NCBI GenBank assembly: GCA_964473155.1
Contig: CAYYNT010000001.1
Coordinates: forward strand, 6,017 to 70,016
Source: an uncultured Gemmatimonadales bacterium
Lineage (GTDB): Bacteria; Gemmatimonadota; Glassbacteria; GWA2-58-10
Length of the DNA stretch: 64,000 nucleotides
Reading direction: 5' to 3'
The notes below the pieces were generated by a model that was given only the letters and a program-made list of their open reading frames with translations, did no database searches and was not told the DNA's origin. This document shows, one piece after another, positions 1 through 64,000 of the stretch. The translations under genes were made by a program, and so were the position numbers. Within the stretch, counting starts at the first letter, position 1. Every line of letters starts with the position of its first letter.

Positions 1-167
1 CAACCTTTGTGTCCGCCACTATCGAGGAGATTACCGCTACGCTTCAATGACCGTATGGCAGCGGGAAATGTACAGGGCATCCTTCCCCGAATCCGTAAGA
101 CAGGTTGAGCAGGGTTTGGCAAGCTGGTGGTAAGGTCGAACGTTTGACCACCGGTCAACCTTGCCAC

Positions 168-216
168 AAACAAAAGAAAAGGGCACGTAATTGCTTACGC
201 ACCCTTTATCTATTAA
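168..216 (-). terminator. Rho-independent terminator downstream of tRNA-Asp
   Basis: On the minus strand, AAGGGTGCGTAAgcaaTTACGTGCCCTT forms a hairpin with two G-U wobble pairs, followed by TTTCTTTTGTTTG. Confidence 0.5.
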
Positions 217-293
<77 letters not shown>

Positions 294-381
294 GCGTTTG
301 CAACCGATACAAGCTATTCTAATTTAATACAATCAGCCCTGTTGTCAACACTATTCGCCTGAATGAACATCCAGGAGGCTG

Positions 382-1818
382 TCAAGGCAAAGACGTGCTC
401 CCCATGAGCCAGCGGTCGATACCCTGGGCGGCCTTGCGGCCGTGATAGATCGCCCGGACCACCAGCGAGGCCCCCATCGCCATGTCACCGGCGCTGAACA
501 CTCCCGGGCGGCTGGTCATCAGGTTCTCATCCACGGCCACATTACCACGCCTGTCCAGATTCAACCCAAGCTCTTCTATCATCCCGGCGTGCACAGGATG
601 GACAAAGCCCATCGCCAGAAGAACCAGATCGGCATCCAGAGAGAATTCCCCACCCGGCTTGTCGATCGGCCGGAAAGCACCTGCCTCGCCGCCCCAGGTG
701 ACTTCCGTCGCATTTATCCTTTTCACTTTCCCGTCCTCGCCCTCAAACGACCTCGTAGTCACCGACCACATACGGCGGCAGCCCTCGGCATGCGAGGTGC
801 TGGATCGCAGAATATTCGGCCAGCGCGGCCAGGGAGTCTCGGGATTGGTCCTCTCCGGCGGTCTGGGCATGATCTCGAGCTGGGTGACGGACAGGGCGCC
901 CTGACGGTTGGCGGTCCCGACACAGTCCGCTCCGGTGTCTCCGCCGCCAATCACCACCACATTCCTGCCCGTGGCCAGGATCAGGGACCCCGGGTCAAGT
1001 CTGTCACCAGCCACCCGCCGGTTGGACTGCTCGAGGTATGTCATGGCGAAATGGATGCCACCCAGTTCCCGCCCCGGTACGTCCAGGTCACGCGGATGCA
1101 TCGCCCCGCCAGTCAGGCAGACAGCATCGTATTTTTTAGTCAGGTATGAAGCCGCTATGTCGCTGCCAATTTGCACACTGGAGCGGAAATCAATGCCCTC
1201 GGCCTCCAGAATATGCAGGCGGCGGTCCAGGATAACCTTGTCCAGCTTGAAATCTGGAATTCCATAACGGAGCAGACCGCCGATCCGGTCCTTCTGCTCG
1301 TAGACAACCACTTTATGCCCTGCCCGGTTAAGCTGCTGCGCGCAGGCAAGTCCTGATGGCCCGCTGCCAACAACCGCCACCCTCTTGCCCGTGCGGGTTT
1401 CCGGCGGCTGTGGCTTAATCCAGCCCTGCTCAAATCCCTTCTCGATTATCTGAAGTTCTATCTGCTTGATCGCGACAGCCTCGGTATTGACCGCCGCAAC
1501 ACAAGCGGTCTCACAGGGTGCCGGACAGATCTTTCCGGTGAACTCGGGGAAATTGTTCGTGCTGTGCAGCACTTCCAGGGCCTCGCGCCACTGCCCCCGG
1601 TAAACCAGGTCGTTGAACTCTGGGATAAGGTTGCGCACCGGGCATCCTGCTCCATGGCAGAACGGAATGCCGCATTCCATGCAACGGGCGGCCTGCTCGG
1701 TAAGCTCGTTCTCCGGAAGGAGAGGGTATATCTCCATGTAATCCTTGAGTCGCTCATCCACCGGACGCGCTTTAGGATTGATCCGCCTGTAATCGATGAA
1801 TCCGGTGGGTTTACCCAT
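382..1818 (-). CDS. gltD: Glutamate synthase (NADPH) small subunit
   Basis: 478 aa. N-terminal Cys-rich 4Fe-4S region (CMECGIPFCH... CPAPCE) followed by an FAD/NAD(P) Rossmann fold (VAVVGSGPSG); typical GltD architecture. Overlaps the gltB stop by 8 nt. Confidence 0.9.
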   Translation of the reverse strand: MGKPTGFIDYRRINPKARPVDERLKDYMEIYPLLPENELTEQAARCMECGIPFCHGAGCPVRNLIPEFNDLVYRGQWREALEVLHSTNNFPEFTGKICPAPCETACVAAVNTEAVAIKQIELQIIEKGFEQGWIKPQPPETRTGKRVAVVGSGPSGLACAQQLNRAGHKVVVYEQKDRIGGLLRYGIPDFKLDKVILDRRLHILEAEGIDFRSSVQIGSDIAASYLTKKYDAVCLTGGAMHPRDLDVPGRELGGIHFAMTYLEQSNRRVAGDRLDPGSLILATGRNVVVIGGGDTGADCVGTANRQGALSVTQLEIMPRPPERTNPETPWPRWPNILRSSTSHAEGCRRMWSVTTRSFEGEDGKVKRINATEVTWGGEAGAFRPIDKPGGEFSLDADLVLLAMGFVHPVHAGMIEELGLNLDRRGNVAVDENLMTSRPGVFSAGDMAMGASLVVRAIYHGRKAAQGIDRWLMGSTSLP

Positions 1819-4800
1819 TCCATACCTCCACCCGCTTTATTTCAGCATCTTCCTTGATCATGCGTCCAAGAGCGCGACGGTATTCCATCGGCATCACCTT
1901 GATGAACTGGTGGATCTTGTCATGCCAGTTATCCAGAATGCTGCGGCCCAGGCGGCTTCCGGTATAACGGACATGCTGCTCGATCATCCGGTTGAGCAGC
2001 GCCCGGTCCTCCTCATCGGCCACGGATTCGAGATCAACCGTGTCCAGATTGCAGCGCTGGTCGAACAGGCGTTGTTCATCGAAAACGAAAGCTATCCCGC
2101 CACTCATTCCGGCCGCGAAATTAAGACCGGTGTTTCCGAGGACCACCACCACACCTCCGGTCATGTATTCGCAGCCGTGGTCTCCCACCCCCTCCACCAC
2201 AGCATACGCCCCGCTGTTACGGATAGCGAATCGCTCACCGGCCCGGCCGCAGAAATAAACCCACCCACCTGTAGCTCCGTAGAGCACGACGTTGCCGACA
2301 ATTATATTCTCCTCGGCCCGGAAAGCGGACCCCTCCGGGGGATGGATCACTATCCTTCCTCCGCTCATGCCTTTGCCCACGTAATCGTTGGCATCGCCGG
2401 CCAGGTGCAGAGCCACTCCATTGGCCAGGAAGGCCCCGAAACTCTGTCCCGCCGAGCCGGACAGCTCAACGCGGATAGTATCCGGCGGCAGGCCGATAGA
2501 ACCGTAGCGCCTGGAAATCTCACCGCTGAGCAACGTGCCCACCGCGCGATTGACATTGCGGATACAGTTGCGGATAGTCACTTTTTCGCGTTGCTGAAGA
2601 GCCGGCCTGGCCTTCTCGATCAACTCCCGGTCAAGAGCGCCCTCGAGGATATCCGGTTGACTGAGAGAACTGCGCAAAGAGCAGCCGTCAGATGAATCCG
2701 GCGGAATAAGCAATCGCTTGAGGTCCACTCCGGCGGCTTTCCAGTGCCTGATCGCCGTGCCGGTGGCAAGCATGTCCATCTGTCCCACCATGTCATCAAA
2801 CCGCCGGAAACCCAAATCGGCCATGTATTCCCGCACTTCCATGGCAATGAAGCGGAAAAAGTTTTCCAGATACTCCGGCTTGCCCTCATACTTCTCGCGA
2901 AGCCGCGAATCCTGAGTGGCGATACCCATCGGGCAGGTATTGAGGTGACACTTGCGCATCATCACGCAACCCAGCACCACCAGGCACGAGGTGGCAAATC
3001 CGAACTCCTCGGCGCCGAGGAGCGCGGCCACGACAACATCCCGGCCGCTTTTAAGCTGCCCGTCTGTCTGAACACGGATGCGGCTGCGCAGATTGTTCAT
3101 CACCAGCACCTGCTGGGTTTCGGCCAGCCCGATCTCCCAGGGGATGCCGGCGTGCTTGATCGAACTGAGCGGCGAAGCCCCGGTGCCTCCAGAATCCCCG
3201 GCGATAACCACGACATCGGCCCTGGCCTTGGCCACTCCCGCCGCCACCGTCCCCACTCCTACCTCGGCCACCAGCTTCACCGAGACACGAGCGCGCGGGT
3301 TGGCGTTTTTCAAGTCGTAAATCAACTGCGCCAGGTCCTCGATGGAGTAGATGTCATGATGCGGCGGTGGAGATATCAGAGTTACTCCCGGCACGCTGTG
3401 ACGGACCCGGGCGATATTATCATCCACCTTGAAACCGGGGAGTTGACCACCCTCACCGGGCTTGGACCCCTGCGAAATTTTGATCTGCATGTCGCGGGCA
3501 TTCGACAGGTAGTAGCTTGTCACACCGAACCGCCCCGAAGCCACCTGCTTTATCGCGCTGCTACGGCTGTCGCCGTTGGGCAGCGGCTTGAAACGCTCCT
3601 CATCCTCACCGCCCTCGCCGCTGTTGCTCATGCCGCCCAGACGGTTCATGGCGACAGCGATAGTTTCATGCACCTCGCGGCTGATCGAACCGAAACTCAT
3701 GGCCCCTGAAACAAACCGCCGCACTATGTTCTCCACCGGCTCTACCTCGTCCAGCGGCACGGGCTGACCTTTCTTGAAATCGAACAGGCTCCGAAGGTTC
3801 TGCAGCTTGCGTTCCCTGTCATTGGTCAGCCTGGAGAAATCCCTGTACATCCCGTAATCTCCCCTACGAGTGGCCTGCTGTAGCAGGAAGATAGTTTCGG
3901 GATTCCACATGTGGTGCTCGCCATCCAGACGGAAGTTATACTCTCCGGAGCGAACATGCATCTGAGTAGCGCTGTTACGGCGGTTGAAAGCATAGCGGTG
4001 ACGGCTCAGCACCTCCTCGATGATGCCTTCCAGCCGGATTCCGCCGATACGCGAAGCCGTACCGGGAAAGAAACTGGAGATGACATCCTCATGGATCCCC
4101 ACCGCCTCGAACATCTGCGCGCCCCTGTAGCTGCGCACGGTGGAAATGCCCATTTTGGAGAAAATCTTGAGCAGGCCTTTCTCGATGGCCTTGATATAAT
4201 GGTCAACCGCATCCTGTACGGTAGTGCCGGACTTAAGCTTGCCGCTTATCGCCATGTCGGCGACAGTCTCGAAAGCCAGGTGCGGGATGATCGCGCTGGC
4301 GCCGAATGCCAGTAGCATTGCGAAGTGAGTGACCTCGCGCGCCTCGCCGGTTTCGATCACCAGGCCGATCTTCGTGCGCAAACCCACCCGGATAAGGTGA
4401 TGATGCACCGCCGAAACCGCCAGCAGGCTTGGCACTGCCGCCCGGTCCGGCCCGATCCCCCGGTCGCTCAGAACTATCAGCGCGTAACCATCCGTCACGG
4501 CTTTCTCCGCCTCGGCATAACATTTCTCCAGTGTGTCCTTAAAGCCCTCGACTCCGAGCGCGGCATCAAACAGGATCGATATAGTGCGGGTGCGGAAATT
4601 CTCGTCCTGGTTGCCCTTGAGCTTGTCCAGGTCATCATTTGTCAGGATCGGGCGGCTCAATTTGAGCAGGTGGGCGTTGCGGGGGGTTTCGTTCAGAAGG
4701 TTGGCCTCCCGGCCGATATAGCTCATCAGCGACATCACCAGTTGCTCCCGGATCGGGTCGATAGCCGGGTTGGTCACCTGAGCGAAAAGCTGCTTGAAAT

Positions 4801-6445
4801 AGCTGAACAGCAGCTTGGGCTGATCGCTCAACACCGCCAGCGGGGTATCGTTCCCCATCGAGCCTACCGGCTCGCCGCCTGTCTCGGCCATCGGGCGCAG
4901 AATGACGTTCAGGTCCTCATCCGTGTAGCCGAACGCCATCTGACGGCTGGTCAGCGTCTCCCGCTCCGGGCGCACCGGCATGGCGCAGTCGAAAAGCCCG
5001 CGCAATTCGATCCTGTTTTCCTGCACCCAGCGCCGGTAGGGCTGGAGACGGCTGATGACCGCCTTGATCTCAGGGTCGTACATAATACGTTTCTGCACCG
5101 TGTCCACAATCAGCATCTGCCCCGGCCCGATACGACCCTTACTCCGTATCTTCTCCGGCGGGAATTCCAGCACGCCCACCTCGCTGGCCATCACGATCCG
5201 GTCATCGGTAGTGATTATATAGCGCGCCGGACGCAATCCGTTACGGTCCAGACAGCCCCCGATTATACGGCCATCCGTGAAAGCGATCGCCGCCGGCCCG
5301 TCCCACGGCTCCATCAGGATGCTGTGATATTCATAAAAACCGCGCTTGTCCTGGCTCATCTGGTATTTTTCGCCCCAGGCCTCCGGGATAAGCATCATCA
5401 TGGAATGCGGGAGCGAGCGGCCACAGTTGGTGAGCATCTCCACCATATTATCCAGGGCCATCGAATCACTGCCGCCGGGGATGATAACCGGGCGCAGCTT
5501 GCGGATATCGTCACCGTAAAGCGGGCTTTCTATCGTAGCCTCTCGGGCGCGCATCCAGTTGATGTTGCCGCGGAGGGTGTTGATTTCGCCGTTGTGCGCC
5601 AGAAAACGGAACGGCTGAGCCAGCTCCCAGCTTGGAAATGTATTGGTGCTGTACCTCTGGTGCACCAGCGCCAGGGAACTGATAAGGTCCGGATCGTTCA
5701 ATTCCTCGTAAAACAGCGGCACCTGATGAGCCAGCATAAGGCCCTTGTAGACTATTGTACGGGAGGAAAAACTCGGCAGGTGAAAACGGATTGGACGGTC
5801 ACCGGCCCACTCGCGGACGCGATTCTCGGCGATCTTGCGCGCGAGGTAGAGGCGGCGCTCGAAGGCATCCGGCGCTCCGATAGGATCGCTTACAAAAGCC
5901 TGACGGACAAACGGCTGGCTGGCCTTTGCGCCGCGTCCAAGAGATTTCTGATTCACCGGTACGTCCCGCCAGCCGATAAATTTTACTCCAGCCTCCTCGA
6001 CAGCCTGCTCCAGAGTTTTCTCGCAGAAAGAACGGTCCTTTTCTTCCATGGGAAGAAATACCATGCCTACAGCATACTTACCGTTCTCCGGCAGTTCGAG
6101 CCCAGCCCCGGAAGCCACCCGGCGGAAAAAAGGATCGCAGACCTGGATCATGATCCCGGCGCCATCGCCTGTCTCAGGATCATCCGCCACCGCGCCGCGA
6201 TGCGTGAGGTTGACCAGAATCTGAATCCCGCTGCGAATGATTTCATGGCTCGGACGGCCGTTGATGTCGGCAATAAAGCCGACTCCACAGCTGTCGTGTT
6301 CGAATGCCGGATCGTAAAGGCCTTGCTGGCGGGTCGTAATACCGGGGTTCATTTGGTTTAATCCTGATCTGGAGTGCCGCCCTGGAAAGGGCCATATATG
6401 AATAAACCGATTCCCATGCCGGCGAACCGGTTTTAGTTGCAGCAT
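1811..6445 (-). CDS. gltB: Glutamate synthase large subunit (ferredoxin/NADPH-dependent GOGAT)
   Basis: 1544 aa. Contains the N-terminal Ntn amidotransferase CGVGF motif, central FMN/Fe-S domains and a C-terminal GXGXG domain. The true start is probably the internal Met at MNPGITTRQQGLYDPAFEHDSCGVGF, about 31 codons into the ORF. Confidence 0.92.
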   Translation of the reverse strand: MLQLKPVRRHGNRFIHIWPFPGRHSRSGLNQMNPGITTRQQGLYDPAFEHDSCGVGFIADINGRPSHEIIRSGIQILVNLTHRGAVADDPETGDGAGIMIQVCDPFFRRVASGAGLELPENGKYAVGMVFLPMEEKDRSFCEKTLEQAVEEAGVKFIGWRDVPVNQKSLGRGAKASQPFVRQAFVSDPIGAPDAFERRLYLARKIAENRVREWAGDRPIRFHLPSFSSRTIVYKGLMLAHQVPLFYEELNDPDLISSLALVHQRYSTNTFPSWELAQPFRFLAHNGEINTLRGNINWMRAREATIESPLYGDDIRKLRPVIIPGGSDSMALDNMVEMLTNCGRSLPHSMMMLIPEAWGEKYQMSQDKRGFYEYHSILMEPWDGPAAIAFTDGRIIGGCLDRNGLRPARYIITTDDRIVMASEVGVLEFPPEKIRSKGRIGPGQMLIVDTVQKRIMYDPEIKAVISRLQPYRRWVQENRIELRGLFDCAMPVRPERETLTSRQMAFGYTDEDLNVILRPMAETGGEPVGSMGNDTPLAVLSDQPKLLFSYFKQLFAQVTNPAIDPIREQLVMSLMSYIGREANLLNETPRNAHLLKLSRPILTNDDLDKLKGNQDENFRTRTISILFDAALGVEGFKDTLEKCYAEAEKAVTDGYALIVLSDRGIGPDRAAVPSLLAVSAVHHHLIRVGLRTKIGLVIETGEAREVTHFAMLLAFGASAIIPHLAFETVADMAISGKLKSGTTVQDAVDHYIKAIEKGLLKIFSKMGISTVRSYRGAQMFEAVGIHEDVISSFFPGTASRIGGIRLEGIIEEVLSRHRYAFNRRNSATQMHVRSGEYNFRLDGEHHMWNPETIFLLQQATRRGDYGMYRDFSRLTNDRERKLQNLRSLFDFKKGQPVPLDEVEPVENIVRRFVSGAMSFGSISREVHETIAVAMNRLGGMSNSGEGGEDEERFKPLPNGDSRSSAIKQVASGRFGVTSYYLSNARDMQIKISQGSKPGEGGQLPGFKVDDNIARVRHSVPGVTLISPPPHHDIYSIEDLAQLIYDLKNANPRARVSVKLVAEVGVGTVAAGVAKARADVVVIAGDSGGTGASPLSSIKHAGIPWEIGLAETQQVLVMNNLRSRIRVQTDGQLKSGRDVVVAALLGAEEFGFATSCLVVLGCVMMRKCHLNTCPMGIATQDSRLREKYEGKPEYLENFFRFIAMEVREYMADLGFRRFDDMVGQMDMLATGTAIRHWKAAGVDLKRLLIPPDSSDGCSLRSSLSQPDILEGALDRELIEKARPALQQREKVTIRNCIRNVNRAVGTLLSGEISRRYGSIGLPPDTIRVELSGSAGQSFGAFLANGVALHLAGDANDYVGKGMSGGRIVIHPPEGSAFRAEENIIVGNVVLYGATGGWVYFCGRAGERFAIRNSGAYAVVEGVGDHGCEYMTGGVVVVLGNTGLNFAAGMSGGIAFVFDEQRLFDQRCNLDTVDLESVADEEDRALLNRMIEQHVRYTGSRLGRSILDNWHDKIHQFIKVMPMEYRRALGRMIKEDAEIKRVEVWNG

Positions 6446-6585
6446 CCGGCGGTGGTGAACCGCGCTGAAAGCGCTATAAAAATAATCGCCAAATGCCTTT
6501 CTGACAAGATTTATCTGGATTCTTCGATTTACTGCCGGACAGGCTTTTCGGCTGACAGACAGAATCGTCTATCGAGATACAATAT

Positions 6586-6630
6586 CCCCCAAAAAAGCCC
6601 GCCGCACCCCTGAGAGGGAGCGGCGGGCCT
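6586..6630 (-). terminator. Rho-independent terminator of the cohesin/dockerin gene
   Basis: On the minus strand, GCCCGCCGCtccctctcaggggtGCGGCGGGC forms a hairpin followed by TTTTTTGGGGG. Confidence 0.7.
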
Positions 6631-6652
6631 GAGAAAAACCGATTGAACCGGC

Positions 6653-7789
6653 TCAGTTGCCAGCCAGCTTCTTGAGCAGCGCCAGCAGGTCGAATACATC
6701 GGTCTTGCCGTTGGCATCTATATCGCTCAACGCGCTGGGCGCTTTGCTCCCGCCCAGGACCTTGAGCAGGTCAAGCAGGTCGAAAACGTCGATCTTACCC
6801 GAACCATCCACATCTCCCGGCACTCCGCCCACTTTTATCACTCCGCCGAGCGCCGAATAAGTGAGCAGCACATCAGCGTTGTTCTCAATCGCCCCGGCCT
6901 CAATATTGGCCAATGTCACCGGGGTCTCGCCATCCGCCACGCCGGCTTTGATCGTGAAAGTGAACTTGTACACTTCGCGGTTAGTCCCGGCTTTCAGCGG
7001 ATTCGTGTCCGGTGTGTCGAAAAAGAAATCCACCATCCAGATACTGAATTTCCCGGCCGCGTTAGCCGCCGCGATTTCAGAATAAGTGTCGAGCGTGTCC
7101 ACACCAGGCGCGTTTGCTCCCCTGGAGATTGATTTCAGAGTCAGTTTGTCTTTGTCATACAATAAATCAAATCCCAGCGCCGTTGCCTGACGATTGACAT
7201 TCGCCATCACCTTGACAGTCACATCGGCTCCGGCAGGCCCTTGAGCATCGGTGACATCCAGCGCGATATCCACGGCCGAGCCAACCGTAACCTCGCCATT
7301 TGCCGTGGTGACTGTCACCGCCGCGCCCGCGGCGTCAGATAGAGAGGCCCCCGTCAGGGTAAGGGGAATACTCCCGCTGACTCCGGTTTTAATTGTGAAA
7401 GTGATCAGAACAACTTCACGGTCTGTGCCTGAGGCTATCGAATTCGCACGGGTGGAATCTATCAACTGGAATTGAAGCTTGCTGCTGTCCGAGCCCACGG
7501 TCTGCTGTCCAGCAGTGGGAACAACAGGATCGGTCATGTGCAGAGCGGCCGCGGCGGCGCCCTTGGCCGCCTGCTTGAAAGTCAGCCTGGCCGGATCGAA
7601 CTGCACCTGGAACTCTGCCCCGGCTATGTTCTTGTCCGAAGTAAGAGTAACCTTGACCGTCACATCCGATCCTGCCGCGCCGGTTGCATTAACCACTTTC
7701 AGACTGCTCTGCGCGAATGCCTGACCGGCGCAGATCAAGGTTGCGGCCAAAATTGCAAATATTCTCGAAAGCTTGCCGTCACCAAACAT
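6653..7789 (-). CDS. Secreted cohesin-like protein with two C-terminal dockerin repeats
   Basis: 378 aa with signal peptide MFGDGKLSRIFAILAATLICAGQAFA. Two tandem beta-rich repeats (SLKVVNATGAAG.../IALDVTDAQGPAG...). The C-terminus carries two calcium-binding dockerin-type segments (DVDGSGKIDVFDLLDLLKVL and DIDANGKTDVFDLLALLKKL). Confidence 0.65.
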   Translation of the reverse strand: MFGDGKLSRIFAILAATLICAGQAFAQSSLKVVNATGAAGSDVTVKVTLTSDKNIAGAEFQVQFDPARLTFKQAAKGAAAAALHMTDPVVPTAGQQTVGSDSSKLQFQLIDSTRANSIASGTDREVVLITFTIKTGVSGSIPLTLTGASLSDAAGAAVTVTTANGEVTVGSAVDIALDVTDAQGPAGADVTVKVMANVNRQATALGFDLLYDKDKLTLKSISRGANAPGVDTLDTYSEIAAANAAGKFSIWMVDFFFDTPDTNPLKAGTNREVYKFTFTIKAGVADGETPVTLANIEAGAIENNADVLLTYSALGGVIKVGGVPGDVDGSGKIDVFDLLDLLKVLGGSKAPSALSDIDANGKTDVFDLLALLKKLAGN

Positions 7790-8044
7790 TATTCACTCCG
7801 ATTTCAGAATAGTTGTAAGATTATCCTGCCGGATATTTTGTATAATTCTATGGGTCAGATGCCTTATTTTAAGGAAAAGGTTATTGGAATACAAGCTTTT
7901 TTTGAAGTTCAAACAGCTTTGAATCTATTTGATTATTATGAGAGTGGCTCTTCATTTCTTAGAATCGCGCTTTTCGGGCTAATCCTATCAACAACTTACA
8001 CCAATATTATCAGGAGGTTCCTGATAAAAAACTGAAAAAGCCGT

Positions 8045-9019
8045 CTACCACTCTCGGACTTCAAGCCCGTGTTCTCCCGGAGCAAGCAAAGATTTTCTAA
8101 AAGCCTTACGATCAACCACCTTTGTTCCTGGAGCCAGAACGCAATCTTCGATCAGGCAACCATCTCCAACATTAACATTATCGCAGAGCACCGAGCGTGC
8201 GACACTCGAGCCACGTCCCACTCGCACGCCGCAGCCCAGATCGGCCAGCGGGCCGATCACGCTGCCCGGCTCCAGCATACAACTGCCGTCGATAACAGAA
8301 CTGTTCCGCGTGTTTATTCCCCGCCGCAGGAATTCAAACGACGCCTCCAGATAGCGCTCCGGCGTTCCCAGGTCCCGCCAGCCGAAAGCGGTATGGAACC
8401 CGTACACCGGCGCGCCTTCGGCTATCAAGGGAACGTATATGTCCCGGATTATGTCCGAGAAAACCGGTCTTACTCGAGACAGCAGCTCCGGCTCGATCAG
8501 GTGGATGCCGCAGAAATGAAGGCTCCTCTCACCCGATATTGCCCCTTCGGGCCGTCCCGCGATACGAACCACCCGTCCGCCTCGATCCACCTCCACCGCG
8601 CCGTAATGTGCATTCTCCGGCATGTCCAGCAAAACTATTGTCGCCAGCGCACCTTTGGCGCGGTGAAACTCCAGGGCCGCTGCCAACGGTATCCCTTCAT
8701 AGCTGCAATCGCCGTTGACCAGCAGGAAAGTCCCGCCGTCAATGAATTCAGCCGCCCGGGCCAGCGCCCCGGCGGTGCCCAGAATCTCATTCTCCGGTGA
8801 ATACAACGGCGTTTCGCCACAGGCGTCGAGGCAGCGGCGCACGTGGTCCGCGCCGTGATGCAGGTTCACAATGAAATCATCCGCTCCGCAGCGCCGCAGT
8901 TCCCTGATGACTCTTACAATTCCCGGCACTCCGGCCAGAGGCAGACAGACCTTGGAATAATACCGGGTCACCGGCAGCATGCGAACGCCGAAACCGGCAG
9001 CCAGAACAAAAGCTTTCAT
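8045..9019 (-). CDS. Sugar-phosphate nucleotidyltransferase with C-terminal left-handed beta-helix (MurU/GlmU-like)
   Basis: 324 aa. The N-terminal MKAFVLAAGFGVRMLP matches the G-rich NTP_transferase signature. The C-terminal hexapeptide-repeat-like region is rich in I/V-G-D. Confidence 0.7.
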   Translation of the reverse strand: MKAFVLAAGFGVRMLPVTRYYSKVCLPLAGVPGIVRVIRELRRCGADDFIVNLHHGADHVRRCLDACGETPLYSPENEILGTAGALARAAEFIDGGTFLLVNGDCSYEGIPLAAALEFHRAKGALATIVLLDMPENAHYGAVEVDRGGRVVRIAGRPEGAISGERSLHFCGIHLIEPELLSRVRPVFSDIIRDIYVPLIAEGAPVYGFHTAFGWRDLGTPERYLEASFEFLRRGINTRNSSVIDGSCMLEPGSVIGPLADLGCGVRVGRGSSVARSVLCDNVNVGDGCLIEDCVLAPGTKVVDRKAFRKSLLAPGEHGLEVREW

Positions 9020-9050
9020 GTGATAACCGGATAGTTGTGGAAGTTAAGGG

Positions 9051-9989
9051 TCATTGCGTCTGTGACGGGCTGTTTTTCTGCTCCCGCAGACCGGCGGTTT
9101 CACGCTTTACCTGGTCCAGTTCTTTCTGCATCTCTTTCAGACGTTCGCTCAGCCTGTCGCGTTCCTGAGCCAGAGCATCGCGCTCCAGCAGCAGCCGGCA
9201 ATACATTTCATTGGTCCTGGATATTTTGACTGTCAGGGCATCCAGCACCATGAACAATTCGAGCGGGCTTTTCCGCGTCATGTTGATAATGTCCCGCTTG
9301 CCGAACACCAGCATTTCACCGTCAGTAAGCGCCCGCACGGTGGCGTTGCGCCGGATGTCGTCGAAAAGCGCGCTCTCGCCCACGATGTCACCCTCGCCAA
9401 GCTCTCCCAGCACCACCCTGCGCTCCCCGGCCTGACGGCTGACCTCGAGGCGGCCTTTCTTTACGATAAAACCGCTGTAGCCGCTGTCCCCCTCTTTCAG
9501 CAATATCTGTCCGGCGCTGAATTTTTTCTGCAGGAACATAACGTCAACAGCATGTTCCCGGACCTGCTGCATCTCGTCCAGAGTGAGGACATATTCAAGC
9601 TGCGGCAGACTTTCGCGTTTCTTTTCGAGTCTGGCATGTTCATATTTTTCGGATGTCTCGCGCAGACGGCGGGCCAGTTTCTGCATCAGGTTGCGCACTC
9701 CCGGAGCAAGTTCTCCCAGATAGCCCTCGAACTCCTCCCGGCTCATTACCGTAACCTTTGTATCCTCGATCGCCCGGACAGAGGCCGTGCGCTTCGGGGC
9801 ATCCGGATCGAGCACGCTCATTTCGCCGAAAAATTCGTTCGGCCCGAGGACCGTAAGCTGCACCTCGCCGCCCTCCACATGCTTAAGCACCTCGACCATG
9901 CCCTTACGGATAACGAACACGGTGCGCCCGCTGTAACCCTCCTTGATTATCACCTCGCCCCTGCGGTAGGTCTTTTCGAGCGGGCTCAT
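9051..9989 (-). CDS. Tandem cyclic-nucleotide-binding (CAP_ED) domain protein with C-terminal coiled coil
   Basis: 312 aa. Two cNMP-binding domains (FGEMSVLD...RTASVRA and GESALFDD...RNATVRA). The C-terminus is a charged coiled coil (ERDALAQERDRLSERLKEMQKELDQVKRE). No HTH domain is evident. Confidence 0.75.
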   Translation of the reverse strand: MSPLEKTYRRGEVIIKEGYSGRTVFVIRKGMVEVLKHVEGGEVQLTVLGPNEFFGEMSVLDPDAPKRTASVRAIEDTKVTVMSREEFEGYLGELAPGVRNLMQKLARRLRETSEKYEHARLEKKRESLPQLEYVLTLDEMQQVREHAVDVMFLQKKFSAGQILLKEGDSGYSGFIVKKGRLEVSRQAGERRVVLGELGEGDIVGESALFDDIRRNATVRALTDGEMLVFGKRDIINMTRKSPLELFMVLDALTVKISRTNEMYCRLLLERDALAQERDRLSERLKEMQKELDQVKRETAGLREQKNSPSQTQ

Positions 9990-10078
9990 CGAACCCCCCT
10001 GTATAATGTCCGTAAAATATCTTTAAATCCCGGAGAAAATAATACCGCAGGAACCTGCGTCATGCAAGCCGCATGATC

Positions 10079-10720
10079 TCAAACCGGGCTATGGCGGAGA
10101 AGTTCAAATACTGCCTTTTGGGCAGTCAACGCCGCCTGCCGAGCATGACCCCGAAATGTTTCAAACGTCTTTGAATCGGCCAGGTCGCTGACCGATTTGA
10201 CAATCGTGAGTGGAATTTTCTGCGCAGAGCAGACCCTTGCTATCTCCCAGGACTCCATGTCCACGCAGTCCGCCTTGAAACGGGCGGCCAGGAAGCTTTT
10301 CAACTGGTTGCTGAACACCGGACTGCCGTTGGTCACGAAAGCGCCTTCCAGCGGGCGCACGCTCAAGGTCTCCAGCGTCTCCCGGGAAGGCATATCCGGA
10401 ATCAGCGGCTCCTGTGAGGGTTCCCACGCCGCGGCCACACTCCTTGCCACCACAGGATGGCAAAGATCAAAGCCGGCGGCCAGCGCTCCGCAAAGACCAA
10501 AATGATAAGCCCGGTCGAATTTGCCCCCGGCCAGGAGACGCTCAAGGTTTTCGCGCGCCACAGCCGGCCCGATCCCGATACAGGCCAGCAGCGCATCCCG
10601 TCCCTCGATCCGTCCGCTCCAGGCCTTTGCGCCTTTCAGTTTAAGCCTCTCCGGGCGCGCCAGTTGCTCCAGAAGCCAGACCAGCTCAAGCTTGACAGCG
10701 CATATGAGAAGAATTCGCAT
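10079..10720 (-). CDS. PNP_UDP_1-family nucleosidase (MTA/SAH nucleosidase or futalosine hydrolase MqnB-like)
   Basis: 213 aa. Nucleoside phosphorylase fold motifs are present: MRILLICAVKLE, GIGPAVA and DMESWEIARV. Confidence 0.6.
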   Translation of the reverse strand: MRILLICAVKLELVWLLEQLARPERLKLKGAKAWSGRIEGRDALLACIGIGPAVARENLERLLAGGKFDRAYHFGLCGALAAGFDLCHPVVARSVAAAWEPSQEPLIPDMPSRETLETLSVRPLEGAFVTNGSPVFSNQLKSFLAARFKADCVDMESWEIARVCSAQKIPLTIVKSVSDLADSKTFETFRGHARQAALTAQKAVFELLRHSPV

Positions 10721-10813
10721 ATTTCTGGTTTGACATCCTTTCCGGGCGGCTCTAAATTGGATACCGAACCAATGTGTCAGTCTCCTGTCACCATACCGTC
10801 AATCTGGATTAAA

Positions 10814-11671
10814 ATGCATACTCTATGGTACTACATAAAGAACCTTTATTTCAAGATGATCAGGGACAATGCCCTTTTCCTGGCCTCCGGAGTGGCTTTC
10901 AATCTGCTGATCTCGGTCATTCCGCTGATGCTTATCATTTTTTCGATCGGCGGATTCGCCATGCACACCAGCGCGGAGCTCTGGGACAAGACCGTTCAGT
11001 TCATCCAGGGACTAATCCCGGTTTCCAGCGAAAGGATAATCAACAACACCCGCGCCCTGATTCGCGACCGCGCCTGGCTGGGAATTCTTGGCATCCTCGG
11101 GGTTGCTTTCACCGCCACCCGTCTGTTCGCCACGCTAAGGACGGTGCTGGACGTGGTGTTTGAGGCGGACCGTTCGCGCGGAGTGCTTCACGGCCAGGTG
11201 TTCGATTTCGCCATGCTGTTCCTGCTTGGACTGGTCCTGGTCCTGAGCAACCTGCTCATCACTTTCGTCCCGGACATTGCCCACTTGAACCAGTTGTTCA
11301 GGGGACGGCTCCCGGCGGTGGAGTCCTTTCTGGGCAGCACCCCGTTCGAGGTGTTCGGGACTTTCTGTCTCACCCTTATCCTGCTGTTTTTCACCTACCG
11401 TCTTTTCCCAAGCTGCAAAGTCAGCACCGGCACAAGCTGGACCGCCAGCCTGATCGCCGCGGTCGTTATCGAGCTGACAAAGCACGCCTACCGCTGGTAT
11501 ATCAGCCTGTACCCCGATATCAACCGGGTTTACGGGACATTGGGAGCGATACTGGCGCTGCTTTTCTGGTTCTACATCTCATCGCTGGTTTATGTCATGG
11601 CCGCCGAGACAGCCATGATCCGCAAGCGGCGGCGTGAATCCATGCCAAAGGCGATTACGGATCAGGCCTGA
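10814..11671 (+). CDS. YihY/BrkB family inner-membrane protein
   Basis: The supplied ORF starts at 10457 and overlaps the upstream gene. An internal ATG was checked at 10814 (MHTLWYYIKN...), giving about 285 aa. The hallmark is RDNALFLASGVAFNLLISVIPLMLI followed by several TM helices. Confidence 0.7.
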   Translation: MHTLWYYIKNLYFKMIRDNALFLASGVAFNLLISVIPLMLIIFSIGGFAMHTSAELWDKTVQFIQGLIPVSSERIINNTRALIRDRAWLGILGILGVAFTATRLFATLRTVLDVVFEADRSRGVLHGQVFDFAMLFLLGLVLVLSNLLITFVPDIAHLNQLFRGRLPAVESFLGSTPFEVFGTFCLTLILLFFTYRLFPSCKVSTGTSWTASLIAAVVIELTKHAYRWYISLYPDINRVYGTLGAILALLFWFYISSLVYVMAAETAMIRKRRRESMPKAITDQA

Positions 11672-14600
11672 CGGAGACCGGCGGCACGGGATTGACCGTC
11701 CGGCCGCCGCTGCGCCGCGGACTGCGGGTCAAACCGTTCGAGCCTTTCGGCCACCACTGTCACCACGCCGTACTCCTCGTTCACCCGTCCGCTGACCAGA
11801 AACGGCCCCGGCCCCAGGGCCAGCGCGCCGCATTTCCTGTAACAGCGGGGAAAAATCACCACCTCGAACGCTGCGGCCGGGTCATCCAGCGACAGAAACA
11901 TCATCGCGCCGCTGTCCGTGCGAATGCGCTTGCAGGCAATCGGACGGCCGAGCACGCGGACTGTCCGGCCCGCGTGGGCGCGCAGTTCTCCGGCTCGCAC
12001 GATACCCGGTAAGGGCGGGAACTGACCGCCAAGGGACAGCGGGTGCTCGCTGACCGTGAACCCGAAAATCTCATTCTCCAGCCGCAGACGTTCCCGGCGC
12101 GGGTACTCGGGAAGGCGCGGAACGACGCGCCGGACTGTCTCCAGGCTGTCGCCGCCCAGGGGCAGGCCGCCGCTGGAGCCGGCGGCGGCCTTGAGATGCC
12201 CGCGCTCGTAAAGAAGCTCCAGCCGCCAGAGAAGTTCCGGGCGGGTCAGCTCGAAACTGTCGAAAGCCCCGCATCGCACCAGGGTCTGCACCTCGGAGAA
12301 CCCCGGCTCGACCCGCCGGCAGTAGTCGGCCAGCGAGGTGTAGAAACCCTCGCGCCTTCGTTCGCTCACCGTGCGCTCCATGGTCCCCCGGCTCAGGCCG
12401 GCCACCACGCTCAACCCCACCCGCACGCTGCCCGATGAGCCTGTATAATCGATGCCGCTGCGGTTGACATCCGGCGGGAGGATTGACAGCCCCATGCGAC
12501 GCGCCTCCTCGATATAGGCCGAGGGGCCGTAGAACCCGCCGCCGTTGGACAGCACCGCGGCCATGAACTCGGCAGGGTAATGCACCTTGAGGAAAGCGCT
12601 CTGAAAGGAAATCCGGGCGTAGGAGGCGCTGTGCGCCTTGCAGAAAGCGTATCCGGCGAAACTGCGTATCTGCCGCCAGATCTCAGCCGCCACTGTCCGC
12701 TCCACGCCCCGTCCGGCCGCCGCCTCGATGAACTGCCGCTCCAGCGCCTCCATCGCCTCGCGCGAGCGCATCTTTCCGCTCATGGCGCGGCGCAGAAGGT
12801 CGGCCTGGCCCAGGCTCATCCCGGCGATGGCGTGCGCCACCCGGATCACGTCCTCCTGGTACACCATCACGCCGTAGGTTTCGCCCAGCAGCTCGCGCAG
12901 CTTCGGATGCAGGTATTCCACCGGGGCGCGCCCGCGGTGACGGTCCACGTACTGGGCCAGCATGCCGCTCTCGGCCACGCCGGGACGGATAACCGAGCTG
13001 GCCGCGGTCAATTCCTCGAACGTGCGCACGCGCAGCTTTTCCAGCAACTGGCGCATGGCCGGGCTTTCGATATAGAAACAGCCCATGGTGCGCCCGCGGG
13101 AGATCAGCCGCACCACCTCCGAGTCGGCGGCCAGGCGGTCGATGTCTTCCAGGTCCAGGCGATGGCCCGTGCGCGCCTCTACCTGACGGGCCACTTCCTC
13201 GTTCACCGAAAGGGCGCGCTGCGACAGAAGGTCGATCTTGACCAGTCCCAGTTCCTCGATCGGGAACATGTCGTACTGCGTGACCACGAACCCCTTGGCC
13301 GAGCGGGCCAGGGGCACGAGGTCGGTGAGCGGGAAAGGCGACACCACTATCCCCCCCGCGTGCATCGAGAGGTGGCGCGGAAAACCCGCCAGCCGCCGGG
13401 CCTGTGCGACCACCGTGCGCCAGGGTTCCTCGTCCAGCGGGAGGCTGCGGGTCTCGGGCCACTTGCGCGCCAGTTCCTCCGGCCCGGTCAGCGTGCGCCC
13501 GGGCATGATCCGGGTGAACCTGCCGATCTCGCCCGGCGGAAGGCCCATCGCCCTGGCGATCTCGCGGAAGGCCAGCCGGGCGCTGAAAGTGACATAGGTG
13601 CAGATCATGGCCACGCGGTCGGCGCCGTAGGTGCGGTACACGTATTCCAGCACCTCGTCACGCCGCCGCCAGGAAAAATCGAGGTCAATGTCCGGCGGAG
13701 AGTGGCGCTCCGGGTTCAGGAAGCGCTCGAAAAACAGGTTGTAGCGGATCGGGTCGACATCCGTGATGCCAAGTGCGTAAGCCACCAGGCTGTTGGCCGC
13801 AGAGCCGCGCCCAACCATGGGGATACGACGCCGCCGGGCGAAACGGGCGATGTCGGCCACCACCAGGAAATAGGGGCTGAAACCCTGGCGGTCGATAACT
13901 TCCAGCTCGTGGCGCAGACGTTCCAGCACGCGGGAGTTGAGTGGACGGTAGCGGCGGCAGGCCCCACGGAAAGCGCTCTTGAGCAGCAGCGAGTAGGCGC
14001 TCTCCCCGTCAGGCAGACGGAATTCCGGGAAAATCATCCCTCCGCCGGGCAGTTCCACCCGGCACTCGGAGGCCAGCCGGGCGGTGTTGGCCAGCGCCCC
14101 GGGCCAGGCGGCCAGACGCTGCTCCATCTCGGCGGCCGAAGCAAGAAATGCTCCAGCCGGAGCGCACTCGTCATTTCTCAGCGAACCGGTGGCGCGCCCC
14201 AGGTCCATGGCGCGCAGAAGGCAGTGCAGACCGTGGTCCTCCGGCCGCGCGAAAAACACCCCGCCCGTGGCCGCCAGAGGGACTGAAAGCTCCGCGGCGA
14301 GAGCCGCGGTATTCCTGAGCCGCGCCGCTGCCCCCTCGGCCCCGTCATGGCACAGTTCGGCGTACAGCATGCCAGCGGGAAGGGCCGAGGCCAGTTCGCG
14401 CAGAAGGCCGCTGTCGGCGCTCAGCACGAAAAAGCTTTCCGCCGCTCGCACCGCCTCGGCAGTCAGGGCCGCGGGCAGCGAAAAATCTCGCTCCAGGCGG
14501 CGTGCCGTGACCAGACGGCTCACCGCGGCGAACCCTTCGCGGTCGCGGGCCAGTACAAGCGCATCCGCTCCGGGAGCGCCACGTTCGAGCGAGGTGGTCA

Positions 14601-14799
14601 GCACCGCGCCGAACAGCGGGCGGATTCCCCGCTCTCGCGCTTTGCGTTGGAAAGGCACCGCGGCGAAAAGCCCGTTGGTGTCGGTCAGGGCCAGGCTGTC
14701 CATGCCGTGGGCCTGCGCCGCATCCAGCAATTCATCCAGGGTGGAGCCGCCGGACAGCAGCGAGAAATTGCTGTGACATCTGAGGTGCGTGAAAGCCAC
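11662..14799 (-). CDS. dnaE2: Error-prone DNA polymerase, DnaE2/ImuC-like (C-family polymerase alpha subunit with PHP domain)
   Basis: 1045 aa. N-terminal PHP domain (HLRCHSNFSLLSGGSTLDEL), polymerase core and a C-terminal OB-like region. The length and N-terminus fit DnaE2 better than replicative DnaE. lexA and dinB lie 4-5 kb away. Confidence 0.7.
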   Translation of the reverse strand: MAFTHLRCHSNFSLLSGGSTLDELLDAAQAHGMDSLALTDTNGLFAAVPFQRKARERGIRPLFGAVLTTSLERGAPGADALVLARDREGFAAVSRLVTARRLERDFSLPAALTAEAVRAAESFFVLSADSGLLRELASALPAGMLYAELCHDGAEGAAARLRNTAALAAELSVPLAATGGVFFARPEDHGLHCLLRAMDLGRATGSLRNDECAPAGAFLASAAEMEQRLAAWPGALANTARLASECRVELPGGGMIFPEFRLPDGESAYSLLLKSAFRGACRRYRPLNSRVLERLRHELEVIDRQGFSPYFLVVADIARFARRRRIPMVGRGSAANSLVAYALGITDVDPIRYNLFFERFLNPERHSPPDIDLDFSWRRRDEVLEYVYRTYGADRVAMICTYVTFSARLAFREIARAMGLPPGEIGRFTRIMPGRTLTGPEELARKWPETRSLPLDEEPWRTVVAQARRLAGFPRHLSMHAGGIVVSPFPLTDLVPLARSAKGFVVTQYDMFPIEELGLVKIDLLSQRALSVNEEVARQVEARTGHRLDLEDIDRLAADSEVVRLISRGRTMGCFYIESPAMRQLLEKLRVRTFEELTAASSVIRPGVAESGMLAQYVDRHRGRAPVEYLHPKLRELLGETYGVMVYQEDVIRVAHAIAGMSLGQADLLRRAMSGKMRSREAMEALERQFIEAAAGRGVERTVAAEIWRQIRSFAGYAFCKAHSASYARISFQSAFLKVHYPAEFMAAVLSNGGGFYGPSAYIEEARRMGLSILPPDVNRSGIDYTGSSGSVRVGLSVVAGLSRGTMERTVSERRREGFYTSLADYCRRVEPGFSEVQTLVRCGAFDSFELTRPELLWRLELLYERGHLKAAAGSSGGLPLGGDSLETVRRVVPRLPEYPRRERLRLENEIFGFTVSEHPLSLGGQFPPLPGIVRAGELRAHAGRTVRVLGRPIACKRIRTDSGAMMFLSLDDPAAAFEVVIFPRCYRKCGALALGPGPFLVSGRVNEEYGVVTVVAERLERFDPQSAAQRRPDGQSRAAGLRQA

Positions 14800-14899
14800 G
14801 GCTTCCGTCCCTTCCGGGGGATGCGCCCCCCGCCTGCCCGGCGCTGCCCGAAAGCTCGGTCCGTCTCACCCGCCGCCGGGCGTATGTCCGGCGCCGGCG

Positions 14900-15835
14900 T
14901 CACTTTCTGAAGTGACTGTCCAGGAAGGTCCTGAGCGCCAGGGTGGTCGGCTCGAAATAAGGCTGAAAACTCATCCAGGTGTGGCCCGCGCCTTTTTCGG
15001 TGTACAGTTCGGCCTCCACCCCGGCGGCTTTCAGCGCCGCGATAAAGCGCTCTGTCTGGGCGTACGGCACGGTCTTGTCCTGGTCCCCGTGCAACAGCAG
15101 CATGGGCGGGTCGGTCTTGTCCAGCCAGGTGGCGGGCGTGGCCAGACGGTACTGTTCCGGGACCTCGGCGCTGCTTCCGCCCAGGAACTTCCGGACCGAC
15201 TCGCCCTCGAAACCGATCAGCTCGCTGGCCGGGTTGAACGCCGCCACAAGCTGCACCCGGCTCGAATATTCGTTCCAGCCGCCGTTGCCCTCCAGTTCCG
15301 CCGCGCCGCCGCTCGCCCCCAGAAGAAGCGCCAGGTGCCCTCCGGCCGATTCCCCGCTGGCCGCGATGCGCTCCGGGTCGACATGGTATTCTTTCGCCCC
15401 CACGGCCCGCAACCAGCGCACCGCGCACTTGCAGTCCTCGATGGCGGCCGGGAAGCGCGCCTCGCCAGAAAGGCGATAATCGATGCAGACGCAGACATAA
15501 CCATTGGCCGCCAGGTACATCGCCTGGCGCGAGAACTGGCCCGGATGCCCGGCGCGCCAGCCGCCGCCGTGAATGAACACCACCGCGGGGAAAGGCCCCT
15601 CGCCCCGCTCGGGCTGGTAGAGGTCCAGGCGGAGCTCCCGGCCGCCTGCGTTGCCGTAGACCAGGCCCTCCTCCATGTAGGCGGCCTGCCCCAGGGCCTT
15701 GAGGAAATCGTCCGGGAACGCGTCCCGGCTGAAAGAAAAGATCAGAAGCAGAACGGTGGCTGCTGTCGCCCCTTTTTTCATCTCTCCTCCGGTAAGAGCG
15801 GAACTGGAACCCTGCATGAACGCCGCGGCAGTCAT
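14900..15835 (-). CDS. Secreted alpha/beta-hydrolase esterase/lipase (HGGGW oxyanion motif, GESAGG nucleophile elbow)
   Basis: 311 aa with a signal peptide. Motifs VVFIHGGGW and SGESAGGHLA are present. Tandem paralogue of the next gene. Confidence 0.8.
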   Translation of the reverse strand: MTAAAFMQGSSSALTGGEMKKGATAATVLLLIFSFSRDAFPDDFLKALGQAAYMEEGLVYGNAGGRELRLDLYQPERGEGPFPAVVFIHGGGWRAGHPGQFSRQAMYLAANGYVCVCIDYRLSGEARFPAAIEDCKCAVRWLRAVGAKEYHVDPERIAASGESAGGHLALLLGASGGAAELEGNGGWNEYSSRVQLVAAFNPASELIGFEGESVRKFLGGSSAEVPEQYRLATPATWLDKTDPPMLLLHGDQDKTVPYAQTERFIAALKAAGVEAELYTEKGAGHTWMSFQPYFEPTTLALRTFLDSHFRK

Positions 15836-16710
15836 TTGAAATGCCGGTCCAGGAAACGGGCCAGAGTCTCGGCCGTGGGCGTGAAATAAGGCATCTGGCT
15901 GTACCAGGTGTGCCCGGCGCCCTTTTCGGTGTAAAGCTCGGCCTCAACTCCGGCGGCCCTGAGCGCCTCGACAAAGCGCTGCGCCTGTACATACGGCACT
16001 ATCGTGTCCGCGTCACCGTGCAGAAGCAGCATGGGCGGATCGGACCTGTCCAGCCAGGTGGCCGGGGTGGCCATGCGGTACTGGTCCGGGACCTGGGCGC
16101 GGGTCCCCCCCAGGAACGCCAGGATCGATTCGTTCTCATACCCCGCGAACTCGCAGGCCGGGTTGAACGCCGCCACAAGCTGCACCCGGCTCGAATACTC
16201 GCTCCAGCCGCCGCTGCCCTCCAGCTCCGCAACGCCGCCGCTCGCGCCGGTCAGAAGAGCCAGGTGCCCGCCGGCGGAACTCCCGGAAACCGCTATCCGC
16301 TCCGGATCGACACGGTAATTTTTCGTTCCCACGGCCCGCATCCAGCGCACCGCGCACTTGCAGTCCTCAATGGCGGCGGGGAAACTCGCCTCGCCGGAAA
16401 GACGGTACTCGATGCAGGCGCAGACATAGCCGCGGGTGGCCAGGTACATGGCCTGGCGCGAGAGCTGCCCCCGCTGGCCGGAACGCCAGCCCCCGCCGTG
16501 GATGAACACCACCGCCGGGTAAGGGCCGCCACCGCCCGAGGGGCGATAGAGGTCCAGCCGCAGCTCTCTCCCGCCGCCGACACCGTAAACCACTCCGGAT
16601 TCCATGGAAGCGGCTTTGCCCAGGGTGTCCAGAAAATCATCCGGCAAGGCGCGTCCGGATACGACAAAAACCAGCGCGAGGACAGTCAGAGTAACGGCCC
16701 TGAATTTCAT
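15832..16710 (-). CDS. Secreted alpha/beta-hydrolase esterase/lipase, tandem paralogue
   Basis: 292 aa with a signal peptide. Roughly 80% identical to 14900..15835 across the core. Motifs HGGGW and GSSAGGHLA are present. Confidence 0.8.
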   Translation of the reverse strand: MKFRAVTLTVLALVFVVSGRALPDDFLDTLGKAASMESGVVYGVGGGRELRLDLYRPSGGGGPYPAVVFIHGGGWRSGQRGQLSRQAMYLATRGYVCACIEYRLSGEASFPAAIEDCKCAVRWMRAVGTKNYRVDPERIAVSGSSAGGHLALLTGASGGVAELEGSGGWSEYSSRVQLVAAFNPACEFAGYENESILAFLGGTRAQVPDQYRMATPATWLDRSDPPMLLLHGDADTIVPYVQAQRFVEALRAAGVEAELYTEKGAGHTWYSQMPYFTPTAETLARFLDRHFK

Positions 16711-16795
16711 GGTCCCTCCATAGTCACCGGATTACCGCCAGCCCGGCTTGCGCCGGGAAAATACCGCATCCGGATGAATATTACGTCCGTCACCC

Positions 16796-16845
16796 CGCGA
16801 AAGCACGTTTTATCTTCCGCGCGGCGCGGAGAAAACCGGCCGCTT
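16796..16845 (-). promoter_or_regulatory. Conserved promoter/operator module, copy 1 (upstream of the esterase pair)
   Basis: AAAGCACGTTTTATCTTCCGC...GAGAAAACCGGCCGC. About 50 nt similar to 17475..17525. Sits 86-135 nt upstream of the esterase start. Confidence 0.4.
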
Positions 16846-16876
16846 TCGCACTGGCGCCCGCCTCCCGCCTCTCCGC

Positions 16877-17401
16877 TCAGGCGCCCCAGAGGTGCATGGT
16901 GTTGACCGGCTGTCCCTGAAGCTTCAGATAGTAGAACAACTGCGCCTTGTGCAGGTTCAGATGATGCACCATCTGCAGAAAACGGTGGCCCAGCACCATC
17001 TCGTGCTCATCCCAGGGCGCCTTGGCAATCTGTGTTGAAAGCTGCTCCTCGCTGCATTTGTCCAGTGTTCTGAACGCGGTGACTTTGTCCTCAGCCAGCT
17101 TGGCTTTCGCCTCTTTCACGCTGCCGACCGCGGGCAGTTTTTCCGCGGGGGGCAACATCTCCTCGGGCGGGATACTGGCCGGGTCCATGCCCTCGGGCAG
17201 CCCCCAGTCACCGGTGGCGAAACCGTGCATCCCGGCCCCGCAGCCGTTGGTCAGGTGCATCAGCAGTTGTCCCGTGGTCATCCAGTTGTTTTCCTTAGAG
17301 GGTTTCCAGTCCAGGCTGCCGCCCTCCGCCAGATCCATCAGTCCCTCGGTGGTGCTGTAGGCGCCATCCAGCTCGATCCTGAGCATTTCTTTCCACTGCA
17401 T
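16877..17401 (-). CDS. DinB_2/DUF664-family (DinB/YfiT-like four-helix bundle) protein
   Basis: The internal start MQWKEM was checked at 17401. The C-terminus reads HRFLQMVHHLNLHKAQLFYYLKLQG. The damage-inducible DinB-like metal-binding His pattern is present. Confidence 0.6.
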   Translation of the reverse strand: MQWKEMLRIELDGAYSTTEGLMDLAEGGSLDWKPSKENNWMTTGQLLMHLTNGCGAGMHGFATGDWGLPEGMDPASIPPEEMLPPAEKLPAVGSVKEAKAKLAEDKVTAFRTLDKCSEEQLSTQIAKAPWDEHEMVLGHRFLQMVHHLNLHKAQLFYYLKLQGQPVNTMHLWGA

Positions 17402-17474
17402 AAGTTCCCCCTTCCTTACCACGATTGTGATTGGTCCATCCCCCGGAACCGCACAATCATTTCCGGGGCTTACA

Positions 17475-17525
17475 AAAGCACGTTCTATTTTCCGCCGGGG
17501 TAAGGCGAAAACTGGTCGGCCACGG
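17475..17525 (-). promoter_or_regulatory. Conserved promoter/operator module, copy 2 (upstream of the DinB_2-family gene)
   Basis: AAAGCACGTTCTATTTTCCGCC...GCGAAAACTGGTCGGC. Overlaps the last codons of the upstream SnoaL-like gene. Confidence 0.4.
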
Positions 17526-17895
17526 CCCACCAGCGGCCGCCCTCGCGCGCCAGGACAAACATGTCCCGCCCGGCTGACTCCACTGTCCGCCCGTCATGGG
17601 TCTCCCAGCTCATATCATAATAATACGTGATCACCGCCACGCTTCCCCCGCCCCAGAGCTGCACTTTTTCGCCATGCGTGCGCCAGGATTTGATACTGAC
17701 CGCTCCGGCGAACCCGCTCCAGCCCTGGATGCATGCCGCGGCGCCCTCGCGCCGTTCCCGGTCCGCCGGCGTTATCGCCACCATCTCCGGGTGGAAAAAC
17801 CGGGCCAGGCGTTCCGGGGCGCGCTCCACGGTCCAGGCACGGTTCAGCGCCTCCAGGGTTTCCAGGGCTTCCGCCTCCAGCCGTCTGCGATCCAT
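17485..17895 (-). CDS. SnoaL-like/NTF2-fold (DUF4440-like) protein
   Basis: Likely starts at the internal MDRRRLEAEALETLEALNRAW. This is an NTF2-like fold signature (..LNRAW.......FFHPE). Confidence 0.5.
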   Translation of the reverse strand: MDRRRLEAEALETLEALNRAWTVERAPERLARFFHPEMVAITPADRERREGAAACIQGWSGFAGAVSIKSWRTHGEKVQLWGGGSVAVITYYYDMSWETHDGRTVESAGRDMFVLAREGGRWWAVADQFSPYPGGK

Positions 17896-18034
17896 GCTCA
17901 CACCGTCTCCTTTCGGTCCGCCGGGAAATCCCGGCCCGGCGAAGGCCGCGAGTGTAAATAGTCTGTGCACACCCAGTACATCCATGCGTGCTTCCCTTTC
18001 CGGTTATGCCCCGCCCCAGGGGCCGCCGGGAACC

Positions 18035-19243
18035 TCACCCGGCGCGCCGGGCCTGGCCCGTGTCTCGTCCCTTGCGCACGGCCTCGAAACCGTACTTGTC
18101 ACGCAGATCGTCCACCGCGCGGTAGAACCGCATCCGCCGCAGAAGGTCCGGACGGAACAGGTCAAGCTGGCCCTCCTGTGGCCGCATTTTCGACAGGCTT
18201 ATCCCGAGCAGGCGCACACGTACGCGCCGCTCCAGCAGCGGAAGCATCAGTTCCAGGGCGCGCTCGAAAATCTCCTGGTCTGCGCTGGTCCCGGCGCAGC
18301 CGGACCAGGCCCGCGTGACTGTCTTGAAATCGGCGTAGCGCAGACGCAGGGTGACCGTGCGGCCCAGCAGGTCCAGCGCCCGCGCGCGCCGCCCGACCTT
18401 CTCGGCCAGGCGGTAAAGCACTCCCTCCAGGAAACGCCGGTCCACCGTGTCCTGGCTGAACGTGACCGAATGCCCGACCGACTTGGGCGGCCCGCTTTCC
18501 GTCTCCACGCTCAATCCTCCGCGGGCGCGCGCCATGTCGTACAGCCATTGCCCGGCGCTGCCGAACACCCGCGCCAGCAAATCCGCGTCAAGCTCGCGCA
18601 ACTCGGCCACGGTATGAAGGCCCATGCGGGCCAGGTGCTCACGCAGGTGCGGCCCTACCCCCGGCACGTCCCCCAGCGGCAGCGAGGCCATGAAATCCTG
18701 CTCGTGCCCCGGCAGGACCCGCAGCAGCCCCGAGGGCTTGGCCTTCTTCGAGGCTATCTTTGCCAGCAGCCTGTTGCCGGCGATCCCGGCCGAGACATCG
18801 ATATGGAAAGTTTCCCTTATCTGGCGGATGATCCGGTCCACTGTCTCCAGCACCGGGCCGTAACAGCGGTCGAAACCGGTCAGGTCGAGATAGGCCTCGT
18901 CGATCGAGGCGGCCTCGACCAGGGGGGTCCAGGAGCGCAGTATCTCGCGGATGCCGCGCGAGACCCGCGCGTACAGATGGTGGTTGCCCGGCAGGAAAAC
19001 GGCCTGCGGACAGAGACGCCGCGCCTGCGCCGCGGGCATGGCCGAAAAGACCCCATACTGCCGGGCCTCGTAGGAGGCCGCGGCCACCACCCCGCGAGTC
19101 CCATCCACCGCGCCGACCACCACCGGACGGCCCAGAAGGGAACTGTCACGGGCGCGCTCCACGGAGACGAAAAAAGCATCCATGTCGATATGCACGATAT
19201 TGCGGTCCACGCCAGTCGCTCCGAATAAACCCGGTCCGGACAA
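18035..19243 (-). CDS. dinB: DNA polymerase IV (Y-family translesion polymerase)
   Basis: 402 aa. Catalytic motifs are intact (HIDMDAFFVSVE and SIDEAYLD). The little-finger domain is present. Confidence 0.9.
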   Translation of the reverse strand: MSGPGLFGATGVDRNIVHIDMDAFFVSVERARDSSLLGRPVVVGAVDGTRGVVAAASYEARQYGVFSAMPAAQARRLCPQAVFLPGNHHLYARVSRGIREILRSWTPLVEAASIDEAYLDLTGFDRCYGPVLETVDRIIRQIRETFHIDVSAGIAGNRLLAKIASKKAKPSGLLRVLPGHEQDFMASLPLGDVPGVGPHLREHLARMGLHTVAELRELDADLLARVFGSAGQWLYDMARARGGLSVETESGPPKSVGHSVTFSQDTVDRRFLEGVLYRLAEKVGRRARALDLLGRTVTLRLRYADFKTVTRAWSGCAGTSADQEIFERALELMLPLLERRVRVRLLGISLSKMRPQEGQLDLFRPDLLRRMRFYRAVDDLRDKYGFEAVRKGRDTGQARRAG

Positions 19244-19311
19244 ACCGGCCGGACATCCGCGAGAGTGCGGGCGCCCGGCCGGACATTACAAGGCAGCCGC
19301 CGGAGAATCCT

Positions 19312-19545
19312 TCAGGGACGGGCCACGGCGGGCGTGAACATACGGAACGCGCGGCGGCAGCGCGAGGCGAGGCCGCTGTCCCGCTCCGTCTGAGACTCCG
19401 CGAAACGCTGATCCAGCACCACCAGCATGCACCGCTCGGAACGCCCCTTGCGAATCACGCCGAACGCCATCAACCGGTTGCCTTTCATCCTCTCCTCCTC
19501 GCTCTGCGCCGGGACGCCGTCCCGGCCGGGTTGTACATCTGTCAC
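19312..19545 (-). CDS. Small hypothetical protein between lexA and dinB (GTG start)
   Basis: 77 aa. Position fits a lexA-orf-dinB operon. No recognisable motif. Confidence 0.3.
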   Translation of the reverse strand: MTDVQPGRDGVPAQSEEERMKGNRLMAFGVIRKGRSERCMLVVLDQRFAESQTERDSGLASRCRRAFRMFTPAVARP

Positions 19546-19562
19546 GTGTCTATCTGAAATTT

Positions 19563-20186
19563 TCAGTATTTGCGGAGCACGCCGATCACCACGCCCTGAA
19601 GGCTGAACTCGCCATCGCGCACGAAGATCGGCGACATGTTGACATTGGCAGGCTGAAGACGCACCCCGTCCTTCTCGCGGTAAAAACGCTTCAGCGTGAC
19701 CTCCTCGGCGCCGATCAGGGCCACCACTATCTGACCGTCGCTGGCGTCCTGACGGTTCTCCACGATCACGTAGTCCCCGTCGCGTATCTGCTCGTCGATC
19801 ATCGAGTCGCCGCAGACACGTAGCACATAGGTCCTGCCCTTACCGGCCAGGAACGACGGCACATCCATGCTTTCGGGCGTGGGCAGCGCCTGTATCGGCC
19901 GCCCGGCGGCGATCCGGCCGAGAAGCGGCAGCGTCACCGCTCCGGCCTCGCTGACCGTGTCTGTTTCGCTCTCGTGCGCCCCACACAACTCTATCGCGCG
20001 GCTGCGGTTAGAGTCGCGGCGGATCAGCCCCTTCTCCTCCAGGTTCTGAAGGTGCTTGTGCACAGTGGCCGGGGAGTTCAGGCCGAAACGGCGGCCGATC
20101 TCCCCCAGGCTGGGCGCGTAGCCGCGGGCGGAGATATGTTCGCTGATGAAATCCAGTATCTCTTTCTGTCTGCGAGTCAGGTACAT
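19563..20186 (-). CDS. lexA: LexA repressor (S24 peptidase)
   Basis: 207 aa. N-terminal winged HTH (LTRRQKEILDFI). Ala-Gly cleavage site (AAGRP). Catalytic Ser/Lys region (CGDSM...K). Confidence 0.92.
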   Translation of the reverse strand: MYLTRRQKEILDFISEHISARGYAPSLGEIGRRFGLNSPATVHKHLQNLEEKGLIRRDSNRSRAIELCGAHESETDTVSEAGAVTLPLLGRIAAGRPIQALPTPESMDVPSFLAGKGRTYVLRVCGDSMIDEQIRDGDYVIVENRQDASDGQIVVALIGAEEVTLKRFYREKDGVRLQPANVNMSPIFVRDGEFSLQGVVIGVLRKY

Positions 20187-20326
20187 GCCGCCTCCTGATA
20201 TTCATACCACCGTCTGGTTGCGAAAACCGGGCGTCTAATCCGCGCAAGCACTTTCTGCGCCACGAGTTCCAGATCAGTCTCATCCGCGCCGGCGCCCTGA
20301 AAAAATCCGTCTTGCGCGGCCCCAGG

Positions 20327-20376
20327 GCGAACATTTAGCGAAAACTGATTTATTCTAAGCGAACAAAAAGCGAAAG
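20327..20376 (-). promoter_or_regulatory. Two tandem direct-repeat candidate LexA operators (GCGAAC-N5-GCGAAA, twice)
   Basis: Copies at 20327-20344 (GCGAACATTTAGCGAAAA) and 20359-20376 (GCGAACAAAAAGCGAAAG), both on the plus strand, about 140-190 nt upstream of the lexA start. They resemble the alphaproteobacterial GTTC-N7-GTTC direct-repeat SOS box (here GAAC-N7-GAAA). Confidence 0.45.
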
Positions 20377-20628
20377 TCAAGAAAAAATTGCAGAAAAAAT
20401 TATCAGAAAGCGCTTGAAAAATTCGTCCAAAGCTGATTAAATTCAGATTGTGTAGTTATCGATACGCTGGCAGCCCGGCCGGAAGCCTCTTCTAACGGGT
20501 GAAAACAGCCACGGTTCCCAGCCGGGCGTGCGCTGTCCGCGTGAGCCCGGGTTGCTGTAGACCGGGTCGCAGGCAGACTCAGATTGTTTCCATGTGCAGG
20601 AACGTCAACTATCTACGATGGATGAACG

Positions 20629-21042
20629 ATGAGCGGAAACCGAGAAGAAAACAGCCGGGAAAGCTCGGCCGAGCGCCGCAAGCGGTTCGGCGAATTCCTG
20701 GTGGACAAGGGCCTGATCCAGCCCGAGCAGCGCGATGAGGCGCTGACCATCCAGGAGGCGATCTACCAGCGTCTGGGGTCCCTGGCCGCGGTCGAGGATA
20801 TGATCTCGGTCACCGAACTGTATGACATCCTGGATGAGCAGAAATACACCGGCGCGATGTTCGGCGAGACGGCCAAGAGGATGAAGCTGCTGGACGAAAG
20901 CCAGCTTGGCGAACTTCTGAACATCCAGGAAAAAGTGCGCATGAAACTGGGCGAGATCCTGGTCGGCCTGTTCTACCTTCAGCGCAACACGATGGAAGCG
21001 GCCCTCGAAAATTTCTGGAAGGAAGAGGGCGAACCGGACTGA
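20629..21042 (+). CDS. T2SSE_N/MshEN-like domain protein (putative c-di-GMP-binding module)
   Basis: 137 aa. Two tandem GspE-N-like motifs (FGEFLVDKGLIQPEQRDEAL and LGEILVGLFYLQRNTMEAAL). Confidence 0.55.
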   Translation: MSGNREENSRESSAERRKRFGEFLVDKGLIQPEQRDEALTIQEAIYQRLGSLAAVEDMISVTELYDILDEQKYTGAMFGETAKRMKLLDESQLGELLNIQEKVRMKLGEILVGLFYLQRNTMEAALENFWKEEGEPD

Positions 21043-21196
21043 GCCTCAGCCGGATAATCCGCGACGGCGACACACATCTCTGATGCCGGGGCTGCACTGC
21101 CATCATGGTGCGGCCCCTTGAACCATGTTGATCCATCTCCTGTCATCGCTTACCAGACTGAAACTCACCTTCCCGCACACCGTAAAGGGACCGGAA

Positions 21197-23794
21197 ATGA
21201 AACCTGCCGCCTCAATTGCCGCCCTGCTGCTCTCAGTCCTTTTGTTTTCCACGAAACCGCTGTGCGGCTATGATCTTTCAAAAGACAAGGTGCAGTATGT
21301 GGCGGTCACCTCGCACCTCGACACCCAGTGGCTCTGGACTATCCGCAATACGATAGATTCCTACCTGCCGCTGACCGCTTTCCGTAATTTCTATCTCTTT
21401 GAAAAATACCCGCAATATGTTTTCAACTTCGAGGCCGCCTACCACTACATGCTGTTCAAGCAGTACTATCCCGACCATTATGCCGACATAAAGCGGTACA
21501 TGGAAAAAGGCAACTGGAAACTGGCCGGCGGGATGCTCGTTGCCTGCGATGTCAACGTGCCGTCGCCGGAATCGCTCGTACGCCAGTTCCTTTACGGCAA
21601 CGGCTTTTTCAAGGAGGAGTTCGGCCGGAAAGCGGTCGATGTCTTTCTGCCCGACTGCTTCGGGTTCGGCATGGTGCTGCCCACGGTGGGTGCGCATTGC
21701 GGGATGATCGGCTTTTCCACACAGAAAATCTACTGCCCCTGGCTGCCCCAACCCTCCGGCGCTTATCCCAAACCCTTCGACATCGGCCTGTGGGAGGGTG
21801 TAGACGGGTCATCGCTCATAGCCGCGGTCAATCCCGGAGCCTACACCGATCCCTGGACCATCTACCCGGAGCAGATTGACGCCCTGGGCCGGACCACCGG
21901 CATATACGCCTCCTACGACTACATGGGAGTGGGCGATATCGGCGGCGGCTGCTGCTGCGGACAGCGCGGCGACTGCTCCGAGAAGGACGTTGTCTCCCTT
22001 TTCGAGCGGATCGCGCGCAACGATCAGGAAGAGATAAAGGTAGTGCTGGCCCCCTCGGACCAGATATTCAAGGACATTATCGCCGCCGGGCTGCGGGACA
22101 AGCTGGTCAGATACCGGGGAGAATTTCTGGCCCGCGAGCACGGAACGGGCACCTACACGTCCAGGGCCCAGATGAAGCTGAAAAACCGTCAGAACGAGCT
22201 GTTAGGGTTCTCCAGCGAGATGGCCTCGGTGCTGGCCGGACAACTGGCCGGCAAGCCCTACCCGGCCCAGCGGATCAAGGACGCCTGGATCAGGTTCCTC
22301 TGGCACCAGTTCCACGATGACCTGCCCGGCACAAGCATCCCGGTTGTCTACCAGAGGTATTCGCTGCCGGATGAGGACGCGGCGATCGAGCAGTTCACGG
22401 CCATCCGTCAGGAGGGCCTGGAAGCCCTGACCGCGAAAATGGACACCCGGAGCGCCGGAACAGCCCTGATGGTGTTCAATCCGTTGAGCGTCCAGCGGCA
22501 GGAGCCGGTGCTGGCGCAGGTGGAATTCCCGGACGGGCAAGCCCCGGAATTCGTGCGGGTCTATGGTCCGGACGGCAAGGAAGTTCTTTCTCAGGTGCTG
22601 GAGCGCAACGGAAAGCAGTTGAGCATCGCTTTCATGGCCGCGACCCCGGCCTGCGGCGCGGCCGTGTACGATGTCCGCGCGGCGGAAACCCCGTGCGGCC
22701 TGCCCTCCGCGCTAAAGGCCAGCCAGAGCGGCCTGGCCAACGCCAGCCTGGAAGTGAAGCTCGACGGCAACGGCGACATAGTCTCGATCCGGGACATTCG
22801 CACCGGCCGTGAGACGCTCTCCGGCCCGATGCAACTCGAGCTTCTGCCCGACAGCCCGAACGACTACCCGCAGTGGGAAATCCGCTATGAGGATATAATG
22901 GCCCCGCCGCGGACAGTTGCAGGCCCGGCGAAAGTGACAGTGATCGAGCAGGGACCCGTGCGCGCCACCCTGCGGGTTGAGCGCAAATCAGGCGGTTCGG
23001 TGTTCGTCCAGGATATCCATCTGACCGCCGCGGGGCGGAGAGTGGACGTGGAAAACCGGATCGACTGGCAGGAGCGCAAAACTCTGCTCAAGGCCGGGTT
23101 CCCGCTGAAAGCCGCCAACCCGAAAGCGGTGTACGACCTGGGACTCGGCACGATCGAGCGGGGTGACAACACCGCCAACCTGTACGAGGCGCCGGCCCAG
23201 CAGTGGGCGGAAATCACCGACAGCTCCGGCGGTTTCGGAGCGGCGGTGCTGAACGACTGCAAGTACGGCTGGGACAAGCCCTCCGGTGACAAGCTGCGCC
23301 TTACGCTTATCCACACCCCGGAGACCAGGCCGGAACTGCAGGGGAGCGATATCGGCGATGAAACCCTGGACACGGGAATGAACCGGGTGACCTACTCTGT
23401 CTACCCGCACGCCGGAGACTGGCGCAAGGCCGGGGTGGTCTGGGAAGCGGCCTGTCTCAACCAGCCGCTTACCGCGATGCAGACTGTCATCCACGCAGGG
23501 ACGCTGGGCAAATCGGTGGGTTTCTTCAGGATCAGCGACCCGGCAGTGGCGCTGATGGCGCTCAAGCAGGCGGAAAGCGGCGACAGGCTGGTGCTGCGGG
23601 TGCGCGAGCTGAACGGGGCGGCGGCCCGGCGGGTGAGTTGCGCTTTTCCAGGTAGCAAAATAACTCAGGCTTCCGAGCTGAACGGGATCGAGGAGCAGAC
23701 CGGCCCGGCCAGCAGCAAAGGCGGCGAGCTGAGTTTCGAGATCGGCCCGTACCAGGTGAAGACTTTCTCCGTGGCGCTGGAGGCGTCGCGCTGA
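21197..23794 (+). CDS. Glycoside hydrolase family 38 alpha-mannosidase, secreted
   Basis: The ATG at 21197 starts signal peptide MKPAASIAALLLSVLLFS. A GH38 N-terminal metal/His-Asp motif is present (VAVTSHLDTQWLW), as is FWHQFHDDLPGTSI. Confidence 0.75.
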   Translation: MKPAASIAALLLSVLLFSTKPLCGYDLSKDKVQYVAVTSHLDTQWLWTIRNTIDSYLPLTAFRNFYLFEKYPQYVFNFEAAYHYMLFKQYYPDHYADIKRYMEKGNWKLAGGMLVACDVNVPSPESLVRQFLYGNGFFKEEFGRKAVDVFLPDCFGFGMVLPTVGAHCGMIGFSTQKIYCPWLPQPSGAYPKPFDIGLWEGVDGSSLIAAVNPGAYTDPWTIYPEQIDALGRTTGIYASYDYMGVGDIGGGCCCGQRGDCSEKDVVSLFERIARNDQEEIKVVLAPSDQIFKDIIAAGLRDKLVRYRGEFLAREHGTGTYTSRAQMKLKNRQNELLGFSSEMASVLAGQLAGKPYPAQRIKDAWIRFLWHQFHDDLPGTSIPVVYQRYSLPDEDAAIEQFTAIRQEGLEALTAKMDTRSAGTALMVFNPLSVQRQEPVLAQVEFPDGQAPEFVRVYGPDGKEVLSQVLERNGKQLSIAFMAATPACGAAVYDVRAAETPCGLPSALKASQSGLANASLEVKLDGNGDIVSIRDIRTGRETLSGPMQLELLPDSPNDYPQWEIRYEDIMAPPRTVAGPAKVTVIEQGPVRATLRVERKSGGSVFVQDIHLTAAGRRVDVENRIDWQERKTLLKAGFPLKAANPKAVYDLGLGTIERGDNTANLYEAPAQQWAEITDSSGGFGAAVLNDCKYGWDKPSGDKLRLTLIHTPETRPELQGSDIGDETLDTGMNRVTYSVYPHAGDWRKAGVVWEAACLNQPLTAMQTVIHAGTLGKSVGFFRISDPAVALMALKQAESGDRLVLRVRELNGAAARRVSCAFPGSKITQASELNGIEEQTGPASSKGGELSFEIGPYQVKTFSVALEASR

Positions 23795-24061
23795 AATAAT
23801 GGCTGCGGGGCTGTCTCGAAAGTAGAGGCGGCCCCATGTGGCCGCCCGGGCGCAACCGCGGGTGTTCTGGATAACCTTGGCAAGGAGGTAAAAAGACGCT
23901 TGTGGAACTATAGTTGCGTTTTCAGGTGCGCCCGAACCAGATAACAATTTTGCAGAAACGAGCATCATTTTTAATAATCGCCAAATTTGCCTTGTGCAGC
24001 GTCTCCTTCTGGAGAATATGAAAAAACTTTTCGGGTTCACAGCCGGGAGCCGGGTCAAAAT

Positions 24062-24403
24062 ATGCAAATACTGGAAGCTGCCATAACTGTTGATGAGCTA
24101 AGAAAAATCGCCGAAGCCACTTTTGGGGATATTGTTAAAGCGGTGGTTGATACTGACCGGCAATTGATCGCTCTCGACGCAGAGCTTCATTCAGATCTGG
24201 AGGCCATGCTGCTGGGAAATGGTTCAGAACAAAACAGCCTTTGGGGAATAAATTTATATCCAGATTTGACAGATGAGGATTTTATCGAGTTTGACTCACT
24301 GATCAATATTCGCCCGTCTCAGGGCAACAAAACAAGAAGTGTGGACTCAAAAGACATTCAGAAAAAAATCCGGACCATTGTCAACAGATGGATAAGACAT
24401 TGA
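24062..24403 (+). CDS. Small conserved hypothetical protein (DUF5674-like)
   Basis: 113 aa (MQILEAAITVDELRKIAEATFGDIVKAVVD...). Lies in a low-GC patch. The stop overlaps the next gene by 16 nt. Confidence 0.45.
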   Translation: MQILEAAITVDELRKIAEATFGDIVKAVVDTDRQLIALDAELHSDLEAMLLGNGSEQNSLWGINLYPDLTDEDFIEFDSLINIRPSQGNKTRSVDSKDIQKKIRTIVNRWIRH

Positions 24404-24732
24404 ACACTCAGCATAAAGAACTGGCTATGGGACGCTGGGAGAAATTGTCCTTTTGCGAACAGATGGCCAATGTGGGGAGTGAAGTAAGCCGCGCGTTCAA
24501 CTGGCGTAAAAAAGGCAAGGACACTCTTGCGGAAAACGCCGTCAACCGGGCCCTCGAACTGCTGGATCTCACGATCGGGACGGTCAGGCAGCCTTCCCGT
24601 CTGAAAGAACTGTTGAGAGCCAGGGAATGTCTGGTAGATTATTTTTACGGTTCCAATGAATATCTTTCTTCCGAACAACTGTTGCGTAGGTATTTCGACA
24701 TCTTTGCCTTCGCACTAAGGAGAAAAACTTAG
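24388..24732 (+). CDS. Hypothetical all-alpha protein (possibly MazG-like NTP pyrophosphohydrolase fold)
   Basis: 114 aa. Acidic helices CEQMANVGSEVSRAF / ENAVNRALELLDLT. Overlaps the preceding gene. Confidence 0.35.
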   Translation: MDKTLNTQHKELAMGRWEKLSFCEQMANVGSEVSRAFNWRKKGKDTLAENAVNRALELLDLTIGTVRQPSRLKELLRARECLVDYFYGSNEYLSSEQLLRRYFDIFAFALRRKT

Positions 24733-24919
24733 AAACCAGGATGATAAAGAAGAATAGATACCGGGACACCGAATCTAAACTGCTCATTCCGGATGACCGG
24801 ATATGGATCTTAAGGCTACCCCCCGGAAAGAACTAACCTCCTCGTATTCGTTGAAAACAGAAACAACTTAAAAACCGCTACTGACGGGCATTGGCAGATA
24901 GCTGGAAGTGGCGGCCGTT

Positions 24920-24978
24920 CCTCCCCCCTTGACAAGGGGGGACTGAGGGGGATTTGATCCAGTAAATCAACACGCCTA
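24920..24978 (+). repeat. G-run/C-run hairpin repeat element, copy A
   Basis: TCCTCCCCCCTTgacaaGGGGGGActGAGGGGGATTTGATCCAgtAAATCAACACgCCT. This copy and copy B (39085-39152) are near-identical; the copy at 36059-36110 is the reverse complement. Confidence 0.7.
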
Positions 24979-25030
24979 ATAACCTCAGAGAGTTCGTGCC
25001 GGGCGTCGAGCGGTTGGAAATCAACTCAAT

Positions 25031-25076
25031 ATTAAAAAAGCGGAGGGGCTGCCCCCACATCAGGGACAGTCCCTCT
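25031..25076 (-). terminator. Rho-independent terminator of gdh
   Basis: On the minus strand, AGGGACtGTCCCT and GGGGCaGCCCC hairpins are followed by GCTTTTTTAATATT. Confidence 0.65.
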
Positions 25077-25108
25077 GTTTATACAACTGATAAAATGCCG
25101 ACCTCTTT

Positions 25109-26422
25109 CTACAGCAGACTGCGGGTCTTCATCGCCTTGTAGATGCGCTCGACCGCGATATCGCAGGCCGCCTGGGTGAAACTGCCGCTCTTGTCCTTGC
25201 GGGCCAGCATCTCGCCGAACATGTTGTCAAAGCTGGTGCGCAGGAACGCTAACACGTCATCCCGCGTGTAGCGCGCCCCGCCCAGGCCCTGGCGGTACTC
25301 CAGGTAGCTGGCGATCACGCCGCCCGAGTTGACATAGTTATCGGGTATAACCACCACGCCCCGTTTTTTAAGGCGGAGGAATGCCCCCCAGGTGACCGGC
25401 ATGTTGGCCGCTTCCATCACGGCCAGTTTCGCTCCCAGGGTGTCGCAGTTTTCCTCGTTCACCACATGCCCATCCGCCGCCGGGACCAGGATATCGACCG
25501 GCAGAGCGAACATTCCCTTGTTGTCTATCGTATGCTTGTCGTCAAAGCCTTTCACTGTCCGGTTCTTCAGGGTATACTCCATCAGGGCCGGGATGTCGAT
25601 CCCGCTCTTCACATGAACTCCGCCATACAGGTCGGTCACCGCCACCACCTTGCAGCCCGCCTCGTGCAGGTACATGGCGGCATAGCTGCCCACGTTGCCG
25701 AAACCCTGGATCGACACCGTGATCTTCTTGGGGTCCTTGCCGATCAGGTCCAGGTACTTGAGCGTGGCGTAGGCCGTGCCGAAACCGGTGGCCTCGCGGC
25801 GGCCGGGGAGCCAGCCCTCGATCCCCTCGGGCTTGGCCGTGACCACAGCCGGGTCGTGCGTGCGGTTGTAGAACAGCATCATCTCGCGGCCCGAGCTGCC
25901 CATATCCGGGGCCGGGATGTATATCCGGGTGAGGTTGCGCTCCACGAAATGGTCGACGAACTCTTTCATGATATGGTCCTTGAGCCTGTCGACGAATTCG
26001 AAGAAAGACAGCTTGACCTTGTCCTTCATCCGGGCGTAGAGCTTATCGAAATCCACCCGGATGCCGCTCTTGCCGCCGCCAAGCTCAAGGTCGGCCAGCG
26101 CGGTCTTCAGGGTCATCAGACGCGCCAGCTCGGTGGTCTCCCAGATGTTTACATCCGGGGCGATGCGGATGCCGCCCTTGTACGGGCCGCGGGCGCGGTT
26201 GTGCAGCACGATCCCGGAACTTATGTTTATTATCTCGCCCTCCACCTCCACCGGCAGCCGCTGGTAGATGAAAGTGTAGGGCTTCTCTATCTGCTCCAGG
26301 TCATTCGCCGAGATGCCAAGACGTCCGGCGCTGTCGCGCATCAACCGCGCGGAACGGTTCTCCGGCTCCTTGCTGCAGATGAACCTCTCCAACGACTTGG
26401 AATAACTCTTTTCCTCCTGCAT
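25109..26422 (-). CDS. gdh: Glutamate dehydrogenase (Glu/Leu/Phe/Val dehydrogenase family)
   Basis: 437 aa. Motifs KGGIRIAP...LGGGKSGI and the NAD(P) fold GFGNVGSYAA. Confidence 0.9.
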   Translation of the reverse strand: MQEEKSYSKSLERFICSKEPENRSARLMRDSAGRLGISANDLEQIEKPYTFIYQRLPVEVEGEIINISSGIVLHNRARGPYKGGIRIAPDVNIWETTELARLMTLKTALADLELGGGKSGIRVDFDKLYARMKDKVKLSFFEFVDRLKDHIMKEFVDHFVERNLTRIYIPAPDMGSSGREMMLFYNRTHDPAVVTAKPEGIEGWLPGRREATGFGTAYATLKYLDLIGKDPKKITVSIQGFGNVGSYAAMYLHEAGCKVVAVTDLYGGVHVKSGIDIPALMEYTLKNRTVKGFDDKHTIDNKGMFALPVDILVPAADGHVVNEENCDTLGAKLAVMEAANMPVTWGAFLRLKKRGVVVIPDNYVNSGGVIASYLEYRQGLGGARYTRDDVLAFLRTSFDNMFGEMLARKDKSGSFTQAACDIAVERIYKAMKTRSLL

Positions 26423-26559
26423 CAGCGCTCCTCCATTCTCCCGGCTCTTCCAGCCGGGAATGCAGGTAACACAGGCTCCTGGTTCAACGTCTCGCTAACA
26501 CTCGATAACGGTCAAGCAGCAATTTCAAAGCAAGCATCTCGCCCGGCTTTACAGCTCAA

Positions 26560-27843
26560 TCACAGGACATCCATGATCCGGATCAGGTGCACCGGCGCGA
26601 GGACCACCGGTTCCTTGTCAATCTGTTTCACCGCTTCAGTGACGGCGCCCATGGCCGTCCGGTGGGTGATTATCACCAGAGGCACGCCGTGACGGGGATC
26701 ATTTTCCGATTCCTTCTGCACCACCGAGGCGATCGAGATTCCATGCCCGGCCAGGGTCGCGCTGATCCGGGCGAACACGCCCGGCTGGTCCTTGACGTTC
26801 ACCCGAAGGTAGAACCGCCCGGAAACCTCCTCGCGGGCCAGCACCGGAAGGTCGGAACGCATTTCGTTGTAGCTGGTGCGTATCCTGCGGTCCTCGGAAA
26901 GGCTGAACAGATCGCTGATCACCGCACCGGCAGTGGGCATCATCCCCGCCCCCTTGCCGATATAGGTATGTTCATGGTGCGCCCATGAATTGACCATGAT
27001 CGCGTTGAACTCGTTGCGCACCTGGGCCATGATCGACTCGGCCGGAATGAGCGTCGGGCCGACCCACACCGCCAGGCGCCCGTCCTCCCGGCTGGCGCGG
27101 GCCAGGAGCTTTATCCTGAATCCCATCTCGCCCGCCGCCTGGACATCCACGTTGCTCACGCCGGTGATTCCCTGCAGGTCGATGCTCTCGGGCAGCACGC
27201 GCGTGCGGAACGCCTTGCGCACGAGGATCGAAAGTTTCTGCGCCGTATCCATACCGCTGATATCGAGCGTCGGGTCCGCCTCGGCGAAGCCTTTCTTCTG
27301 GGCCTCCACCACCGCCTGCTTGCAGGTGAGACCGGGATTTTGTTCCATGCGGGTCAGGATGTAGTTGCAGGTGCCGTTGAGAATGGCGCTGATCGAGAGT
27401 ATCTCATCCGCCACCAGTTCCTCGCGCAGGACCTTGATTATCGGCACGCCGCCGGCCACGCTGGCCTCGAACAGAAGGCGCGCGCCGCTGGCCGCCGCTA
27501 TCTCGGCAAGCTCATCGCCGTAATGCGACATCAGATACTTGTTCGCCGTAATCACATCCTTGCCCGCAGCCAGCGCGGTCTCGACCAGGGTCTTGGCCGC
27601 GCCTATCCCGCCGATCAGCTCTATGATCACGTCTATCTCGGGATCCTTGACCACCGATTCGGCATCACGGGTAAGCAGGACCGGATCGCAGGGCACCTCG
27701 CGCGGGCGCTCAAGGTCCAGGTCCGCCACTTTGACCAACTCAACCCGTTTGCATATCTCGAGATCGCCGCGGGTGAGCATCCGGATCACTCCGGAGCCTA
27801 TCGTCCCATAGCCCAGCAGCCCCACTCTAAGCTTTTTCGACAT
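26560..27843 (-). CDS. hom: Homoserine dehydrogenase with C-terminal ACT domain
   Basis: 427 aa. N-terminal LRVGLLGYGTIGSGV. C-terminal ACT domain (FYLRVNVKDQPGVFARISATLAGHGISI). Confidence 0.9.
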   Translation of the reverse strand: MSKKLRVGLLGYGTIGSGVIRMLTRGDLEICKRVELVKVADLDLERPREVPCDPVLLTRDAESVVKDPEIDVIIELIGGIGAAKTLVETALAAGKDVITANKYLMSHYGDELAEIAAASGARLLFEASVAGGVPIIKVLREELVADEILSISAILNGTCNYILTRMEQNPGLTCKQAVVEAQKKGFAEADPTLDISGMDTAQKLSILVRKAFRTRVLPESIDLQGITGVSNVDVQAAGEMGFRIKLLARASREDGRLAVWVGPTLIPAESIMAQVRNEFNAIMVNSWAHHEHTYIGKGAGMMPTAGAVISDLFSLSEDRRIRTSYNEMRSDLPVLAREEVSGRFYLRVNVKDQPGVFARISATLAGHGISIASVVQKESENDPRHGVPLVIITHRTAMGAVTEAVKQIDKEPVVLAPVHLIRIMDVL

Positions 27844-27931
27844 CTATCCTCCACCTTGAACAACCCTGTCCGCCACTCAAAAATAGATACACACTTTATT
27901 TTGATATAGTTATCGAGTTGAGACTGTATAT

Positions 27932-28336
27932 TTATTGCTCAGTTATTACTTTAAGACCGCTGATGTTCACAAAATCTTTAGCATTGTGTGTTACTATCGG
28001 CACTCCATGTCGAACAGCACACGCGGCAATCCACGCATCATGGAACGAGATCGGCAAACCTTGGCGCTGTCGTTCTACAACTATTTTGCCAAAAGTCTTT
28101 GCAATTTCATGATCATACGGGACAACAACATAATTACGAATCGCGTTTTCTAGCATTTTCCGTTTTTCCATGCCCCAATTTCTATTCTCTGCACCATAGT
28201 ACAATTCGCCTACAGTCACAAAAGATACAGCTACAAGACGGTTATCAATATGTTTTACATACGCCTTTGCTTCTTTTGTTCCTTTCATAATATAACTAAC
28301 CACATTTGTATCAACCATTACTTTTGTGGCAGCCAT
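27932..28336 (-). CDS. PIN-domain ribonuclease (VapC-like toxin)
   Basis: 134 aa. Has the PIN acidic tetrad context (MVDTNVV..., ...E..., HDAWIAACAV). The gene is AT-rich (about 40% GC). Its start lies 6 nt after the stop of the upstream 325-aa gene. Confidence 0.8.
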   Translation of the reverse strand: MAATKVMVDTNVVSYIMKGTKEAKAYVKHIDNRLVAVSFVTVGELYYGAENRNWGMEKRKMLENAIRNYVVVPYDHEIAKTFGKIVVERQRQGLPISFHDAWIAACAVRHGVPIVTHNAKDFVNISGLKVITEQ

Positions 28337-28342
28337 ATATCG

Positions 28343-29320
28343 TTACCTCACTATACTTTGTTGGCGTAGTTCGTGGATTGATTCCTCGAAACCATCGTCA
28401 ACCTCGCCGGGCCAAGAATTAAAGAGCGACTCTATATTAGACAATGGTGTCACTCCTTGAGCAAAAGCTAACTCATCCATGCTCAAAGAGGTCCAAAAAT
28501 TAGATGGCAAAGGTTTCCCCGAAGGAAGCAAATCGACGGCGACTTCATTCTTATCATCTAACTTCTTAATGTCTCTTATTTTAATGCTGGTGATTCTGCC
28601 TGATAAAGGATCTTCTATAGCTTCTCCAATGATTCTTACAAACTTAGTTATATCATCCAGAACCTCCTCCTTCTGCTCTTCATCAAAAAGACAAATAACT
28701 GGTTCGCCTACAGAAGGATGTATTCTACATCTCGTGCCGTGTTCTTTGAAATCGGCCATCAGTAACCGCCCTTCTATTGTGCGAGTATTAACCGATGGAC
28801 CTTTAATGCGGTTTTGAATATTTTGGTATCCTATACAATCGATCTTTGTAGAAATAGGAATATCTCGATGATTCAGTGTTATTTCAATTTGATTCACATC
28901 GTCCTCAAGCAATACTCCTAAGTCTCTCCAAGCCATTAAAACACCAGTATCAAATCCATGCGGCATACTGCTTCCAGAACCCTGAACTTCATTCAAGCCA
29001 TTTATTGAATACTCTATTGTAGACAATCCAATATCCAATTCTGGAAAATTGGGTTGACTCTGTTTCCTGTCAAAACCAAGAACTGTTGAAGGGCTTCCAT
29101 GTGTTAACTGGACCAATTCCAATGACAATTCTTCTTTAAGACGCTTCCCCTTGGAACCCTTACGTGTACTATCCGTTTCGCCTTGAAGAACTTGCCCACA
29201 TCTTAAAAAAGCCTTGTTAAGGCTCTCAAGCAATCTCAGTAGATGAGAAACACCAATTCTACCTGATCCAATTGCCTTTCCCTCAAGTTTTACGGAAATA
29301 AGCGGTTTAGAGGTATTCAT
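28343..29320 (-). CDS. Unknown 325-aa protein encoded immediately upstream of the PIN toxin gene (candidate atypical antitoxin/partner)
   Basis: AT-rich ORF with no recognisable catalytic or NTP-binding motif. The C-terminal tail WPGEVDDGFEESIHELRQ resembles the acidic/aromatic tails of some PIN-associated antitoxins (recalled from memory). Translationally coupled to the PIN gene. Confidence 0.45.
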   Translation of the reverse strand: MNTSKPLISVKLEGKAIGSGRIGVSHLLRLLESLNKAFLRCGQVLQGETDSTRKGSKGKRLKEELSLELVQLTHGSPSTVLGFDRKQSQPNFPELDIGLSTIEYSINGLNEVQGSGSSMPHGFDTGVLMAWRDLGVLLEDDVNQIEITLNHRDIPISTKIDCIGYQNIQNRIKGPSVNTRTIEGRLLMADFKEHGTRCRIHPSVGEPVICLFDEEQKEEVLDDITKFVRIIGEAIEDPLSGRITSIKIRDIKKLDDKNEVAVDLLPSGKPLPSNFWTSLSMDELAFAQGVTPLSNIESLFNSWPGEVDDGFEESIHELRQQSIVR

Positions 29321-29354
29321 AATTCACCTCCCTTCAAACAGGTTTCGACTGATG

Positions 29355-30167
29355 CTATTTACCCAGCTCGCGCGAGCGCTCGGCAGCGGCCAGCACCGCG
29401 CTGATTACGGCGTCCCTGAAACTTTTGGCCTCCAGCACGTGCAGCCCGGCCGCGGTTGTGCCGCCGGGCGTGGTGACTGCATCGCGCAACGCCGCCGGAT
29501 GTACATTCTCATCCGCCGCCAGCATGGCGGCCGCTCCATGAAGGGTCTGCACGGCCAGGCGTCGCGCCGCGGGATGCGGGATTCCGGCTTTCACTCCGCC
29601 CGCGATCAGGGCCTCGGCGAACATGAACACCCACGCCGGGCCGCTTCCGGACAGGCCTGTCACCGCATCCAGAAGGCTCTCCGGCAGCTCGACCGCCGCA
29701 CCCGCCGCGCCCAGGATTCTGCCAGCCGCAGCCATATGCTCCGGCCGGGCGAAACGCCCCCCGGCATACGCTGTAGCCGACTGTCCGAGCGTGGCCGCTA
29801 TATTGGGCATCGCGCGCACCACCGGTGTGCGGTCAGGGACCTCCGCCTCGATACGGGCCAGGGTCACCCCGGCCGCAATCGAGATCACAAGCTTACCCGG
29901 CCCGAGCGAGTCTTTCATCTGCCCGAGCACCCCGGACACCAGGTGCGGCTTGACGCAGACCAGTATCACCCCGCAGCGAGCGGACAGTTCAGAGAGTTCG
30001 GCCGGCTTCACGCCGAGACGGCTTTCCAGGCTGGCCAGACGGGCCTTGTCCGTTTCCGCCACCCAGGCCGCGGACGGAGTAAACAATCCAGCCTTCAGCA
30101 CTCCCTCAAGAAGCGCGCCGCCCATCTTGCCCGCACCGGCAAAGCCGATACCGGTGATGTTATCCAT
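29355..30167 (-). CDS. proC: Pyrroline-5-carboxylate reductase
   Basis: 270 aa. N-terminal IGFAGAGKMGGAL Rossmann motif, and the ProC C-terminal dimerisation region. Confidence 0.88.
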   Translation of the reverse strand: MDNITGIGFAGAGKMGGALLEGVLKAGLFTPSAAWVAETDKARLASLESRLGVKPAELSELSARCGVILVCVKPHLVSGVLGQMKDSLGPGKLVISIAAGVTLARIEAEVPDRTPVVRAMPNIAATLGQSATAYAGGRFARPEHMAAAGRILGAAGAAVELPESLLDAVTGLSGSGPAWVFMFAEALIAGGVKAGIPHPAARRLAVQTLHGAAAMLAADENVHPAALRDAVTTPGGTTAAGLHVLEAKSFRDAVISAVLAAAERSRELGK

Positions 30168-30269
30168 TCAATACCTCCGGCTTGATTTCAGGAGATAAAA
30201 TAACATTCCTCCATACCCCGCGGCAAGCTTCCCAGATTTCCAGGACTCAGTCAGGAGTACGGTGAGGAG

Positions 30270-31238
30270 TCAGTCACCTTCCATGATAGCCCGCAAGGCG
30301 GCCCAGGTTATATTCTGTCCGGTCTGAACCAGGACTACGTTCTTTCCGGCGAGACTGGCCTTTATCTTGAGCGCCGCGGCCAGCGGAACAGCTCCGGCCG
30401 GTTCCACGAGATTGTGGGTCGCGGGAATCCACTCCCGCACCGCGGCTTTTATTTCCGCCTCGCTCACCGTGACCATCTCATCCACCCTTCGGCGCATGAT
30501 CTCAAGGGTCATATCGGCGGGAATGCGTGTGGCGAGTCCATCAGCTATGGTATCCGCGCTGTCCGTGGTGACAGTTCCACCGCTGCGCCAGCTTTCGGCC
30601 ACGGCGGCGGCGTTGGCCGCCTGCACTCCCACCAGGCGGGTCTTCCGTCCCAGGCCCTCACTGGCGACGCACACTCCTGACAGTCCGCTGCCCAGGCCTA
30701 TCGGGACTATTATAACATCCGCATCCGGAAGGTCCTCATATATTTCGAGCGCATAAGTCCCCACGCCAGCGATCAGTTTTGGCTCATTGGCCGAGTGCAC
30801 GTAACGGTAACCGTACAGCGAGGTCAACTCCTCGGTTTTTCCGCGCGCTTCATCGAAGTCCCGCCCATGCTCGACCAGCTCAGCTCCAAGAAGACGCATG
30901 GCCCCGTTCTTGTCCGGATTGTTGCCGTGCGGGACAACAATCACCACCCGCACTCCGAACAACCGTCCGGCATACGCCAGCGACTGGCCGTGGTTGCCGC
31001 GGGTCACCCCGATGATGCCGCGCCTTTTCTGATCCTCCGGAAGCGTCGCCACCAGGTTGACCCCGCCGCGCACCTTGAAAGCGCCCACCAGATGGTGGTT
31101 CTCGTGCTTCACATAAATACGCGTCCCGAGTATGCGCTCCAGTGCCGGGTGCGCGAACAGCGGCGTACGGCTGACATACGGTTTAATCACCTCGCGGGCA
31201 GCGAGGATATCCTTTAATGTCACATCCTGCACAGGCAT
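30270..31238 (-). CDS. Threonine ammonia-lyase / threonine dehydratase (PLP fold type II, no ACT domain)
   Basis: 322 aa. Motifs HENHHLVGAFKVRGG (PLP lysine) and the Gly-rich loop GLGSGLSG. Confidence 0.8.
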   Translation of the reverse strand: MPVQDVTLKDILAAREVIKPYVSRTPLFAHPALERILGTRIYVKHENHHLVGAFKVRGGVNLVATLPEDQKRRGIIGVTRGNHGQSLAYAGRLFGVRVVIVVPHGNNPDKNGAMRLLGAELVEHGRDFDEARGKTEELTSLYGYRYVHSANEPKLIAGVGTYALEIYEDLPDADVIIVPIGLGSGLSGVCVASEGLGRKTRLVGVQAANAAAVAESWRSGGTVTTDSADTIADGLATRIPADMTLEIMRRRVDEMVTVSEAEIKAAVREWIPATHNLVEPAGAVPLAAALKIKASLAGKNVVLVQTGQNITWAALRAIMEGD

Positions 31239-31337
31239 CGGCTTCCGTTCTCAACAGGATTGGTGTTGACCGGAGACTGAGACTCCCCATAATTACGGCG
31301 CTGCGGCGCCGAATCACCCTGAAACGAGCTTTTTATC

Positions 31338-31382
31338 AAACAATAAAAGCGTGTAGGGGCGGATTGAAAACCCGCCCCTACA
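31338..31382 (-). terminator. Rho-independent terminator after the class-V aminotransferase gene
   Basis: On the minus strand, GTAGGGGCGGgttttcaatCCGCCCCTAC is followed by ACGCTTTTATTGTTTG. Confidence 0.7.
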
Positions 31383-31452
31383 AATTAAACATGATTTCAT
31401 ATTATTTAGCGCATCCGGACGCCTAAAGCAAGGAAAAGCCGCCGGTCCGGAC

Positions 31453-32544
31453 TCAGAGCCCCAGAATCTCGTCGATTGCGCCCAGAACTTCCTCGATGTC
31501 CAGCATGGTAAGCTGCCCCATGTGGGCGATGCGGAAAGTCTTGTCTTTCAGGTCGCCGTAACCGTTGGAAATGACCAGATTACGCTCGGCCAGCTTTTTG
31601 TTCAGGTCCGAGATGCTGATATTGCGCGTATTGTCGATACAGGTCAGCGTATTCGACCAGTAGCCTTTCTCGGTGAAGACGCGGAAATGCTTTTCCGCCC
31701 AGGCGCGCACCTTCTCGGCCATCTGGATATGACGCTGCCAGCGGTTCTCCAGGCCCTCGGCCATGATTATCTCCATCTGCTTGCGCAGGGCGAACAGATG
31801 CGGGATCGAGGGGGTGATATGCGTCTGGTTCTTGACCAGGTTCTTCTCCACGGCGATGAAGTCGAAATAGAAGCCGCGGTTCTCGACAGTGCGCGCTTTC
31901 TCCAGCGCGCGCGGGCTGATCGCCGCCACCGAGAAACCAGCAGGCAGGGCAAACGCCTTCTGGCTGCTGGCGAAGGCAACATCCACTCCCAGACGGTCGA
32001 TTTCCAGCTTAACACCGCCCATGGAGCTGACCATGTCCACGAGGATGCTTATCTCCGGGTATTTCGCCTTCATCATGTCGGCGATGCCGTAAATGTCGCT
32101 CATCGCGGCAGTGGCGGTCTCGTTATGCACGATGGTGATTGCGTCCACACCCTTGTTCTGGCTCAGGGCCTTGTCGACCATGTCGGCGTTGAAACCGCGC
32201 CCCGGCTCTATCTCCACCGCGACCGCCTTCTTGCCATTGGCCTGGGCGATCTGGCAGAAACGCTTGCTGAACGCACCGTTGACAAACGAAACGCAGCTTT
32301 CCCGGACGCAGTTGCGCACTGACGCTTCCATCAATCCCGTGCCGCTGGAAGTGGACAGGAAGATCATGTTCTTCGTGTAAAGCATCTTCTGAACCATCGG
32401 GATGATCGAACTTATAAGTTCCGCGCACTCCGGGAAACGATGTCCGATCTGAGGACGCGCCAGTTCCTGCAGCACTTCGGGCAATACTTCAGTGGGGCCT
32501 GGGATGAAAAGCTTGCGGTGCGTAGTCATGTCCTGGGTCTCCAT
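31453..32544 (-). CDS. Class V aminotransferase (serine-pyruvate / alanine-glyoxylate aminotransferase-like)
   Basis: 363 aa. N-terminal LFIPGPTEV signature of the AGXT/SGAT family. A PLP Lys region is present. Confidence 0.75.
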   Translation of the reverse strand: METQDMTTHRKLFIPGPTEVLPEVLQELARPQIGHRFPECAELISSIIPMVQKMLYTKNMIFLSTSSGTGLMEASVRNCVRESCVSFVNGAFSKRFCQIAQANGKKAVAVEIEPGRGFNADMVDKALSQNKGVDAITIVHNETATAAMSDIYGIADMMKAKYPEISILVDMVSSMGGVKLEIDRLGVDVAFASSQKAFALPAGFSVAAISPRALEKARTVENRGFYFDFIAVEKNLVKNQTHITPSIPHLFALRKQMEIIMAEGLENRWQRHIQMAEKVRAWAEKHFRVFTEKGYWSNTLTCIDNTRNISISDLNKKLAERNLVISNGYGDLKDKTFRIAHMGQLTMLDIEEVLGAIDEILGL

Positions 32545-32602
32545 TAAGCAGGTTATACATAGCGGCGCGGGAACCGGGTGTTGTCCCTGCGCCGGGACTG
32601 CC

Positions 32603-33841
32603 TCAAGTATGGTATTCGGCGTTGATCTTTACGTAATCATAGGAAAAATCGCAGGTCCAGAAACGGCAGCTCTCGCTGCCCTGGCCCAAGTTCAGTTCGA
32701 TCACTATCTCCCTGCTCCGCAATCCGGCGCGAAGAGCCTCAAGGTCAGCCGCCACAGGCGCTCCCCGGCTGAACACCCGGATTCCGGCAAGCGTGATATC
32801 GGTCCTTTCCGGCTCGACTGGGGCCCCGCTGTATCCGGCCGCGCAGATAATCCGCCCCCAGTTGGGGTCCGCGCCGAAAAGCGCTGTCTTCACCAGAGGA
32901 GAATTGGCCACGGACCGGGCCACGCGGTCGGCGTTCTCGAAACTGTCCGCCCCGCTCACCCTTATCTCCACCAGGTGCGTCGCCCCCTCGCCATCTGCGG
33001 CGATTTTCTTCGCCAGCGTCTCCGCGGCCAGATACAGCGCCTGCTTGAACTCTTCCCACGCCGGGCTGCCTGATTTCTCGATCCGTGGAGCGCCGCTCGC
33101 GCCGTTGGCCAGAACGAAAGCGCTGTCGTTCGGGCTGCGGTCCCCGTCCACACTGACCATGTTGAACGTGCGCGACACTACATCGCGCAGGGCTTCGCGT
33201 AAGGCCACAGGCGCAATGTCCGCATCCGTGGTGAAAAAAGCCAGCATGGTGGCCATATTCGGGTGGATCATCCCGGAGCCTTTGGCTGCCGCGCCGATTG
33301 TCACCGCCTTGCCGCCAAGCTCGAATTTTGCGGCAACCGTCTTTTCCACCAGGTCAGTGGTCATTATCGCCCGCTGGAAATCCCCGCTCTCTCCGTTGTT
33401 CAAGCGGACCGCCGCCTCTTTCAATCCCGTGTGTATCCGGTCCATCGGCAACTGATGACCGATCACGCCGGTCGACATGACCAGGGCGCTGCGCTTTCCC
33501 AGGCCCAGAAGGCTCTCGGCCGCCGCAGCCGTAGCGGCTGCATTTTCGAGGCCCTGCGCGCCGGTGCAGGCATTGGCGATACCGGCATTAACCACTATCG
33601 CCCTGACACCGGCAGGCCCGGATGACAAAATCTCGCGACAGTACATCACCGGCGCGGCCTTCACCCGGTTGGTAGTGAAAACCCCGGCTGCCGAGCAGGG
33701 ACGGTCGCTCAAAAGAACTCCCAGATCCGGTCCGCTGCCGGTCCTGACACCGCATTTAACACCCACCGCCCGGAAACCGGGTGTAGTATCCACCGATCCT
33801 TCGAAAATTTGCGCCATCTTTTCGCGGTATTCCCTGAACAT
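32603..33841 (-). CDS. argJ: Bifunctional glutamate N-acetyltransferase / ornithine acetyltransferase
   Basis: Internal ATG checked at 33841 (MFREYREKMAQIF...). Motifs AVGVKCG, ATMLAFFTTDA and autoproteolytic Thr context. Confidence 0.85.
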   Translation of the reverse strand: MFREYREKMAQIFEGSVDTTPGFRAVGVKCGVRTGSGPDLGVLLSDRPCSAAGVFTTNRVKAAPVMYCREILSSGPAGVRAIVVNAGIANACTGAQGLENAAATAAAAESLLGLGKRSALVMSTGVIGHQLPMDRIHTGLKEAAVRLNNGESGDFQRAIMTTDLVEKTVAAKFELGGKAVTIGAAAKGSGMIHPNMATMLAFFTTDADIAPVALREALRDVVSRTFNMVSVDGDRSPNDSAFVLANGASGAPRIEKSGSPAWEEFKQALYLAAETLAKKIAADGEGATHLVEIRVSGADSFENADRVARSVANSPLVKTALFGADPNWGRIICAAGYSGAPVEPERTDITLAGIRVFSRGAPVAADLEALRAGLRSREIVIELNLGQGSESCRFWTCDFSYDYVKINAEYHT

Positions 33842-33881
33842 GATTGATAGTGGTTGTGAAAAAAATAACGTTGTGTACAAT

Positions 33882-35090
33882 CTAACAACTTTTTCTCTTT
33901 TCTTCCAGTATTTCCGCAAAAACTTTCACGAAAGAATCAATCTGCCGTTTGCTGATCACGAGCGGAGGCACGATCCGGATCACCTTGTCGCCCGCCACGC
34001 AGACAAGTACGCCGCGCGCAAAAAATTTCGGCAGCAACTCGGCTGACTTGACTGTCAGCTCCACGCCGGCCATAAGGCCAATGCCGCGCACGCTGGTGAT
34101 CAGATCCGGGAAGCTGTTTTTCAGGTTCTCGAGACGCCACATCAGGTGACGGCCCTTCTCAGCCACGGCCTCCAGGAACGCAGGTTTTCGAATGCGTCCG
34201 ACCACCTCCACCGCGGCGGCGCTGACCACCAGTCCGCCGCCGAAAGTGGTGGCATGGTCCCCCTTTTCGATACAGGAAGCGACCCGCTCGCTGGCCAGCA
34301 CCGCCCCCATCGGCAGGCCGCCGGCCAGGGGCTTGGCCAGGGTCATGATATCCGGAGTGACCCCGAAATGCTCGTGGGCGAAAAGCTTGCCTGTCCGGCC
34401 AAGCCCGCACTGCACCTCGTCGAAAATCAGCAGCACGTCACGACGGCGGCAGATATTCGCCAGCTCACGCAGGAACTGGACATCCGCCGGGTTCACTCCA
34501 CCCTCGCCCTGCACCGGCTCGACAATCACCGCGCAGGTGTCCATGGCGATCTTGCTCTCTGCATCCGCGGCGTCTCCGAATATGGCAAAACGCGCACCCG
34601 GGACAAGCGGTTCGAACGGCATACGGTACTTTTCACGGTCGGTCAGGGCCAGCGCCCCGAAAGTGCGCCCATGGAAAGAGCCGCGGAAAGCCACGAACCC
34701 GGCCCGCTCGCGCCCGAAATTCTTCAGCGCCCATTTCCGGGCCAGTTTCATCGCCCCCTCGACCGCCTCGGCCCCGCTGTTGCAGAAAAACACTTTATCC
34801 GCGAACGAGCTTTCCACCAGCATACGGGCCAGTTTCACGCTCGGCTCGGTGTAGTAAAGGTTCGAGCAGTGGACCATCCGGCTGGCCTGCTCGGCGATCA
34901 CGCGGGCCAGGCGTGAATCTCCATAGCCCAGCGCGTTGACCGCGATGCCGCTGACCATGTCCAGGTAGCGCTTGCCTTCCTTGTCGTAAAGGTAGCAGCC
35001 CTTGCCGTGATCGAGCACGAAACCCGGACGGCTGTAGGTGCCCAGAATGAACCGGGCTTCGTCCCGAATGATTTTTTCGCTGTCGTTCAC
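33882..35090 (-). CDS. argD: Acetylornithine aminotransferase (class III)
   Basis: 402 aa. GTG start preceded by GAGGAGG. Motifs DEVQCGLGRTGKLFA and TLAKPLAGG (PLP Lys). Confidence 0.88.
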   Translation of the reverse strand: MNDSEKIIRDEARFILGTYSRPGFVLDHGKGCYLYDKEGKRYLDMVSGIAVNALGYGDSRLARVIAEQASRMVHCSNLYYTEPSVKLARMLVESSFADKVFFCNSGAEAVEGAMKLARKWALKNFGRERAGFVAFRGSFHGRTFGALALTDREKYRMPFEPLVPGARFAIFGDAADAESKIAMDTCAVIVEPVQGEGGVNPADVQFLRELANICRRRDVLLIFDEVQCGLGRTGKLFAHEHFGVTPDIMTLAKPLAGGLPMGAVLASERVASCIEKGDHATTFGGGLVVSAAAVEVVGRIRKPAFLEAVAEKGRHLMWRLENLKNSFPDLITSVRGIGLMAGVELTVKSAELLPKFFARGVLVCVAGDKVIRIVPPLVISKRQIDSFVKVFAEILEEKRKSC

Positions 35091-35145
35091 CGCAGATTAT
35101 CCTCCTCAGTTGCAGCCTGCCGCCGCAGGCATATCGCGGGCTTTG

Positions 35146-36057
35146 TCAGCCTAACACTTTCGTCCCTTCAGAGGTCCGCAACCCCTTGAACGCCTCAATC
35201 AGGCGGGCGGTGACCGGTCCCGGCCGGCCATCGCCGATCGCTCGCCCGTCAAGGGAGATCACCGGAACAAGCTCCGCCCCGGTTCCTGTCAGGAAACATT
35301 CATCCGCGGTGTAGATGTCGTGACGGGTCATGGGGACCTCGTTGACAGTCAAGCCGAGCTTGCGGCCGAGCTCTATGGTCACTCCCCGGGTGACGCCCAT
35401 GAGGAGCGAAAACTCGGGACCGGGGGTGTAAATTTCACCCTTCTTGACCGTGAAAATGTTATCTGCGCTGCACTCGCACACATAGCCGTTGCTGTCCAGC
35501 ATCAGCGCCTCGATGCAACCGGCCAGGTTGGCCTCCATCTTGGCCAGGATGCTGTTCAGGTAATTGAGGCTCTTCACCTTTGAGCTGAGCATGTCCGGGT
35601 TGATCCGCCGGGTGGCAGCGGTGATGACCGTGATGCCTTCCTCGTAAAGCTTGGGCGGATAGAGCTGAATCTTGTCCACGATAACGATGAGCGAACTCTT
35701 GCTGCATTTTCGCGGATCGAGCCCCAGGTCACCCATGCCGCGCGTGACCACCAGACGGATGTAAGCATCGTGCAGGCCGTTCTCGCGCACCGTGTCGATA
35801 ACCGCCTTTTCCACGCCCGCGCGGTCCAGCGGAAGCTCCAGGCCGATAGAACGGGCGCTCTCGCAGAAACGGTCCATGTGTTCTTTAAACCTGAATATCC
35901 GGCCCGAATAAACTCTTATTCCCTCGAAAACTCCGTCCCCGTACAGCAGCCCATGGTCATAAACACTGACTTTGGCCTCGCTTTTCGGGTACAGGGCGCC
36001 GTCGATGTAAACTTTTGGCTCCATATCACCTGGTCCTTGAGAGTTGTGCTGATTCAT
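35146..36057 (-). CDS. ilvE: Branched-chain amino acid aminotransferase (class IV)
   Basis: 303 aa as listed. Class IV core (YGDGVFEGIRVY...). The first 11 codons overlap repeat copy C, so the true start may be the internal MEPKVYIDG. Confidence 0.85.
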   Translation of the reverse strand: MNQHNSQGPGDMEPKVYIDGALYPKSEAKVSVYDHGLLYGDGVFEGIRVYSGRIFRFKEHMDRFCESARSIGLELPLDRAGVEKAVIDTVRENGLHDAYIRLVVTRGMGDLGLDPRKCSKSSLIVIVDKIQLYPPKLYEEGITVITAATRRINPDMLSSKVKSLNYLNSILAKMEANLAGCIEALMLDSNGYVCECSADNIFTVKKGEIYTPGPEFSLLMGVTRGVTIELGRKLGLTVNEVPMTRHDIYTADECFLTGTGAELVPVISLDGRAIGDGRPGPVTARLIEAFKGLRTSEGTKVLG

Positions 36058-36058
36058 T

Positions 36059-36110
36059 GGATCAAATCCCCCCCCGATCCCCCCTTGCGAAAGGGGGAAA
36101 AACAGCCGCC
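36059..36110 (-). repeat. G-run/C-run hairpin repeat element, copy C (inverted orientation)
   Basis: Reverse complement reads CCCCCTTtcgcaaGGGGGGAtcGGGGGGGGGATTTGATCCAatgAATCAgCAC. Directly abuts or overlaps the annotated ilvE start. Confidence 0.65.
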
Positions 36111-36153
36111 ACTGCTGTCCACCAGTAAGCGCCTGGCAATGGCGATTTTAAAT

Positions 36154-36195
36154 TCCCCCATGGAAAGGGGGGAAACAGGGGGTTGTGTCTTTACA
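36154..36195 (+). repeat. Degenerate G-run/C-run hairpin repeat, copy D
   Basis: TCCCCCATGGAAAGGGGGGAAACAGGGGGTTGTG. Opposite orientation to copy C, 45 nt away; together they could form a composite long inverted repeat. Confidence 0.5.
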
Positions 36196-36297
36196 CCGTT
36201 TTTCAACACGCATTAAGAATAAACCTGAAAAAAACAATTCCACCCGCCGAGATACGGCGCGAGGCGCGCATTCCAGCTTATGCGGCAGCGGCCGCGG

Positions 36298-37887
<1,590 letters not shown>

Positions 37888-37897
37888 ACACTGCTCC

Positions 37898-38902
37898 CTA
37901 TTTCTTCTTCAGCCAGCTCATCATCCCGCGCAACTGAGCGCCGACTTTCTCGATGAGGTGCTCGCAGTCCTGACGCTTGCGGGCGTTGAAGTAAGGACGG
38001 CCGACCTTGTTTTCCAGCAGCCAGTTGCGGGCAAAAGAGCCGTCCTGGATCTCGCCAAGCACTTTTTTCATTTCCTGACGGGTCTGCTCGGTAATGATCC
38101 GTTTGCCGACAGTCAGGTCTCCGTACTCGGCCGTGTCCGAGATGGAGTCCCGCATGTTGGCTATGCCTCCCTCATAGATCAGGTCGACAATGAGCTTGAC
38201 TTCGTGCAGGCACTCGAAATAGGCGATCTGAGGCTGATAACCGGCCGCGACCAGAGTGTCGAACCCGGCGCGGATCAATTCGGTCAAGCCGCCGCAGAGC
38301 ACCACCTGCTCACCGAACAGATCCGTTTCCGTCTCCTCGGCGAAAGTGGTTTCGAGAATGCCCGCGCGCCCGGCCCCGATGCCCACGGCGTGAGCCAGGG
38401 CCATGTCATGCGCCTTCCCGCTGGCGTCCTGATGCACGGCGATCAGGGCCGGAACTCCGCCGCCCTGCTCGTAGACCCGGCGAACCAGGTGCCCCGGACC
38501 CTTCGGCGCGACCATATACACATCCACCTCGGCCGGCGGAACGATCTGCCCGAAGTGGATATTGAACCCGTGGCTGAACACCAGGGCCTTGCCTTTTTTC
38601 ATGTGCTGGGCGATATCGGAGCGGTAAACGTCCGCCTGGATCTGGTCCGGCAGCAGTATCTGGATCACGTCAGCCTGCTTGGCCGCCTCGGCCGCGGACA
38701 CCGGCTTGAACCCGTCCGCCACGGCACGCTTGTAATTGGCCGTGCCTTCGAGTTCGCTCACGATGACCTTGAAACCGCTGTCACGAAGGTTCTGAGCCTG
38801 GGCGTGCCCCTGGCTGCCGTATCCCACGATAGCGATCTTCTTGCTCTTGAGGACTGCGGGCTTGGAATCCTTGTCATAATAGATCTTCATCGTTTCCTCC
38901 AT
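37898..38902 (-). CDS. ilvC: Ketol-acid reductoisomerase
   Basis: 334 aa. Motif [21 protein letters not shown] and the C-terminal KARI knotted domain. Confidence 0.92.
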
Positions 38903-39084
38903 CTTGCGGCCTGATTGTTGTACTACAGATAAGGTATTTCAAGGAAGAATGCTCAATTCAAAAGAAATCTATAAGCATGTTATAAAAATGTTTTAAGAAC
39001 ACAACCCCCTGTTTCCCTCTTTTTTATGGGGGGCTTAAATTCTCTGCTGCCAGGCGCTTGCAGATGAATGGCAGTAGTGGGCTT

Positions 39085-39152
39085 TTCCTCCCCCCTTCTA
39101 AAGGGGGGATCGAGGGGGATTTAATCCAACAAATCAACACACCTCTATGTTT
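39085..39152 (+). repeat. G-run/C-run hairpin repeat element, copy B
   Basis: TTTCCTCCCCCCTTctaaaGGGGGGAtcGAGGGGGATTTAATCCAacAAATCAACACaCCT. Lies in the 346-nt ilvN-ilvC spacer. Confidence 0.7.
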
Positions 39153-39248
39153 TCAAAAGTTCGGTATCTCAGAACGTTTCAGAGAACAAGCCCCGCTGCG
39201 CAACCCGGAATATCAGACAAACTGTTTCTGTTTCTCCGTGCAGGCGGT

Positions 39249-39743
39249 TCATTCCGGACTCTTGCCCGCCCACTCGCGCTTGAGCGCAATTACTCCGGTG
39301 CGCGCCATCTCCTTGATCCCGAACGGCTGGAGCATGTTGGTCATGGCCTGCACTTTGTCCGTGCTGCCGGTGACCTCCACGGTCAGGGTCTTCTGCGAAA
39401 TGTCGACTATCTTTGCGCGGAAGACATCCACGATCTGAATGATCGAGGCTCGCGTAGTGGCCGTGCAACTGAGCTTGATCAACGCCAGCTCACGGTTGAC
39501 ATGGCTCTCCTCGGTCAGATCGGTCACTTTTATGACGTCGATGATGCGCCTGAGCTGCTTGATTATCTGCTCGATCACCATATCGTCGCCGCTGGTGACA
39601 ATTGTCATGCGGCTGAGTTCCGGGTTCTCGGTGGCCCCGACACAGATGGAGTCCATGTTGAATCCCTTGCCGCTGAACAGCCCGGCGATACGGGAATAAA
39701 CCCCGAACTTGTTTTCGACCAGAAGCGAAATTGTATGTTGCAT
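39249..39743 (-). CDS. ilvN: Acetolactate synthase small (regulatory) subunit
   Basis: 164 aa. ACT domain (ISLLVENKFGVYSRIAGLFSGKGFN). Confidence 0.9.
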   Translation of the reverse strand: MQHTISLLVENKFGVYSRIAGLFSGKGFNMDSICVGATENPELSRMTIVTSGDDMVIEQIIKQLRRIIDVIKVTDLTEESHVNRELALIKLSCTATTRASIIQIVDVFRAKIVDISQKTLTVEVTGSTDKVQAMTNMLQPFGIKEMARTGVIALKREWAGKSPE

Positions 39744-39783
39744 GGAAGTAACCCTCCCCTTTGTATGCGGTGTCGGCTGAATG

Positions 39784-41508
39784 TCACTCGATGATGTCTG
39801 TGGCCATCTTTCCCGGCGGTATCATCGGGAAGACGTTCTCATGACGGTCCACGCGGAAATCGATCATCACCGGCACATTCTTCACCGCCATGGCCTGCTT
39901 CAGCACCGGGACCACGTCATCGTGACGGTCCACGCGCAAGCCGACCGCGCCATAAGCCTCCACCAGCTTCACAAAGTCGGGATTGGTGTATTCCAGACAG
40001 GTATGGCTGTAGCGCTTGTTGAAAAACAGCTCCTGCCATTGACGGACCATGCCCAGAAAACCGTTGTTAACCACGGCCACGATCAGGTTCAGGCGCTGCC
40101 CTACCGCAGTGGAGAATTCCTGTACGTTCATCTGGAATCCCCCGTCCCCCACCACGGCGACCACTTTCTTGTCCGGGTTGGCCAGGGCCGCGCCGATAGC
40201 CGCCGGGAACCCGAATCCCATCGTCCCGAGCCCTCCGGAAGTGATATTGGTGCGCGGCCTGACGAACTTGTAATGCAGGGCCGCCCACATCTGATGCTGA
40301 CCAACGTCCGTCACCAGGATAGTATCATCGCCGCAGACCTCATGTATCGCCTCGATCACGTATTGCGGCTTTATCTTGTCGCTTTTGCTGTATTTCAGCG
40401 GGTGCGATTGCTTCCAGTGCTCTATCAGCTTCACCCAGTCCTCTGTCGGAGCGGGCTGGACCAGCTTCTCCAATTCGGTCAGCACCTTGCGGCAGTCGCC
40501 CACGATAGGATAATCGACCTTGATACTCTTGCTGATCGAGGCCGGATCGACATCGATATGCATAACCTCGGCCTTGGGCGCGAAAGCATCCACCTTGCCG
40601 GTCACCCGGTCATCGAAACGCGAACCCACCGCAATGAGCAGGTCGCATTCGTTCACCGCCATGTTGGCGTACCATGTGCCGTGCATTCCCAGCATGCCCA
40701 AGGACAGAGGATCTGTCTCCGGGAACGCGCCAAGGCCTAACAGGGTTGTGGTGACCGGAATGCGGGTCTTGCGCGCCAGACGGGTCAGTTCCTCAGAGGC
40801 GTCCGAGAGAATGCAACCGCCGCCCACGTACAGGACCGGACGCTGCGCCTGGGCCATCACCTCGGCCGCTTTGCGTATCTGCTGGCTGTGGCCGTACTCG
40901 GTGGGCTTGTAGCCCCGGATGTTGGCCTTTTCAGGATAAATGAACTCGGTCTCGGAAAGAAGGACATCCTTCGGGACATCCACCAGCACGGGGCCGGGAC
41001 GGCCCGAGGCGGCCAGATAAAACGCCTCCTTGAAAGTGGCGGCCAGGTCCCTGACATCCCGCACCAGGTAATTGTGCTTGGTGATCGGGCGGGTTATACC
41101 GACTATGTCCACTTCCTGGAAGGCGTCGTTGCCGATCGCCGCGGTGGCCACCTGGCCGGTGATGCAGACCACGGGGATGGAGTCCATGTAGCTGGTGGCG
41201 ATACCGGTGACCAGGTTGGTGGCGCCCGGGCCGCTGGTGGCCAGGCATACCCCCACCCGTCCGCTCGAACGCGCGTAACCGTCCGCCATGTGCGCCGCGC
41301 CCTGTTCGTGACGGGTCAGGACCAGCTTGGGACGGCTGTAATTATAAAGTTTGTCGAATACCGGGATAACCACTCCTCCCGGATACCCGAAAACATAGTC
41401 CACCTTCTCTTCGATCAGGCAGCGGACCAGTATGTCGCTGCCGACAAGGCGTTCCACTCGTTTGGAAGCCGTTGCCGCAGCCGGTTCCTCTTCTGTCATC
41501 AGTTGCAT
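39784..41508 (-). CDS. ilvB: Acetolactate synthase large subunit (ThDP-dependent)
   Basis: 574 aa. ThDP-binding GDG...NN motif (VGDGGFQMN...VNNGFLGMV). FAD-binding central domain. Confidence 0.92.
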
Positions 41509-41697
41509 TCTTCATCTCCCCCATCAGGTGGTGAGGTTGAGCCCGGACCGATGTGCCGTATGCCGCGGGTATGTGCGGACGGCCGCATCTGCTCGCTCGG
41601 AGCCGGACCGGGAATTAACATGATTTATTCTGTCGCCTGGTGCTGCCGGTACATCAACGGGTGAAACATGAACTCACCCGGCTATCAATTTCTGCCC

Positions 41698-43356
41698 TCA
41701 GTCGTTCGGAAAAACCGCGCCGGTATTGGCCGAGGTGACCTGGGCCGCATAACGCCTCAGCCATCCGCGGCTGAACTTTCCTTCCGGGGCCTTCCATTCC
41801 GCGCGGCGGCGTTCCAGGTCAGCCGGTTCCACATGCAGGTCGAGCCTGCGCTCCGCGATGTCGATACTGATCCTGTCCCCGTCCTTCACCAGCGCTATCG
41901 GCCCTCCCACCGCCGCCTCGGGCGCCACGTGCCCTATGCACGGTCCACGGGTGCCTCCCGAAAAGCGGCCATCCGTTATCAGAGCCACGCCGCTGGTGAG
42001 TCCCGCACCGGTCAGGGCCGCGGTCGGACCAAGCATCTCGCGCATACCGGGGCCGCCCTTGGGTCCCTCGTAGCGCACGACCAGCACTTCGCCGGTCTTG
42101 ACTTTCTTTTCCATTATCGCTTTCATGCAGGCTTCTTCGCTGTCAAAACAGCGGGCCGTGCCCGTGAACTTGCGCATGTCCTTCTCCACCGCGCTCTGCT
42201 TGACCACCGAGCCATCCGGGGCCAGGCTGCCCGACAGCACTGCCAGTCCGCCCTCGGCATGGATCGGATTGTCCAGCGGGCGGATGACATCGGCCACGGC
42301 CACCACGCCGCGGCGGGCGGTCTCGGAGACCGGCCAGCCGTTGACCGTGGGCGAGTCCTGGAGAAAGCCGGCCAGACGGTTCAGCACGGCGGGCACTCCA
42401 CCCGCGTACTCAAGGTCCTCGATGAAATACTCCCCGCCGGGTCGCAGGCTGGTCAGGTGCGGTATCCGGCGGCTGATCTGATCAAACACTTCCAGAGGCA
42501 GCGGCACGCCAGCGCTGTGCGCGATTGCCAGAAGGTGAAGGACGCTGTTGGTAGAGCCCCCCAGGGCCAGGTCCAGGCAGATCGCGTTTTCGAACGCGGC
42601 GCGGGTAAGAATCTTTCGCGCGTTAAGTCCCTCGCGCACCATCTCGACTGCCCGATAGCCGCTGTCGAACGCCAGGCGGCGCTTCTTCGCGCTGGCGGAC
42701 ATGGCGGTGCCGCAGCCGAACAGGCTCATGCCCAGGGCTTCGGTCAGACAAGCCATTGTATTGGCCGTGTAAAGCCCGGCGCAGGAGCCGCTGCCGGGAC
42801 AAGCCTCAAGTTCGAACTGGTGCAGGCGGTTTTCGTCTATCTTGCCTGCCATGCAGCTTCCGACCGCCTCGAACGTGTCGCGCACCAGATCGAGCCTGCG
42901 CCCCTCGAAACTGCCGCTGTGCATCGGACCGGCGGTCAGAACCACGCAGGGGATGTCCAGACGGGCGGCGGCCATCAGCATACCGGGGGTGATTTTGTCG
43001 CAGTCGGTCAACAGCACCAGAGCGTCAAGGGCGTGAGCCATGGTCACGGTCTCGACGCAGTCGGCGATCAGTTCGCGGCTGGGCAGAGAGAAACTCATCC
43101 CTCGGTGCCCCATCGCAATCCCGTCGCATACCGCCGGCACGCCGAAAATGAACGCCGAACCGCCCGCGCTGTGCACGCCTTTCTCGATGAAACGCTCCAG
43201 GGAGCGCATCTCGATATGGCCGGGAACCAGATCGCTGAAACTGGAGCAGATTCCGATAAAAGGCTGCTCGAGCTGCCTTCTGGTCACTCCGGTGGCATGG
43301 AGCAATGCCCGGTGCGGAGCGCGTTCGATACCTTGCTTGACTGAATCGCTTCTCAT
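41698..43356 (-). CDS. ilvD: Dihydroxy-acid dehydratase
   Basis: 552 aa. ILVD/EDD family signatures (CDKITPG, Fe-S Cys ligands, SGGT...GPC). Confidence 0.92.
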
Positions 43357-43491
43357 TTTAAGGTCTTCCTCTCTCTCCGGGATTCAAAATTACATAAACT
43401 GCGTCCGGATTTTCCGGGCCCGTATTCCCAGGAGCGGTTCTCTGTTGCTTGGTTTTTGAAGATTCGAAATCTGATCCGGGGAACGGGCTGT

Positions 43492-43659
43492 CGATTTACC
43501 GACTCAAGGCGCGTATAATGCTGCCTACACCGTTCCCCTCTACAAGGGGCAGAATAATAATCAACAAACCGAGGATAATCAACGCGGAGGAAATGAAGGC
43601 GCCGGCAGCGCCGGATAGGCCGGTCTGCATCGGGAATTGAAAAGAATATCCGGACTGCA
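43492..43659 (-). CDS. Candidate ilv operon leader peptide (transcription-attenuation type)
   Basis: 54-codon minus-strand ORF, too short for the supplied track: MQSGYSFQFPMQTGLSGAAGAFISSALIILGLLIIILPLVEGNGVGSIIRALSR. A run of 15 residues contains 12 Ile/Leu/Val. It sits 135 nt upstream of ilvD and is followed by alternative CCGGAT/ATCCGG pairings and a weak hairpin plus T-rich tract. Confidence 0.4.
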
Positions 43660-44080
43660 TGGCTGACATCGCACTATTCCCTTCGAATTAACTCCGCGGC
43701 TCTGCTGGCCGCGGACGGCAAATTTGCCTCGCCGTAACTATAATACGCCGGGTAGATTAGAATTTGTTTAGTATAAAAACAGCTCTTCCGTTTGTCAAGC
43801 CATTTCTGTATTCATTAATCCATATTCAAACGGCTTTATTATAAATCTGGAATAAAACTCCGAACATACTCAAACAAGCGACCATATTCCGGATATATGA
43901 GCTAAGCAATTGCGCTCTGGAAAAAGCCTGAAAAGAAACATGTCTCATCAGGACAGGAAGCCCAAAGTTATTGACCTGAACAGCCGAATTCCGTATATTC
44001 TGGTCATTTGCCGAAGGATTTGGCCGCATCGGCCGCCGCAATGTCATCGATGCGGGAACGCAAAACGAAAGAATAAATTA

Positions 44081-45331
44081 ATGGCCAGAGCCAAGAGACA
44101 AAGCAAAAAAGCCGTGCTGGTGATCGAGGACGGGCGCACGTTCCAGGGCAGCTCTTTCGGGGCGGAGGGCGAGACTGCCGGCGAGGTTGTTTTCAACACC
44201 AGCATGACCGGCTATCAGGAGATACTTTTCGATCCCTCCTACCGCGGACAGATTGTCACCATGACCTATCCGCACATAGGCAACACGGGAATCAACCTGA
44301 GCGACCTGGAGAGCGGCCGCATCCAGGCGGCCGGGTTCGTGGCCCGCGAGTACGTGGATGCCTATTCCAACTGGAGAGCCACCGCCAGCCTGGACGAGAT
44401 GATGCGCGAACAGGCTGTCGTCGGAATAGAGGGAATCGACACCCGCGCACTGACCCTTCATATCCGTGAAAAGGGAGCGATGAAGGGAATAATCTCCACG
44501 GTGGACTTCAATTACGAATCCCTGATGAACAAGCTGTACAAAGCTCCGGGGATGATCGGGCGCGATCTGGTGCGCGATGTCACCACACCGAAAAGCTACA
44601 TTTTCAAACCCGGACAGGAACCGGAATCGGCTGTGGACTATTACACCTATACTCAGGACACGCCGGAAAACCTGGCCGCCTGGAAACCGGATGACAACCC
44701 GGATGGCAAGCATTACATAGTCGCCATGGACTGCGGGATCAAGCTCAACATGTTGCGCATTTTCTCCTTTTTCAACTGCGTGGTGCTGGCCGTTCCCGCC
44801 ACTTACGGAGCAGCGGAGATACTGAGCCTGAATCCGGACGGCCTGTTCCTGTCGAACGGCCCGGGCGACCCGGAAAGCCTGACTTATGTGATCAAGACCG
44901 TGAAGGACATCCTCAGGCTGCGCCCGGAACTGCCGGTTTTCGGCATCTGCCTGGGACATCAGATACAGGCCTGGGCTTTCGGCGGCAAGACCTACAAGCT
45001 GAAATTCGGTCATCGTGGAGCCAATCACCCGGTGCTCGACCTCGCAACCGGAAAGATAGAAATAACCACGCAGAACCACGGTTTCGCCGTAGCCGGTAAT
45101 AAGAACTCCCTGGGCGTCTGGGAAATCGAAGGCTGCCCGGACCTCGAGGTCACGCATGTCAACCTGAACGACAACACCATCGAGGGGTTCCGTCATAAAA
45201 CCCTGCCGGTGTTCTCGGTGCAGTATCATCCCGAATCAAGCCCCGGACCGCACGACAGTTGGAGTCTGTTCCGCCGGTTTATCGGTCTGATCGAGCAGCA
45301 GAAACAATCCGAGGTGCAGGCGGCCGGATGA
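44081..45331 (+). CDS. carA: Carbamoyl-phosphate synthase small (glutaminase) subunit
   Basis: ATG checked at 44081 (MARAKRQSKKAVLVIEDGRTFQG...). Class I GATase triad region GICLGHQ. Confidence 0.9.
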   Translation: MARAKRQSKKAVLVIEDGRTFQGSSFGAEGETAGEVVFNTSMTGYQEILFDPSYRGQIVTMTYPHIGNTGINLSDLESGRIQAAGFVAREYVDAYSNWRATASLDEMMREQAVVGIEGIDTRALTLHIREKGAMKGIISTVDFNYESLMNKLYKAPGMIGRDLVRDVTTPKSYIFKPGQEPESAVDYYTYTQDTPENLAAWKPDDNPDGKHYIVAMDCGIKLNMLRIFSFFNCVVLAVPATYGAAEILSLNPDGLFLSNGPGDPESLTYVIKTVKDILRLRPELPVFGICLGHQIQAWAFGGKTYKLKFGHRGANHPVLDLATGKIEITTQNHGFAVAGNKNSLGVWEIEGCPDLEVTHVNLNDNTIEGFRHKTLPVFSVQYHPESSPGPHDSWSLFRRFIGLIEQQKQSEVQAAG

Positions 45332-45362
45332 GCCTGGCCTCTCCGCACAAGGAGCGCCTGAA

Positions 45363-46253
45363 TTGACTACCAGACAGAAATGGCTCCTCGGTGTTTTCCT
45401 CGCCCTTTTCATTGTGGCGGGCGGCGTGATTTTTATCTCCGCCATGGCCGCGCTGTTAGCTCCCGGCGGTTTCGAGCTGAACGAATCGTTCGGCAAACGG
45501 GTCGGGGTGCTGGAACTGAATGGAGTTATAGAGGACTCACAGCCGTTCATCCGCCAGCTTCGCTCATATAAGGAGGACGACGGCGTGCAGGCAGTCGTGG
45601 TGCGGGTCGAAAGCCCCGGCGGAGCGGTGGCGCCGAGCCAGGAGATCTACCAGGCCCTGGCCGCCCTGCGCAAGGATAAACCTGTCGTGGTTTCAATGGG
45701 GGCTGTGGCGGCTTCCGGCGGTTATTACGCGGCTTGCGGCGCTGACTCGGTAGTCGCATCGCCCGGCACGCTCACCGGCTCGATTGGAGTGATACTCGAA
45801 TTCCCGGAGCTGGAGGAAGTGCTGAAAAAAGTCGGGATCCGCTTCGAAGTGGTCAAGAGCGGCGCGCACAAGGATATCGGCTCTCCATTCCGCCCGATGA
45901 CAGAGGAGGAGCGCCGGATCATGCAGGCCATGGTGGATGATGTCTACGAGCAGTTTGTCGAGGTGGTGAGCTCCGAGCGGAACCTGGACCCTGACACGGT
46001 GCGCGCGCTGGCGGATGGACGTGTTTTCAGCGGCCGCCAGGCCCTCCAACTCGGGCTGGTGGATGCCAACGGGTCGCTGCAGGATGCGGTCGACATGGCC
46101 GGACGGATGTGCGGCCTGGGCGACAATCCGCGTACAACCCGCCCCAGGAAAACGCGCACCTCGCTGATCGATATGCTGACCGAAACCGCAACAGTGCTGA
46201 AAGACCCGATGGCTGCGGCCGGATCGCCGCGGATGATGTACATATTCCGTTGA
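45363..46253 (+). CDS. sppA: Signal peptide peptidase SppA (36K type, S49 family)
   Basis: 296 aa. N-terminal TM segment. Motif MGAVAASGGYYAACGAD (catalytic Ser) plus Lys dyad region. Confidence 0.85.
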   Translation: MTTRQKWLLGVFLALFIVAGGVIFISAMAALLAPGGFELNESFGKRVGVLELNGVIEDSQPFIRQLRSYKEDDGVQAVVVRVESPGGAVAPSQEIYQALAALRKDKPVVVSMGAVAASGGYYAACGADSVVASPGTLTGSIGVILEFPELEEVLKKVGIRFEVVKSGAHKDIGSPFRPMTEEERRIMQAMVDDVYEQFVEVVSSERNLDPDTVRALADGRVFSGRQALQLGLVDANGSLQDAVDMAGRMCGLGDNPRTTRPRKTRTSLIDMLTETATVLKDPMAAAGSPRMMYIFR

Positions 46254-46337
46254 ACGGGCTGTCAGTATAATTCTATCTTTCAAACGAAGAAGCAAATTCC
46301 GGCCGGAGAGATTCGCCTGTACGTCCCGGCCTGTTGA

Positions 46338-47660
<1,323 letters not shown>

Positions 47661-47702
47661 CCGTAAGCCGGGATATTCCCGGACGACCGAGGTGCTGAGT
47701 TA

Positions 47703-48035
47703 ATGCCCGATGGACCCGGAAAAGGCAGGCGGGTGCTGATTATTCTGGCGGCATCCGCCATTCTGGTGCTGCTGCTCCTTTTCTGGGGAGAGTACGATCT
47801 TGTCACACTCTGGGGCCTGAACAAACAGCGCAGGGAATTGATCGGGCAGGTCGAGCAGCTAAAAGTCGAAAACCAGGGCCTGATCGACCAGATGCAGGGT
47901 TTGCAGGACAACCCGGAAGTGATAGAAAAAATCGCTCGTGAGAACCTGGGCATGGCTCGCAAGGGAGAAACGGTGTACCGCATTTTGCCGGTTGACCGTG
48001 ACACGCTGCCCGATTCGCTGAAAATCCGGGAATGA
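47703..48035 (+). CDS. ftsB: Cell division protein FtsB/DivIC (septum formation initiator)
   Basis: 110 aa. N-terminal TM segment then a coiled coil (LKVENQGLIDQMQGLQDNPEVIEKIARENLGMARKGETVY). Confidence 0.8.
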   Translation: MPDGPGKGRRVLIILAASAILVLLLLFWGEYDLVTLWGLNKQRRELIGQVEQLKVENQGLIDQMQGLQDNPEVIEKIARENLGMARKGETVYRILPVDRDTLPDSLKIRE

Positions 48036-48076
48036 GTTATTCAGTTGTCACTTAGCTCTTCTGTTTCAAATAAAGC

Positions 48077-48105
48077 TTGACAAACAACAGGTTGTTGGTT
48101 AAAAT
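48077..48105 (+). promoter_or_regulatory. Consensus sigma70-type promoter for tRNA-Met
   Basis: TTGACA (48077-48082), 17-nt spacer, TAAAAT (48100-48105). The tRNA 5' end is 12 nt downstream. Confidence 0.7.
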
Positions 48106-48117
48106 CAGTCGAAATGA

Positions 48118-48194
<77 letters not shown>

Positions 48195-48199
48195 TTTTG

Positions 48200-48258
48200 T
48201 AAAAAGGGATCTCGCCGCTTTAGTGATATAGAGCGGAAAGGTCCCTTTTGTTTTTATT
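48200..48258 (+). terminator. Rho-independent terminator after tRNA-Met
   Basis: AAAGGGAtctcgCCGCTtt...AGCGGaaaggTCCCTTT long hairpin followed by TGTTTTTATTT. Confidence 0.7.
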
Positions 48259-48483
48259 TCAGACCTGTTTATGGAAATCCGGCAGTTGTATGAAATAAAG
48301 CGGCAGGTGTGCGTTTTCGCACTCTTATTTTTGATTTTTTTAAGCACCCGTTCAAGCTTCTTCTCGATTTGCCGATATTTAATGCAGTTATGGAATTGTT
48401 CCAGAATGGTACAATTCTTGTAATAGTAAAGGCGTTTGGCAATTTCATACTCAGAACGCTATCACCTTTGGATGGTGTTGACA

Positions 48484-48816
48484 ATGGGAAAATCCAGGAT
48501 TAAAACCAGGACTTCTTATTTCGTGGTTACACCGGAGGGAAAGCTGAAAAAGCTCAACCCTCTGCTTCTGGGGACAATTCTTGTGTTCCTGCTGATCTCC
48601 GGGGTGATAGTTTCCGACCGATGCTATGTACTCAATCGGCAGCTTATTGCCGAACGGGTGGAAATCAGCTCCGGTTTGCTCAAAATGAATTCTGAACGCA
48701 GCAAACTGGGCAGCGCGCTGCAAATATGCGAAGAAAAAATGACCAAGATCAACGATCTGCTTTCTTTCGACACGGACAAGGAAAACAAGGCACAGGCAGG
48801 TAAAGCAGATGAATAA
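48484..48816 (+). CDS. Hypothetical membrane-anchored coiled-coil protein (possible EnvC/FtsX-associated partner)
   Basis: Internal start MGKSRIKTR... One TM helix (LLLGTILVFLLISGVIV) then a coiled coil. Overlaps the start of the M23 peptidase gene. Confidence 0.4.
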   Translation: MGKSRIKTRTSYFVVTPEGKLKKLNPLLLGTILVFLLISGVIVSDRCYVLNRQLIAERVEISSGLLKMNSERSKLGSALQICEEKMTKINDLLSFDTDKENKAQAGKADE

Positions 48817-49753
48817 CAAAAAGATGACATTGATGATTTTCTATCCCGATGGAGGCTCCAGAACCATCCCGTTCAATTTATCCGCTCTGTTAAAAGGTTC
48901 GGCAGCATTGATAGCTGCGTTTATTGCCGCCATTCTGATCCTGACCGGCTACAACGCCTACAGTCTCTTCTCGGTGAAAAAGCAATATGCCAGTTCCTCC
49001 GAGAGCCTCACCTCCGAAAAAAGAACCGTTTGCGAAAGGCTGAAAAAACTCGAGGATTTCGAGGAAAAGATATCTTACTATCTGGGAGGAGCGCTCACTG
49101 ATAAGGAAGGGGTCACTGTCGCCCTGGATCAGAATAATTACTCCGGCGGTCTTGGCAGTGGCGATGATACTGAATTCGACAGCGTGGGTATGGTCGAAAT
49201 TCCGCCGGCTCCGGTCATCCCGGAGAGCCAGGAGGAGGAAAAAACGGGCCTCCCGGACAGCTTCAATATCGATCTGCGCGTTGAAATGCTTCGTGACCGT
49301 CTGACTGAACTGGCTGTCCTGGCCGTCAAGGAGAAAACCCGTCTCGACCTTTCTCCTTCTATTTCACCCTCAACCGGCTATATAACGAGCTATTACGGCT
49401 GGCGCCGTTCCCCGTTCACCGGCCGCCGAGACATGCACCGCGGAATCGACATAGTCAACCGCATAGGCACTCCGGTCAAAGCCACGGCAAACGGTACAAT
49501 TTCTTTCGCCGGCAAGGAAGTTTTCTGGGGTAATGCTGTTTTTATCGAGCACAGGGACGGGATCGTATCAAAATACGGGCACATGAGTTCACTCAACGTA
49601 AAAGAGGGTGACCATGTAACCCGCGGCCAGGTGATCGGGTTCATCGGCATGACCGGCCGGACCACCGGCCCGCACGTGCATTACCAGATCGAGATCAATG
49701 GAAATCCGATCAATCCGATGCAGTTCATCATCGATGAGTCGGATATAAACTGA
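48809..49753 (+). CDS. M23 family metallopeptidase (LytM domain) with N-terminal TM and coiled coil
   Basis: 314 aa. LytM motifs HRGIDIV...G.PV.A...G and GHMS...V..G..V..G..IGF.G.TG.TTGPHVHYQI (HxxxD / HxH). Confidence 0.85.
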   Translation: MNNKKMTLMIFYPDGGSRTIPFNLSALLKGSAALIAAFIAAILILTGYNAYSLFSVKKQYASSSESLTSEKRTVCERLKKLEDFEEKISYYLGGALTDKEGVTVALDQNNYSGGLGSGDDTEFDSVGMVEIPPAPVIPESQEEEKTGLPDSFNIDLRVEMLRDRLTELAVLAVKEKTRLDLSPSISPSTGYITSYYGWRRSPFTGRRDMHRGIDIVNRIGTPVKATANGTISFAGKEVFWGNAVFIEHRDGIVSKYGHMSSLNVKEGDHVTRGQVIGFIGMTGRTTGPHVHYQIEINGNPINPMQFIIDESDIN

Positions 49754-49780
49754 AATAATTATCATGCTGTTGATACAATA

Positions 49781-49815
49781 AACGCCGCTTCCTGATGGAG
49801 CGGCGTTTTCTTTAA
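49781..49815 (+). terminator. Rho-independent terminator after the M23 peptidase gene
   Basis: AACGCCGCTtcctgatggAGCGGCGTT followed by TTCTTT. Confidence 0.7.
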
Positions 49816-49925
49816 CCATCACCGCAACTTCATTCCCTCGGGACTATAAACGTCCGGTCAGCTTCGATCTTTGCGGCGTCAGATCGTTCTGCAACGGCAG
49901 GCCAGATAATCCATGCAAATAAAAA

Positions 49926-49958
49926 GGGGCACGCTGCGCGTGCCCCGCAAAAACCTAT
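49926..49958 (-). terminator. Rho-independent terminator after rseP
   Basis: On the minus strand, GGGGCACGCgcaGCGTGCCCC is followed by TTTTTATTTG. Confidence 0.7.
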
Positions 49959-49990
49959 CAAATCGACGCCTGCCGTCTGTCATCTCTTTC

Positions 49991-51394
49991 CTACAACCCC
50001 AGCACCCGCCCGATATCGTTGGCCGTGGCGAACACCATCAGCGCCAGAACGATCACCAGCCCCACCTGGATCAGGCGCATGCGTTGCTTGGCCGAAAGCG
50101 GACGGCCGAAACGCACCGCCTCGATGGCCAGGAACAGCAGGTGACCGCCGTCCAGAACAGGGATGGGCAGAAGGTTCAACAGGCCAAGGTTTATACTCAG
50201 GATGGCGATGAAAGGCCACAATTCCCCAGCGCGCGCCGACTCTCCAGCCATCTGCCCGATTATCACCGGCCCGCCCAGGAAATCCCTGGCCTCGCGCACC
50301 GGTATCTCACGCCGTAAAAGTCCGCCGACAAGGCCGGTAAGGCTGCGCACGATATAGACCGTGGCATACGCCGTGCTGTTCACGCCGCCGGTTACGGCCT
50401 CAACCAGCGACATGTCCAGCCGCTGCCCGGGCGATGGAGGGCGGATGCCGATCAGCCCGACTTCCTTGAGGTTGTTGCCCTCTCCGGGCAGACGGCTTTT
50501 TTCCGGGGTGATCGTGAAAGTCAGCGGCTGGGCCGCGCCCTCCCGTCGGACTTCCAGGGAAAGGGCCACACCCGGACTGTTATGGATTATCCGGGTCATT
50601 TCCTGCCAACTTTGTATCGGCTTCCCGTCGATACTGATTACACGGTCCCCGCGCTGTATTCCAACCTCGGCCGCGGGTTTTCCCGGCACGGTCCCGCCGA
50701 CTTCCGGTTCGATCATGGGCTGAAGCGCCATAGCCAGTCGCGTCCGAAGTGAATCAGCCGGAGCGCTGACAGTCACCGAGTAGTTTCCGGCGCCGTTCGG
50801 GTGGACCAGATCGAACTGGATACCAGCGCCTTTCGCTTTGCCTACCGCTTCCAGTATGTCATTCCAGTTGCCGACTTCCTTGCCGTCCACCCGCGCCGCC
50901 CGGCTGTACGGCTCGATCTGTTCAAGCCCAGGCAGTGGCGGCAGGCTGGAAACCTCGGCGATGACAGTAGTACCGTAAGTCTCGGCGCCCTGGAAATACA
51001 GGATGCAGACATAAATGCAGGCCGCCAGGATCATGTTCATCAGCGGACCGGCCACAATCACAAGAAAACGAGCTGGAAGGCTTTTGCTGCTGAAACGGCG
51101 CGCCGGGTCGATCTTTATCCCGGTTTCCTCCTCAAGAGTTTGTTCATCCTCCCCGGCGCCCTCGAGCGATTCCACAGGGTCATCACCCACCATCTTCACA
51201 TACCCGCCGAACGGAATGGCCGAGAGGGCGTATTCGGTCTCACCGCGCCGGAACGCGAAAAGCGGTTTGCCCAGCCCGATTGAAAAACGGAGCACTTGCA
51301 CGCCCACAGCCTTGGCCGCCAGGAAATGCCCCAGCTCGTGGACGAAAATGCAGACCCCGAGAACGAAAACGGTGACCAATATCGTAACCAGCAT
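49991..51394 (-). CDS. rseP: RIP zinc metalloprotease RseP (site-2 protease) with PDZ domains
   Basis: 467 aa. HELGH zinc motif in TM1 (FVHELGHFLAAK). PDZ region. LDGG motif near the C-terminus. Confidence 0.9.
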   Translation of the reverse strand: MLVTILVTVFVLGVCIFVHELGHFLAAKAVGVQVLRFSIGLGKPLFAFRRGETEYALSAIPFGGYVKMVGDDPVESLEGAGEDEQTLEEETGIKIDPARRFSSKSLPARFLVIVAGPLMNMILAACIYVCILYFQGAETYGTTVIAEVSSLPPLPGLEQIEPYSRAARVDGKEVGNWNDILEAVGKAKGAGIQFDLVHPNGAGNYSVTVSAPADSLRTRLAMALQPMIEPEVGGTVPGKPAAEVGIQRGDRVISIDGKPIQSWQEMTRIIHNSPGVALSLEVRREGAAQPLTFTITPEKSRLPGEGNNLKEVGLIGIRPPSPGQRLDMSLVEAVTGGVNSTAYATVYIVRSLTGLVGGLLRREIPVREARDFLGGPVIIGQMAGESARAGELWPFIAILSINLGLLNLLPIPVLDGGHLLFLAIEAVRFGRPLSAKQRMRLIQVGLVIVLALMVFATANDIGRVLGL

Positions 51395-51512
51395 CTGATG
51401 CGCTTCCTTTCACAGTTATTATTTCCTGCAACGGGATGACATCTGCCAAAGTCAACCCGATAGACATGCTGCTATATTATACTCTTTTCAGGCTGCAAAA
51501 TCCAAGCCGGGA

Positions 51513-52670
51513 TTATTCACAGAGCCGGGCGGCATAGTCACGCGCCCAGCGATCTGTTTCCAGAATTGCCTCCAGAGAAGGATCAGCTATCGATGGCGCC
51601 GCCGCCAGGGTCTTTTCAATCAGCCGGGGGATGTCCATGAAACCTGTCTTCTCACGGCTGAAAGCCGACACGGCTGCCTCATTCGCGGCATTGAAAACCG
51701 CTGTCGCCACGCCGCCCTGCCTCCCGGCCGCGTATGCCAGATCCAGGCAGGGGAAGCACCGGGAGTCCACGCTTTCAAAAGAAAGGCTGCGCAAGGCCGC
51801 AAAATCCGGTTTCGGCAGAGGTCCGGGCTTCCGTTCCGGCCATGTCAGGGCATACTGGATGGGCATGCGCATGTCAGGCACGCCCATGTGCGCCATCACG
51901 GCGCCGTCCGCATACACGGCCATGCCGTGCACGATTGATTGCGGGTGCACCAGAACGTCGATATTGTCATACCCCAGGCCGAACAGAAAGTGCGCCTCGA
52001 TCACCTCCAGGCCCTTGTTGGCCAGGCTGGCCGAATCCACCGTTATCTTGGGTCCCATCGACCAGGTGGGGTGACGGAGAGCGTCGGCGTAGGTCTTGCG
52101 TTCCAGTTCTTCCCTGGCGCAGCCGCGGAACGGTCCGCCGCTGGCAGTGATTACGATCCGCTCCAGGGCCTTCCCGTGGGATTCCAGGAGCTGGAAAATG
52201 GCGCTGTGCTCGCTGTCCACCGGCACGATTCCGGCGCCCGGCGTCCCGGCGGCCAGCCGCATCAGGTGCATACCGGCCATGACAAGGCTTTCCTTGTTGG
52301 CCAGGGCCAGCCGTTTCCCAGCCCGCAGGGCTGAGACGGAGGGAGGAAGTCCGGCTGCCCCAACCAGAGCGTTGACAACAATATCCACCCCACTGTCCGC
52401 GGCGAGCGCCACCAGCGCCTCATCGCCGGTGCTCAGATCGAAACCTTTCAGCAATTCCCTCGGGAAACCGTCAAGCGCCCCGGGATCGGAAATGCAGATC
52501 CTTCGCGCACCGCAACCGCGGGCGGCTGCCAGCAGCCCCTCCACGTTGCGCCGCGCCGCCAGCGAGACCACCTCGAACTGCCCGGCCATGGCCTCGATCA
52601 CTTTCAGGCAGTTCACTCCTATGGAACCGGTGGCTCCCAGAATGCATACTTTTTTAGACATAATCCCCAT
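51513..52670 (-). CDS. dxr: 1-deoxy-D-xylulose 5-phosphate reductoisomerase
   Basis: 385 aa. N-terminal KVCILGATGSIG NADPH-binding motif. DXR core (LANKESLV). Confidence 0.92.
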   Translation of the reverse strand: MGIMSKKVCILGATGSIGVNCLKVIEAMAGQFEVVSLAARRNVEGLLAAARGCGARRICISDPGALDGFPRELLKGFDLSTGDEALVALAADSGVDIVVNALVGAAGLPPSVSALRAGKRLALANKESLVMAGMHLMRLAAGTPGAGIVPVDSEHSAIFQLLESHGKALERIVITASGGPFRGCAREELERKTYADALRHPTWSMGPKITVDSASLANKGLEVIEAHFLFGLGYDNIDVLVHPQSIVHGMAVYADGAVMAHMGVPDMRMPIQYALTWPERKPGPLPKPDFAALRSLSFESVDSRCFPCLDLAYAAGRQGGVATAVFNAANEAAVSAFSREKTGFMDIPRLIEKTLAAAPSIADPSLEAILETDRWARDYAARLCE

Positions 52671-52701
52671 TGCAATTAAAATATAGCGATCTTCAACGTA
52701 A

Positions 52702-53622
52702 TCACTTGCACGACTCTATAGAAGCGAACAAAGGCAGTTGCTTAGGACGCGCCTTAAGATCATGATTATGTTTTTTAATGGAGGAACAATCAAAATTGAA
52801 AATCAAGCATTCAACAACAGGATTTCGATTTTCCTCTTTGGCTCCGGAATGATAAAAATGGTCTCGTGTTACTATGTTAAACGCACTCCAGTACTTTTCT
52901 ATGGTAATGTTTTGACGAAACGTATTGTGATGCCAAGATGAAAGTACAAAACGAGCACGTGTCGGCTTTAAAGCTTCCGCCAAACGCTCCTCGTCCGCTT
53001 CAGTCCAATTATTGTAATAATCGGTGTATCTTCCCAAATAAGGCGGATCACAATAGATCATATCGTCTTCTTTAGCTGATAAAATTGACTCAACATAATC
53101 TTGACAATAAAAATCCCATTCATTTTGAATTAATCTTGCGCAACTGTCTATTTGGTTTACTATTTTTGTAACATAAGATTTAGAAAACCTTTCTGGTTTC
53201 TTGCAAAAAGGGATATTCCATTTTCCTTTCTTTGAAAATCTGATCATGCCGTTAAAGCCAGCTCGTGATAAAAATAAGAAATCCAACGGTTGATAATGTT
53301 CATTAAAACGATCTCTAATAAATCTGTAATGAGCGTATCCATTGTCATCGGCCGTCCGAAGCAATGCACCTTCACTTTCAAGATACTTACGAACAACAGA
53401 AGCAGTAATGTGACCAGATTTAATAGCTTTATAAAAAGAGATAATATGTGGATTTGAATCAGAAAACAAAGCTTTTACGGGTCTTTTGTTGAATCCCACG
53501 ACACCACTGCCCATAAAAGGCTCTATCCAACGTTCGAACGAAGAATCCGTAAGTTCTAAAATCAAAGGTACTAATTTTGTCTTGATGCCTTGACACTTTA
53601 TTGGTGGCACTATTACTCTCAT
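52702..53622 (-). CDS. D12-class (Dam family) N6-adenine DNA methyltransferase, M.EcoRV-like
   Basis: 306 aa. AT-rich. N-terminal SAM motif (IKCQGIKTKL..PFMGSG) and catalytic DPPY motif (YCDPPY). Adjacent to an EcoRV-like endonuclease gene. Confidence 0.8.
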   Translation of the reverse strand: MRVIVPPIKCQGIKTKLVPLILELTDSSFERWIEPFMGSGVVGFNKRPVKALFSDSNPHIISFYKAIKSGHITASVVRKYLESEGALLRTADDNGYAHYRFIRDRFNEHYQPLDFLFLSRAGFNGMIRFSKKGKWNIPFCKKPERFSKSYVTKIVNQIDSCARLIQNEWDFYCQDYVESILSAKEDDMIYCDPPYLGRYTDYYNNWTEADEERLAEALKPTRARFVLSSWHHNTFRQNITIEKYWSAFNIVTRDHFYHSGAKEENRNPVVECLIFNFDCSSIKKHNHDLKARPKQLPLFASIESCK

Positions 53623-53768
53623 GATTGTACCTCTTCTTCCAAATCATCTTCCCCAAGTCCCAATATATCATTCTCGTGTTCTTTCAAAACATCTCTACCG
53701 AGTTTTTTATACTCATTGTACGTCTTTATGCTTGTATAGTGTCGTTCTATTTCTAACGCTTTTGCCAT
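53619..53768 (-). CDS. Small 50-aa ORF overlapping the MTase start codon (ATGA overlap); possible regulatory peptide
   Basis: MAKALEIERHYTSIKTYNEYKKLGRDVLKEHENDILGLGEDDLEEEVQS. No HTH recognisable. Occupies the R-M intergenic position where controller genes often sit. Confidence 0.25.
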   Translation of the reverse strand: MAKALEIERHYTSIKTYNEYKKLGRDVLKEHENDILGLGEDDLEEEVQS

Positions 53769-53801
53769 GTCTGTAGTTAGATAATGCCTCCAATAATCAT
53801 C

Positions 53802-54473
53802 TTAGATTATTTCGCCTAATATGCTAAAAGGACCAGTGCCATTAATGAGGTCAGATATTTTAGTACAAGAGCCAATATTCTTAGTGTTTCCACTACCAGG
53901 ACGTCCACTTGCAATCTTATATTTAGGCTGAGAAAAGAATTTGAAGGAATGTATTACCGATGGAATTTTGGGCAAATCATCCAAGGTGTATATTGCGCGT
54001 TCGTCAATAGCTTCCGTATTCTGGGAATATATAACACCAAGAACATAGTGTCCTTTATATTCTTCATAAGGGAAACGTATATTCTTAGTACTCTTCCCGT
54101 TTCTAAAATATCCAGTAAATGCTCCGAGAGTCATACCATTTACATTATTTTCATCTATACGATATGTGCTTTTAATATCTACCGCATATTTATATCCAGT
54201 CCGTTTGTGAATAAAAGATATATCCGGATAATGATTTTGATATTGAGAAAGCACCAAATCTAAATCATTTTTAATGCTAAATTCTCTTAACATCGGAAAA
54301 AGCAAAAGCTCTAAAACCTTTGAGACAATTTTAGTATCTATTGAGATTGTATATATTCTCCTATATATATCTATAAATCCCTTAACTATCCACCGGCCCT
54401 CATCGTCAGAGACTGCTTTTGAGAATTCCTTTGTTTCATCTTGTAAAGCTGCTAAAAAATTGTCACTATTCAT
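53802..54473 (-). CDS. Type II restriction endonuclease, EcoRV family
   Basis: ATG checked at 54473 (MNSDNFLAAL...). Strong resemblance to EcoRV recalled from memory: QNHYPD, catalytic block YAVDIKSTY (D...D-I-K), TLGAFTGYFRN..KNIRFPYEEY, GSGNTKNIGS (Q-loop/R-loop region). Confidence 0.75.
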   Translation of the reverse strand: MNSDNFLAALQDETKEFSKAVSDDEGRWIVKGFIDIYRRIYTISIDTKIVSKVLELLLFPMLREFSIKNDLDLVLSQYQNHYPDISFIHKRTGYKYAVDIKSTYRIDENNVNGMTLGAFTGYFRNGKSTKNIRFPYEEYKGHYVLGVIYSQNTEAIDERAIYTLDDLPKIPSVIHSFKFFSQPKYKIASGRPGSGNTKNIGSCTKISDLINGTGPFSILGEII

Positions 54474-54498
54474 AATATATACCCTTGTTTTGTATTTC

Positions 54499-55317
54499 TC
54501 AAAACAACAGCGCCCGGTATACAAGAGCCAGCGGCACGGTGAAAAGCAGACTGTCAAAACGGTCGAGCACACCGCCATGGCCGGGAATCAGGTGCGAGGA
54601 ATCCTTGACGCCGCTGTCGCGTTTGAACGCCGACTCCACCAGGTCACCGAGAGGGGCGATTACCGCGAACAGCACTCCCAGAACCAGGGCATGACCCGCG
54701 CTCATAAGCCCCATGACTTTCATTCCCGCCGCCAGAGACATCCCTGCCGCCGCAACCAAACCGCCCGCCGCCCCCTCGACCGTCTTGCCCGGACTGAGCC
54801 TGGGAGCCAGCTTGCGCCGCCCGAACGCCCGCCCGGCCAGATAGCTGCCCACATCGACGCTCCAGGTGATAAGATAGGCCAGGAACAGCCACTGGAAACC
54901 CTGCCGTTCATCCAGGCCCGGTGCATGACGGAGCAGAAGCTGAAGCGAAAAAAGACCCCCGCTGTACAGCACTCCGAATACGCTGACCGCAACACGCACT
55001 ATTGATCCTTCGTTCGCGCGGGCCAGCGACATGGCAGCTAACAGAAGCAGGGCAAAAGGTGCGATAAGAGTCAAACAGAGGCTGTACGGGGAAGAAAGCA
55101 GCAGCCAGACAAGCAGCGGAACGGCAGCGGAAAGGCTTGCCCCGGCCTTATCAAGAGCGTCCGCATTCTTGAGGCGGGCCATTTTGAAAAATTCACCGGC
55201 AGCAAGCCAGGAACATAACGACAGGAATATTACAAGGGGCCATGAACCATAACTGCTGAGGAAATATATCAGCGGCACGCCCGCCAGGGCGACAAGACTG
55301 CGAATGAGAAAATTCAC
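54499..55317 (-). CDS. cdsA: Phosphatidate cytidylyltransferase
   Basis: 272 aa. Multi-TM. C-terminal CTP-transferase signature (SAFKRDSGVKDSSHLIPGHGGVLDRFDS). Confidence 0.9.
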   Translation of the reverse strand: MNFLIRSLVALAGVPLIYFLSSYGSWPLVIFLSLCSWLAAGEFFKMARLKNADALDKAGASLSAAVPLLVWLLLSSPYSLCLTLIAPFALLLLAAMSLARANEGSIVRVAVSVFGVLYSGGLFSLQLLLRHAPGLDERQGFQWLFLAYLITWSVDVGSYLAGRAFGRRKLAPRLSPGKTVEGAAGGLVAAAGMSLAAGMKVMGLMSAGHALVLGVLFAVIAPLGDLVESAFKRDSGVKDSSHLIPGHGGVLDRFDSLLFTVPLALVYRALLF

Positions 55318-55369
55318 CGCGCGCCCTCCGGGTCTGAAATCCTCCGGCAGCAGAACTCTTCAGCGTGTA

Positions 55370-56134
55370 TCAAAGCCTGTTCCCTCCGGACGCGCCCTTG
55401 ACCATGCCATATCGCCGTTCTCTTTTCTGGAATGCGGCTACAGCCTCGTAGAAATGTTCTTTTCTGAAATCCGGCCAGAGGACCTGAGAAATGTAAAGCT
55501 CGGTGTAAGCTATCTGCCAGAGGAGAAAATTGCTTATGCGCATCTCACCGCTGGTGCGGATCAAAAGATCGGGATCGGGCAGCCCTGAGGTGTACAGGCT
55601 GCTCGAAAACATTTCCTCATCGATTTTGTCCGGTGCAATCCGTCCTGCGGCAGCCTCGCCGCAAAGTTTTCTGGTGGCCTCGAGTATCTCCGTACGGCTG
55701 CCATAGCTGATCGCCAGGTTGAGCAGCATCCGGTTCTGGCCGGAGGTGAATTCTATCGCCTCCTGGATGGCTTTGCGGCTGGAGGACTCTATCCTCTCCC
55801 AATGTCCGATGCAACCCACACGGATTCCATTGTCTCGGAGCTGACGGCGCTCCCGGCGGATATAGTTGCGCAGAATCACCATCAGAGCTTTTATCTCGGC
55901 CTCCGGGCGCTTCCAGTTTTCCTCGCTGAAAGCGTACAGAGTCAGCACCTCAACACCCAGTTCCCGGCTGGCCTCAACCACTGCCCGCACCGATTCCATG
56001 CCCCGGCGGTGCCCGAAGACCCTGGGGCGGCCGCGCATCTGGGCCCAGCGCCCGTTGCCGTCCATGATTATAGCCACATGACGGGGGATGTTGCCGTTAT
56101 CAAGTATTTCCTGCTTCAAATCATCTTCACGCAT
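55370..56134 (-). CDS. uppS: Undecaprenyl diphosphate synthase (cis-prenyltransferase)
   Basis: Internal ATG checked at 56134 (MREDDLKQEI...). Motif HVAIIMDGNGRWA. C-terminal RxG motif region. Confidence 0.9.
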   Translation of the reverse strand: MREDDLKQEILDNGNIPRHVAIIMDGNGRWAQMRGRPRVFGHRRGMESVRAVVEASRELGVEVLTLYAFSEENWKRPEAEIKALMVILRNYIRRERRQLRDNGIRVGCIGHWERIESSSRKAIQEAIEFTSGQNRMLLNLAISYGSRTEILEATRKLCGEAAAGRIAPDKIDEEMFSSSLYTSGLPDPDLLIRTSGEMRISNFLLWQIAYTELYISQVLWPDFRKEHFYEAVAAFQKRERRYGMVKGASGGNRL

Positions 56135-56292
56135 CAGTAACCATCTGCTGTTCGGATTGCAGGCCAATATTTTGCAGTGGTAAATTAAAGACATTGACCA
56201 CGCGGGGCAATAGTAATCGCCCGGTGCGCGGATGTAAGAAACCCCGGTCCGGAGCGGACCGGGGTTTCCGAATAACTGCATTCAGACAAGGC

Positions 56293-56850
56293 TTAAATTT
56301 CCATTATTTCAGCTTCTTTGGTCTTCAGCACGGCATCCAGCTTCTCGATGTAATCATCAGTCAGCTTCTGCACCTCAACCTCCGCCCGGCGCACGATATC
56401 CTCGGAAAGCACTTTATCCTTTTCCTGCTTCTTCAACTCGTCATTGGCTTCCTTGCGGTGATGCCGGATCGAGATGCGCCCTGTCTCGGCTATTTTGTGC
56501 GCAAACCGGACCAGTTCCTTTCGACGCTCCTCCGTAAGCGCCGGAATGGGGACACGGATCAAATTGCCATCGTTGCTCGGAGTCAGCCCCAGATCGGAGG
56601 TCATGATCGCTTTCTGGATCGGCCCGACCATCGACTTGTCCCAGGGCTGCACCACCAGAAGCCTGGGTTCCGGGGCTGACACCGTCCCGAGTTGGTTCAG
56701 CGGCATCCTGGAGCCGTAAGCCTCCACATGGATGGTATCGAGCAGGGCCGGAGAGGCCTTGCCAGTACGGATGCTGCTGAACTCGTGACGTATCCCGTCA
56801 ACCGCGCGCTGCATTTTTTCCTTTGTTTCACTGATTATCTTATCCTTCAT
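56293..56850 (-). CDS. frr: Ribosome recycling factor
   Basis: ATG checked at 56850 (MKDKIISETKEKMQRAVDGIRHEFSSIRTGKASPALLD...). 185 aa. Confidence 0.92.
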   Translation of the reverse strand: MKDKIISETKEKMQRAVDGIRHEFSSIRTGKASPALLDTIHVEAYGSRMPLNQLGTVSAPEPRLLVVQPWDKSMVGPIQKAIMTSDLGLTPSNDGNLIRVPIPALTEERRKELVRFAHKIAETGRISIRHHRKEANDELKKQEKDKVLSEDIVRRAEVEVQKLTDDYIEKLDAVLKTKEAEIMEI

Positions 56851-57575
56851 GATGTCGCCTCCACGATAGAGCCGATTCTGTCCCCGGCCATGATTCTTGG
56901 AAGAGCATCCTTTTGCTTCATGTTGAAAACCAGGATCGGGAGCTTGTTGTCCATGCACAGGGTTATGGCGGTCGTATCCATCACACGGATACTCTGGTTC
57001 AGGACTTCAAGATACGAAATGCGCGGGATAAAACGGGCGTCCTTGTTTACGACCGGGTCCGCAGTGAAAATACCGTCGACCTTGGTGGCTTTGATAATAA
57101 CCTGGCTCTCCGTCTCTATCGCACGGAGAACAGCGGCTGTGTCGGTCGAAAAATAGGGATTTCCCGTGCCCCCGGCAAAAATCACGACCCGGCCCTTTTC
57201 CAGATGCCTGATCGCGCGGCGGCGGATGTAGGGCTCCGCAAGCTGCTCCATATGGATTGCAGTCATCACCCGGGTCTCCAGGCCACGGCTCTCCAGCATG
57301 TTCTGAACGGCCAGCGCATTTATCACCGTGGCCAGCATGCCCATGTAATCGGCGGAGACCCGGTCTATCCCGAGCTTGGCGGAGGTGGTTCCGCGTACGA
57401 TATTGCCGCCGCCGATCACCATCCCAAGCTGGACTCCCAGGTCATGCACCTTGCATACATCTTCGAGAAGCGTATCCAGAGCAGTGGAGAAAATAGCGTG
57501 GCCCTGCTCTCCGGCCAGTGATTCTCCGCTCAATTTGAGCAGAATGCGGGTGTATCTGAGTTGCGAAGGGTCCAT
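56847..57575 (-). CDS. pyrH: UMP kinase
   Basis: 242 aa. Motifs RILLKLSGESL and amino-acid kinase fold GGGNIVRG. Confidence 0.92.
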   Translation of the reverse strand: MDPSQLRYTRILLKLSGESLAGEQGHAIFSTALDTLLEDVCKVHDLGVQLGMVIGGGNIVRGTTSAKLGIDRVSADYMGMLATVINALAVQNMLESRGLETRVMTAIHMEQLAEPYIRRRAIRHLEKGRVVIFAGGTGNPYFSTDTAAVLRAIETESQVIIKATKVDGIFTADPVVNKDARFIPRISYLEVLNQSIRVMDTTAITLCMDNKLPILVFNMKQKDALPRIMAGDRIGSIVEATS

Positions 57576-57655
57576 TGGCGGTTGTCGTTCCGGAGTGGAA
57601 GGATAACGGAGCCCCTTGCGGAGCTCCGTTCACCAATATGCGGCACACCGTCCTG

Positions 57656-58251
57656 TCAGCGTCCCAGCTCGAAACGGGCGAAACGGCGCACCTGAACATG
57701 CTCGCCGAACTTGGCGGCTGAATTCTTGATCAGCTCGCCGATCGTAATCTCCGGGTTCTTCACGAAAGGCTGATCGACCAGGCAAACTTCCTGATAATAC
57801 TTTTCGATCCGTCCTTCGACTATCTTGTCCAGCACATTCTCGGGCTTTCCGGTCTCGCGGGCCTGAGCGCGGTAAATTTCCCTTTCCTTGTCGAGCTGCT
57901 CGGCGGACAGTGTCGAGCGGTCCACGACATCCGGGTTTGAGGCGGCTATGTGCATGGCGAGATCCTTGCACATATTGCCGAAATCCTCGGTGCGGGCAAC
58001 GAAATCGGTCTCGCAGTTAACTTCCACCAGCACTCCGATCTTGCCGCCCATATGGATGTACGAAAACACGCGCCCTTCACGGGTTTCACGGTCCTCGCGC
58101 TTGGCTGCGCGCATGATACCCTTCTTGCGCAGGATTTCGGTAGCTTTATCGGCATCTCCGGCAGCTTCTTCCAGCGCGCGCTTGCAATCCATCATGCCTG
58201 CGCCGGTGGCCTTCCTCAAAGCCTGAATGTTGGCCGCGGTTATTTCCATCA
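57656..58251 (-). CDS. tsf: Elongation factor Ts
   Basis: Start near the internal MMEITAANIQALRKATGAGMMDCKRAL (UBA-like N-terminus). About 198 aa. Confidence 0.9.
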
Positions 58252-58377
58252 TTTCTCCCGTTGTGTCTGTCAAAATCAGTGGTAGATAAAACTACCGGCC
58301 ATCAAGAGAACTCTCTCCATGGCCGGCATCCAGCCGCATAATCAGCGGCCTGATTCACGCATAAACTTTCCGGCCGC

Positions 58378-59235
58378 TTACTCGCCGGCGCCACCTTCAT
58401 CGCTGCCCTTTTTCTTGCGCGGGCGCCGGCGGGGACGCCCGGGTCCGCCGCGGCGGGACTGATCGCGATCGACTTCCTCGGCATCCTCGGCCTCGGCCTT
58501 GCGTCGCATCTCTTCCTCATCCCGGCTCTTGGCGTCGGACGGTTTTTCAACTATCTGCGCCCGTCCGTCCATTACCGCATCCGAGATAGCCTGTGTGATC
58601 AGCTTGACCGAGCGGATAGCGTCATCGTTACCCGGGATCGGCACGGTTGCCAGATCCGGATCGCCGTTGGTGTCAAGCAGGGCGATCAGAGGGATGCCCA
58701 GCTTGTTGGCCTCGGCCACGGCTATCTTTTCCTTCTGTGCATCCACTATGTATATTACCGCCGGGATGTCGCTCATGGCCTTGATGCCTTCCAGGGTCTT
58801 CTTGAGCTTCACCAGTTCGCGGTCGAGCGAGAGAGCTTCTTTCTTCGTGCGAAGTTCGAAATCTCCCTCATCCTTCATCCGCTCGAGTTCGCGCAAGCGG
58901 CGTATGTTCTTCTTAATCGTCTGAAAGTTGGTCATCATGCCGCCGAGCCAGCGCTCGTTGACATAATGCATTCCGCAGCGTTCCGCTTCCTCACGGATAA
59001 CATCACGCACCTGCTTCTTTGTTCCGACAAACAGGACAGCGCCGCCCTTGCTGGCGATCTTCTCCACCCGCCCGGCGGCATCGCTAAGCTGGTCGTGGGT
59101 TTTCTTCAGGTCGATGATGTGGATCCCGTTACGCTCCGCAAAGATGAATTTCTTCATCTTGGGGTTCCAGCGACGGGTCTGGTGTCCGAAATGCACTCCC
59201 GCTTCCAGCAGGTCCTGAATGCTTGGCAAAGCCAT
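58378..59235 (-). CDS. rpsB: 30S ribosomal protein S2
   Basis: 285 aa. N-terminal LLEAGVHFGHQTRRWNPKM. Acidic/basic C-terminal extension. Confidence 0.93.
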   Translation of the reverse strand: MALPSIQDLLEAGVHFGHQTRRWNPKMKKFIFAERNGIHIIDLKKTHDQLSDAAGRVEKIASKGGAVLFVGTKKQVRDVIREEAERCGMHYVNERWLGGMMTNFQTIKKNIRRLRELERMKDEGDFELRTKKEALSLDRELVKLKKTLEGIKAMSDIPAVIYIVDAQKEKIAVAEANKLGIPLIALLDTNGDPDLATVPIPGNDDAIRSVKLITQAISDAVMDGRAQIVEKPSDAKSRDEEEMRRKAEAEDAEEVDRDQSRRGGPGRPRRRPRKKKGSDEGGAGE

Positions 59236-59340
59236 CTTTGATGCCTCCCCTTCCGGGTTGCAGAAATCTTTCAGCCACGGCGGATGCGCCGGGCTTAAAT
59301 TGCGCGCTGCCGGCCGTAGAGGCCGGTCAGCCGAAAAAGG

Positions 59341-59742
59341 TTAACGTTTCGAGAACTGGAAGCGCTTGCGGGCCTTCGGGTGGCCGTACTTCTTACGCTC
59401 GACCATTCTCGGGTCGCGGGTAAGCAGACCGAGCTTGCGCAGCACGGGCCGGTTGTTCTCATCCACCAGCACCAGCGCCCGGGACAGAGCCAGGCTGATC
59501 GCCCCGGCCTGCCCGGTGAGACCGCCGCCATCCACATTCACCGTCACATCGAAATGACCGAGCGATTCGGTGGCATTAAGCGGCTGCTCGCAAAGCTGAA
59601 CATGGGTCGTGCGCGTAAAATAAACGCTCACCGGCCGTCCGTTCACACTCCACTCACCCTTGCCTTTTTTCAGATACACACGGGCCACGCTGGTCTTGCG
59701 CCGCCCGATTGCATGGAACACATTCTGATCCTTGTCCAACAT
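59341..59742 (-). CDS. rpsI: 30S ribosomal protein S9
   Basis: C-terminal ...GHPKARKRFQFSKR. The likely start is the internal MLDKDQNVFHAIGRRKTS. Confidence 0.9.
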   Translation of the reverse strand: MLDKDQNVFHAIGRRKTSVARVYLKKGKGEWSVNGRPVSVYFTRTTHVQLCEQPLNATESLGHFDVTVNVDGGGLTGQAGAISLALSRALVLVDENNRPVLRKLGLLTRDPRMVERKKYGHPKARKRFQFSKR

Positions 59743-59791
59743 TAACTTCCTCCTGTCAAGCCTTTCCTCCGGCGCCATCCGGCAGGAAGAC

Positions 59792-60220
59792 TCAAATCAC
59801 CATCTGTTCCGGTTTCTGGGCCTGATGGGGATGTTTCTCCCCGCGATAGACCTTAAGTTTCCTGAGCTGACTGCGGCCGAGACGGTTGTGCGGCAGCATG
59901 CCGCGAACCGCGTGTTCGATCACCCGTTCCGGTTTATCCTTGATCATCTTGCTCAGGTCGGTCAGACGGGCGCCGCCGGGATATCCGGAATGACGGAAAT
60001 AGGTCTTCTGCTCAACCTTGCGGCCGGTCAGACGGACCTTGTCGGCATTGATCACGATGACAAAGTCACCAGTGTCAATATGTTCGGAGAAGATACGCTT
60101 GTTCTTCCCCCTCAGGCGCTGCGCCACCACACTGGCCAGACGGCCCAGCACAACGTCGGTGGCGTCAACCACCAGCCACTGCTTGTCGATCTCACTTTTC
60201 TTAACCGAATAAGTCTGCAT
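59792..60220 (-). CDS. rplM: 50S ribosomal protein L13
   Basis: Internal start MQTYSVKKSEIDKQWLVVDATDVVLGRLAS. L13 signature. Confidence 0.9.
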   Translation of the reverse strand: MQTYSVKKSEIDKQWLVVDATDVVLGRLASVVAQRLRGKNKRIFSEHIDTGDFVIVINADKVRLTGRKVEQKTYFRHSGYPGGARLTDLSKMIKDKPERVIEHAVRGMLPHNRLGRSQLRKLKVYRGEKHPHQAQKPEQMVI

Positions 60221-60392
60221 GAAAGCTCCAACCGGAATGAATCTATCCTGCATATCGTGCGATTATTATAGGAAATCCGGCGGGACGCAGCTACGCGGGC
60301 CGGATCGGCGAATATCTCCGATAGAGATTACTAAAATTAACAGCACGGAACAGCCTTGTCAACAGATTTCCAACATACTGCGAGGAATGATG

Positions 60393-61604
60393 TTACTTTC
60401 TTTTTGGACGGGAGACCCAGCGCTCGAAAGCCGAAACTGAAAAAACAAGACGGGTTACGCTTTCCTCAGGATAGCCCGGAGCATCGATGCTGCGCTTGCC
60501 AAATTCCAGAGTGACGTCCACCAGGCCGGCGTTTTTGCTCACATACATGCCGCTGCCCAGAGCAAAAATGCTCTCGCGCACCGGATTGCCGTTTATCTCG
60601 AACGGATAGGCAGCGCGTGAATAACCGAAACGCCACGGCACTTTCCTGTAAAGGCGGGGCGAATCCGCACTTGAGGGATGAATCTCAAGACCCGCTCCCC
60701 AGCGCCACTGGTTCACTGAACGCACCCGCGGATCGGACAGCACGCCTATACCGTTCCAGTTCTGCACCTCGTAATCCGTGGAGAGCGTAAAACGCGAGGC
60801 GACACGGTAACTCGCCCCGAGACGCCAGGCAGAGGCCAGATCCTGATCCATCGACTCTTTCAGGCTCACGCCGCCGTTGGTCATGACGGTTTTCTTTACC
60901 TTTGCCGTCTTGGATAATGTATAAGACAACGCGGCGTTGAAACCCTTGTATGCCCCAAGCACACCGAAAGAAGGACGCACGCAGGAGTATCTGAAATTGA
61001 ACTTGTCTATGGTTTTCACGAGATTATCGGAACCGAAATCGATTTCACGCTCGCGGTCTGACTTGCCGATAAGCCAGTCCGCCGAAACACCCACAGCCAG
61101 GTGGCTGGATACGGTGCGCGCCAGCGCGAATCGGCTCACATAGAAACTTCCGGCGGATGAAAATGACCGCGCCGCCTCGCCGGATTCCATGAAATCATAT
61201 GCCTTGCGGTCGGACACCTCCCAAGTCAGGTCACGGTCCTGATACAGGCCCCAGCTCAGCACGAATTTCTTGTATGTAGGGAAAACCGCATTAAGCGAAA
61301 GATATTCGGTGGCGCGCAGGTTGCTGGTTCCCTCCGGTGTTTTCAGCGAAATATAGTCCTGCGAGAAGGTGCCGTTTATCCCGGAACGCCAGAAATTGAC
61401 CAGGCGCGCCGGATTGTTGAACGAAAAATCCTCGCCGCTGATAGCAGAGCTGGCTCCGCCCAGAGCTCGTCCCCGCGCATCATTGGCGCTCACCGGGATA
61501 CCGAGGTGCAGCGCTCCGAGCATCGAGTCCGCGCGCAGAGATTGTTCCGGGAGGAAAAGGATCAGCCCCGCAAGAAACAGCAAGCATTTGATAGCACTAC
61601 GCAT
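60393..61604 (-). CDS. Hypothetical secreted/outer-membrane protein (signal peptide, beta-rich)
   Basis: 403 aa. Signal peptide MRSAIKCLLFLAGLILFLPEQSLRA. Alternating aromatic/polar beta-strand-like segments. Confidence 0.5.
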   Translation of the reverse strand: MRSAIKCLLFLAGLILFLPEQSLRADSMLGALHLGIPVSANDARGRALGGASSAISGEDFSFNNPARLVNFWRSGINGTFSQDYISLKTPEGTSNLRATEYLSLNAVFPTYKKFVLSWGLYQDRDLTWEVSDRKAYDFMESGEAARSFSSAGSFYVSRFALARTVSSHLAVGVSADWLIGKSDREREIDFGSDNLVKTIDKFNFRYSCVRPSFGVLGAYKGFNAALSYTLSKTAKVKKTVMTNGGVSLKESMDQDLASAWRLGASYRVASRFTLSTDYEVQNWNGIGVLSDPRVRSVNQWRWGAGLEIHPSSADSPRLYRKVPWRFGYSRAAYPFEINGNPVRESIFALGSGMYVSKNAGLVDVTLEFGKRSIDAPGYPEESVTRLVFSVSAFERWVSRPKRK

Positions 61605-61620
61605 CCTAAGCCTCGGTCAG

Positions 61621-62832
61621 CTAATGCTGCGACTGGGAGGAGGAACCGGCATAAACCGGCAGACCTGAATAGATCACCGTTATATATGGATGCCTGGAAC
61701 TGTCCGCCGCTTCAGGAGAGTAGAATTCGGCATATCCGGCAGTGGTGATATTCACCAGGTTGGCCAGAACCACATAATTCCTGCTGCCGCCGCCCTCGAG
61801 GACCGCTTTCTGAACGGCCTTTGTGACATCCATGACCAGTGTCGTGTCGCTCTCACCGAGCACCATTCCGTAATCCAGGGCCTTGGTTTCCGAGGTTACG
61901 AACTCCAGGCTCTCACTCAGGTAGGTGCTGACCAGAAAACTGTCCACAAAAGCCGCCCTGGCCACGTTCAAATGAATGCTTGCCCGGTTGATCGTGGCAT
62001 TTTCAGGAATCTCGGAGAAATCATACCTGAAGAACAGCTGCCGCGCCGGCGAGGCGGATATCAAAAGGTTATCGCTGTTGTCTGTTCCTGCGAACCGCAC
62101 GATAGTTGCATCCATGAAGGCGCGGCGGTCAAGCAACTGCTGCTGCGAGGAGCCGGACTCAGTGTAGTAGACCTCCAGCCTCGAAGCGGTGGGGCTGGTC
62201 GGGTAACCCTCGCGGGCCAGTAATTCAACCATCGCATCCTCTCCGCCGCTGGCGATAATCTCCAGCGAGAGCGTCTCCTTCCCCGGCAGCCAGCTTTTCA
62301 TCCGCTCAATATCCAGACCCACGGAAACCGTATCGTAAGCATCACCATTGAACGGAGCCTGCCCGAGGGGAGAGGCCTCGTAGTCTCCGCCCGGCGTGGA
62401 CCAGAGATCACCCTCCGACGCCTGGTCGAAAGTGACCTCACTTTCCTCGAAATCCTTCTCCAGCCTGTGCACCGAAAGGGTAAGCGGCAGCGTTCCGCGT
62501 GTGCGTATCACATAGAGCTGAATACGGGCTGATTGAATCTGAACACCCGCCGCCAGGGCTGTCCGGAAACTCAGCAGGGTGCGCAACTCGTAATCCCGCC
62601 GGTGTCCGGCCAGGACAGTGGTCTGTAAACCCTTGGCCACCGTGCCGCCGTTGACTGTTTGAATCTCAATCGCCCGGTGAATCTCGGTTTTAACCGGATC
62701 GGAGCCTTCCATCCCTCCGGGAAGAAGGATCATTCCGTTTTTATTGTCTGATTTGGCGGCGCAGGCAACCAGTCCGGCCAGAACGGCGGTCAGCAGGATG
62801 AACCGGATATATCTGATGGAATGGGATTTCAC
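61621..62832 (-). CDS. Hypothetical lipoprotein
   Basis: 403 aa. Lipobox LAGLVAC after the signal peptide. Confidence 0.5.
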   Translation of the reverse strand: MKSHSIRYIRFILLTAVLAGLVACAAKSDNKNGMILLPGGMEGSDPVKTEIHRAIEIQTVNGGTVAKGLQTTVLAGHRRDYELRTLLSFRTALAAGVQIQSARIQLYVIRTRGTLPLTLSVHRLEKDFEESEVTFDQASEGDLWSTPGGDYEASPLGQAPFNGDAYDTVSVGLDIERMKSWLPGKETLSLEIIASGGEDAMVELLAREGYPTSPTASRLEVYYTESGSSQQQLLDRRAFMDATIVRFAGTDNSDNLLISASPARQLFFRYDFSEIPENATINRASIHLNVARAAFVDSFLVSTYLSESLEFVTSETKALDYGMVLGESDTTLVMDVTKAVQKAVLEGGGSRNYVVLANLVNITTAGYAEFYSPEAADSSRHPYITVIYSGLPVYAGSSSQSQH

Positions 62833-62998
62833 TTTATATCTCTGATTCCGGATTATTCATTACAAAATCGGGATACGGAATAACAGAGCCGCCCATCCTT
62901 CTTCCAATGCCTGTTCCGCGTCAAGCGGAAAAAGCACCCAGGGGGCGGCCGGTGGACAAAACTAACGCAAGCGGGATGATTGCGCAACCCTGATCAAC

Positions 62999-63271
62999 TC
63001 AAGAGGACAACCGGACATATTGCAGCCGCAGTTGAGTCAGCGAGGCATCCAGGGCATTCTTCTCATCCGCGTCAAGGTTGCCGCGGGTCTTGTCCTGCAG
63101 CACGCCTAACAGATCAATGATCATGCGGGCGAGCTCCAGGTTCTGTTTTTTATCCCCGGACTTCTCCGGGTCGGCGGCGGATTCGAGATAATTGCCGGCG
63201 CTCGAACTGAGCATCAGCACCAGAGTGATAAAATTCGCCAGACCATTGGATGATACACTGGCGTCCGTCAT
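62999..63271 (-). CDS. Small conserved hypothetical protein (DUF1844-like?)
   Basis: 90 aa, acidic. No firm motif. Confidence 0.3.
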   Translation of the reverse strand: MTDASVSSNGLANFITLVLMLSSSAGNYLESAADPEKSGDKKQNLELARMIIDLLGVLQDKTRGNLDADEKNALDASLTQLRLQYVRLSS

Positions 63272-63284
63272 ATGTTCCTCCGCC

Positions 63285-63872
63285 TCACCTGAGATTGAAA
63301 CCGGCGAATCCGAGGAAAGAGATGGACATCAGACCGGCGGAAATCAGGGCGATCGGAATCCCGCGCAGTATCGACGGGATGCGGGCCAGCTCGATACGTT
63401 CACGAATTCCGGCCATCAGCAGCAAAGCCACTGTAAATCCGGCTCCTGCCATCGTACCCTGTGTCAGCGCCTCGACAAAATTCAGCTTGTCGTTTATGTT
63501 CAGCACCGCCACGCCAAGCACGCAGCAGTTGGTCGTGATCAGAGGAAGATATATACCCAGCGCCTGGTAAAGGGACTGGGCGGTCTTGTTCAGAACTATC
63601 TCGACAAACTGCACCAGGGCGGCTATCACCAGGATAAAAACTATGGTGCTCAGATATGTTATATCATAAGGCACCAGAATGTAGTAATAAATCGGCCAGG
63701 TGACAAAAGCGGTCATGGCCATGACAAAGATCACCGCCAGACCCATGCCCACTGCGCTCGACATCTTGCGGCTCACTCCGAAAAACGGGCAGAGTCCGAG
63801 GAAGCGCGAAAGGACATAGTTGACGATGAAAATATTGCTGATCGTGATGACAAACAGGCGGCCGAAATCCAT
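63285..63872 (-). CDS. rnfA: Rnf/Nqr complex subunit A (RnfA/NqrE family)
   Basis: 195 aa. Six TM helices. Conserved LGLCPFFGVS and CCVLGVAV motifs. Confidence 0.85.
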   Translation of the reverse strand: MDFGRLFVITISNIFIVNYVLSRFLGLCPFFGVSRKMSSAVGMGLAVIFVMAMTAFVTWPIYYYILVPYDITYLSTIVFILVIAALVQFVEIVLNKTAQSLYQALGIYLPLITTNCCVLGVAVLNINDKLNFVEALTQGTMAGAGFTVALLLMAGIRERIELARIPSILRGIPIALISAGLMSISFLGFAGFNLR

Positions 63873-64000
63873 TATTCACCCGCCTCCTTCCTGGACTCAA
63901 AATAATTGAATCCCGCTAACATCAGACCCAGGGCGATAAATCCGCCCGGAGGGAGAATAAACAGAAGAACAGGCTGGTAGGTAGCCGGGGCGACCGGTAA
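63873..64000 (-). CDS. rnfE: Rnf complex subunit E (partial, C-terminal end; runs off the window)
   Basis: The in-frame minus-strand translation ends ...LPPGGFIALGLMLAGFNYFESRKEAGE*, which is RnfE/NqrD-like. Its stop is adjacent to the rnfA start. Confidence 0.55.

Follow-up and report, generated by a model that had tools for sequence, protein, structure and literature searches.

VapBC toxin–antitoxin (TA) systems pair a PIN-domain nuclease with a small partner protein, and the VapC proteins of Shigella, Salmonella, Leptospira and NTHi (see PDB 3tnd, 5ecd and 6nkl) cleave tRNA(fMet). The Shigella and Salmonella enzymes (3tnd, 5ecd) are active without partners. PrrC and RloC are latent tRNA-directed nucleases in restriction–modification (R-M) operons, restrained by a protein partner, and serve as a second defence line if restriction is defeated. 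In CapRel(SJ46)-type systems, a segment at the C-terminus or on a partner keeps the toxin inactive until a phage-derived ligand binds directly and triggers its release. PIN TA systems have been linked with type I R-M operons, an association read as mutual stabilisation (PMC5499597), and DUF6575 is one of the domains recently connected with defence against phages (PMC9519451). The one relative-level candidate with an experimental test, PDC-M63AB, showed no defence in the native E. coli host (bioRxiv 10.1101/2024.12.20.629700).

Here we describe a two-gene island lying between hom and proC in a 64,000-nt stretch of DNA from an uncultured Gemmatimonadales bacterium (the window). It encodes a PIN protein and a 325-aa partner, hereafter A, whose family is large and carries no name in Pfam, NCBIfam or the literature; we provide its first structural and contextual annotation. 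Our favoured reading, held with slightly better than even confidence, is that the island is a horizontally acquired VapBC-like TA module with an unusually large antitoxin. A–PIN is plausibly a long-antitoxin VapBC variant and an R-M-linked defence candidate.

Results

The island and its insertion site

GC content measured in 300-nt windows was 0.57–0.66 up to 27899, 0.37–0.41 over 27900–29249 and 0.58–0.71 from 29250, while the 1-kb bin at 28001–29000 stood at 0.406 against a norm of ~0.55–0.68 in the window. Both scales bear out the fall to ~40% GC over ~1.5 kb between hom and proC that a sequence-only reading had reported, and the ORF coordinates confirm the two minus-strand genes, 6 nt apart, that it placed there (Table 1). 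Across 70 loci, the GC content of the module ranged from 0.43 to 0.62, independent of host GC, and the window copy had the widest composition mismatch among the copies examined (0.40 vs 0.60).

The flanking hom and proC genes belong to a co-directional gene run that includes a PALP enzyme and glutamate dehydrogenase. Three contigs of close relatives (defined by Hom at least 90% identical) retain the order ArgJ–aminotransferase–PALP–proC–hom–GDH and have a proC–hom spacing of ~157 nt, with the island absent. In the empty-site alignment, homology with two such loci (L172 and L174) stops at proC ...GAGCTGGG and restarts ~35 nt ahead of the hom ATG; the foreign segment took the place of the proC–hom spacer and of the final proC codons, which read ELGK(stop) here and ELGRTN(stop) in relatives. 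Since close relatives have adjacent proC and hom genes without the island, the 1.5-kb segment is an insertion. In the window it is solitary and recent, and most probably of horizontal origin. Its edges carry no target-site duplication, terminal inverted repeat, tRNA or terminator, and a search around it for direct and inverted repeats, tRNA genes, integrases and terminators returned short chance repeats only. No mobility genes were found within the cassette. The tblastn searches with A of collections of sequenced plasmids and phages were both empty and so give no support to an origin on either kind of element.

Table 1 Features of the island and its flanks, in window positions.
Feature	Position	Strand	Basis
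Low-GC cassette, ~1.48 kb	about 27880-29360	.	GC 0.38-0.41 vs ~0.60 in flanks; empty site in relatives
hom (flank)	26560-27843		Homoserine_dh + ACT
proC (flank)	29355-30167		P5CR
Gene A, 325 aa, putative long antitoxin/PIN partner	28343-29320	-	ORF
PIN gene, 134 aa, VapC-type, putative toxin	27932-28336	-	ORF + PF01850
Shine-Dalgarno-like GGGAGGTG, 4 nt upstream of A start codon	29325-29332	-	Read from sequence
PIN ribosome-binding site GAGG, within final A codons	28346-28349	-	Read from sequence; translational coupling
A residues 1-175, alpha/beta N-terminal domain	28796-29320	-	Predicted model, pLDDT mostly 83-98
A residues 176-255, OB-fold domain, invariant motif IEGRLLMADFKEHGTRCRxHP	28556-28795	-	Predicted structure
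A residues 256-280, probably flexible linker	28481-28555	-	pLDDT 51-61, <50 at residues 266-272
A residues 281-325, helical acidic/aromatic tail, putative PIN-binding segment	28346-28480	-	Tail-only profile + conservation

Gene layout and expression signals

The PIN gene lies downstream of A, the 6 nt separating them in the window being those from the A stop codon to the PIN ATG; in most of ~65 other loci the reading frames share 4 nt (ATGA). The motifs DTNVV, HDAWIAA and WPGEVDDGFEESIHELRQ were all located in window ORFs. The A start codon follows the proC stop codon by 34 nt. Within the cassette, we found no convincing promoter upstream of A and no terminator, and the window module is therefore probably transcribed by read-through from proC. 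An upstream neighbour was called at 72 loci, on the same strand at 45 of them, and at 14 loci the arrangement was comparable, with A starting <60 nt from a co-directional upstream gene.

The PIN protein

The window PIN matched PF01850 (E = 1.3e-16), in agreement with the canonical PIN domain that had been called from its motifs. Against Shigella VapC (3tnd, E = 2.4e-13), residues D9, E44, D100 and D121 aligned with VapC D7, E42, D98 and E119. The first three were invariant in 59/59 orthologue pairs; at position 121, 49 pairs have D, 9 have H and one has E. The acidic set of PIN is complete and conserved, a point that the sequence-only reading had singled out as one on which its proposal could fail. 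The best PDB relatives of PIN are tRNA(fMet)-specific VapC proteins. Its scores nevertheless stayed below the cut-offs of the NCBIfam VapC equivalogs NF047863 (82.2 vs 140 bits) and NF010285 (58 vs 143), so that tRNA(fMet) specificity cannot be assumed; by these scores, PIN is related to the tRNA(fMet)-VapC clade yet is not a member of it. Neither the window PIN nor two other PINs of the A family matched any PADLOC model, and a role for PIN as the PDC-M32B partner was rejected on that ground.

Domains and predicted structure of A

Protein A had no family match in Pfam, NCBIfam or PADLOC, and a sequence-profile search of the PDB gave a chance match only (3p42, E = 0.46). No Pfam or NCBIfam match to an RHH, AbrB/SpoVT, Phd/YefM or HTH domain was found in the window protein, and across 86 family members at E <= 1 there were only two single-member HTH-type chance matches (HTH_AsnC-type, 0.036; HTH_32, 0.29). 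These searches (Pfam, NCBIfam, PADLOC, PDB profile and the 86-member scan) likewise found no link to a housekeeping family, homology to which would have told against the sequence-only reading. Its statement that A has no HTH or AbrB/RHH fold holds in the Pfam and NCBIfam scans and in the predicted structure. Its description of an unrecognisable partner holds for protein families (Pfam, NCBIfam and PADLOC), though not for structure, where an OB fold of SSB/RPA type is predicted.

The AlphaFold2 model of A (pLDDT 86.3) begins with an alpha/beta domain composed of E8–14, H24–45, H59–64, E67–85, H97–113, H125–140, E142–160 and H162–173, which had no recognisable fold match; no PDB structure match covered residues 1–175. 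The predicted structure then shows the topology of a five-stranded OB barrel, which resembled SSB, RPA and aaRS anticodon-binding domains in predicted-structure matches, and we conclude from the model that A holds a predicted SSB/RPA-type OB fold. Column conservation in this domain is 86%, and the conserved basic/aromatic loop residues are D190, F191, K/R192, R/K197 and R199. A conserved four-ligand Zn site (H194/C198/H201/C210) was rejected because distant members do not conserve H194 (17/86); C210 is invariant. The tail has the consensus ELAxxQGVxP...WPGExDDGFE...LR, and F275, L284, Q288 and W303 are conserved at >=90% over 86 members.

Matched over its whole length, A found structural counterparts only in three uncharacterised phage proteins (Q6NE06 of Leptospira phage LE1, A0A8S5T657 of Myoviridae and A0A8S5QA00 of Siphoviridae), with 277–301 columns aligned at E = 6e-10 to 3e-9 and TM-scores of just 0.31–0.42. 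The last of these is annotated as DUF6575, and Foldseek similarity to that one protein constitutes the DUF6575 link of A. None of 86 A members matched Pfam DUF6575 at E <= 1, and a DUF6575 identity, which has no sequence support, was kept as a structural lead only.

The tail as a stand-alone module

A tail-only profile retrieved 423 small proteins of 58–112 aa, and carriers of the tail fall into two size classes, one short and one of about 320–350 aa. Of the 68 tail loci that could be evaluated, 46 had a same-clade PIN directly downstream; P0294 (73 aa), for example, overlaps a PIN 36% identical to that of the window. Pfam VAPB_antitox was matched weakly and below threshold by 7/86 full proteins and 5/40 isolated tails (best E = 7.5e-4), and these matches map to the tail. 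Its modularity suggests that the tail is an antitoxin segment that would contact PIN. The sequence-only reading had proposed this tail as the PIN-plugging segment, with the remainder of A as a sensor or effector; the stand-alone tails lend its tail hypothesis independent support, and the tail may plug the active site. The small 'GDFWPEDE' proteins probably form an unrecognised antitoxin family, some of whose members are currently mislabelled as terminase small subunits.

Co-inheritance and decay of the pair

Close homologues of A numbered 653, with 865 clusters at 50% identity, and the family spans at least a dozen phyla, almost all of its members coming from uncultured bacteria. In reference genomes, 79 loci have an intact A followed by enough sequence to hold a second gene, and there, with L074 as the sole exception, the next gene was a same-clade PIN (E = 1e-46 to 1e-61), a result opposite to the lack of synteny that would have weakened the sequence-only reading. 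The pairing recurred in metagenome contexts, and relatives of A at 22–29% identity also precede a PIN. The divergences of A and PIN correlate (r = 0.80), and an identical copy of the window pair was recovered from several independent samples. Conservation is 0.63 for A vs 0.67 for PIN; a partner as conserved as the nuclease is atypical for antitoxins, and an obligate functional partner fits equally well.

In counts that include three frameshifts, possibly assembly errors, 7 loci had lost or degraded PIN beside an intact A, none had a degraded A beside an intact PIN, and 4–5 showed decay of both genes. Target size alone would produce this asymmetry with P ~ 0.29^7 = 2e-4. A and PIN are strictly co-inherited, and their decay is one-sided.

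Restriction–modification and defence context

Homologues of type I/III R-M or SNF2 proteins occurred <6 kb from the module in 22/69 loci, and R-M families were the most frequent immediate neighbours of A–PIN. In L075 the module separates type III mod from res; elsewhere it follows HsdM/S (L019), adjoins HsdR (L051 and L052) or sits within an SNF2–MTase–ResIII island (L004 and L041). About two thirds of loci, the window included, do not adjoin R-M genes, and most have a housekeeping neighbourhood, with SMC, MetH or proC/hom as examples.

Diverse relatives of A matched PDC-M32A (28/86, best 1.2e-11) and PDC-M63B (14/86), collinearly over the N-terminal domain and OB body, while the window A and its close relatives matched neither model at E <= 1 (PADLOC). 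At the level of sequence, this is a remote superfamily link and not membership.

Discussion

The proposal that this locus is a candidate atypical TA or defence module is supported by our data, since A shows no housekeeping homology, its homologues are syntenic with PIN genes and the acidic residues of PIN are complete. In the model we favour, PIN would be a VapC-type Mg2+-dependent endoribonuclease whose nearest characterised relatives cut initiator tRNA, and A, translated just before PIN from the same transcript, would keep it inactive via the helical acidic/aromatic tail (residues ~275–325). The DNA-binding domain of classical VapB would be replaced in A by a novel alpha/beta domain and a conserved SSB/RPA-like OB fold. 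The ligand of this body may be a nucleic acid, either ssDNA or RNA, or some other conserved molecule; ligand binding, or cleavage of the linker, could be coupled to release or retention of PIN, making A a 'sensor antitoxin'. Near R-M operons, the module would most likely act as a back-up abortive-infection or locus-stabilising element. We infer the toxicity of PIN, neutralisation by the tail, ligand sensing, a tRNA target and phage defence. OB folds are also able to mediate protein–protein contacts.

Several other readings bear on the same observations. A–PIN could be an R-M-coupled abortive-infection system, in which the OB/N body senses an infection-specific nucleic acid and frees a VapC-type tRNase to stop translation; we regard this as improbable. 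The sensed ligand in that case may be ssDNA intermediates of phage replication or recombination, DNA ends that the neighbouring type I/III enzyme makes or fails to cut, or phage RNA. If true, the body of A, together with its PDC-M32A/M63B-like relatives and phage look-alikes, would represent a general nucleic-acid sensor with various effectors, possibly mimicked by phages. The module could also be a plain selfish addiction element with no role in phage defence, A being a long VapB whose OB fold, in place of RHH/AbrB, autoregulates expression by binding the transcript or operator of the module itself, and the R-M link reflecting only the accumulation of TA cassettes in mobile islands that they stabilise. 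Gene order, gene overlap, modular tail and decay asymmetry are all of TA type, as that account expects, and it gains from the mutual-stabilisation interpretation of the PIN TA/type I R-M association (PMC5499597), from the majority of loci lying among housekeeping genes (SMC, MetH, proC/hom) and from the lack of defence activity of PDC-M63AB (bioRxiv 10.1101/2024.12.20.629700). It is harder to reconcile with the loci in which A starts <60 nt after a co-directional gene (14/72, or 14/45 on the same strand; 34 nt in the window), where the spacing is too short for the module to have an operator or promoter of its own. Moreover, because tail-only antitoxins of 60–75 aa serve the same PIN clade, a 270-aa two-domain body with 86% conserved OB columns far exceeds the needs of autoregulation, and we consider pure addiction an unlikely account of the module as a whole.

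The equal conservation and tight co-evolution of A and PIN would also be expected of a two-subunit nuclease that is active as a complex and not a TA system at all, with A recognising the substrate and its tail anchoring the catalytic PIN. The OB fold, being like those of SSB, RPA and aaRS anticodon-binding domains, would then bind ssDNA, RNA or a tRNA anticodon loop, for instance in an accessory nuclease acting beside R-M enzymes against invading nucleic acid; the embedding of the module between mod and res of R-M operons and the lack of a DNA-binding repressor domain in A are consistent with such a role. However, the tail alone occurs as a 60–110-aa protein that has no domain for binding a substrate and precedes a PIN of the same clade, which fits an inhibitor better than a specificity subunit. 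One-sided decay, with PIN lost and A kept, also argues against a non-toxic enzyme, which should lose the larger A more often, and PIN is a compact VapC related to a tRNase clade whose characterised systems are active without partners; we therefore hold this reading to be quite unlikely. Less likely still, and to our minds highly improbable, is that the cassette is an inert recent passenger of the source genome with no host function. Its composition mismatch, the largest among the copies examined (0.40 vs 0.60), its lack of a promoter and mobility genes of its own and the existence of close relatives without it would suit a passenger, but neither ORF is truncated or disrupted, every conserved residue is retained, and an identical pair was found in several independent samples. 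Good ribosome-binding sites and the position in a co-directional, operon-like string further suggest that A and PIN are probably expressed.

Should the sensor-antitoxin model hold, A–PIN would be a VapBC variant in which a conserved OB-fold 'body' replaces the DNA-binding domain, and the occurrence of short, tail-only antitoxins beside long ones within a single lineage would offer a natural experiment in the acquisition of sensor domains.

Comparison with known systems

The OB domain of A shares 7–19% identity with SSB/PriB/RPA and class IIb aaRS anticodon-binding domains, and A matched neither the SSB nor the tRNA_anti model of Pfam. Unlike SSB, PriB and RPA, this domain forms part of a larger protein that also has a tail resembling an antitoxin, and its nucleic-acid binding is putative. 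PDC-M32 (gene A) and PDC-M63 (gene B) are, like A–PIN, uncharacterised two-gene systems; they occur on prophages with a protein of ~375 aa, are both unvalidated candidates and differ from A–PIN in that the partner gene is other than PIN. For CapRel(SJ46) sensor–antitoxin systems the likeness is conceptual, a hypothesis only, as there is no homology and the toxin chemistry is different.

A functional likeness to PrrC and RloC arises in the subset of loci where A–PIN lies between mod and res or adjoins hsdM/S/R, those nucleases being embedded in type I R-M (hsd) loci. Recurrence at such positions in type I and III R-M operons suggests a PrrC-like second defence line built from unrelated parts. 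PrrC itself is an ABC-ATPase fused to a nuclease, without PIN or OB fold, and is masked by the R-M enzyme, whereas Pfam and NCBIfam searches found no ATPase or PrrC domain in A or PIN, where the nuclease is the PIN domain. The window module also differs from PrrC/RloC in adjoining proC and hom, with no R-M genes.

A further comparison is with VapBC systems, especially the tRNA(fMet)-cleaving ones. A–PIN departs from them in the length of the partner (325 aa vs 70–90 aa), which carries no RHH, AbrB, Phd or HTH domain and instead a novel N-terminal domain and a predicted OB fold, in having a partner as conserved as the toxin and in a PIN that scores below the NCBIfam VapC equivalog cut-offs. Like them, it has a compact PIN of ~134 aa with the D-E-D-D/E acidic set, and a partner gene directly upstream and translationally coupled; at its C-terminus, A is similar to the small antitoxins that stand alone upstream of PINs of the same clade and weakly similar to VAPB_antitox, and the pair decays one-sidedly, as expected for a toxin and its antitoxin.

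A low-GC insertion between hom and proC

A sequence-only reading had placed a low-GC island with two minus-strand genes between hom and proC, and our analysis bears this out: GC falls from 0.57–0.66 to 0.37–0.41 (~27900–29250) before returning to 0.58–0.71, and the island's bin (GC 0.406) is among the deepest troughs of the window in 1-kb bins. The two genes, here called A and PIN (together, the module), are separated by 6 nt and contain the motifs quoted in that reading. The flanking genes are as it named them, with Homoserine_dh and ACT domains in hom and P5CR in proC, and both are members of a co-directional run that includes a PALP enzyme and glutamate dehydrogenase.

Three other contigs encode a homoserine dehydrogenase with at least 90% identity to that of the window; all of them share its gene order (ArgJ-aminotransferase-PALP-proC-hom-GDH) and lack the island, with a proC–hom spacing of ~157 nt. 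When empty and filled sites are aligned, homology stops at proC ...GAGCTGGG and restarts ~35 nt 5' of the hom ATG, indicating that ~1.48 kb (window ~27880–29360) was substituted for the spacer and the last proC codons. By this comparison, the island is an insertion. Target-site duplications, terminal inverted repeats, tRNA genes, integrase genes, and terminators were sought at its edges and none were found. Since the start of A, preceded by a GGGAGGTG ribosome-binding site, lies just 34 nt beyond the proC stop, the module is likely transcribed by read-through from proC.

Other parts of the window also depart from its average GC (~0.58). In the type II restriction-modification (R-M) cassette, a gene for a D12-class N6-adenine DNA methyltransferase (306 aa, PF02086, E = 4e-40) is paired with one for an EcoRV-family restriction endonuclease (258 aa, PF09233, E = 2e-90); the cassette is probably another recent foreign insert. 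In the patch past the glutamate dehydrogenase gene, one ORF encodes a DUF5674 protein (138 aa, E = 1e-37) and the other, of 114 aa, has no family; this spot holds a different 123-aa gene in two of the relatives' contigs (L172 and L173) and none in the third (L174), marking it as a variable site. Within 48118–49753, the low-GC stretch (0.45) that follows the tRNA-Met gene, with a 126-aa ORF without a known family and an M23 peptidase (48809–49753), may be a tRNA-adjacent island. GC is raised to 0.63–0.69 over ~8 kb at 12000–20000.

Table. Features of the window and predicted domains of protein A
Feature	Position	Strand	Description
A	28343–29320	minus	ORF, 325 aa; fills GC trough
PIN gene	27932–28336	minus	ORF, 134 aa; fills GC trough
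N-domain of A	residues 1–175		alpha/beta (AlphaFold2 model)
OB domain of A	residues 176–255		b1-b2-b3-alpha-b4-b5 barrel (AlphaFold2 model)
Linker of A	residues 256–280		low-confidence (AlphaFold2 model)
Tail of A	residues 281–324		three short helices (AlphaFold2 model)
Type II R-M cassette	52702–54578	minus	second low-GC island (0.36–0.47); Pfam
Low-GC patch (0.47)	23987–24732	plus	two overlapping small ORFs just past the glutamate dehydrogenase gene
tRNA-Met (CAT) gene	48118–48194

The PIN nuclease

The PIN domain recognized earlier matches PF01850 (E = 1.3e-16), and the closest solved structures are tRNA(fMet)-specific VapC proteins (3tnd, E = 2.4e-13). D9, E44, D100, and D121 align to VapC D7, E42, D98, and E119, completing the acidic set, and the first three are invariant across 59 intact orthologous A-PIN pairs. 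Judged by these residues, PIN is a complete VapC-type nuclease. NCBIfam VapC equivalog models match it below their cut-off (82 vs 140 bits); on this comparison, it is a relative of the tRNA(fMet)-specific VapC clade and not a member.

A large family linked to PIN

Protein A, for which no motif could be assigned by eye, likewise has no match in Pfam, NCBIfam, or PADLOC, yet it belongs to a large family. A word-indexed search returned 653 homologs, the best 120 of which are all full length (324–343 aa, 52–61% identical), and exhaustive searching with a profile yielded 865 clusters at 50% identity (E <= 1e-3), mostly ~300–335 aa. Among species-representative genomes, 79 loci carry A, nearly all of them in MAGs, and their hosts include Planctomycetota, Desulfobacterota, Nitrospirota, Acidobacteriota, Alpha-/Beta-/Gammaproteobacteria, Verrucomicrobiota, Spirochaetota, Hydrogenedentota, Latescibacterota, and Sumerlaeota. 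A short contig of low coverage, assigned to a Candidatus Thorarchaeota archaeon bin, carries a fragment of A (L086, 3270–3602) that reflects either misbinning or a rare archaeal copy.

Wherever A is intact and the contig leaves room, a PIN of the same clade lies immediately downstream (phmmer E = 1e-46 to 1e-61 against the window's PIN; usually a 4-nt overlap with A), with L074 the sole exception, and PIN follows even members of the family that share just 29% and 22% identity with the A of the window. Conservation is similar in the two proteins (mean pairwise identity 0.63 for A and 0.67 for PIN), and their divergences correlate (r = 0.80). Module GC is ~0.43–0.62 whatever the host GC, as expected of a horizontally moving cassette, and the mismatch is largest in the window copy. 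A tblastn search with A of 72,556 plasmids and 50,697 phage genomes gave no match.

Decay of the module is one-sided. At seven loci, an intact A accompanies a PIN with a frameshift, truncation, or nonsense mutation, or no PIN at all (L012, L032, L033, L048, L050, L051, and L074), while no reference-genome locus has a disrupted A beside an intact PIN; wherever A is disrupted, so is PIN (L062, L076, L079, L085, and perhaps L078). As A is a 2.4-fold larger target, seven of seven random hits in PIN would have P ~0.29^7 = 2e-4, a figure to be read with three of the seven being frameshifts that could be assembly errors. This pattern is comparative evidence for a putatively dangerous PIN and a protective A. 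At one doubly disrupted locus (L076, a Paracoccaceae MAG; 4437–6759), a ~1.35-kb insertion splits A into residues 1–71 (4437–4649) and 69–319 (6001–6759), with a truncated PIN downstream.

Architecture of A and its portable tail

AlphaFold2 modeling of A on a diverse 86-sequence alignment gave five concordant models of five (pLDDT 86.3). The OB domain (SSB/RPA-type) is the best-conserved stretch (column conservation 0.865 vs ~0.70 elsewhere) and carries the near-invariant motif IEGRLLMADFKEHGTRCRxHP; the diverse set shows no variation at G184, C210, and G232 and at least 90% conservation at D190, F191, and R199. C210 is present in 86/86 members, C198 in 67/86, and H201 in 61/86 (nt ~28691–28729); H194 is not conserved, and these residues do not form a clean zinc site. 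No PDB match was found for the N-domain. The only whole-length structural matches were three uncharacterized phage or prophage proteins of 270–381 aa (BFVD A0A8S5T657, Q6NE06 from Leptospira phage LE1, and A0A8S5QA00; E ~1e-9, TM 0.31–0.42). Phages may encode look-alikes of the A body (N-domain plus OB fold), as possible decoys or as the origin of the fold. One is annotated with DUF6575, a domain newly implicated in defense (PMC9519451); as the Pfam DUF6575 model matched no member of the A family, this link stays a lead.

A profile of residues 272–325 alone retrieved 423 proteins, the best 120 of which are 43–112 aa, lack Pfam domains, and share the motif ELAAEQGVxP...LlGDFWPEDEsvDeFi..vRqWRReG. 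The gene for one of them (P0294, 73 aa) shares 1 nt with the start of the gene for a 134-aa PIN (36% identity to the window's, E = 4e-30), and among 80 metagenomic loci with the tail motif, a PIN of the window's clade lies directly downstream in 46 of the 68 evaluable. Tail-bearing ORFs fall into two size classes, short and ~315–358 aa. Pfam VAPB_antitox matches are weak but repeated (7/86 full-length members of the A family and 5/40 isolated tails; best E = 7.5e-4). On the simplest reading of these sequence comparisons, a VapB-like antitoxin lineage binds its toxin through the tail, which in the A family has become joined to a ~270-aa body; this supports the earlier idea that the tail could plug PIN.

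Within the unannotated 58–112-aa family (P0270–P0389; loci L087 and L092–L171), proteins contain little beyond ELAAEQGVxP...GDFWPEDE...WRReG and mostly lie directly 5' of PIN; the JGI label "phage terminase small subunit" on two (P0336 and P0374) is probably a misannotation. Four related loci (L093–L096) have a 150-aa tail ORF (2222–2674) without a downstream PIN, and at another (L089, 3001–4984) the gene for a 112-aa tail protein overlaps the next one (98 aa, no family), after which comes a Fic gene. Tail ORFs of this kind suggest that the tail may also pair with toxins other than PIN.

Genomic context

R-M genes are the commonest families among the module's 139 immediate neighbors (ResIII 7, N6_N4_Mtase 6, HSDR_N 3, SWI2_SNF2 3, Methylase_S 2, and RE_endonuc 2), which also include AAA_15/AAA_21 ATPases and Fic. 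At individual loci, R-M operons contain the module: it separates type III mod from res (L075), follows a fused HsdM-HsdS (L019), neighbors HsdR (L051 and L052), is flanked by an HTH-SNF2 helicase and an N6_N4 methyltransferase-PDDEXK-ResIII set (L004), or comes after a helicase of the same type (L041). R-M proteins of module-bearing operons were used as seeds: of the 69 loci offering at least 6 kb of sequence, 22 had a type I/III R-M or SNF2 homolog within 6 kb. Other copies, including the window's, sit amid housekeeping genes. At 14 of 72 loci where an upstream neighbor was called (14/45 on the same strand), that neighbor is co-directional and lies no more than 60 nt from the start of A, so the module often lacks a promoter region of its own.

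Proposed function and alternatives

On balance, and by a modest preference, we read the pair as a VapBC-like toxin-antitoxin module. The tail of A would neutralize a VapC-type RNase, and the OB-fold body would bind nucleic acid or another conserved ligand and thereby act as a regulator or sensor; within R-M operons, the module might act as an abortive-infection back-up or stabilize the locus. A purely selfish addiction module, its OB fold serving autoregulation, is possible but rather unlikely, given a body so large and extremely conserved and an operator region so frequently absent.

We regard a non-toxic two-subunit nuclease as improbable, since putative tail-only antitoxins accompany this PIN clade and the module decays one-sidedly. 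That the module is an inert passenger in the window genome seems more improbable still.

Relation to known systems

Neither A nor PIN from the window matched any PADLOC model. Among the diverse relatives of A, 28/86 match PDC-M32A (best E = 1.2e-11) and 14/86 match PDC-M63B, collinear with the N-domain and OB body. PDC-M32 and PDC-M63 are two-gene "phage defense candidates" on prophages (PMC12429752), not validated, and PDC-M63AB proved inactive in the E. coli host to which it is native (bioRxiv 10.1101/2024.12.20.629700). PINs of the A family matched no PADLOC model, so the partner gene differs, being PIN in our module. The PIN toxin and the toxin-antitoxin logic are already known, and an association of PIN toxin-antitoxin genes with type I R-M operons was noted earlier (PMC5499597). 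Newly described here are the size and strict PIN linkage of the unnamed A family, the architecture of the putative long antitoxin (a novel domain, an OB fold, and a VapB-like tail), and the series of short and long forms inside one putative antitoxin lineage.

Follow-up and report, generated by a model that had tools for sequence, protein, structure and literature searches.

A candidate Ile/Leu/Val leader-peptide attenuator upstream of ilvD in a Glassbacteria-like member of the Gemmatimonadota

Analysis of the 64,000-nucleotide stretch of DNA presented above (referred to as the window) revealed a regulatory element located directly upstream of the ilvD-ilvBN-ilvC-cimA-ilvE genes. Judging from its sequence features, this element is probably a ribosome-mediated attenuator of the operon, sensing the supply of charged Ile-, Leu- and Val-tRNA. 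The sensor part, a leader peptide rich in isoleucine, leucine and valine, is well supported by the open reading frame (ORF), its Shine-Dalgarno (SD) sequence, the promoter, the codon run, the two competing helices, and the conservation of the element. Confidence is greater for the leader ORF being translated and acting as a regulatory uORF than for the complete attenuator.

The leader ORF and the ilv operon

The first gene behind the element, ilvD (41698..43356, minus strand), encodes dihydroxy-acid dehydratase and is preceded by its own SD sequence AGAGGAAG at 43372-43365. The remainder of the operon covers 35146..41508 on the same strand and is formed successively by ilvB (39784-41508), ilvN (39249-39743), ilvC (37898-38902), cimA (36298-37887) and ilvE (35146-36057), after which argD and argJ follow. 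The gene order given in the original prediction has been verified: ilvN, ilvC, cimA and ilvE were assigned as NCBIfam equivalogs above the cut-off, and ilvB through its Pfam TPP_enzyme domains. The ilvD-ilvB spacer, searched for a second attenuator, contains no ORF rich in Ile, Leu or Val. The divergent intergenic region on the other side of ilvD, taken at the outset to be 540 nt long, is probably larger, the start of carA being most likely located at 44081 (MARAKRQ; about 416 aa, as in the relatives) and not near 43900-43910.

The leader ORF is placed on the minus strand between an 11/12 promoter and ilvD. According to the ORF listing it occupies 43496..43669 and consists of 57 codons and a UAA stop (43498-43496); its 57-aa translation is MSAMQSGYSFQFPMQTGLSGAAGAFISSALIILGLLIIILPLVEGNGVGSIIRALSR. 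The minus-strand ORF initially reported here, of 54 codons at 43659-43492, does exist, but its ends were off by 1-4 nt and it began at the second in-frame ATG (43660). The first ATG (43669) is the likelier start, because the SD sequence AAGGGAA (43677..43683, minus strand) lies 7 nt before it. Further upstream, a sigma-70-type promoter, TTGACA-17-TATACT, has been identified at 43770..43798 of the minus strand (11/12 match), with the -35 hexamer at 43798-43793 and the -10 hexamer at 43775-43770. The transcription start predicted from it, at about 43763, is located upstream of the leader ORF.

The composition of the leader peptide is unusual. An Ile/Leu/Val run, LIILGLLIIILPLV, is found at 43541..43582 on the minus strand, and the earlier count of 12 such residues within 15 consecutive ones is correct for LIILGLLIIILPLVE. 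Ranked by the number of Ile, Leu and Val residues per 15, the leader ORF is the first of the 614 ORFs between 20 and 100 aa present in all six frames of the window, the runner-up reaching 10. Counted from the translation, these residues make up 17 of the final 33 of the peptide. The core of the run that is invariant at the nucleotide level is TTGTTGATTATTATTCT (43567-43551). The codons used are also characteristic: ATT accounts for six of the eight Ile codons (15% in 13 genes of the window), TTG for four of the eight Leu codons (7% in the same genes), and GTA for both Val codons (3.4%). The lower G+C content of the intergenic region, compared to the genes, could be a partial cause of this bias towards rare codons.

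Related leaders and the signs of translation

A comparison of ilvD with the GTDB species representatives revealed no close genome, the top match being 67% identical. In a collection of 5.8 billion proteins, the ilvD search returned one cluster at 92% identity, a handful at 72-73% and a single one at 69%, after which identities were about 68% or lower. The same small ORF upstream of ilvD was seen in L082/L083 (92%), in L084, L085/L086 and L087 (72-73%), and in L105 (69%). Single-sequence searches with the leader peptide (5.8 billion sequences; 1.84 billion representatives) returned the query itself alone, while a profile of seven leader peptides retrieved nine small “proteins”, every one of which is the same leader. 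Additional leaders come from contigs of the profile search (L109-L112) and from a DNA-pattern match (L097), the pattern scan having given 17 stretches, two of them genuine. A search of metagenomes with a pattern drawn from the peptide alignment gave 113 matches, none of which passed tblastn. The resulting set comprises 11 distinct leaders, namely the window and 10 other metagenomic loci, divided into three groups: group A (the window and L082), group B (L084, L085, L087, L097, L110, L111 and L112) and group C (L105 and L109). The contig of L109 is labelled Glassbacteria_GWA2_58_10, and L085 belongs to a MAG named “Gemmatimonadota bacterium” at NCBI; Glassbacteria are a class within the Gemmatimonadota (PMC11596202). 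From these labels, the window most likely derives from this part of the phylum.

The comparison of ilvD upstream regions, proposed together with the original prediction as a check, showed that the small ORF and the Ile/Leu/Val run recur in the 10 further loci. The interpretation of the region as a branched-chain amino-acid (BCAA) leader-peptide element is borne out by the conservation of the ORF, SD sequence, Ile/Leu/Val run and promoter in all of these loci. Both promoter hexamers occupy the same place in 11/11 leaders, the single deviation being the -35 sequence TTGACC of L112, and an AAGGA core of the SD sequence lies 8-12 nt 5' of the ATG in all relatives. The ORF measures 48-57 codons across the leaders; that of L111 was called as 71 codons from an upstream GTG. 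The element stands directly upstream of ilvD wherever the contig reaches this gene, the ilvD identity across these relatives being 69-92%, and its upstream neighbours are in most cases the divergently oriented carA and sppA, an arrangement shared with the window. In several relatives, insertions of 150-650 nt separate the element from ilvD. The nucleotide profile of the leader matches family loci only (113 sequences, about 0.8 Mb), with no match among 80 ilvD loci of other phyla or three loci of Poribacteria. In Poribacteria, where ilvD is 68% identical, mutL is located upstream and the leader is absent.

The pattern of change within the ORF is that of a sequence for which translation matters but not the conservation of a protein product: (i) its frame is the sole stop-free one in 11/11 leaders, the +1 frame containing 1-10 stops in each leader and the +2 frame stops in five of them; (ii) indels within the ORF are 3, 3, 6 and 12 nt long, as against arbitrary lengths outside it; (iii) variable sites are distributed over the three codon positions as 13/16/17, with no third-position bias; (iv) nonsynonymous changes exceed synonymous ones in every close pair (10 vs 5, 7 vs 6, 16 vs 5, 14 vs 6). 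The N-terminal halves of the peptide are unrelated among the three groups. The conserved part reads ...LL(I/V)IIL(P)L... and continues with G-(N/S/I)-G-x-G-(I/V)(I/V). The lone open frame, the evenly spread variable sites and the nonsynonymous excess therefore indicate selection on translation, not on the peptide sequence, a pattern that fits a sensor peptide and not a functional protein. Among the features expected of an attenuator, an ORF with SD sequence and promoter, a cluster of cognate codons, and conservation of these codons alongside drift of the peptide have thus all been found.

At the nucleotide level, an internal promoter, TTGATT-17-TATTAT (43582-43554, 9/12), was considered as the cause of the conservation and rejected: groups A and B have it, but in L105 and L109 the -35 hexamer is lacking. 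It is therefore probably a by-product of the AT-rich Ile and Leu codons.

Competing helices and the output step

Three RNA segments, conserved at the nucleotide level and mutually complementary, have been identified in the leader alignment. Segment 1, GGGGAACGG (43530..43538, minus strand), extends from the third base of codon E44 through G47, encodes the G-N-G motif, and provides the 5' strand of helix 1:2, the protector, in folding and in the RNAalifold consensus. Segment 2, GCCCGUUCCCC (43478..43488, minus strand), is located 7 nt past the stop codon and represents the most conserved non-coding block. Segment 3, UCCUGGGAAUACGGGC (43418..43433, minus strand), is a GGGGAAC-type block that folds as the 3' arm of helix 2:3; as a conserved block it reads GGGAAUACGGGC.

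When every 18-nt interval of each leader was compared with segment 2 in 10 leaders, segments 1 and 3 were the top two partners in 10/10. The pairing of segments 2 and 1 reaches -14 to -22 kcal/mol in these leaders, segment 1 being the best upstream partner; the pairing of segments 2 and 3 reaches -19.6 kcal/mol in the window and -20 to -27 kcal/mol in the relatives, and other partners are at about -15 kcal/mol or weaker. In group A, the sole other conserved partner of segment 3 is UCCCGG(AG) at 43382-43375 (-13 to -14 kcal/mol). ViennaRNA folded helix 1:2 with segment 1 free and helix 2:3 with segment 1 masked (the first 14 nt barred from pairing) in 6/6 leaders tested, and the RNAalifold consensus returned helix 1:2 together with a CCGG hairpin. 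The helix arms are almost invariant, about 90% of cells being paired, with one compensatory change (A-U in L097). Covariation for 1:2, 2:3 and the CCGG hairpin did not exceed shuffle controls, the arms being nearly invariant. Mutually exclusive pairings had been anticipated in the original prediction and do exist as 1:2 versus 2:3, the protector/antiterminator alternative known from classical attenuators, but the particular pair named there, CCCCGGATC with ATCCGG, is not conserved. It was rejected as a conserved switch, as the closest relative, L082, has CCCAGACC, and the pairing is pseudoknotted relative to 2:3. The folding check recommended with it accordingly gave a divided result, with the 1:2/2:3 alternatives found but the terminator not.

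The position of the codons relative to segment 1 allows a stalled ribosome to reach it. L42 and V43 are located within three codons upstream of segment 1, and V48, I51 and I52 one to five codons downstream; groups other than A carry “G-I-I” or “G-V-I” downstream. For the invariant LLIII block, 12-27 nt 5' of segment 1, the distance is too great: it exceeds the ~12-15 nt covered by a stalled ribosome, and stalls there should not unmask segment 2. The distance from the stop codon to segment 2 is 7 nt in the window and 3 nt in group C, so that a terminating ribosome would barely cover segment 2.

On the basis of these features, the following sequence of events may be proposed. Transcription would begin from the conserved promoter near 43763, and a ribosome would load at the conserved SD sequence and translate the 57-codon leader, in which the rare AUU, UUG and GUA codons are packed into the second half. 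With an ample supply of the three amino acids, the ribosome would clear the leader and leave at the UAA, allowing segment 1 to pair with segment 2 and leaving segment 3 unpaired (OFF). Under Ile, Leu or Val shortage, it would linger at L42, V43, V48, I51 and I52 and thereby cover segment 1; segments 2 and 3 would then form an antiterminator-type helix, and RNA polymerase would continue into ilvD (ON). We infer that the ribosome position selects the helix, with 2:3 as the ON state. The OFF state would end in a premature stop of transcription at or after the CCGG hairpin and the U-rich region, which is the weakest step of the scheme because a canonical intrinsic terminator is absent.

The hairpin in question, CCGGA-AAA-UCCGG, is located at 43405..43417 of the minus strand, and neither of its CCGG arms varies among 10 leaders. 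A U-rich stretch, GUUUAUGUAAUUUUG (43385..43399, minus strand), begins 5 nt past it; L082 has this stretch as well, but groups B and C do not conserve it. It could be a site of pausing or of weak termination. Both the hairpin and the T-rich tract noted at the outset are therefore present, but the tract does not adjoin the hairpin and the two do not form a canonical terminator. The stability of the hairpin is -8.7 kcal/mol in the window, where three U fall within the 10 nt behind it. Across the 10 leaders the energies are -6 to -10 kcal/mol and the corresponding count is 0-4 U, with none in L085. The search for a canonical intrinsic terminator between the leader ORF and ilvD found none in the window and none in any of the 10 leaders. 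The only terminator-like hairpin, at 43612-43598, was discarded, as it is located inside the leader ORF and L082 does not share it. Textbook terminators occur elsewhere in the window, e.g. at 49946-49926 and 31382-31352, where 9-14-bp stems are followed by T runs.

The relation between the hairpin and the switch differs among the groups. In eight of the 10 leaders retaining segment 2 (groups B and C), segment 3 shares nucleotides with the 5' arm of the CCGG hairpin, which makes this hairpin and helix 2:3 mutually exclusive. In the window and L082, an insertion separates segment 3 from the hairpin, which is adjacent and kept in both folding states; therefore a difference in output between OFF and ON is not visible there, and an intrinsic-terminator helix 3:4 excluded by 2:3 was not found in the window. 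Control of ilvD translation through sequestration of its SD sequence has been considered and rejected, since the accessibility of the SD-AUG region is equal with segment 1 free or masked (mean unpaired probability 0.59/0.59 in the window, 0.50/0.49 in L082 and 0.46/0.45 in L085). An output at the transcript level is favoured because of this unchanged accessibility and the 150-650 nt insertions before ilvD. At the CCGG hairpin and the U-rich region, RNA polymerase could pause or could terminate, either with the help of Rho or intrinsically in a weak or non-canonical manner; processing of the transcript there is a further candidate.

Leader ORFs are known to control Rho-dependent termination in tna of E. 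coli and in mgtA and corA of Salmonella. The same Ile/Leu/Val sensor might use the choice between 1:2 and 2:3 to govern termination by Rho, pausing of the polymerase or processing of the RNA, a reading that is rather unlikely. According to it, a spacer of about 42 nt, rich in A and C, would be single-stranded together with segment 3 in the OFF state and closed within the 2:3 loop in the ON state, and the CCGG hairpin with the U-rich stretch would serve as a pause or processing site. Such an output agrees with the absence of a canonical terminator from all 10 leaders, though the genome uses such terminators elsewhere, and with an invariant hairpin too weak for termination alone. The spacer has more C than G (10 C, 7 G and 18 A in 42 nt) and little predicted structure, and the variable-length insertions before ilvD point to the transcript level. 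The spacer, however, is A-rich and not clearly C-rich, some 40 nt are short for Rho loading, the closed loop of about 45 nt would not obviously hide it, and no positive feature separates this output from a weak intrinsic terminator. Only tentatively, therefore, may the element be regarded as an attenuation variant specific to Gemmatimonadota/Glassbacteria, with a non-terminator output (Rho, pausing or processing) built on the invariant CCGG hairpin.

Two further explanations dispense with the sensor. A structured cis-regulatory RNA acting without translation, i.e. a riboswitch or a protein or tRNA site, could switch between 1:2 and 2:3, the ORF being a by-product. The three strongly conserved complementary blocks, the extra conserved hairpins shared by L084, L085, L087, L097 and L112, and the nucleotide invariance of TTGTTGATTATTATTCT, unusual for a constraint on codon content alone, would suit it. 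It is nevertheless very unlikely, as it leaves unexplained the conserved SD sequence and ATG, the one open frame, the in-frame indels and the Ile/Leu/Val enrichment, and there is no conserved multi-helix junction resembling a ligand pocket. Nor did Rfam offer a candidate: with Rfam 15, whose families include the Leu, Thr, His and Trp leaders, ilvB-OMG, T-box, ppGpp and other riboswitches, the region 43000-44300 gave at E<=10 chance-level matches to the unrelated snoZ223, Hairpin ribozyme, mir-1954 and Proteo-phage-1, the whole window at the gathering score gave two tRNAs and nothing else, and six relatives gave no match at E<=1. The least probable reading is that the ORF encodes a small hydrophobic, possibly membrane, peptide with a function of its own, its proximity to ilvD being incidental or a matter of co-expression. 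In length and hydrophobicity, its C-terminal half, AAGAFISSALIILGLLIIILPLV, would suffice for a membrane helix, the 48-57 aa exceed classical leader peptides, and several metagenomes have the ORF annotated as a gene. Against this, the peptide matches no Pfam family and its homologues are this leader alone, so that neither a family nor homologues elsewhere under purifying selection were found; the groups have nothing in common in the N-terminal half, and the substitutions show the nonsynonymous excess and lack of third-position bias described above. The conserved G-N/S-G motif is simply segment 1 of the RNA switch, and the best-conserved nucleotides run past the stop codon into segments 2 and 3.

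Relation to known ilv leaders

The ilvGMEDA (ilvL) and ilvBN (ivbL) operons of E. coli are controlled by leader-peptide attenuators of trp-type logic, with peptides of 14-32 aa, and the leu leader of this bacterium uses rare CUA codons. The element described here resembles ilvL and ivbL in having a short leader ORF rich in codons for the end products, rare ones included, and a segment behind the ORF that pairs with either an in-ORF or a downstream segment, the stop codon being placed between segments 1 and 2. However, there are differences between them: the peptide is longer here (48-57 aa vs 14-32 aa), a weak CCGG hairpin lacking a U tract takes the place of the intrinsic terminator as fourth element, and in the window this hairpin does not compete with the antiterminator. 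BLASTP of the leader peptide against E. coli IlvL gave E=15, and the resemblance is therefore compositional only.

Closest in position is the ilvD leader of Staphylococcus aureus, likewise located directly upstream of ilvD as the first gene of an ilv operon. It encodes a 26-aa Leu/Ile-rich peptide, with three Ile codons followed by Leu codons, and a terminator hairpin with a poly-U tail 52 nt past the stop (PMC5794164). Mutations of the peptide or the terminator relieve repression, alternative folds have been predicted, and the peptide is conserved within its clade (PMC5794164). In contrast, the present element belongs to another phylum and has no sequence relationship to the staphylococcal leader. 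The uORF motifs ilvB-II (Corynebacterium), ilvB-OMG (multi-phylum) and ilvB (Leptospira) are rich in BCAA codons and have been proposed to act by attenuation (PMC10272879). They share with our element the organization of a conserved RNA motif that carries such a uORF before an ilv gene, but they precede ilvB and not ilvD, and their consensus and lineage differ. Leader peptides of actinobacterial ilv genes have also been documented or predicted (PMC1262725). Given the cases from S. aureus, Corynebacterium, Leptospira, the Actinobacteria and the ilvB-OMG motif, ilv control through a uORF is not confined to Proteobacteria, and the assumption in the original prediction that ribosome-stalling attenuation is typical of that phylum is outdated (PMC5794164, PMC10272879, PMC1262725).

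The mechanism of leader-peptide attenuation is thus already known, and what is new is an uncurated BCAA leader-peptide family in Glassbacteria-like Gemmatimonadota, an uncultured and little-studied lineage; Rfam contains no such element. The missing canonical terminator makes it a reasonable test case for leader-peptide sensors with other outputs. For MAGs of this kind, the family gives an annotation rule (promoter, uORF, switch) and an alignment from which a new RNA family can be seeded, and it identifies as regulatory uORFs the “hypothetical 50-aa proteins” that metagenome annotation places in front of ilvD.

Signals in and before the leader ORF

Two signals were identified on the minus strand within the proposed leader ORF upstream of ilvD: (i) a hairpin, rich in G+C and with a U-rich tail on its 3' side (GGCGCUGCCGGCGCC UUCAUUUCCU; window 43598-43612), that has a terminator-like score; (ii) a promoter-like TTGATT-17-TATTAT site, 9/12 (window 43554-43582). 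The hairpin is not conserved in L082, the relative that forms group A together with the window. The promoter-like site is made up of Leu and Ile codons of the ORF, and is retained in group A and in the relatives of group B (L084, L085, L087, L097, L110, L111 and L112), not in those of group C (L105 and L109). In the window and L082, the untranslated 5' part ahead of the leader ORF (window 43686-43760, minus strand) exceeds that of the other groups by about 30 nt and contains two hairpins, GGCAAAUUUGCC and CCGCGGCCAGCAGAGCCGCGG, both of which are missing from groups B and C.

Proposed leader switch and downstream sequence in group B

In one member of the leader family, L111, segment 2 of the switch is wholly missing (281-310, compared with L097 939-990). 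The deletion of about 25 nt (cttggcccgttccctgagcaatccg) lies directly 3' of the leader stop codon and leaves segments 1 and 3 and the CCGG hairpin intact. The coverage of the L111 contig is only 1.9x, and the deletion is therefore either an artefact of assembly or real, as a natural variant fixed in one switch state.

Between the switch and ilvD, several group B relatives carry repeat-like insertions (AATCCACAGATTACGCAGAT and variants), located in L084 (~2935-3000), L087 (~2500-2800), L097 (~1120-1147) and L111 (~500-602), and these leave the switch undisturbed. L087 and L111 additionally carry a PDDEXK_3 gene or fragment. A second small hairpin, common to group B leaders (L084, L085, L087, L097, L111 and L112) and missing in the window's group, lies within the first 30-40 nt 3' of the CCGG hairpin (e.g. 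L087 2412-2445). Among its sequences, such as GUCGAA-GUCUG-UUCGAG in L087 and GCCGAA-CUCCA-UUCGGG in L085, a C-G pair is changed once to U-A, and a G-G mismatch recurs. The hairpin is followed by GGYGG in most of these leaders, L085 excepted.

The ilvD-ilvB spacer and the carA start

The ilvD-ilvB spacer (window 41509-41697, minus strand; L082 4660-4900, L084 4657-4951, L087 4657-4973, L105 3657-3847, L109 4925-5114) is unusually long in all relatives, at 189-317 nt, and is partially conserved within groups, e.g. CATTCCCGGTCCGGCTCCGAGCGAGCAGATGCGGCCG, common to the window and L082. In L082 a strong hairpin (GGGCACGGCATGCCGTGCCC) is located directly 3' of ilvD. Neither an Ile/Leu/Val-rich ORF nor an Rfam match was found in the spacer, which could hold an internal promoter or a processing site, or be a second regulatory RNA.

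In both the ORF list and the JGI call, the divergent carA ORF begins with the TTG at 43910 (+), for a product of 473 aa; in relatives its length is 415-437 aa, and 463 aa in L109. Translation from an alternative ATG at 44081 (+; MARAKRQSKK...) would yield about 416 aa, and a promoter-like TTGACC-17-TATATT site is present at 43971-43999 (+). This ATG is probably the true start, and the divergent intergenic region would therefore span about 724 nt.

Other lineages upstream of ilvD

Ile/Leu-rich mini-ORFs, unrelated to the window leader ORF, precede ilvD by 80 nt in two Gastranaerophilales/Vampirovibrio MAGs (Melainabacteria-type genomes): L068 (2798-2921; …KALIIILLIILALSLIH) and L069 (2599-2674; MVLLISTKALLLILAIIIALKLKH). 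A simple scan found no terminator-like site at either; they may form an independent leader-peptide family. In many Nitrospirota, Deltaproteobacteria and unclassified MAG loci (L004-L012, L021, L024, L025, L028, L030 and L036-L038), the place of the leader directly upstream of ilvD is taken by a conserved gene that encodes about 76 aa, 100-400 nt from ilvD. Its product is charged and coiled-coil-like (MKEQEI..LKKENEEF.KL.EEH..LD..L.E.D.K.YLTPEEE.E.K..QK.KL..KD.M), and is presumably a DUF465/YdcH-like protein.

Follow-up and report, generated by a model that had tools for sequence, protein, structure and literature searches.

A probably decaying EcoRV-type restriction-modification cassette, with a truncated endonuclease and an intact methylase, in the cdsA-dxr spacer of an uncultured bacterium

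The window, i.e., the whole 64,000-nucleotide stretch of DNA analysed here, contains a run of host genes on the minus strand in the order rpsB, tsf, pyrH, frr, uppS (55370-56281), cdsA (54499..55317; PF01148, E=4e-61), dxr (51513..52661; three DXP reductoisomerase Pfam domains) and rseP (49991-51394). Between cdsA and dxr lies an island that carries a restriction endonuclease gene (R) followed by a methyltransferase gene (M), both on the same strand as the host genes. How did a restriction-modification (R-M) cassette come to sit among housekeeping genes, and does it still restrict DNA?

An earlier sequence-only reading had described a low-GC block of about 1.8 kb at this position, and the GC profile, the third-position GC content (GC3) and the gene order all agree with it. 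The GC content drops from 0.55-0.68 to 0.30-0.39 across approximately 52690-54500, and GC3 is 0.28-0.31 in the island genes vs 0.65-0.73 in the neighbouring host genes. While the block itself is real, its limits, first placed at 52690-54490, were adjusted to 52662..54498, where homology to relatives breaks at the cdsA stop and the dxr ATG. The foreign segment is therefore 1,837 bp long and, as the empty sites described below indicate, stands in place of the native cdsA-dxr spacer. The C-terminus of cdsA is intact, with the length and end found in relatives, and the start of dxr (MSKKV) is unchanged, homology to relatives beginning at the ATG at 52661. The gene content of the island is R and M alone; there is no linked integrase or transposase, the plus-strand ORFs of the island gave no Pfam matches, and an Rfam search found no RNA elements in or beside it.

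To find relatives with an empty site, exact-cluster look-ups of cdsA variants were combined with a Dxr protein search. The insertion had been said to split genes that are normally adjacent, and cdsA indeed adjoins dxr in every relative examined, at Dxr identities of 94, 84, 83 and 67%. In the relatives with approximately 89% identical DNA (L084-L086), homology to the window ends at 54499 and restarts at 52661, and the 89 nt that separate the two genes there are unrelated to the island. Since cdsA and dxr are adjacent in relatives at four nested distances, we regard the island as a lineage-specific gain that replaced the spacer; the relatives lack the island, and its base composition is far from uniform with its surroundings. 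A separate Dxr scan of genome contigs returned distant genomes only (at most 51% identity), which were of no help with empty sites.

The island ends carry none of the scars that the sequence-only reading had suggested looking for. No target-site duplication, terminal inverted repeats or boundary repeats were detected there, which sets the island apart from known R-M insertions, and local alignment of its flanks to the 89-nt empty-site spacer scored below the shuffle mean, i.e., no spacer remnant was found. Nor were shared cassette ends found across seven homologous loci, where the flanks are not conserved between cassettes. Two candidate repeats were discarded: an apparent flanking repeat at the homologous locus L087 was not confirmed by the repeat search, and a 12-nt perfect inverted repeat approximately 80 nt inside dxr and cdsA is native coding sequence that is present in relatives too.

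The endonuclease gene (N-terminal 223 codons and stop, 53802..54473, minus strand) was assigned by Pfam, phmmer and PADLOC (REase_II). Its product matches PF09233 (Endonuc-EcoRV) with E=1.3e-90 and 303.5 bits, against a cutoff of 25, over profile positions 2-206 of 244, and matches EcoRV PDB chains with E=3e-32 in phmmer; NCBIfam models gave no match to the R protein. It is 33% identical to R.EcoRV across EcoRV residues 10-244, and its start codon aligns with M1 of homologs. The family assignment made from the letters alone, which pointed to VDIKSTY and a GSGNT.NIGS region, is upheld. Both motifs are present, the latter as the recognition loop GSGNTKNIGS (GSGNTTNIGS in EcoRV), alongside a minor-groove loop YQNHYPD (QQNHYPD in EcoRV), and Lys occupies the EcoRV Thr186 position throughout the subfamily. 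The catalytic D/D/K residues, the misalignment of which would have spoken against the assignment, align with those of EcoRV: E55, D84, D99 and K101 correspond to EcoRV E45, D74, D90 and K92, and all four are invariant in alignments of 20 and 42 sequences. Furthermore, P0002, the intact homolog nearest to the window protein, was modelled with AlphaFold2 in place of the latter (pLDDT 73), and at E<=1e-12 the model matched EcoRV chains only, with target-normalised TM-scores of 0.73-0.81. The endonuclease thus belongs to the EcoRV family and has the EcoRV fold.

The gene that follows it (52702..53622, minus strand) encodes an intact Dam/D12-class N6-adenine DNA methyltransferase of 306 aa, as had been read from its DPPY motif. 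It matches PF02086 (MethyltransfD12; E=4e-40, 138.5 bits), TIGR00571 dam (176 bits vs a cutoff of 114.85) and PADLOC MTase_II (378 bits), and carries the motifs FMGSGVV and DPPY; a purine-rich AGAGG precedes its ATG by 7 nt. Compared with M.EcoRV of pLG13, to which it is 51% identical over 277 aa, and with the partners of three intact R genes (65-68% identical), the protein is full length. Its target is probably still GATATC or a closely related site, as judged solely from the 51% identity to M.EcoRV and the 33% identity to R.EcoRV in a subfamily that has Lys for EcoRV Thr186. Avoidance of GATATC was considered as a sign of specificity or of long residence; the site occurs 22 times in the window vs 12.3 +/- 3.8 expected, a mild excess with no avoidance, and this count is uninformative as to specificity.

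The endonuclease had previously been taken as complete, and here that reading missed a truncation. Full-length homologs are approximately 284 aa long, whereas the window endonuclease ends at residue 223 with an in-frame TAA (Y224*; 53802..53804, minus strand). The residue at this position is Tyr in all homologs of two alignments (18/18 and 42/42), and its codon is TAT or TAC in the four cassettes L087, L088, L091 and L093. A single TAY to TAA change at an invariant Tyr thus truncates the gene. The same TAA is present in four further contigs (L001, L002, L003 and L097), which come from separate assemblies of different samples made with different pipelines (JGI 3300022666, JGI 3300010357, Logan SRR6476076 and ENA ERZ795061). 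All TAA-bearing contigs belong to one near-clonal population, with 99.9-100% identical DNA.

Behind the stop, the severed C-terminal 60 codons of the gene (53619..53801, minus strand) continue in frame and, in a read-through translation, without a further stop. When the stop was replaced by X, the Pfam match gained 30 bits (333.6 vs 303.5) and reached the end of the profile, covering positions 2-244 of 244 instead of 2-206. The tail is 61% identical to homologs, aligning with their C-termini and with EcoRV up to residue 244, and, among the best 120 matches, the 119 other proteins are 274-374 aa long (282-301 in most cases), with 94-100% coverage of the read-through product. As such, the ORF of the window lacks the C-terminal subdomain, the remainder of which sits behind the TAA; the part lost corresponds to EcoRV residues ~212 to 245. 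An open and conserved tail would fit a recent mutation, and would fit continued use equally well. Codon 126 (54096..54098, minus strand) is GGG (Gly), whereas the homologs invariably have Arg there and the variant contig L097 has AGG (Arg). Highly conserved columns deviate in 3/23 cases downstream of the stop vs 5/118 upstream, a difference that is not significant (Fisher p=0.12). R126G and the deviations in the tail may be signs of further decay, the signal of relaxed constraint being weak.

The account that we consider probable is that of a decaying EcoRV-type R-M cassette, recently gained, in which the nuclease has been truncated and the methylase is intact. A two-gene cassette, R then M with a 4-nt overlap, would have come from a low-GC donor and been acquired recently by one lineage, the nearest named relatives of the host being Candidatus Glassbacteria; it would have inserted precisely between cdsA and dxr, taking the place of the spacer. 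The change at Tyr224 would then have cut the endonuclease to 223 of approximately 284 residues at the cost of the C-terminal subdomain, leaving the catalytic core and recognition loop in a product that, by analogy with EcoRV, would have very little or no ability to bind and cut DNA. With the methylase intact, the locus would be heading towards a solitary methylase, and the cassette probably now works only as a DNA methylase. Although R and M are adjacent, the nonsense mutation in R means that the pair lacks the two intact genes of a functional type II R-M system.

Some residual nuclease activity is conceivable, since the 223 N-terminal codons are open and all catalytic and recognition residues are kept. 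We think it unlikely, if less so than any other alternative, that attenuated restriction persists in the truncated endonuclease, alone or in trans with a 49-aa C-terminal peptide, as a low-toxicity R-M system in an essential operon. In such a scheme translation would restart at the conserved Met236 codon to give the peptide, and would be coupled there to methylase synthesis. In its favour, the 223-aa core retains E55, D84, D99 and K101 together with the recognition loop, both pieces are still open reading frames, and the allele is found in all five assemblies. There is also a structural precedent in an EcoRV deletion mutant crystallised on its GATATC site (PDB 2ge5), likewise an EcoRV-family core without the C-terminal subdomain (219 residues vs 223 here). 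That mutant is, however, an engineered laboratory protein, whereas the window truncation is natural; the latter also starts a few residues earlier (EcoRV-equivalent 212-214) and removes more, and the subfamily has a tail approximately 35 residues longer. For the deletion mutant, Hiller and Perona reportedly found in 2006 a loss of binding and cleavage. Further points tell against attenuated restriction: the split is confined to one near-clonal population and is hence not a conserved design, R126G alters an invariant Arg, the peptide is without a good ribosome-binding site, and GATATC is not avoided. In addition, a review (PMC4081073) describes the C-terminal subdomain of EcoRV as important for DNA binding, bending and cleavage.

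A stronger form of the same idea, that the nonsense mutation is an adaptation which created a naturally split EcoRV-type nuclease, with a 49-aa clamp peptide coupled to the methylase or made by rare read-through, seems to us quite improbable. If true, restriction would be throttled and tied to methylase synthesis, and a promoterless R-M system could be tolerable in a strongly expressed essential operon.

Returning to the favoured account of decay, the small ORF downstream of the stop needs explanation, as it had been read as a 50-codon gene that overlaps the methylase start by ATGA and suggests translational coupling or control. The overlap exists, the TGA of the ORF overlapping the methylase ATG, and the ORF has 49 codons (53619-53768, minus strand); the idea of a separate gene is not upheld, as the ORF is an in-frame part of the R tail behind the TAA, beginning at the conserved internal Met236 codon. 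It is thus the orphaned C-terminal tail of the R gene. Likewise, the ATGA (53619..53622, minus strand) is the ordinary junction between R stop and M start of this subfamily, and the same junction occurs in intact cassettes: a 4-nt overlap (ATGA or GTGA) joins intact R genes of 283-292 aa to M in L087-L093 and L099.

A complete and working EcoRV-type system in which the small ORF is a separate gene that couples or controls methylase translation is, given these observations, very hard to sustain. In its favour, the two genes lie side by side on one strand and R keeps all its catalytic residues, while the small ORF has an ATG as well as the overlap with M and was annotated as a gene by gene callers in L003 and L097. 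Against this, the ORF shares the reading frame of R, its product is homologous to the C-terminal end of EcoRV and of all full-length homologs, and a separate small gene occurs in none of the intact cassettes. A single GGAGG precedes its ATG, at a distance of 18 nt that is too great for a typical ribosome-binding site. Searched by itself, the ORF had no Pfam, NCBIfam or PADLOC match and no helix-turn-helix (HTH), whereas E. coli EcoRV is in fact controlled by an HTH protein of 99 aa; no gene for such a small HTH controller (C-protein) was found beside R in the island, the sole small ORF being the R tail.

The comparison with known systems places the cassette more closely. Systems of the pLG13 / pLG74 type share with it the Pfam family and fold of R, the aligned catalytic E, D, D and K, the GSGNTxNIGS loop and a probable GATATC target. 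The sequence-only reading was right that the window genes are co-oriented with the operon, unlike those of the E. coli EcoRV plasmid: in pLG13, M is divergent from the C-protein gene and R, the former lying upstream of R and overlapping it, whereas the window cassette is without a C gene and has R then M on the same strand with the 4-nt overlap. Intact R proteins of the window's subfamily also differ from EcoRV in their length of approximately 284 aa, a longer acidic C-terminal tail and the Lys for Thr186. The subfamily, which includes a cassette on Rhodothermus marinus pRMAR01 and metagenomic homologs from Verrucomicrobiae, Brocadiae and Gallionella, is alike in gene order and overlap, with R 62-73% and M 65-68% identical to those of the window. 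Its cassettes lie in unrelated genomic contexts and have a GC content below that of their surroundings. In contrast to the window copy with its Y224* and R126G, R is uninterrupted in these cassettes (282-292 aa).

The two remaining alternatives are barely credible. That the stop arose as an error of sequencing or assembly, or is carried by a minority only, while the real gene is intact, could be argued from the metagenomic origin of the assemblies and the approximately 2x coverage of L097, but the TAA is in the window and four separately assembled contigs from different samples and pipelines, and the change is a substitution rather than a homopolymer indel. Read-through or recoding of the TAA, with the help of a suppressor tRNA or a changed genetic code, to give full-length enzyme at a low, regulated level could draw on the fully open and conserved downstream frame, but dxr, frr and rpsB of the host end in TAA, the window tRNAs are tRNA-Asp and tRNA-Met only, no homolog has a stop at the Tyr224 position, and a TAA with G as the next base terminates translation efficiently in bacteria.

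How, then, is the surviving methylase expressed? The cassette has just 25 nt ahead of R and 40 nt after M, a convincing promoter of its own was not found, and a terminator-like site is absent at both island ends. Given the short upstream stretch and the absence of terminator-like sites, read-through transcription is plausible. The island is most likely transcribed from the rpsB-tsf-pyrH-frr-uppS-cdsA operon, and dxr and rseP would in turn be transcribed through the island. The most likely overall state is thus a crippled endonuclease beside an intact methylase that persists via this read-through. The earlier proposal that dxr and rseP expression is hostage to the mobile element is weakened, since a crippled nuclease would pose little or no post-segregational threat.

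R-M systems that insert into operon-like clusters or take the place of a genomic region are known, as are orphan methylases left over when R-M systems degrade, and many solitary methylases adjoin degraded R genes (PMC3424554). No new mechanism is revealed here, this being an ordinary decaying defence cassette, and what is new is the site, the cdsA-dxr spacer of a housekeeping cluster for translation and isoprenoid synthesis, and the candidate-phylum host. The locus nevertheless provides a clean instance of both processes, with an empty site for comparison. It illustrates how, in an uncultured candidate-phylum bacterium, the spacer between two genes of an essential operon (translation factors, then uppS-cdsA-dxr-rseP) can give way to a minimal R-M cassette without a promoter. 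The cassette seems to have been caught just after the knock-out of its nuclease, with the methylase left behind. There is also a caution for annotation pipelines, which call the R tail a separate hypothetical protein and R intact, both wrong in this case.

All genes in this part of the window lie on the minus strand, running from rpsB (58378-59235) through tsf, pyrH and frr, in that order, to uppS (55370-56281), cdsA (54499-55317), dxr (51513-52661) and rseP (49991-51394). Between cdsA and dxr, over about 52690-54500, GC falls from 0.55-0.68 to 0.30-0.39. This block holds two real genes, an endonuclease gene (R) and an adenine methylase gene (M), with GC3 of 0.28 and 0.31 respectively, compared with 0.65-0.73 in eight neighbouring host genes. 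R (53802-54473, minus) matches Pfam Endonuc-EcoRV (E=1.3e-90), the EcoRV chains in the PDB (E=3e-32) and PADLOC REase_II; M (52702-53622, minus) matches MethyltransfD12 (E=4e-40), TIGR00571 dam (176 bits, cutoff 114.85) and PADLOC MTase_II (378 bits). These matches, the shared strand and relatives in which cdsA adjoins dxr bear out the sequence-only reading of the low-GC block as a restriction-modification (R-M) system with an EcoRV-family endonuclease, inserted in the operon and co-oriented with it. A 258-codon ORF overlapping the end of cdsA was rejected as an artefact of ORF calling; the alignment with homologs begins at the Met at 54473. The listed uppS ORF has 303 codons, against 254-279 in close relatives, and its start is probably placed too far upstream, an ORF-calling artefact and no feature.

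The same reading had also proposed a 50-codon ORF as a coupling or control gene, which did not hold. This ORF (53619-53768, minus, 49 codons) shares the frame of R and, judged by alignment, is the severed tail of the R gene. Translation of 53619-54473 in a single frame gives 223 residues, one TAA (53802-53804) and then 60 stop-free codons, the frame ending in a TGA that overlaps the M ATG. When the stop is read as X, the Pfam match extends from positions 2-206 to 2-244 of the 244 in the profile and the bit score goes from 303.5 to 333.6. Searching a database with the 284-residue read-through product yielded 4,619 homologs. The best 120 of these, the window's own 223-aa protein aside, are 274-374 aa long (282-301 in most cases) and align over 94-100% of the query. 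Two successive alignments, of 18 and 42 homologs, show Tyr at the stop position in every sequence; the DDYW...Y motif that follows and the Met with which the small ORF starts vary little or not at all. The codon there is TAT or TAC in four homologous loci, therefore one transversion made the TAA. The alignment of the read-through product with R.EcoRV of pLG13 extends to EcoRV residue 244, and the premature stop falls at about residue 212-214; the truncated R keeps E55, D84, D99, K101 and the GSGNTKNIGS loop. Deviations of the window at highly conserved columns number 3/23 downstream of the stop and 5/118 upstream, no more than a trend (Fisher p=0.12).

From its recurrence in separate assemblies, we conclude that the premature stop is genuine. 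Contigs JGI 3300022666, Logan SRR6476076 and JGI 3300010357, assembled separately from other samples, encode an identical 223-aa product and share the DNA on either side of it; over 2.4-10.3 kb their identity to the window is 99.96-100%. A low-coverage contig (L097, ENA ERZ795061) also has the stop and differs from the window at 2 of 1,913 nt. Agreement of five assemblies on the TAA makes an assembly artefact unlikely. Read-through or recoding is likewise unlikely: the host's own dxr, frr and rpsB end in TAA, so a code change is no explanation, TAA-G is an efficient terminator, and none of the aligned homologs has a stop at that position. Codon 126 (54096-54098) is GGG (Gly) in the window and the other contigs and AGG (Arg) in L097, where R lies at 183-854. 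Arg is invariant here in the 42 homologs, so the main allele has lost a second conserved residue. That the truncated L097 variant keeps Arg126 suggests that the nonsense mutation came first and that further decay is under way.

M is intact with all motifs in place; it shares 51% identity with M.EcoRV and 65-68% with the methylases that accompany intact R genes. An AGAGG purine-rich stretch lies 7 nt before its ATG and would act as its ribosome-binding site, so that M need not depend on translation of R. The intact cassettes compared (Logan L087-L090, Verrucomicrobiae MAG L091, JGI L093 and L099, the Rhodothermus marinus plasmid pRMAR01) encode an R of 283-292 aa and then an M of 295-322 aa on the same strand. 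All have a 4-nt overlap of R stop and M start (ATGA or GTGA); the ATGA in the window, once taken as a sign of coupling, is therefore the ordinary R/M junction, inherited from an intact gene pair. No controller gene was found in any compared cassette of this R-then-M subfamily. This differs, as the sequence-only reading had said of the arrangement, from the E. coli pLG13 EcoRV system, in which the gene for a 99-aa HTH controller overlaps R and M is divergently oriented. In the Verrucomicrobiae MAG (GCA_019634625.1; L091 1297-5504) the cassette adjoins phage-integrase-like, BsuBI/PstI-type endonuclease and Eco57I-like genes, a defence-island setting, whereas the insertion in the window is bare.

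The truncated R would lack the equivalent of the EcoRV C-terminal subdomain. Deleting this part of EcoRV, as Hiller and Perona did in 2006, reportedly weakens binding several orders of magnitude and slows the chemical step about 100-fold. Compared with that engineered deletion (PDB 2ge5), the truncation in the window removes slightly more, from a longer tail. Because this subdomain is missing and M is intact, we would expect little or no restriction, with the locus now reduced to a solitary adenine methylase that probably targets GATATC. Such a predicted state agrees with the proposed origin of many orphan methylases by degradation of R-M systems (PMC3424554). GATATC occurs 22 times in the whole 64-kb window against 12.3 ± 3.8 expected from shuffles (at least 22 in 2 of 100 shuffles); the avoidance expected under long-term EcoRV-type restriction was thus not found in the window, which has a mild excess instead. 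This is compatible with little or no restriction, without proving it. Some residual or split-enzyme nuclease activity may persist, as both reading frames are still open, but only one near-clonal population has the split and mutation has already reached another conserved residue, and we regard a naturally split or throttled EcoRV-type nuclease as very improbable.

Three contigs without the island (L084-L086), with flanks about 89% identical to the window in DNA and a 94% identical Dxr, have cdsA, an 89-nt spacer and then dxr; their homology to the window ends at the cdsA stop (54499) and restarts at the dxr ATG (52661). The two genes are also adjacent, in the same wider synteny, in L094, L095 and L096 (Candidatus Glassbacteria), in which Dxr identity is 84%, 83% and 67% and the spacer 119, 114 and 6 nt respectively. 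Absence from relatives together with unameliorated GC3 points to one recent acquisition, a lineage-specific gain rather than repeated loss. An ancestral cassette later lost in relatives is unlikely, as the cassette is missing at four nested distances and its GC3 differs from that of host genes by about 0.4. The island's AT-rich flanks, 25 nt before R and 40 nt after M, resemble the native spacer no more than expected by chance. Direct repeats, proposed earlier as a check on the insertion, were not found at the island ends, nor were inverted repeats; the island has no integrase, and no flank is conserved between homologous cassettes. A perfect 12-nt inverted repeat, CCCGGCCATGGC / GCCATGGCCGGG (52581-52592 and 54574-54585), brackets the island, its two copies lying some 80 nt within dxr and cdsA. 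It is probably coincidental native coding sequence, because one or other copy also occurs in island-free relatives.

Since the cassette has just 25 nt ahead of R, and neither end showed a terminator-like site, its transcription probably comes from the host operon and continues through it into dxr and rseP. Sigma-70-like matches in 51300-55500 number 12 against 5.3 expected, mostly in the AT-rich insert, under a consensus that may not be that of the host phylum. One of the 12, TTGATT-17-CATAAT at 52765-52793 (minus), precedes the dxr start by about 100 nt; dxr and rseP could have gained a new promoter from the insert. The earlier idea that these genes are hostage to the element is weakened: transcriptional dependence on the insert is plausible, but a nuclease-dead cassette exerts no post-segregational killing. 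The host and insertion site are new, and the enzyme family, the stage of R-M decay and the type of insertion event are known; the locus makes a neat textbook case, with empty sites as controls, and brings no new mechanism.

A second, milder low-GC stretch (0.39-0.46, within 48100-48900) contains a tRNA-Met (CAT) gene (48118-48194, plus), with a DivIC-like gene on one side and a 126-aa ORF / M23 peptidase pair on the other. This region looks native, since the order of the flanking protein genes is unchanged in L094 and L096.
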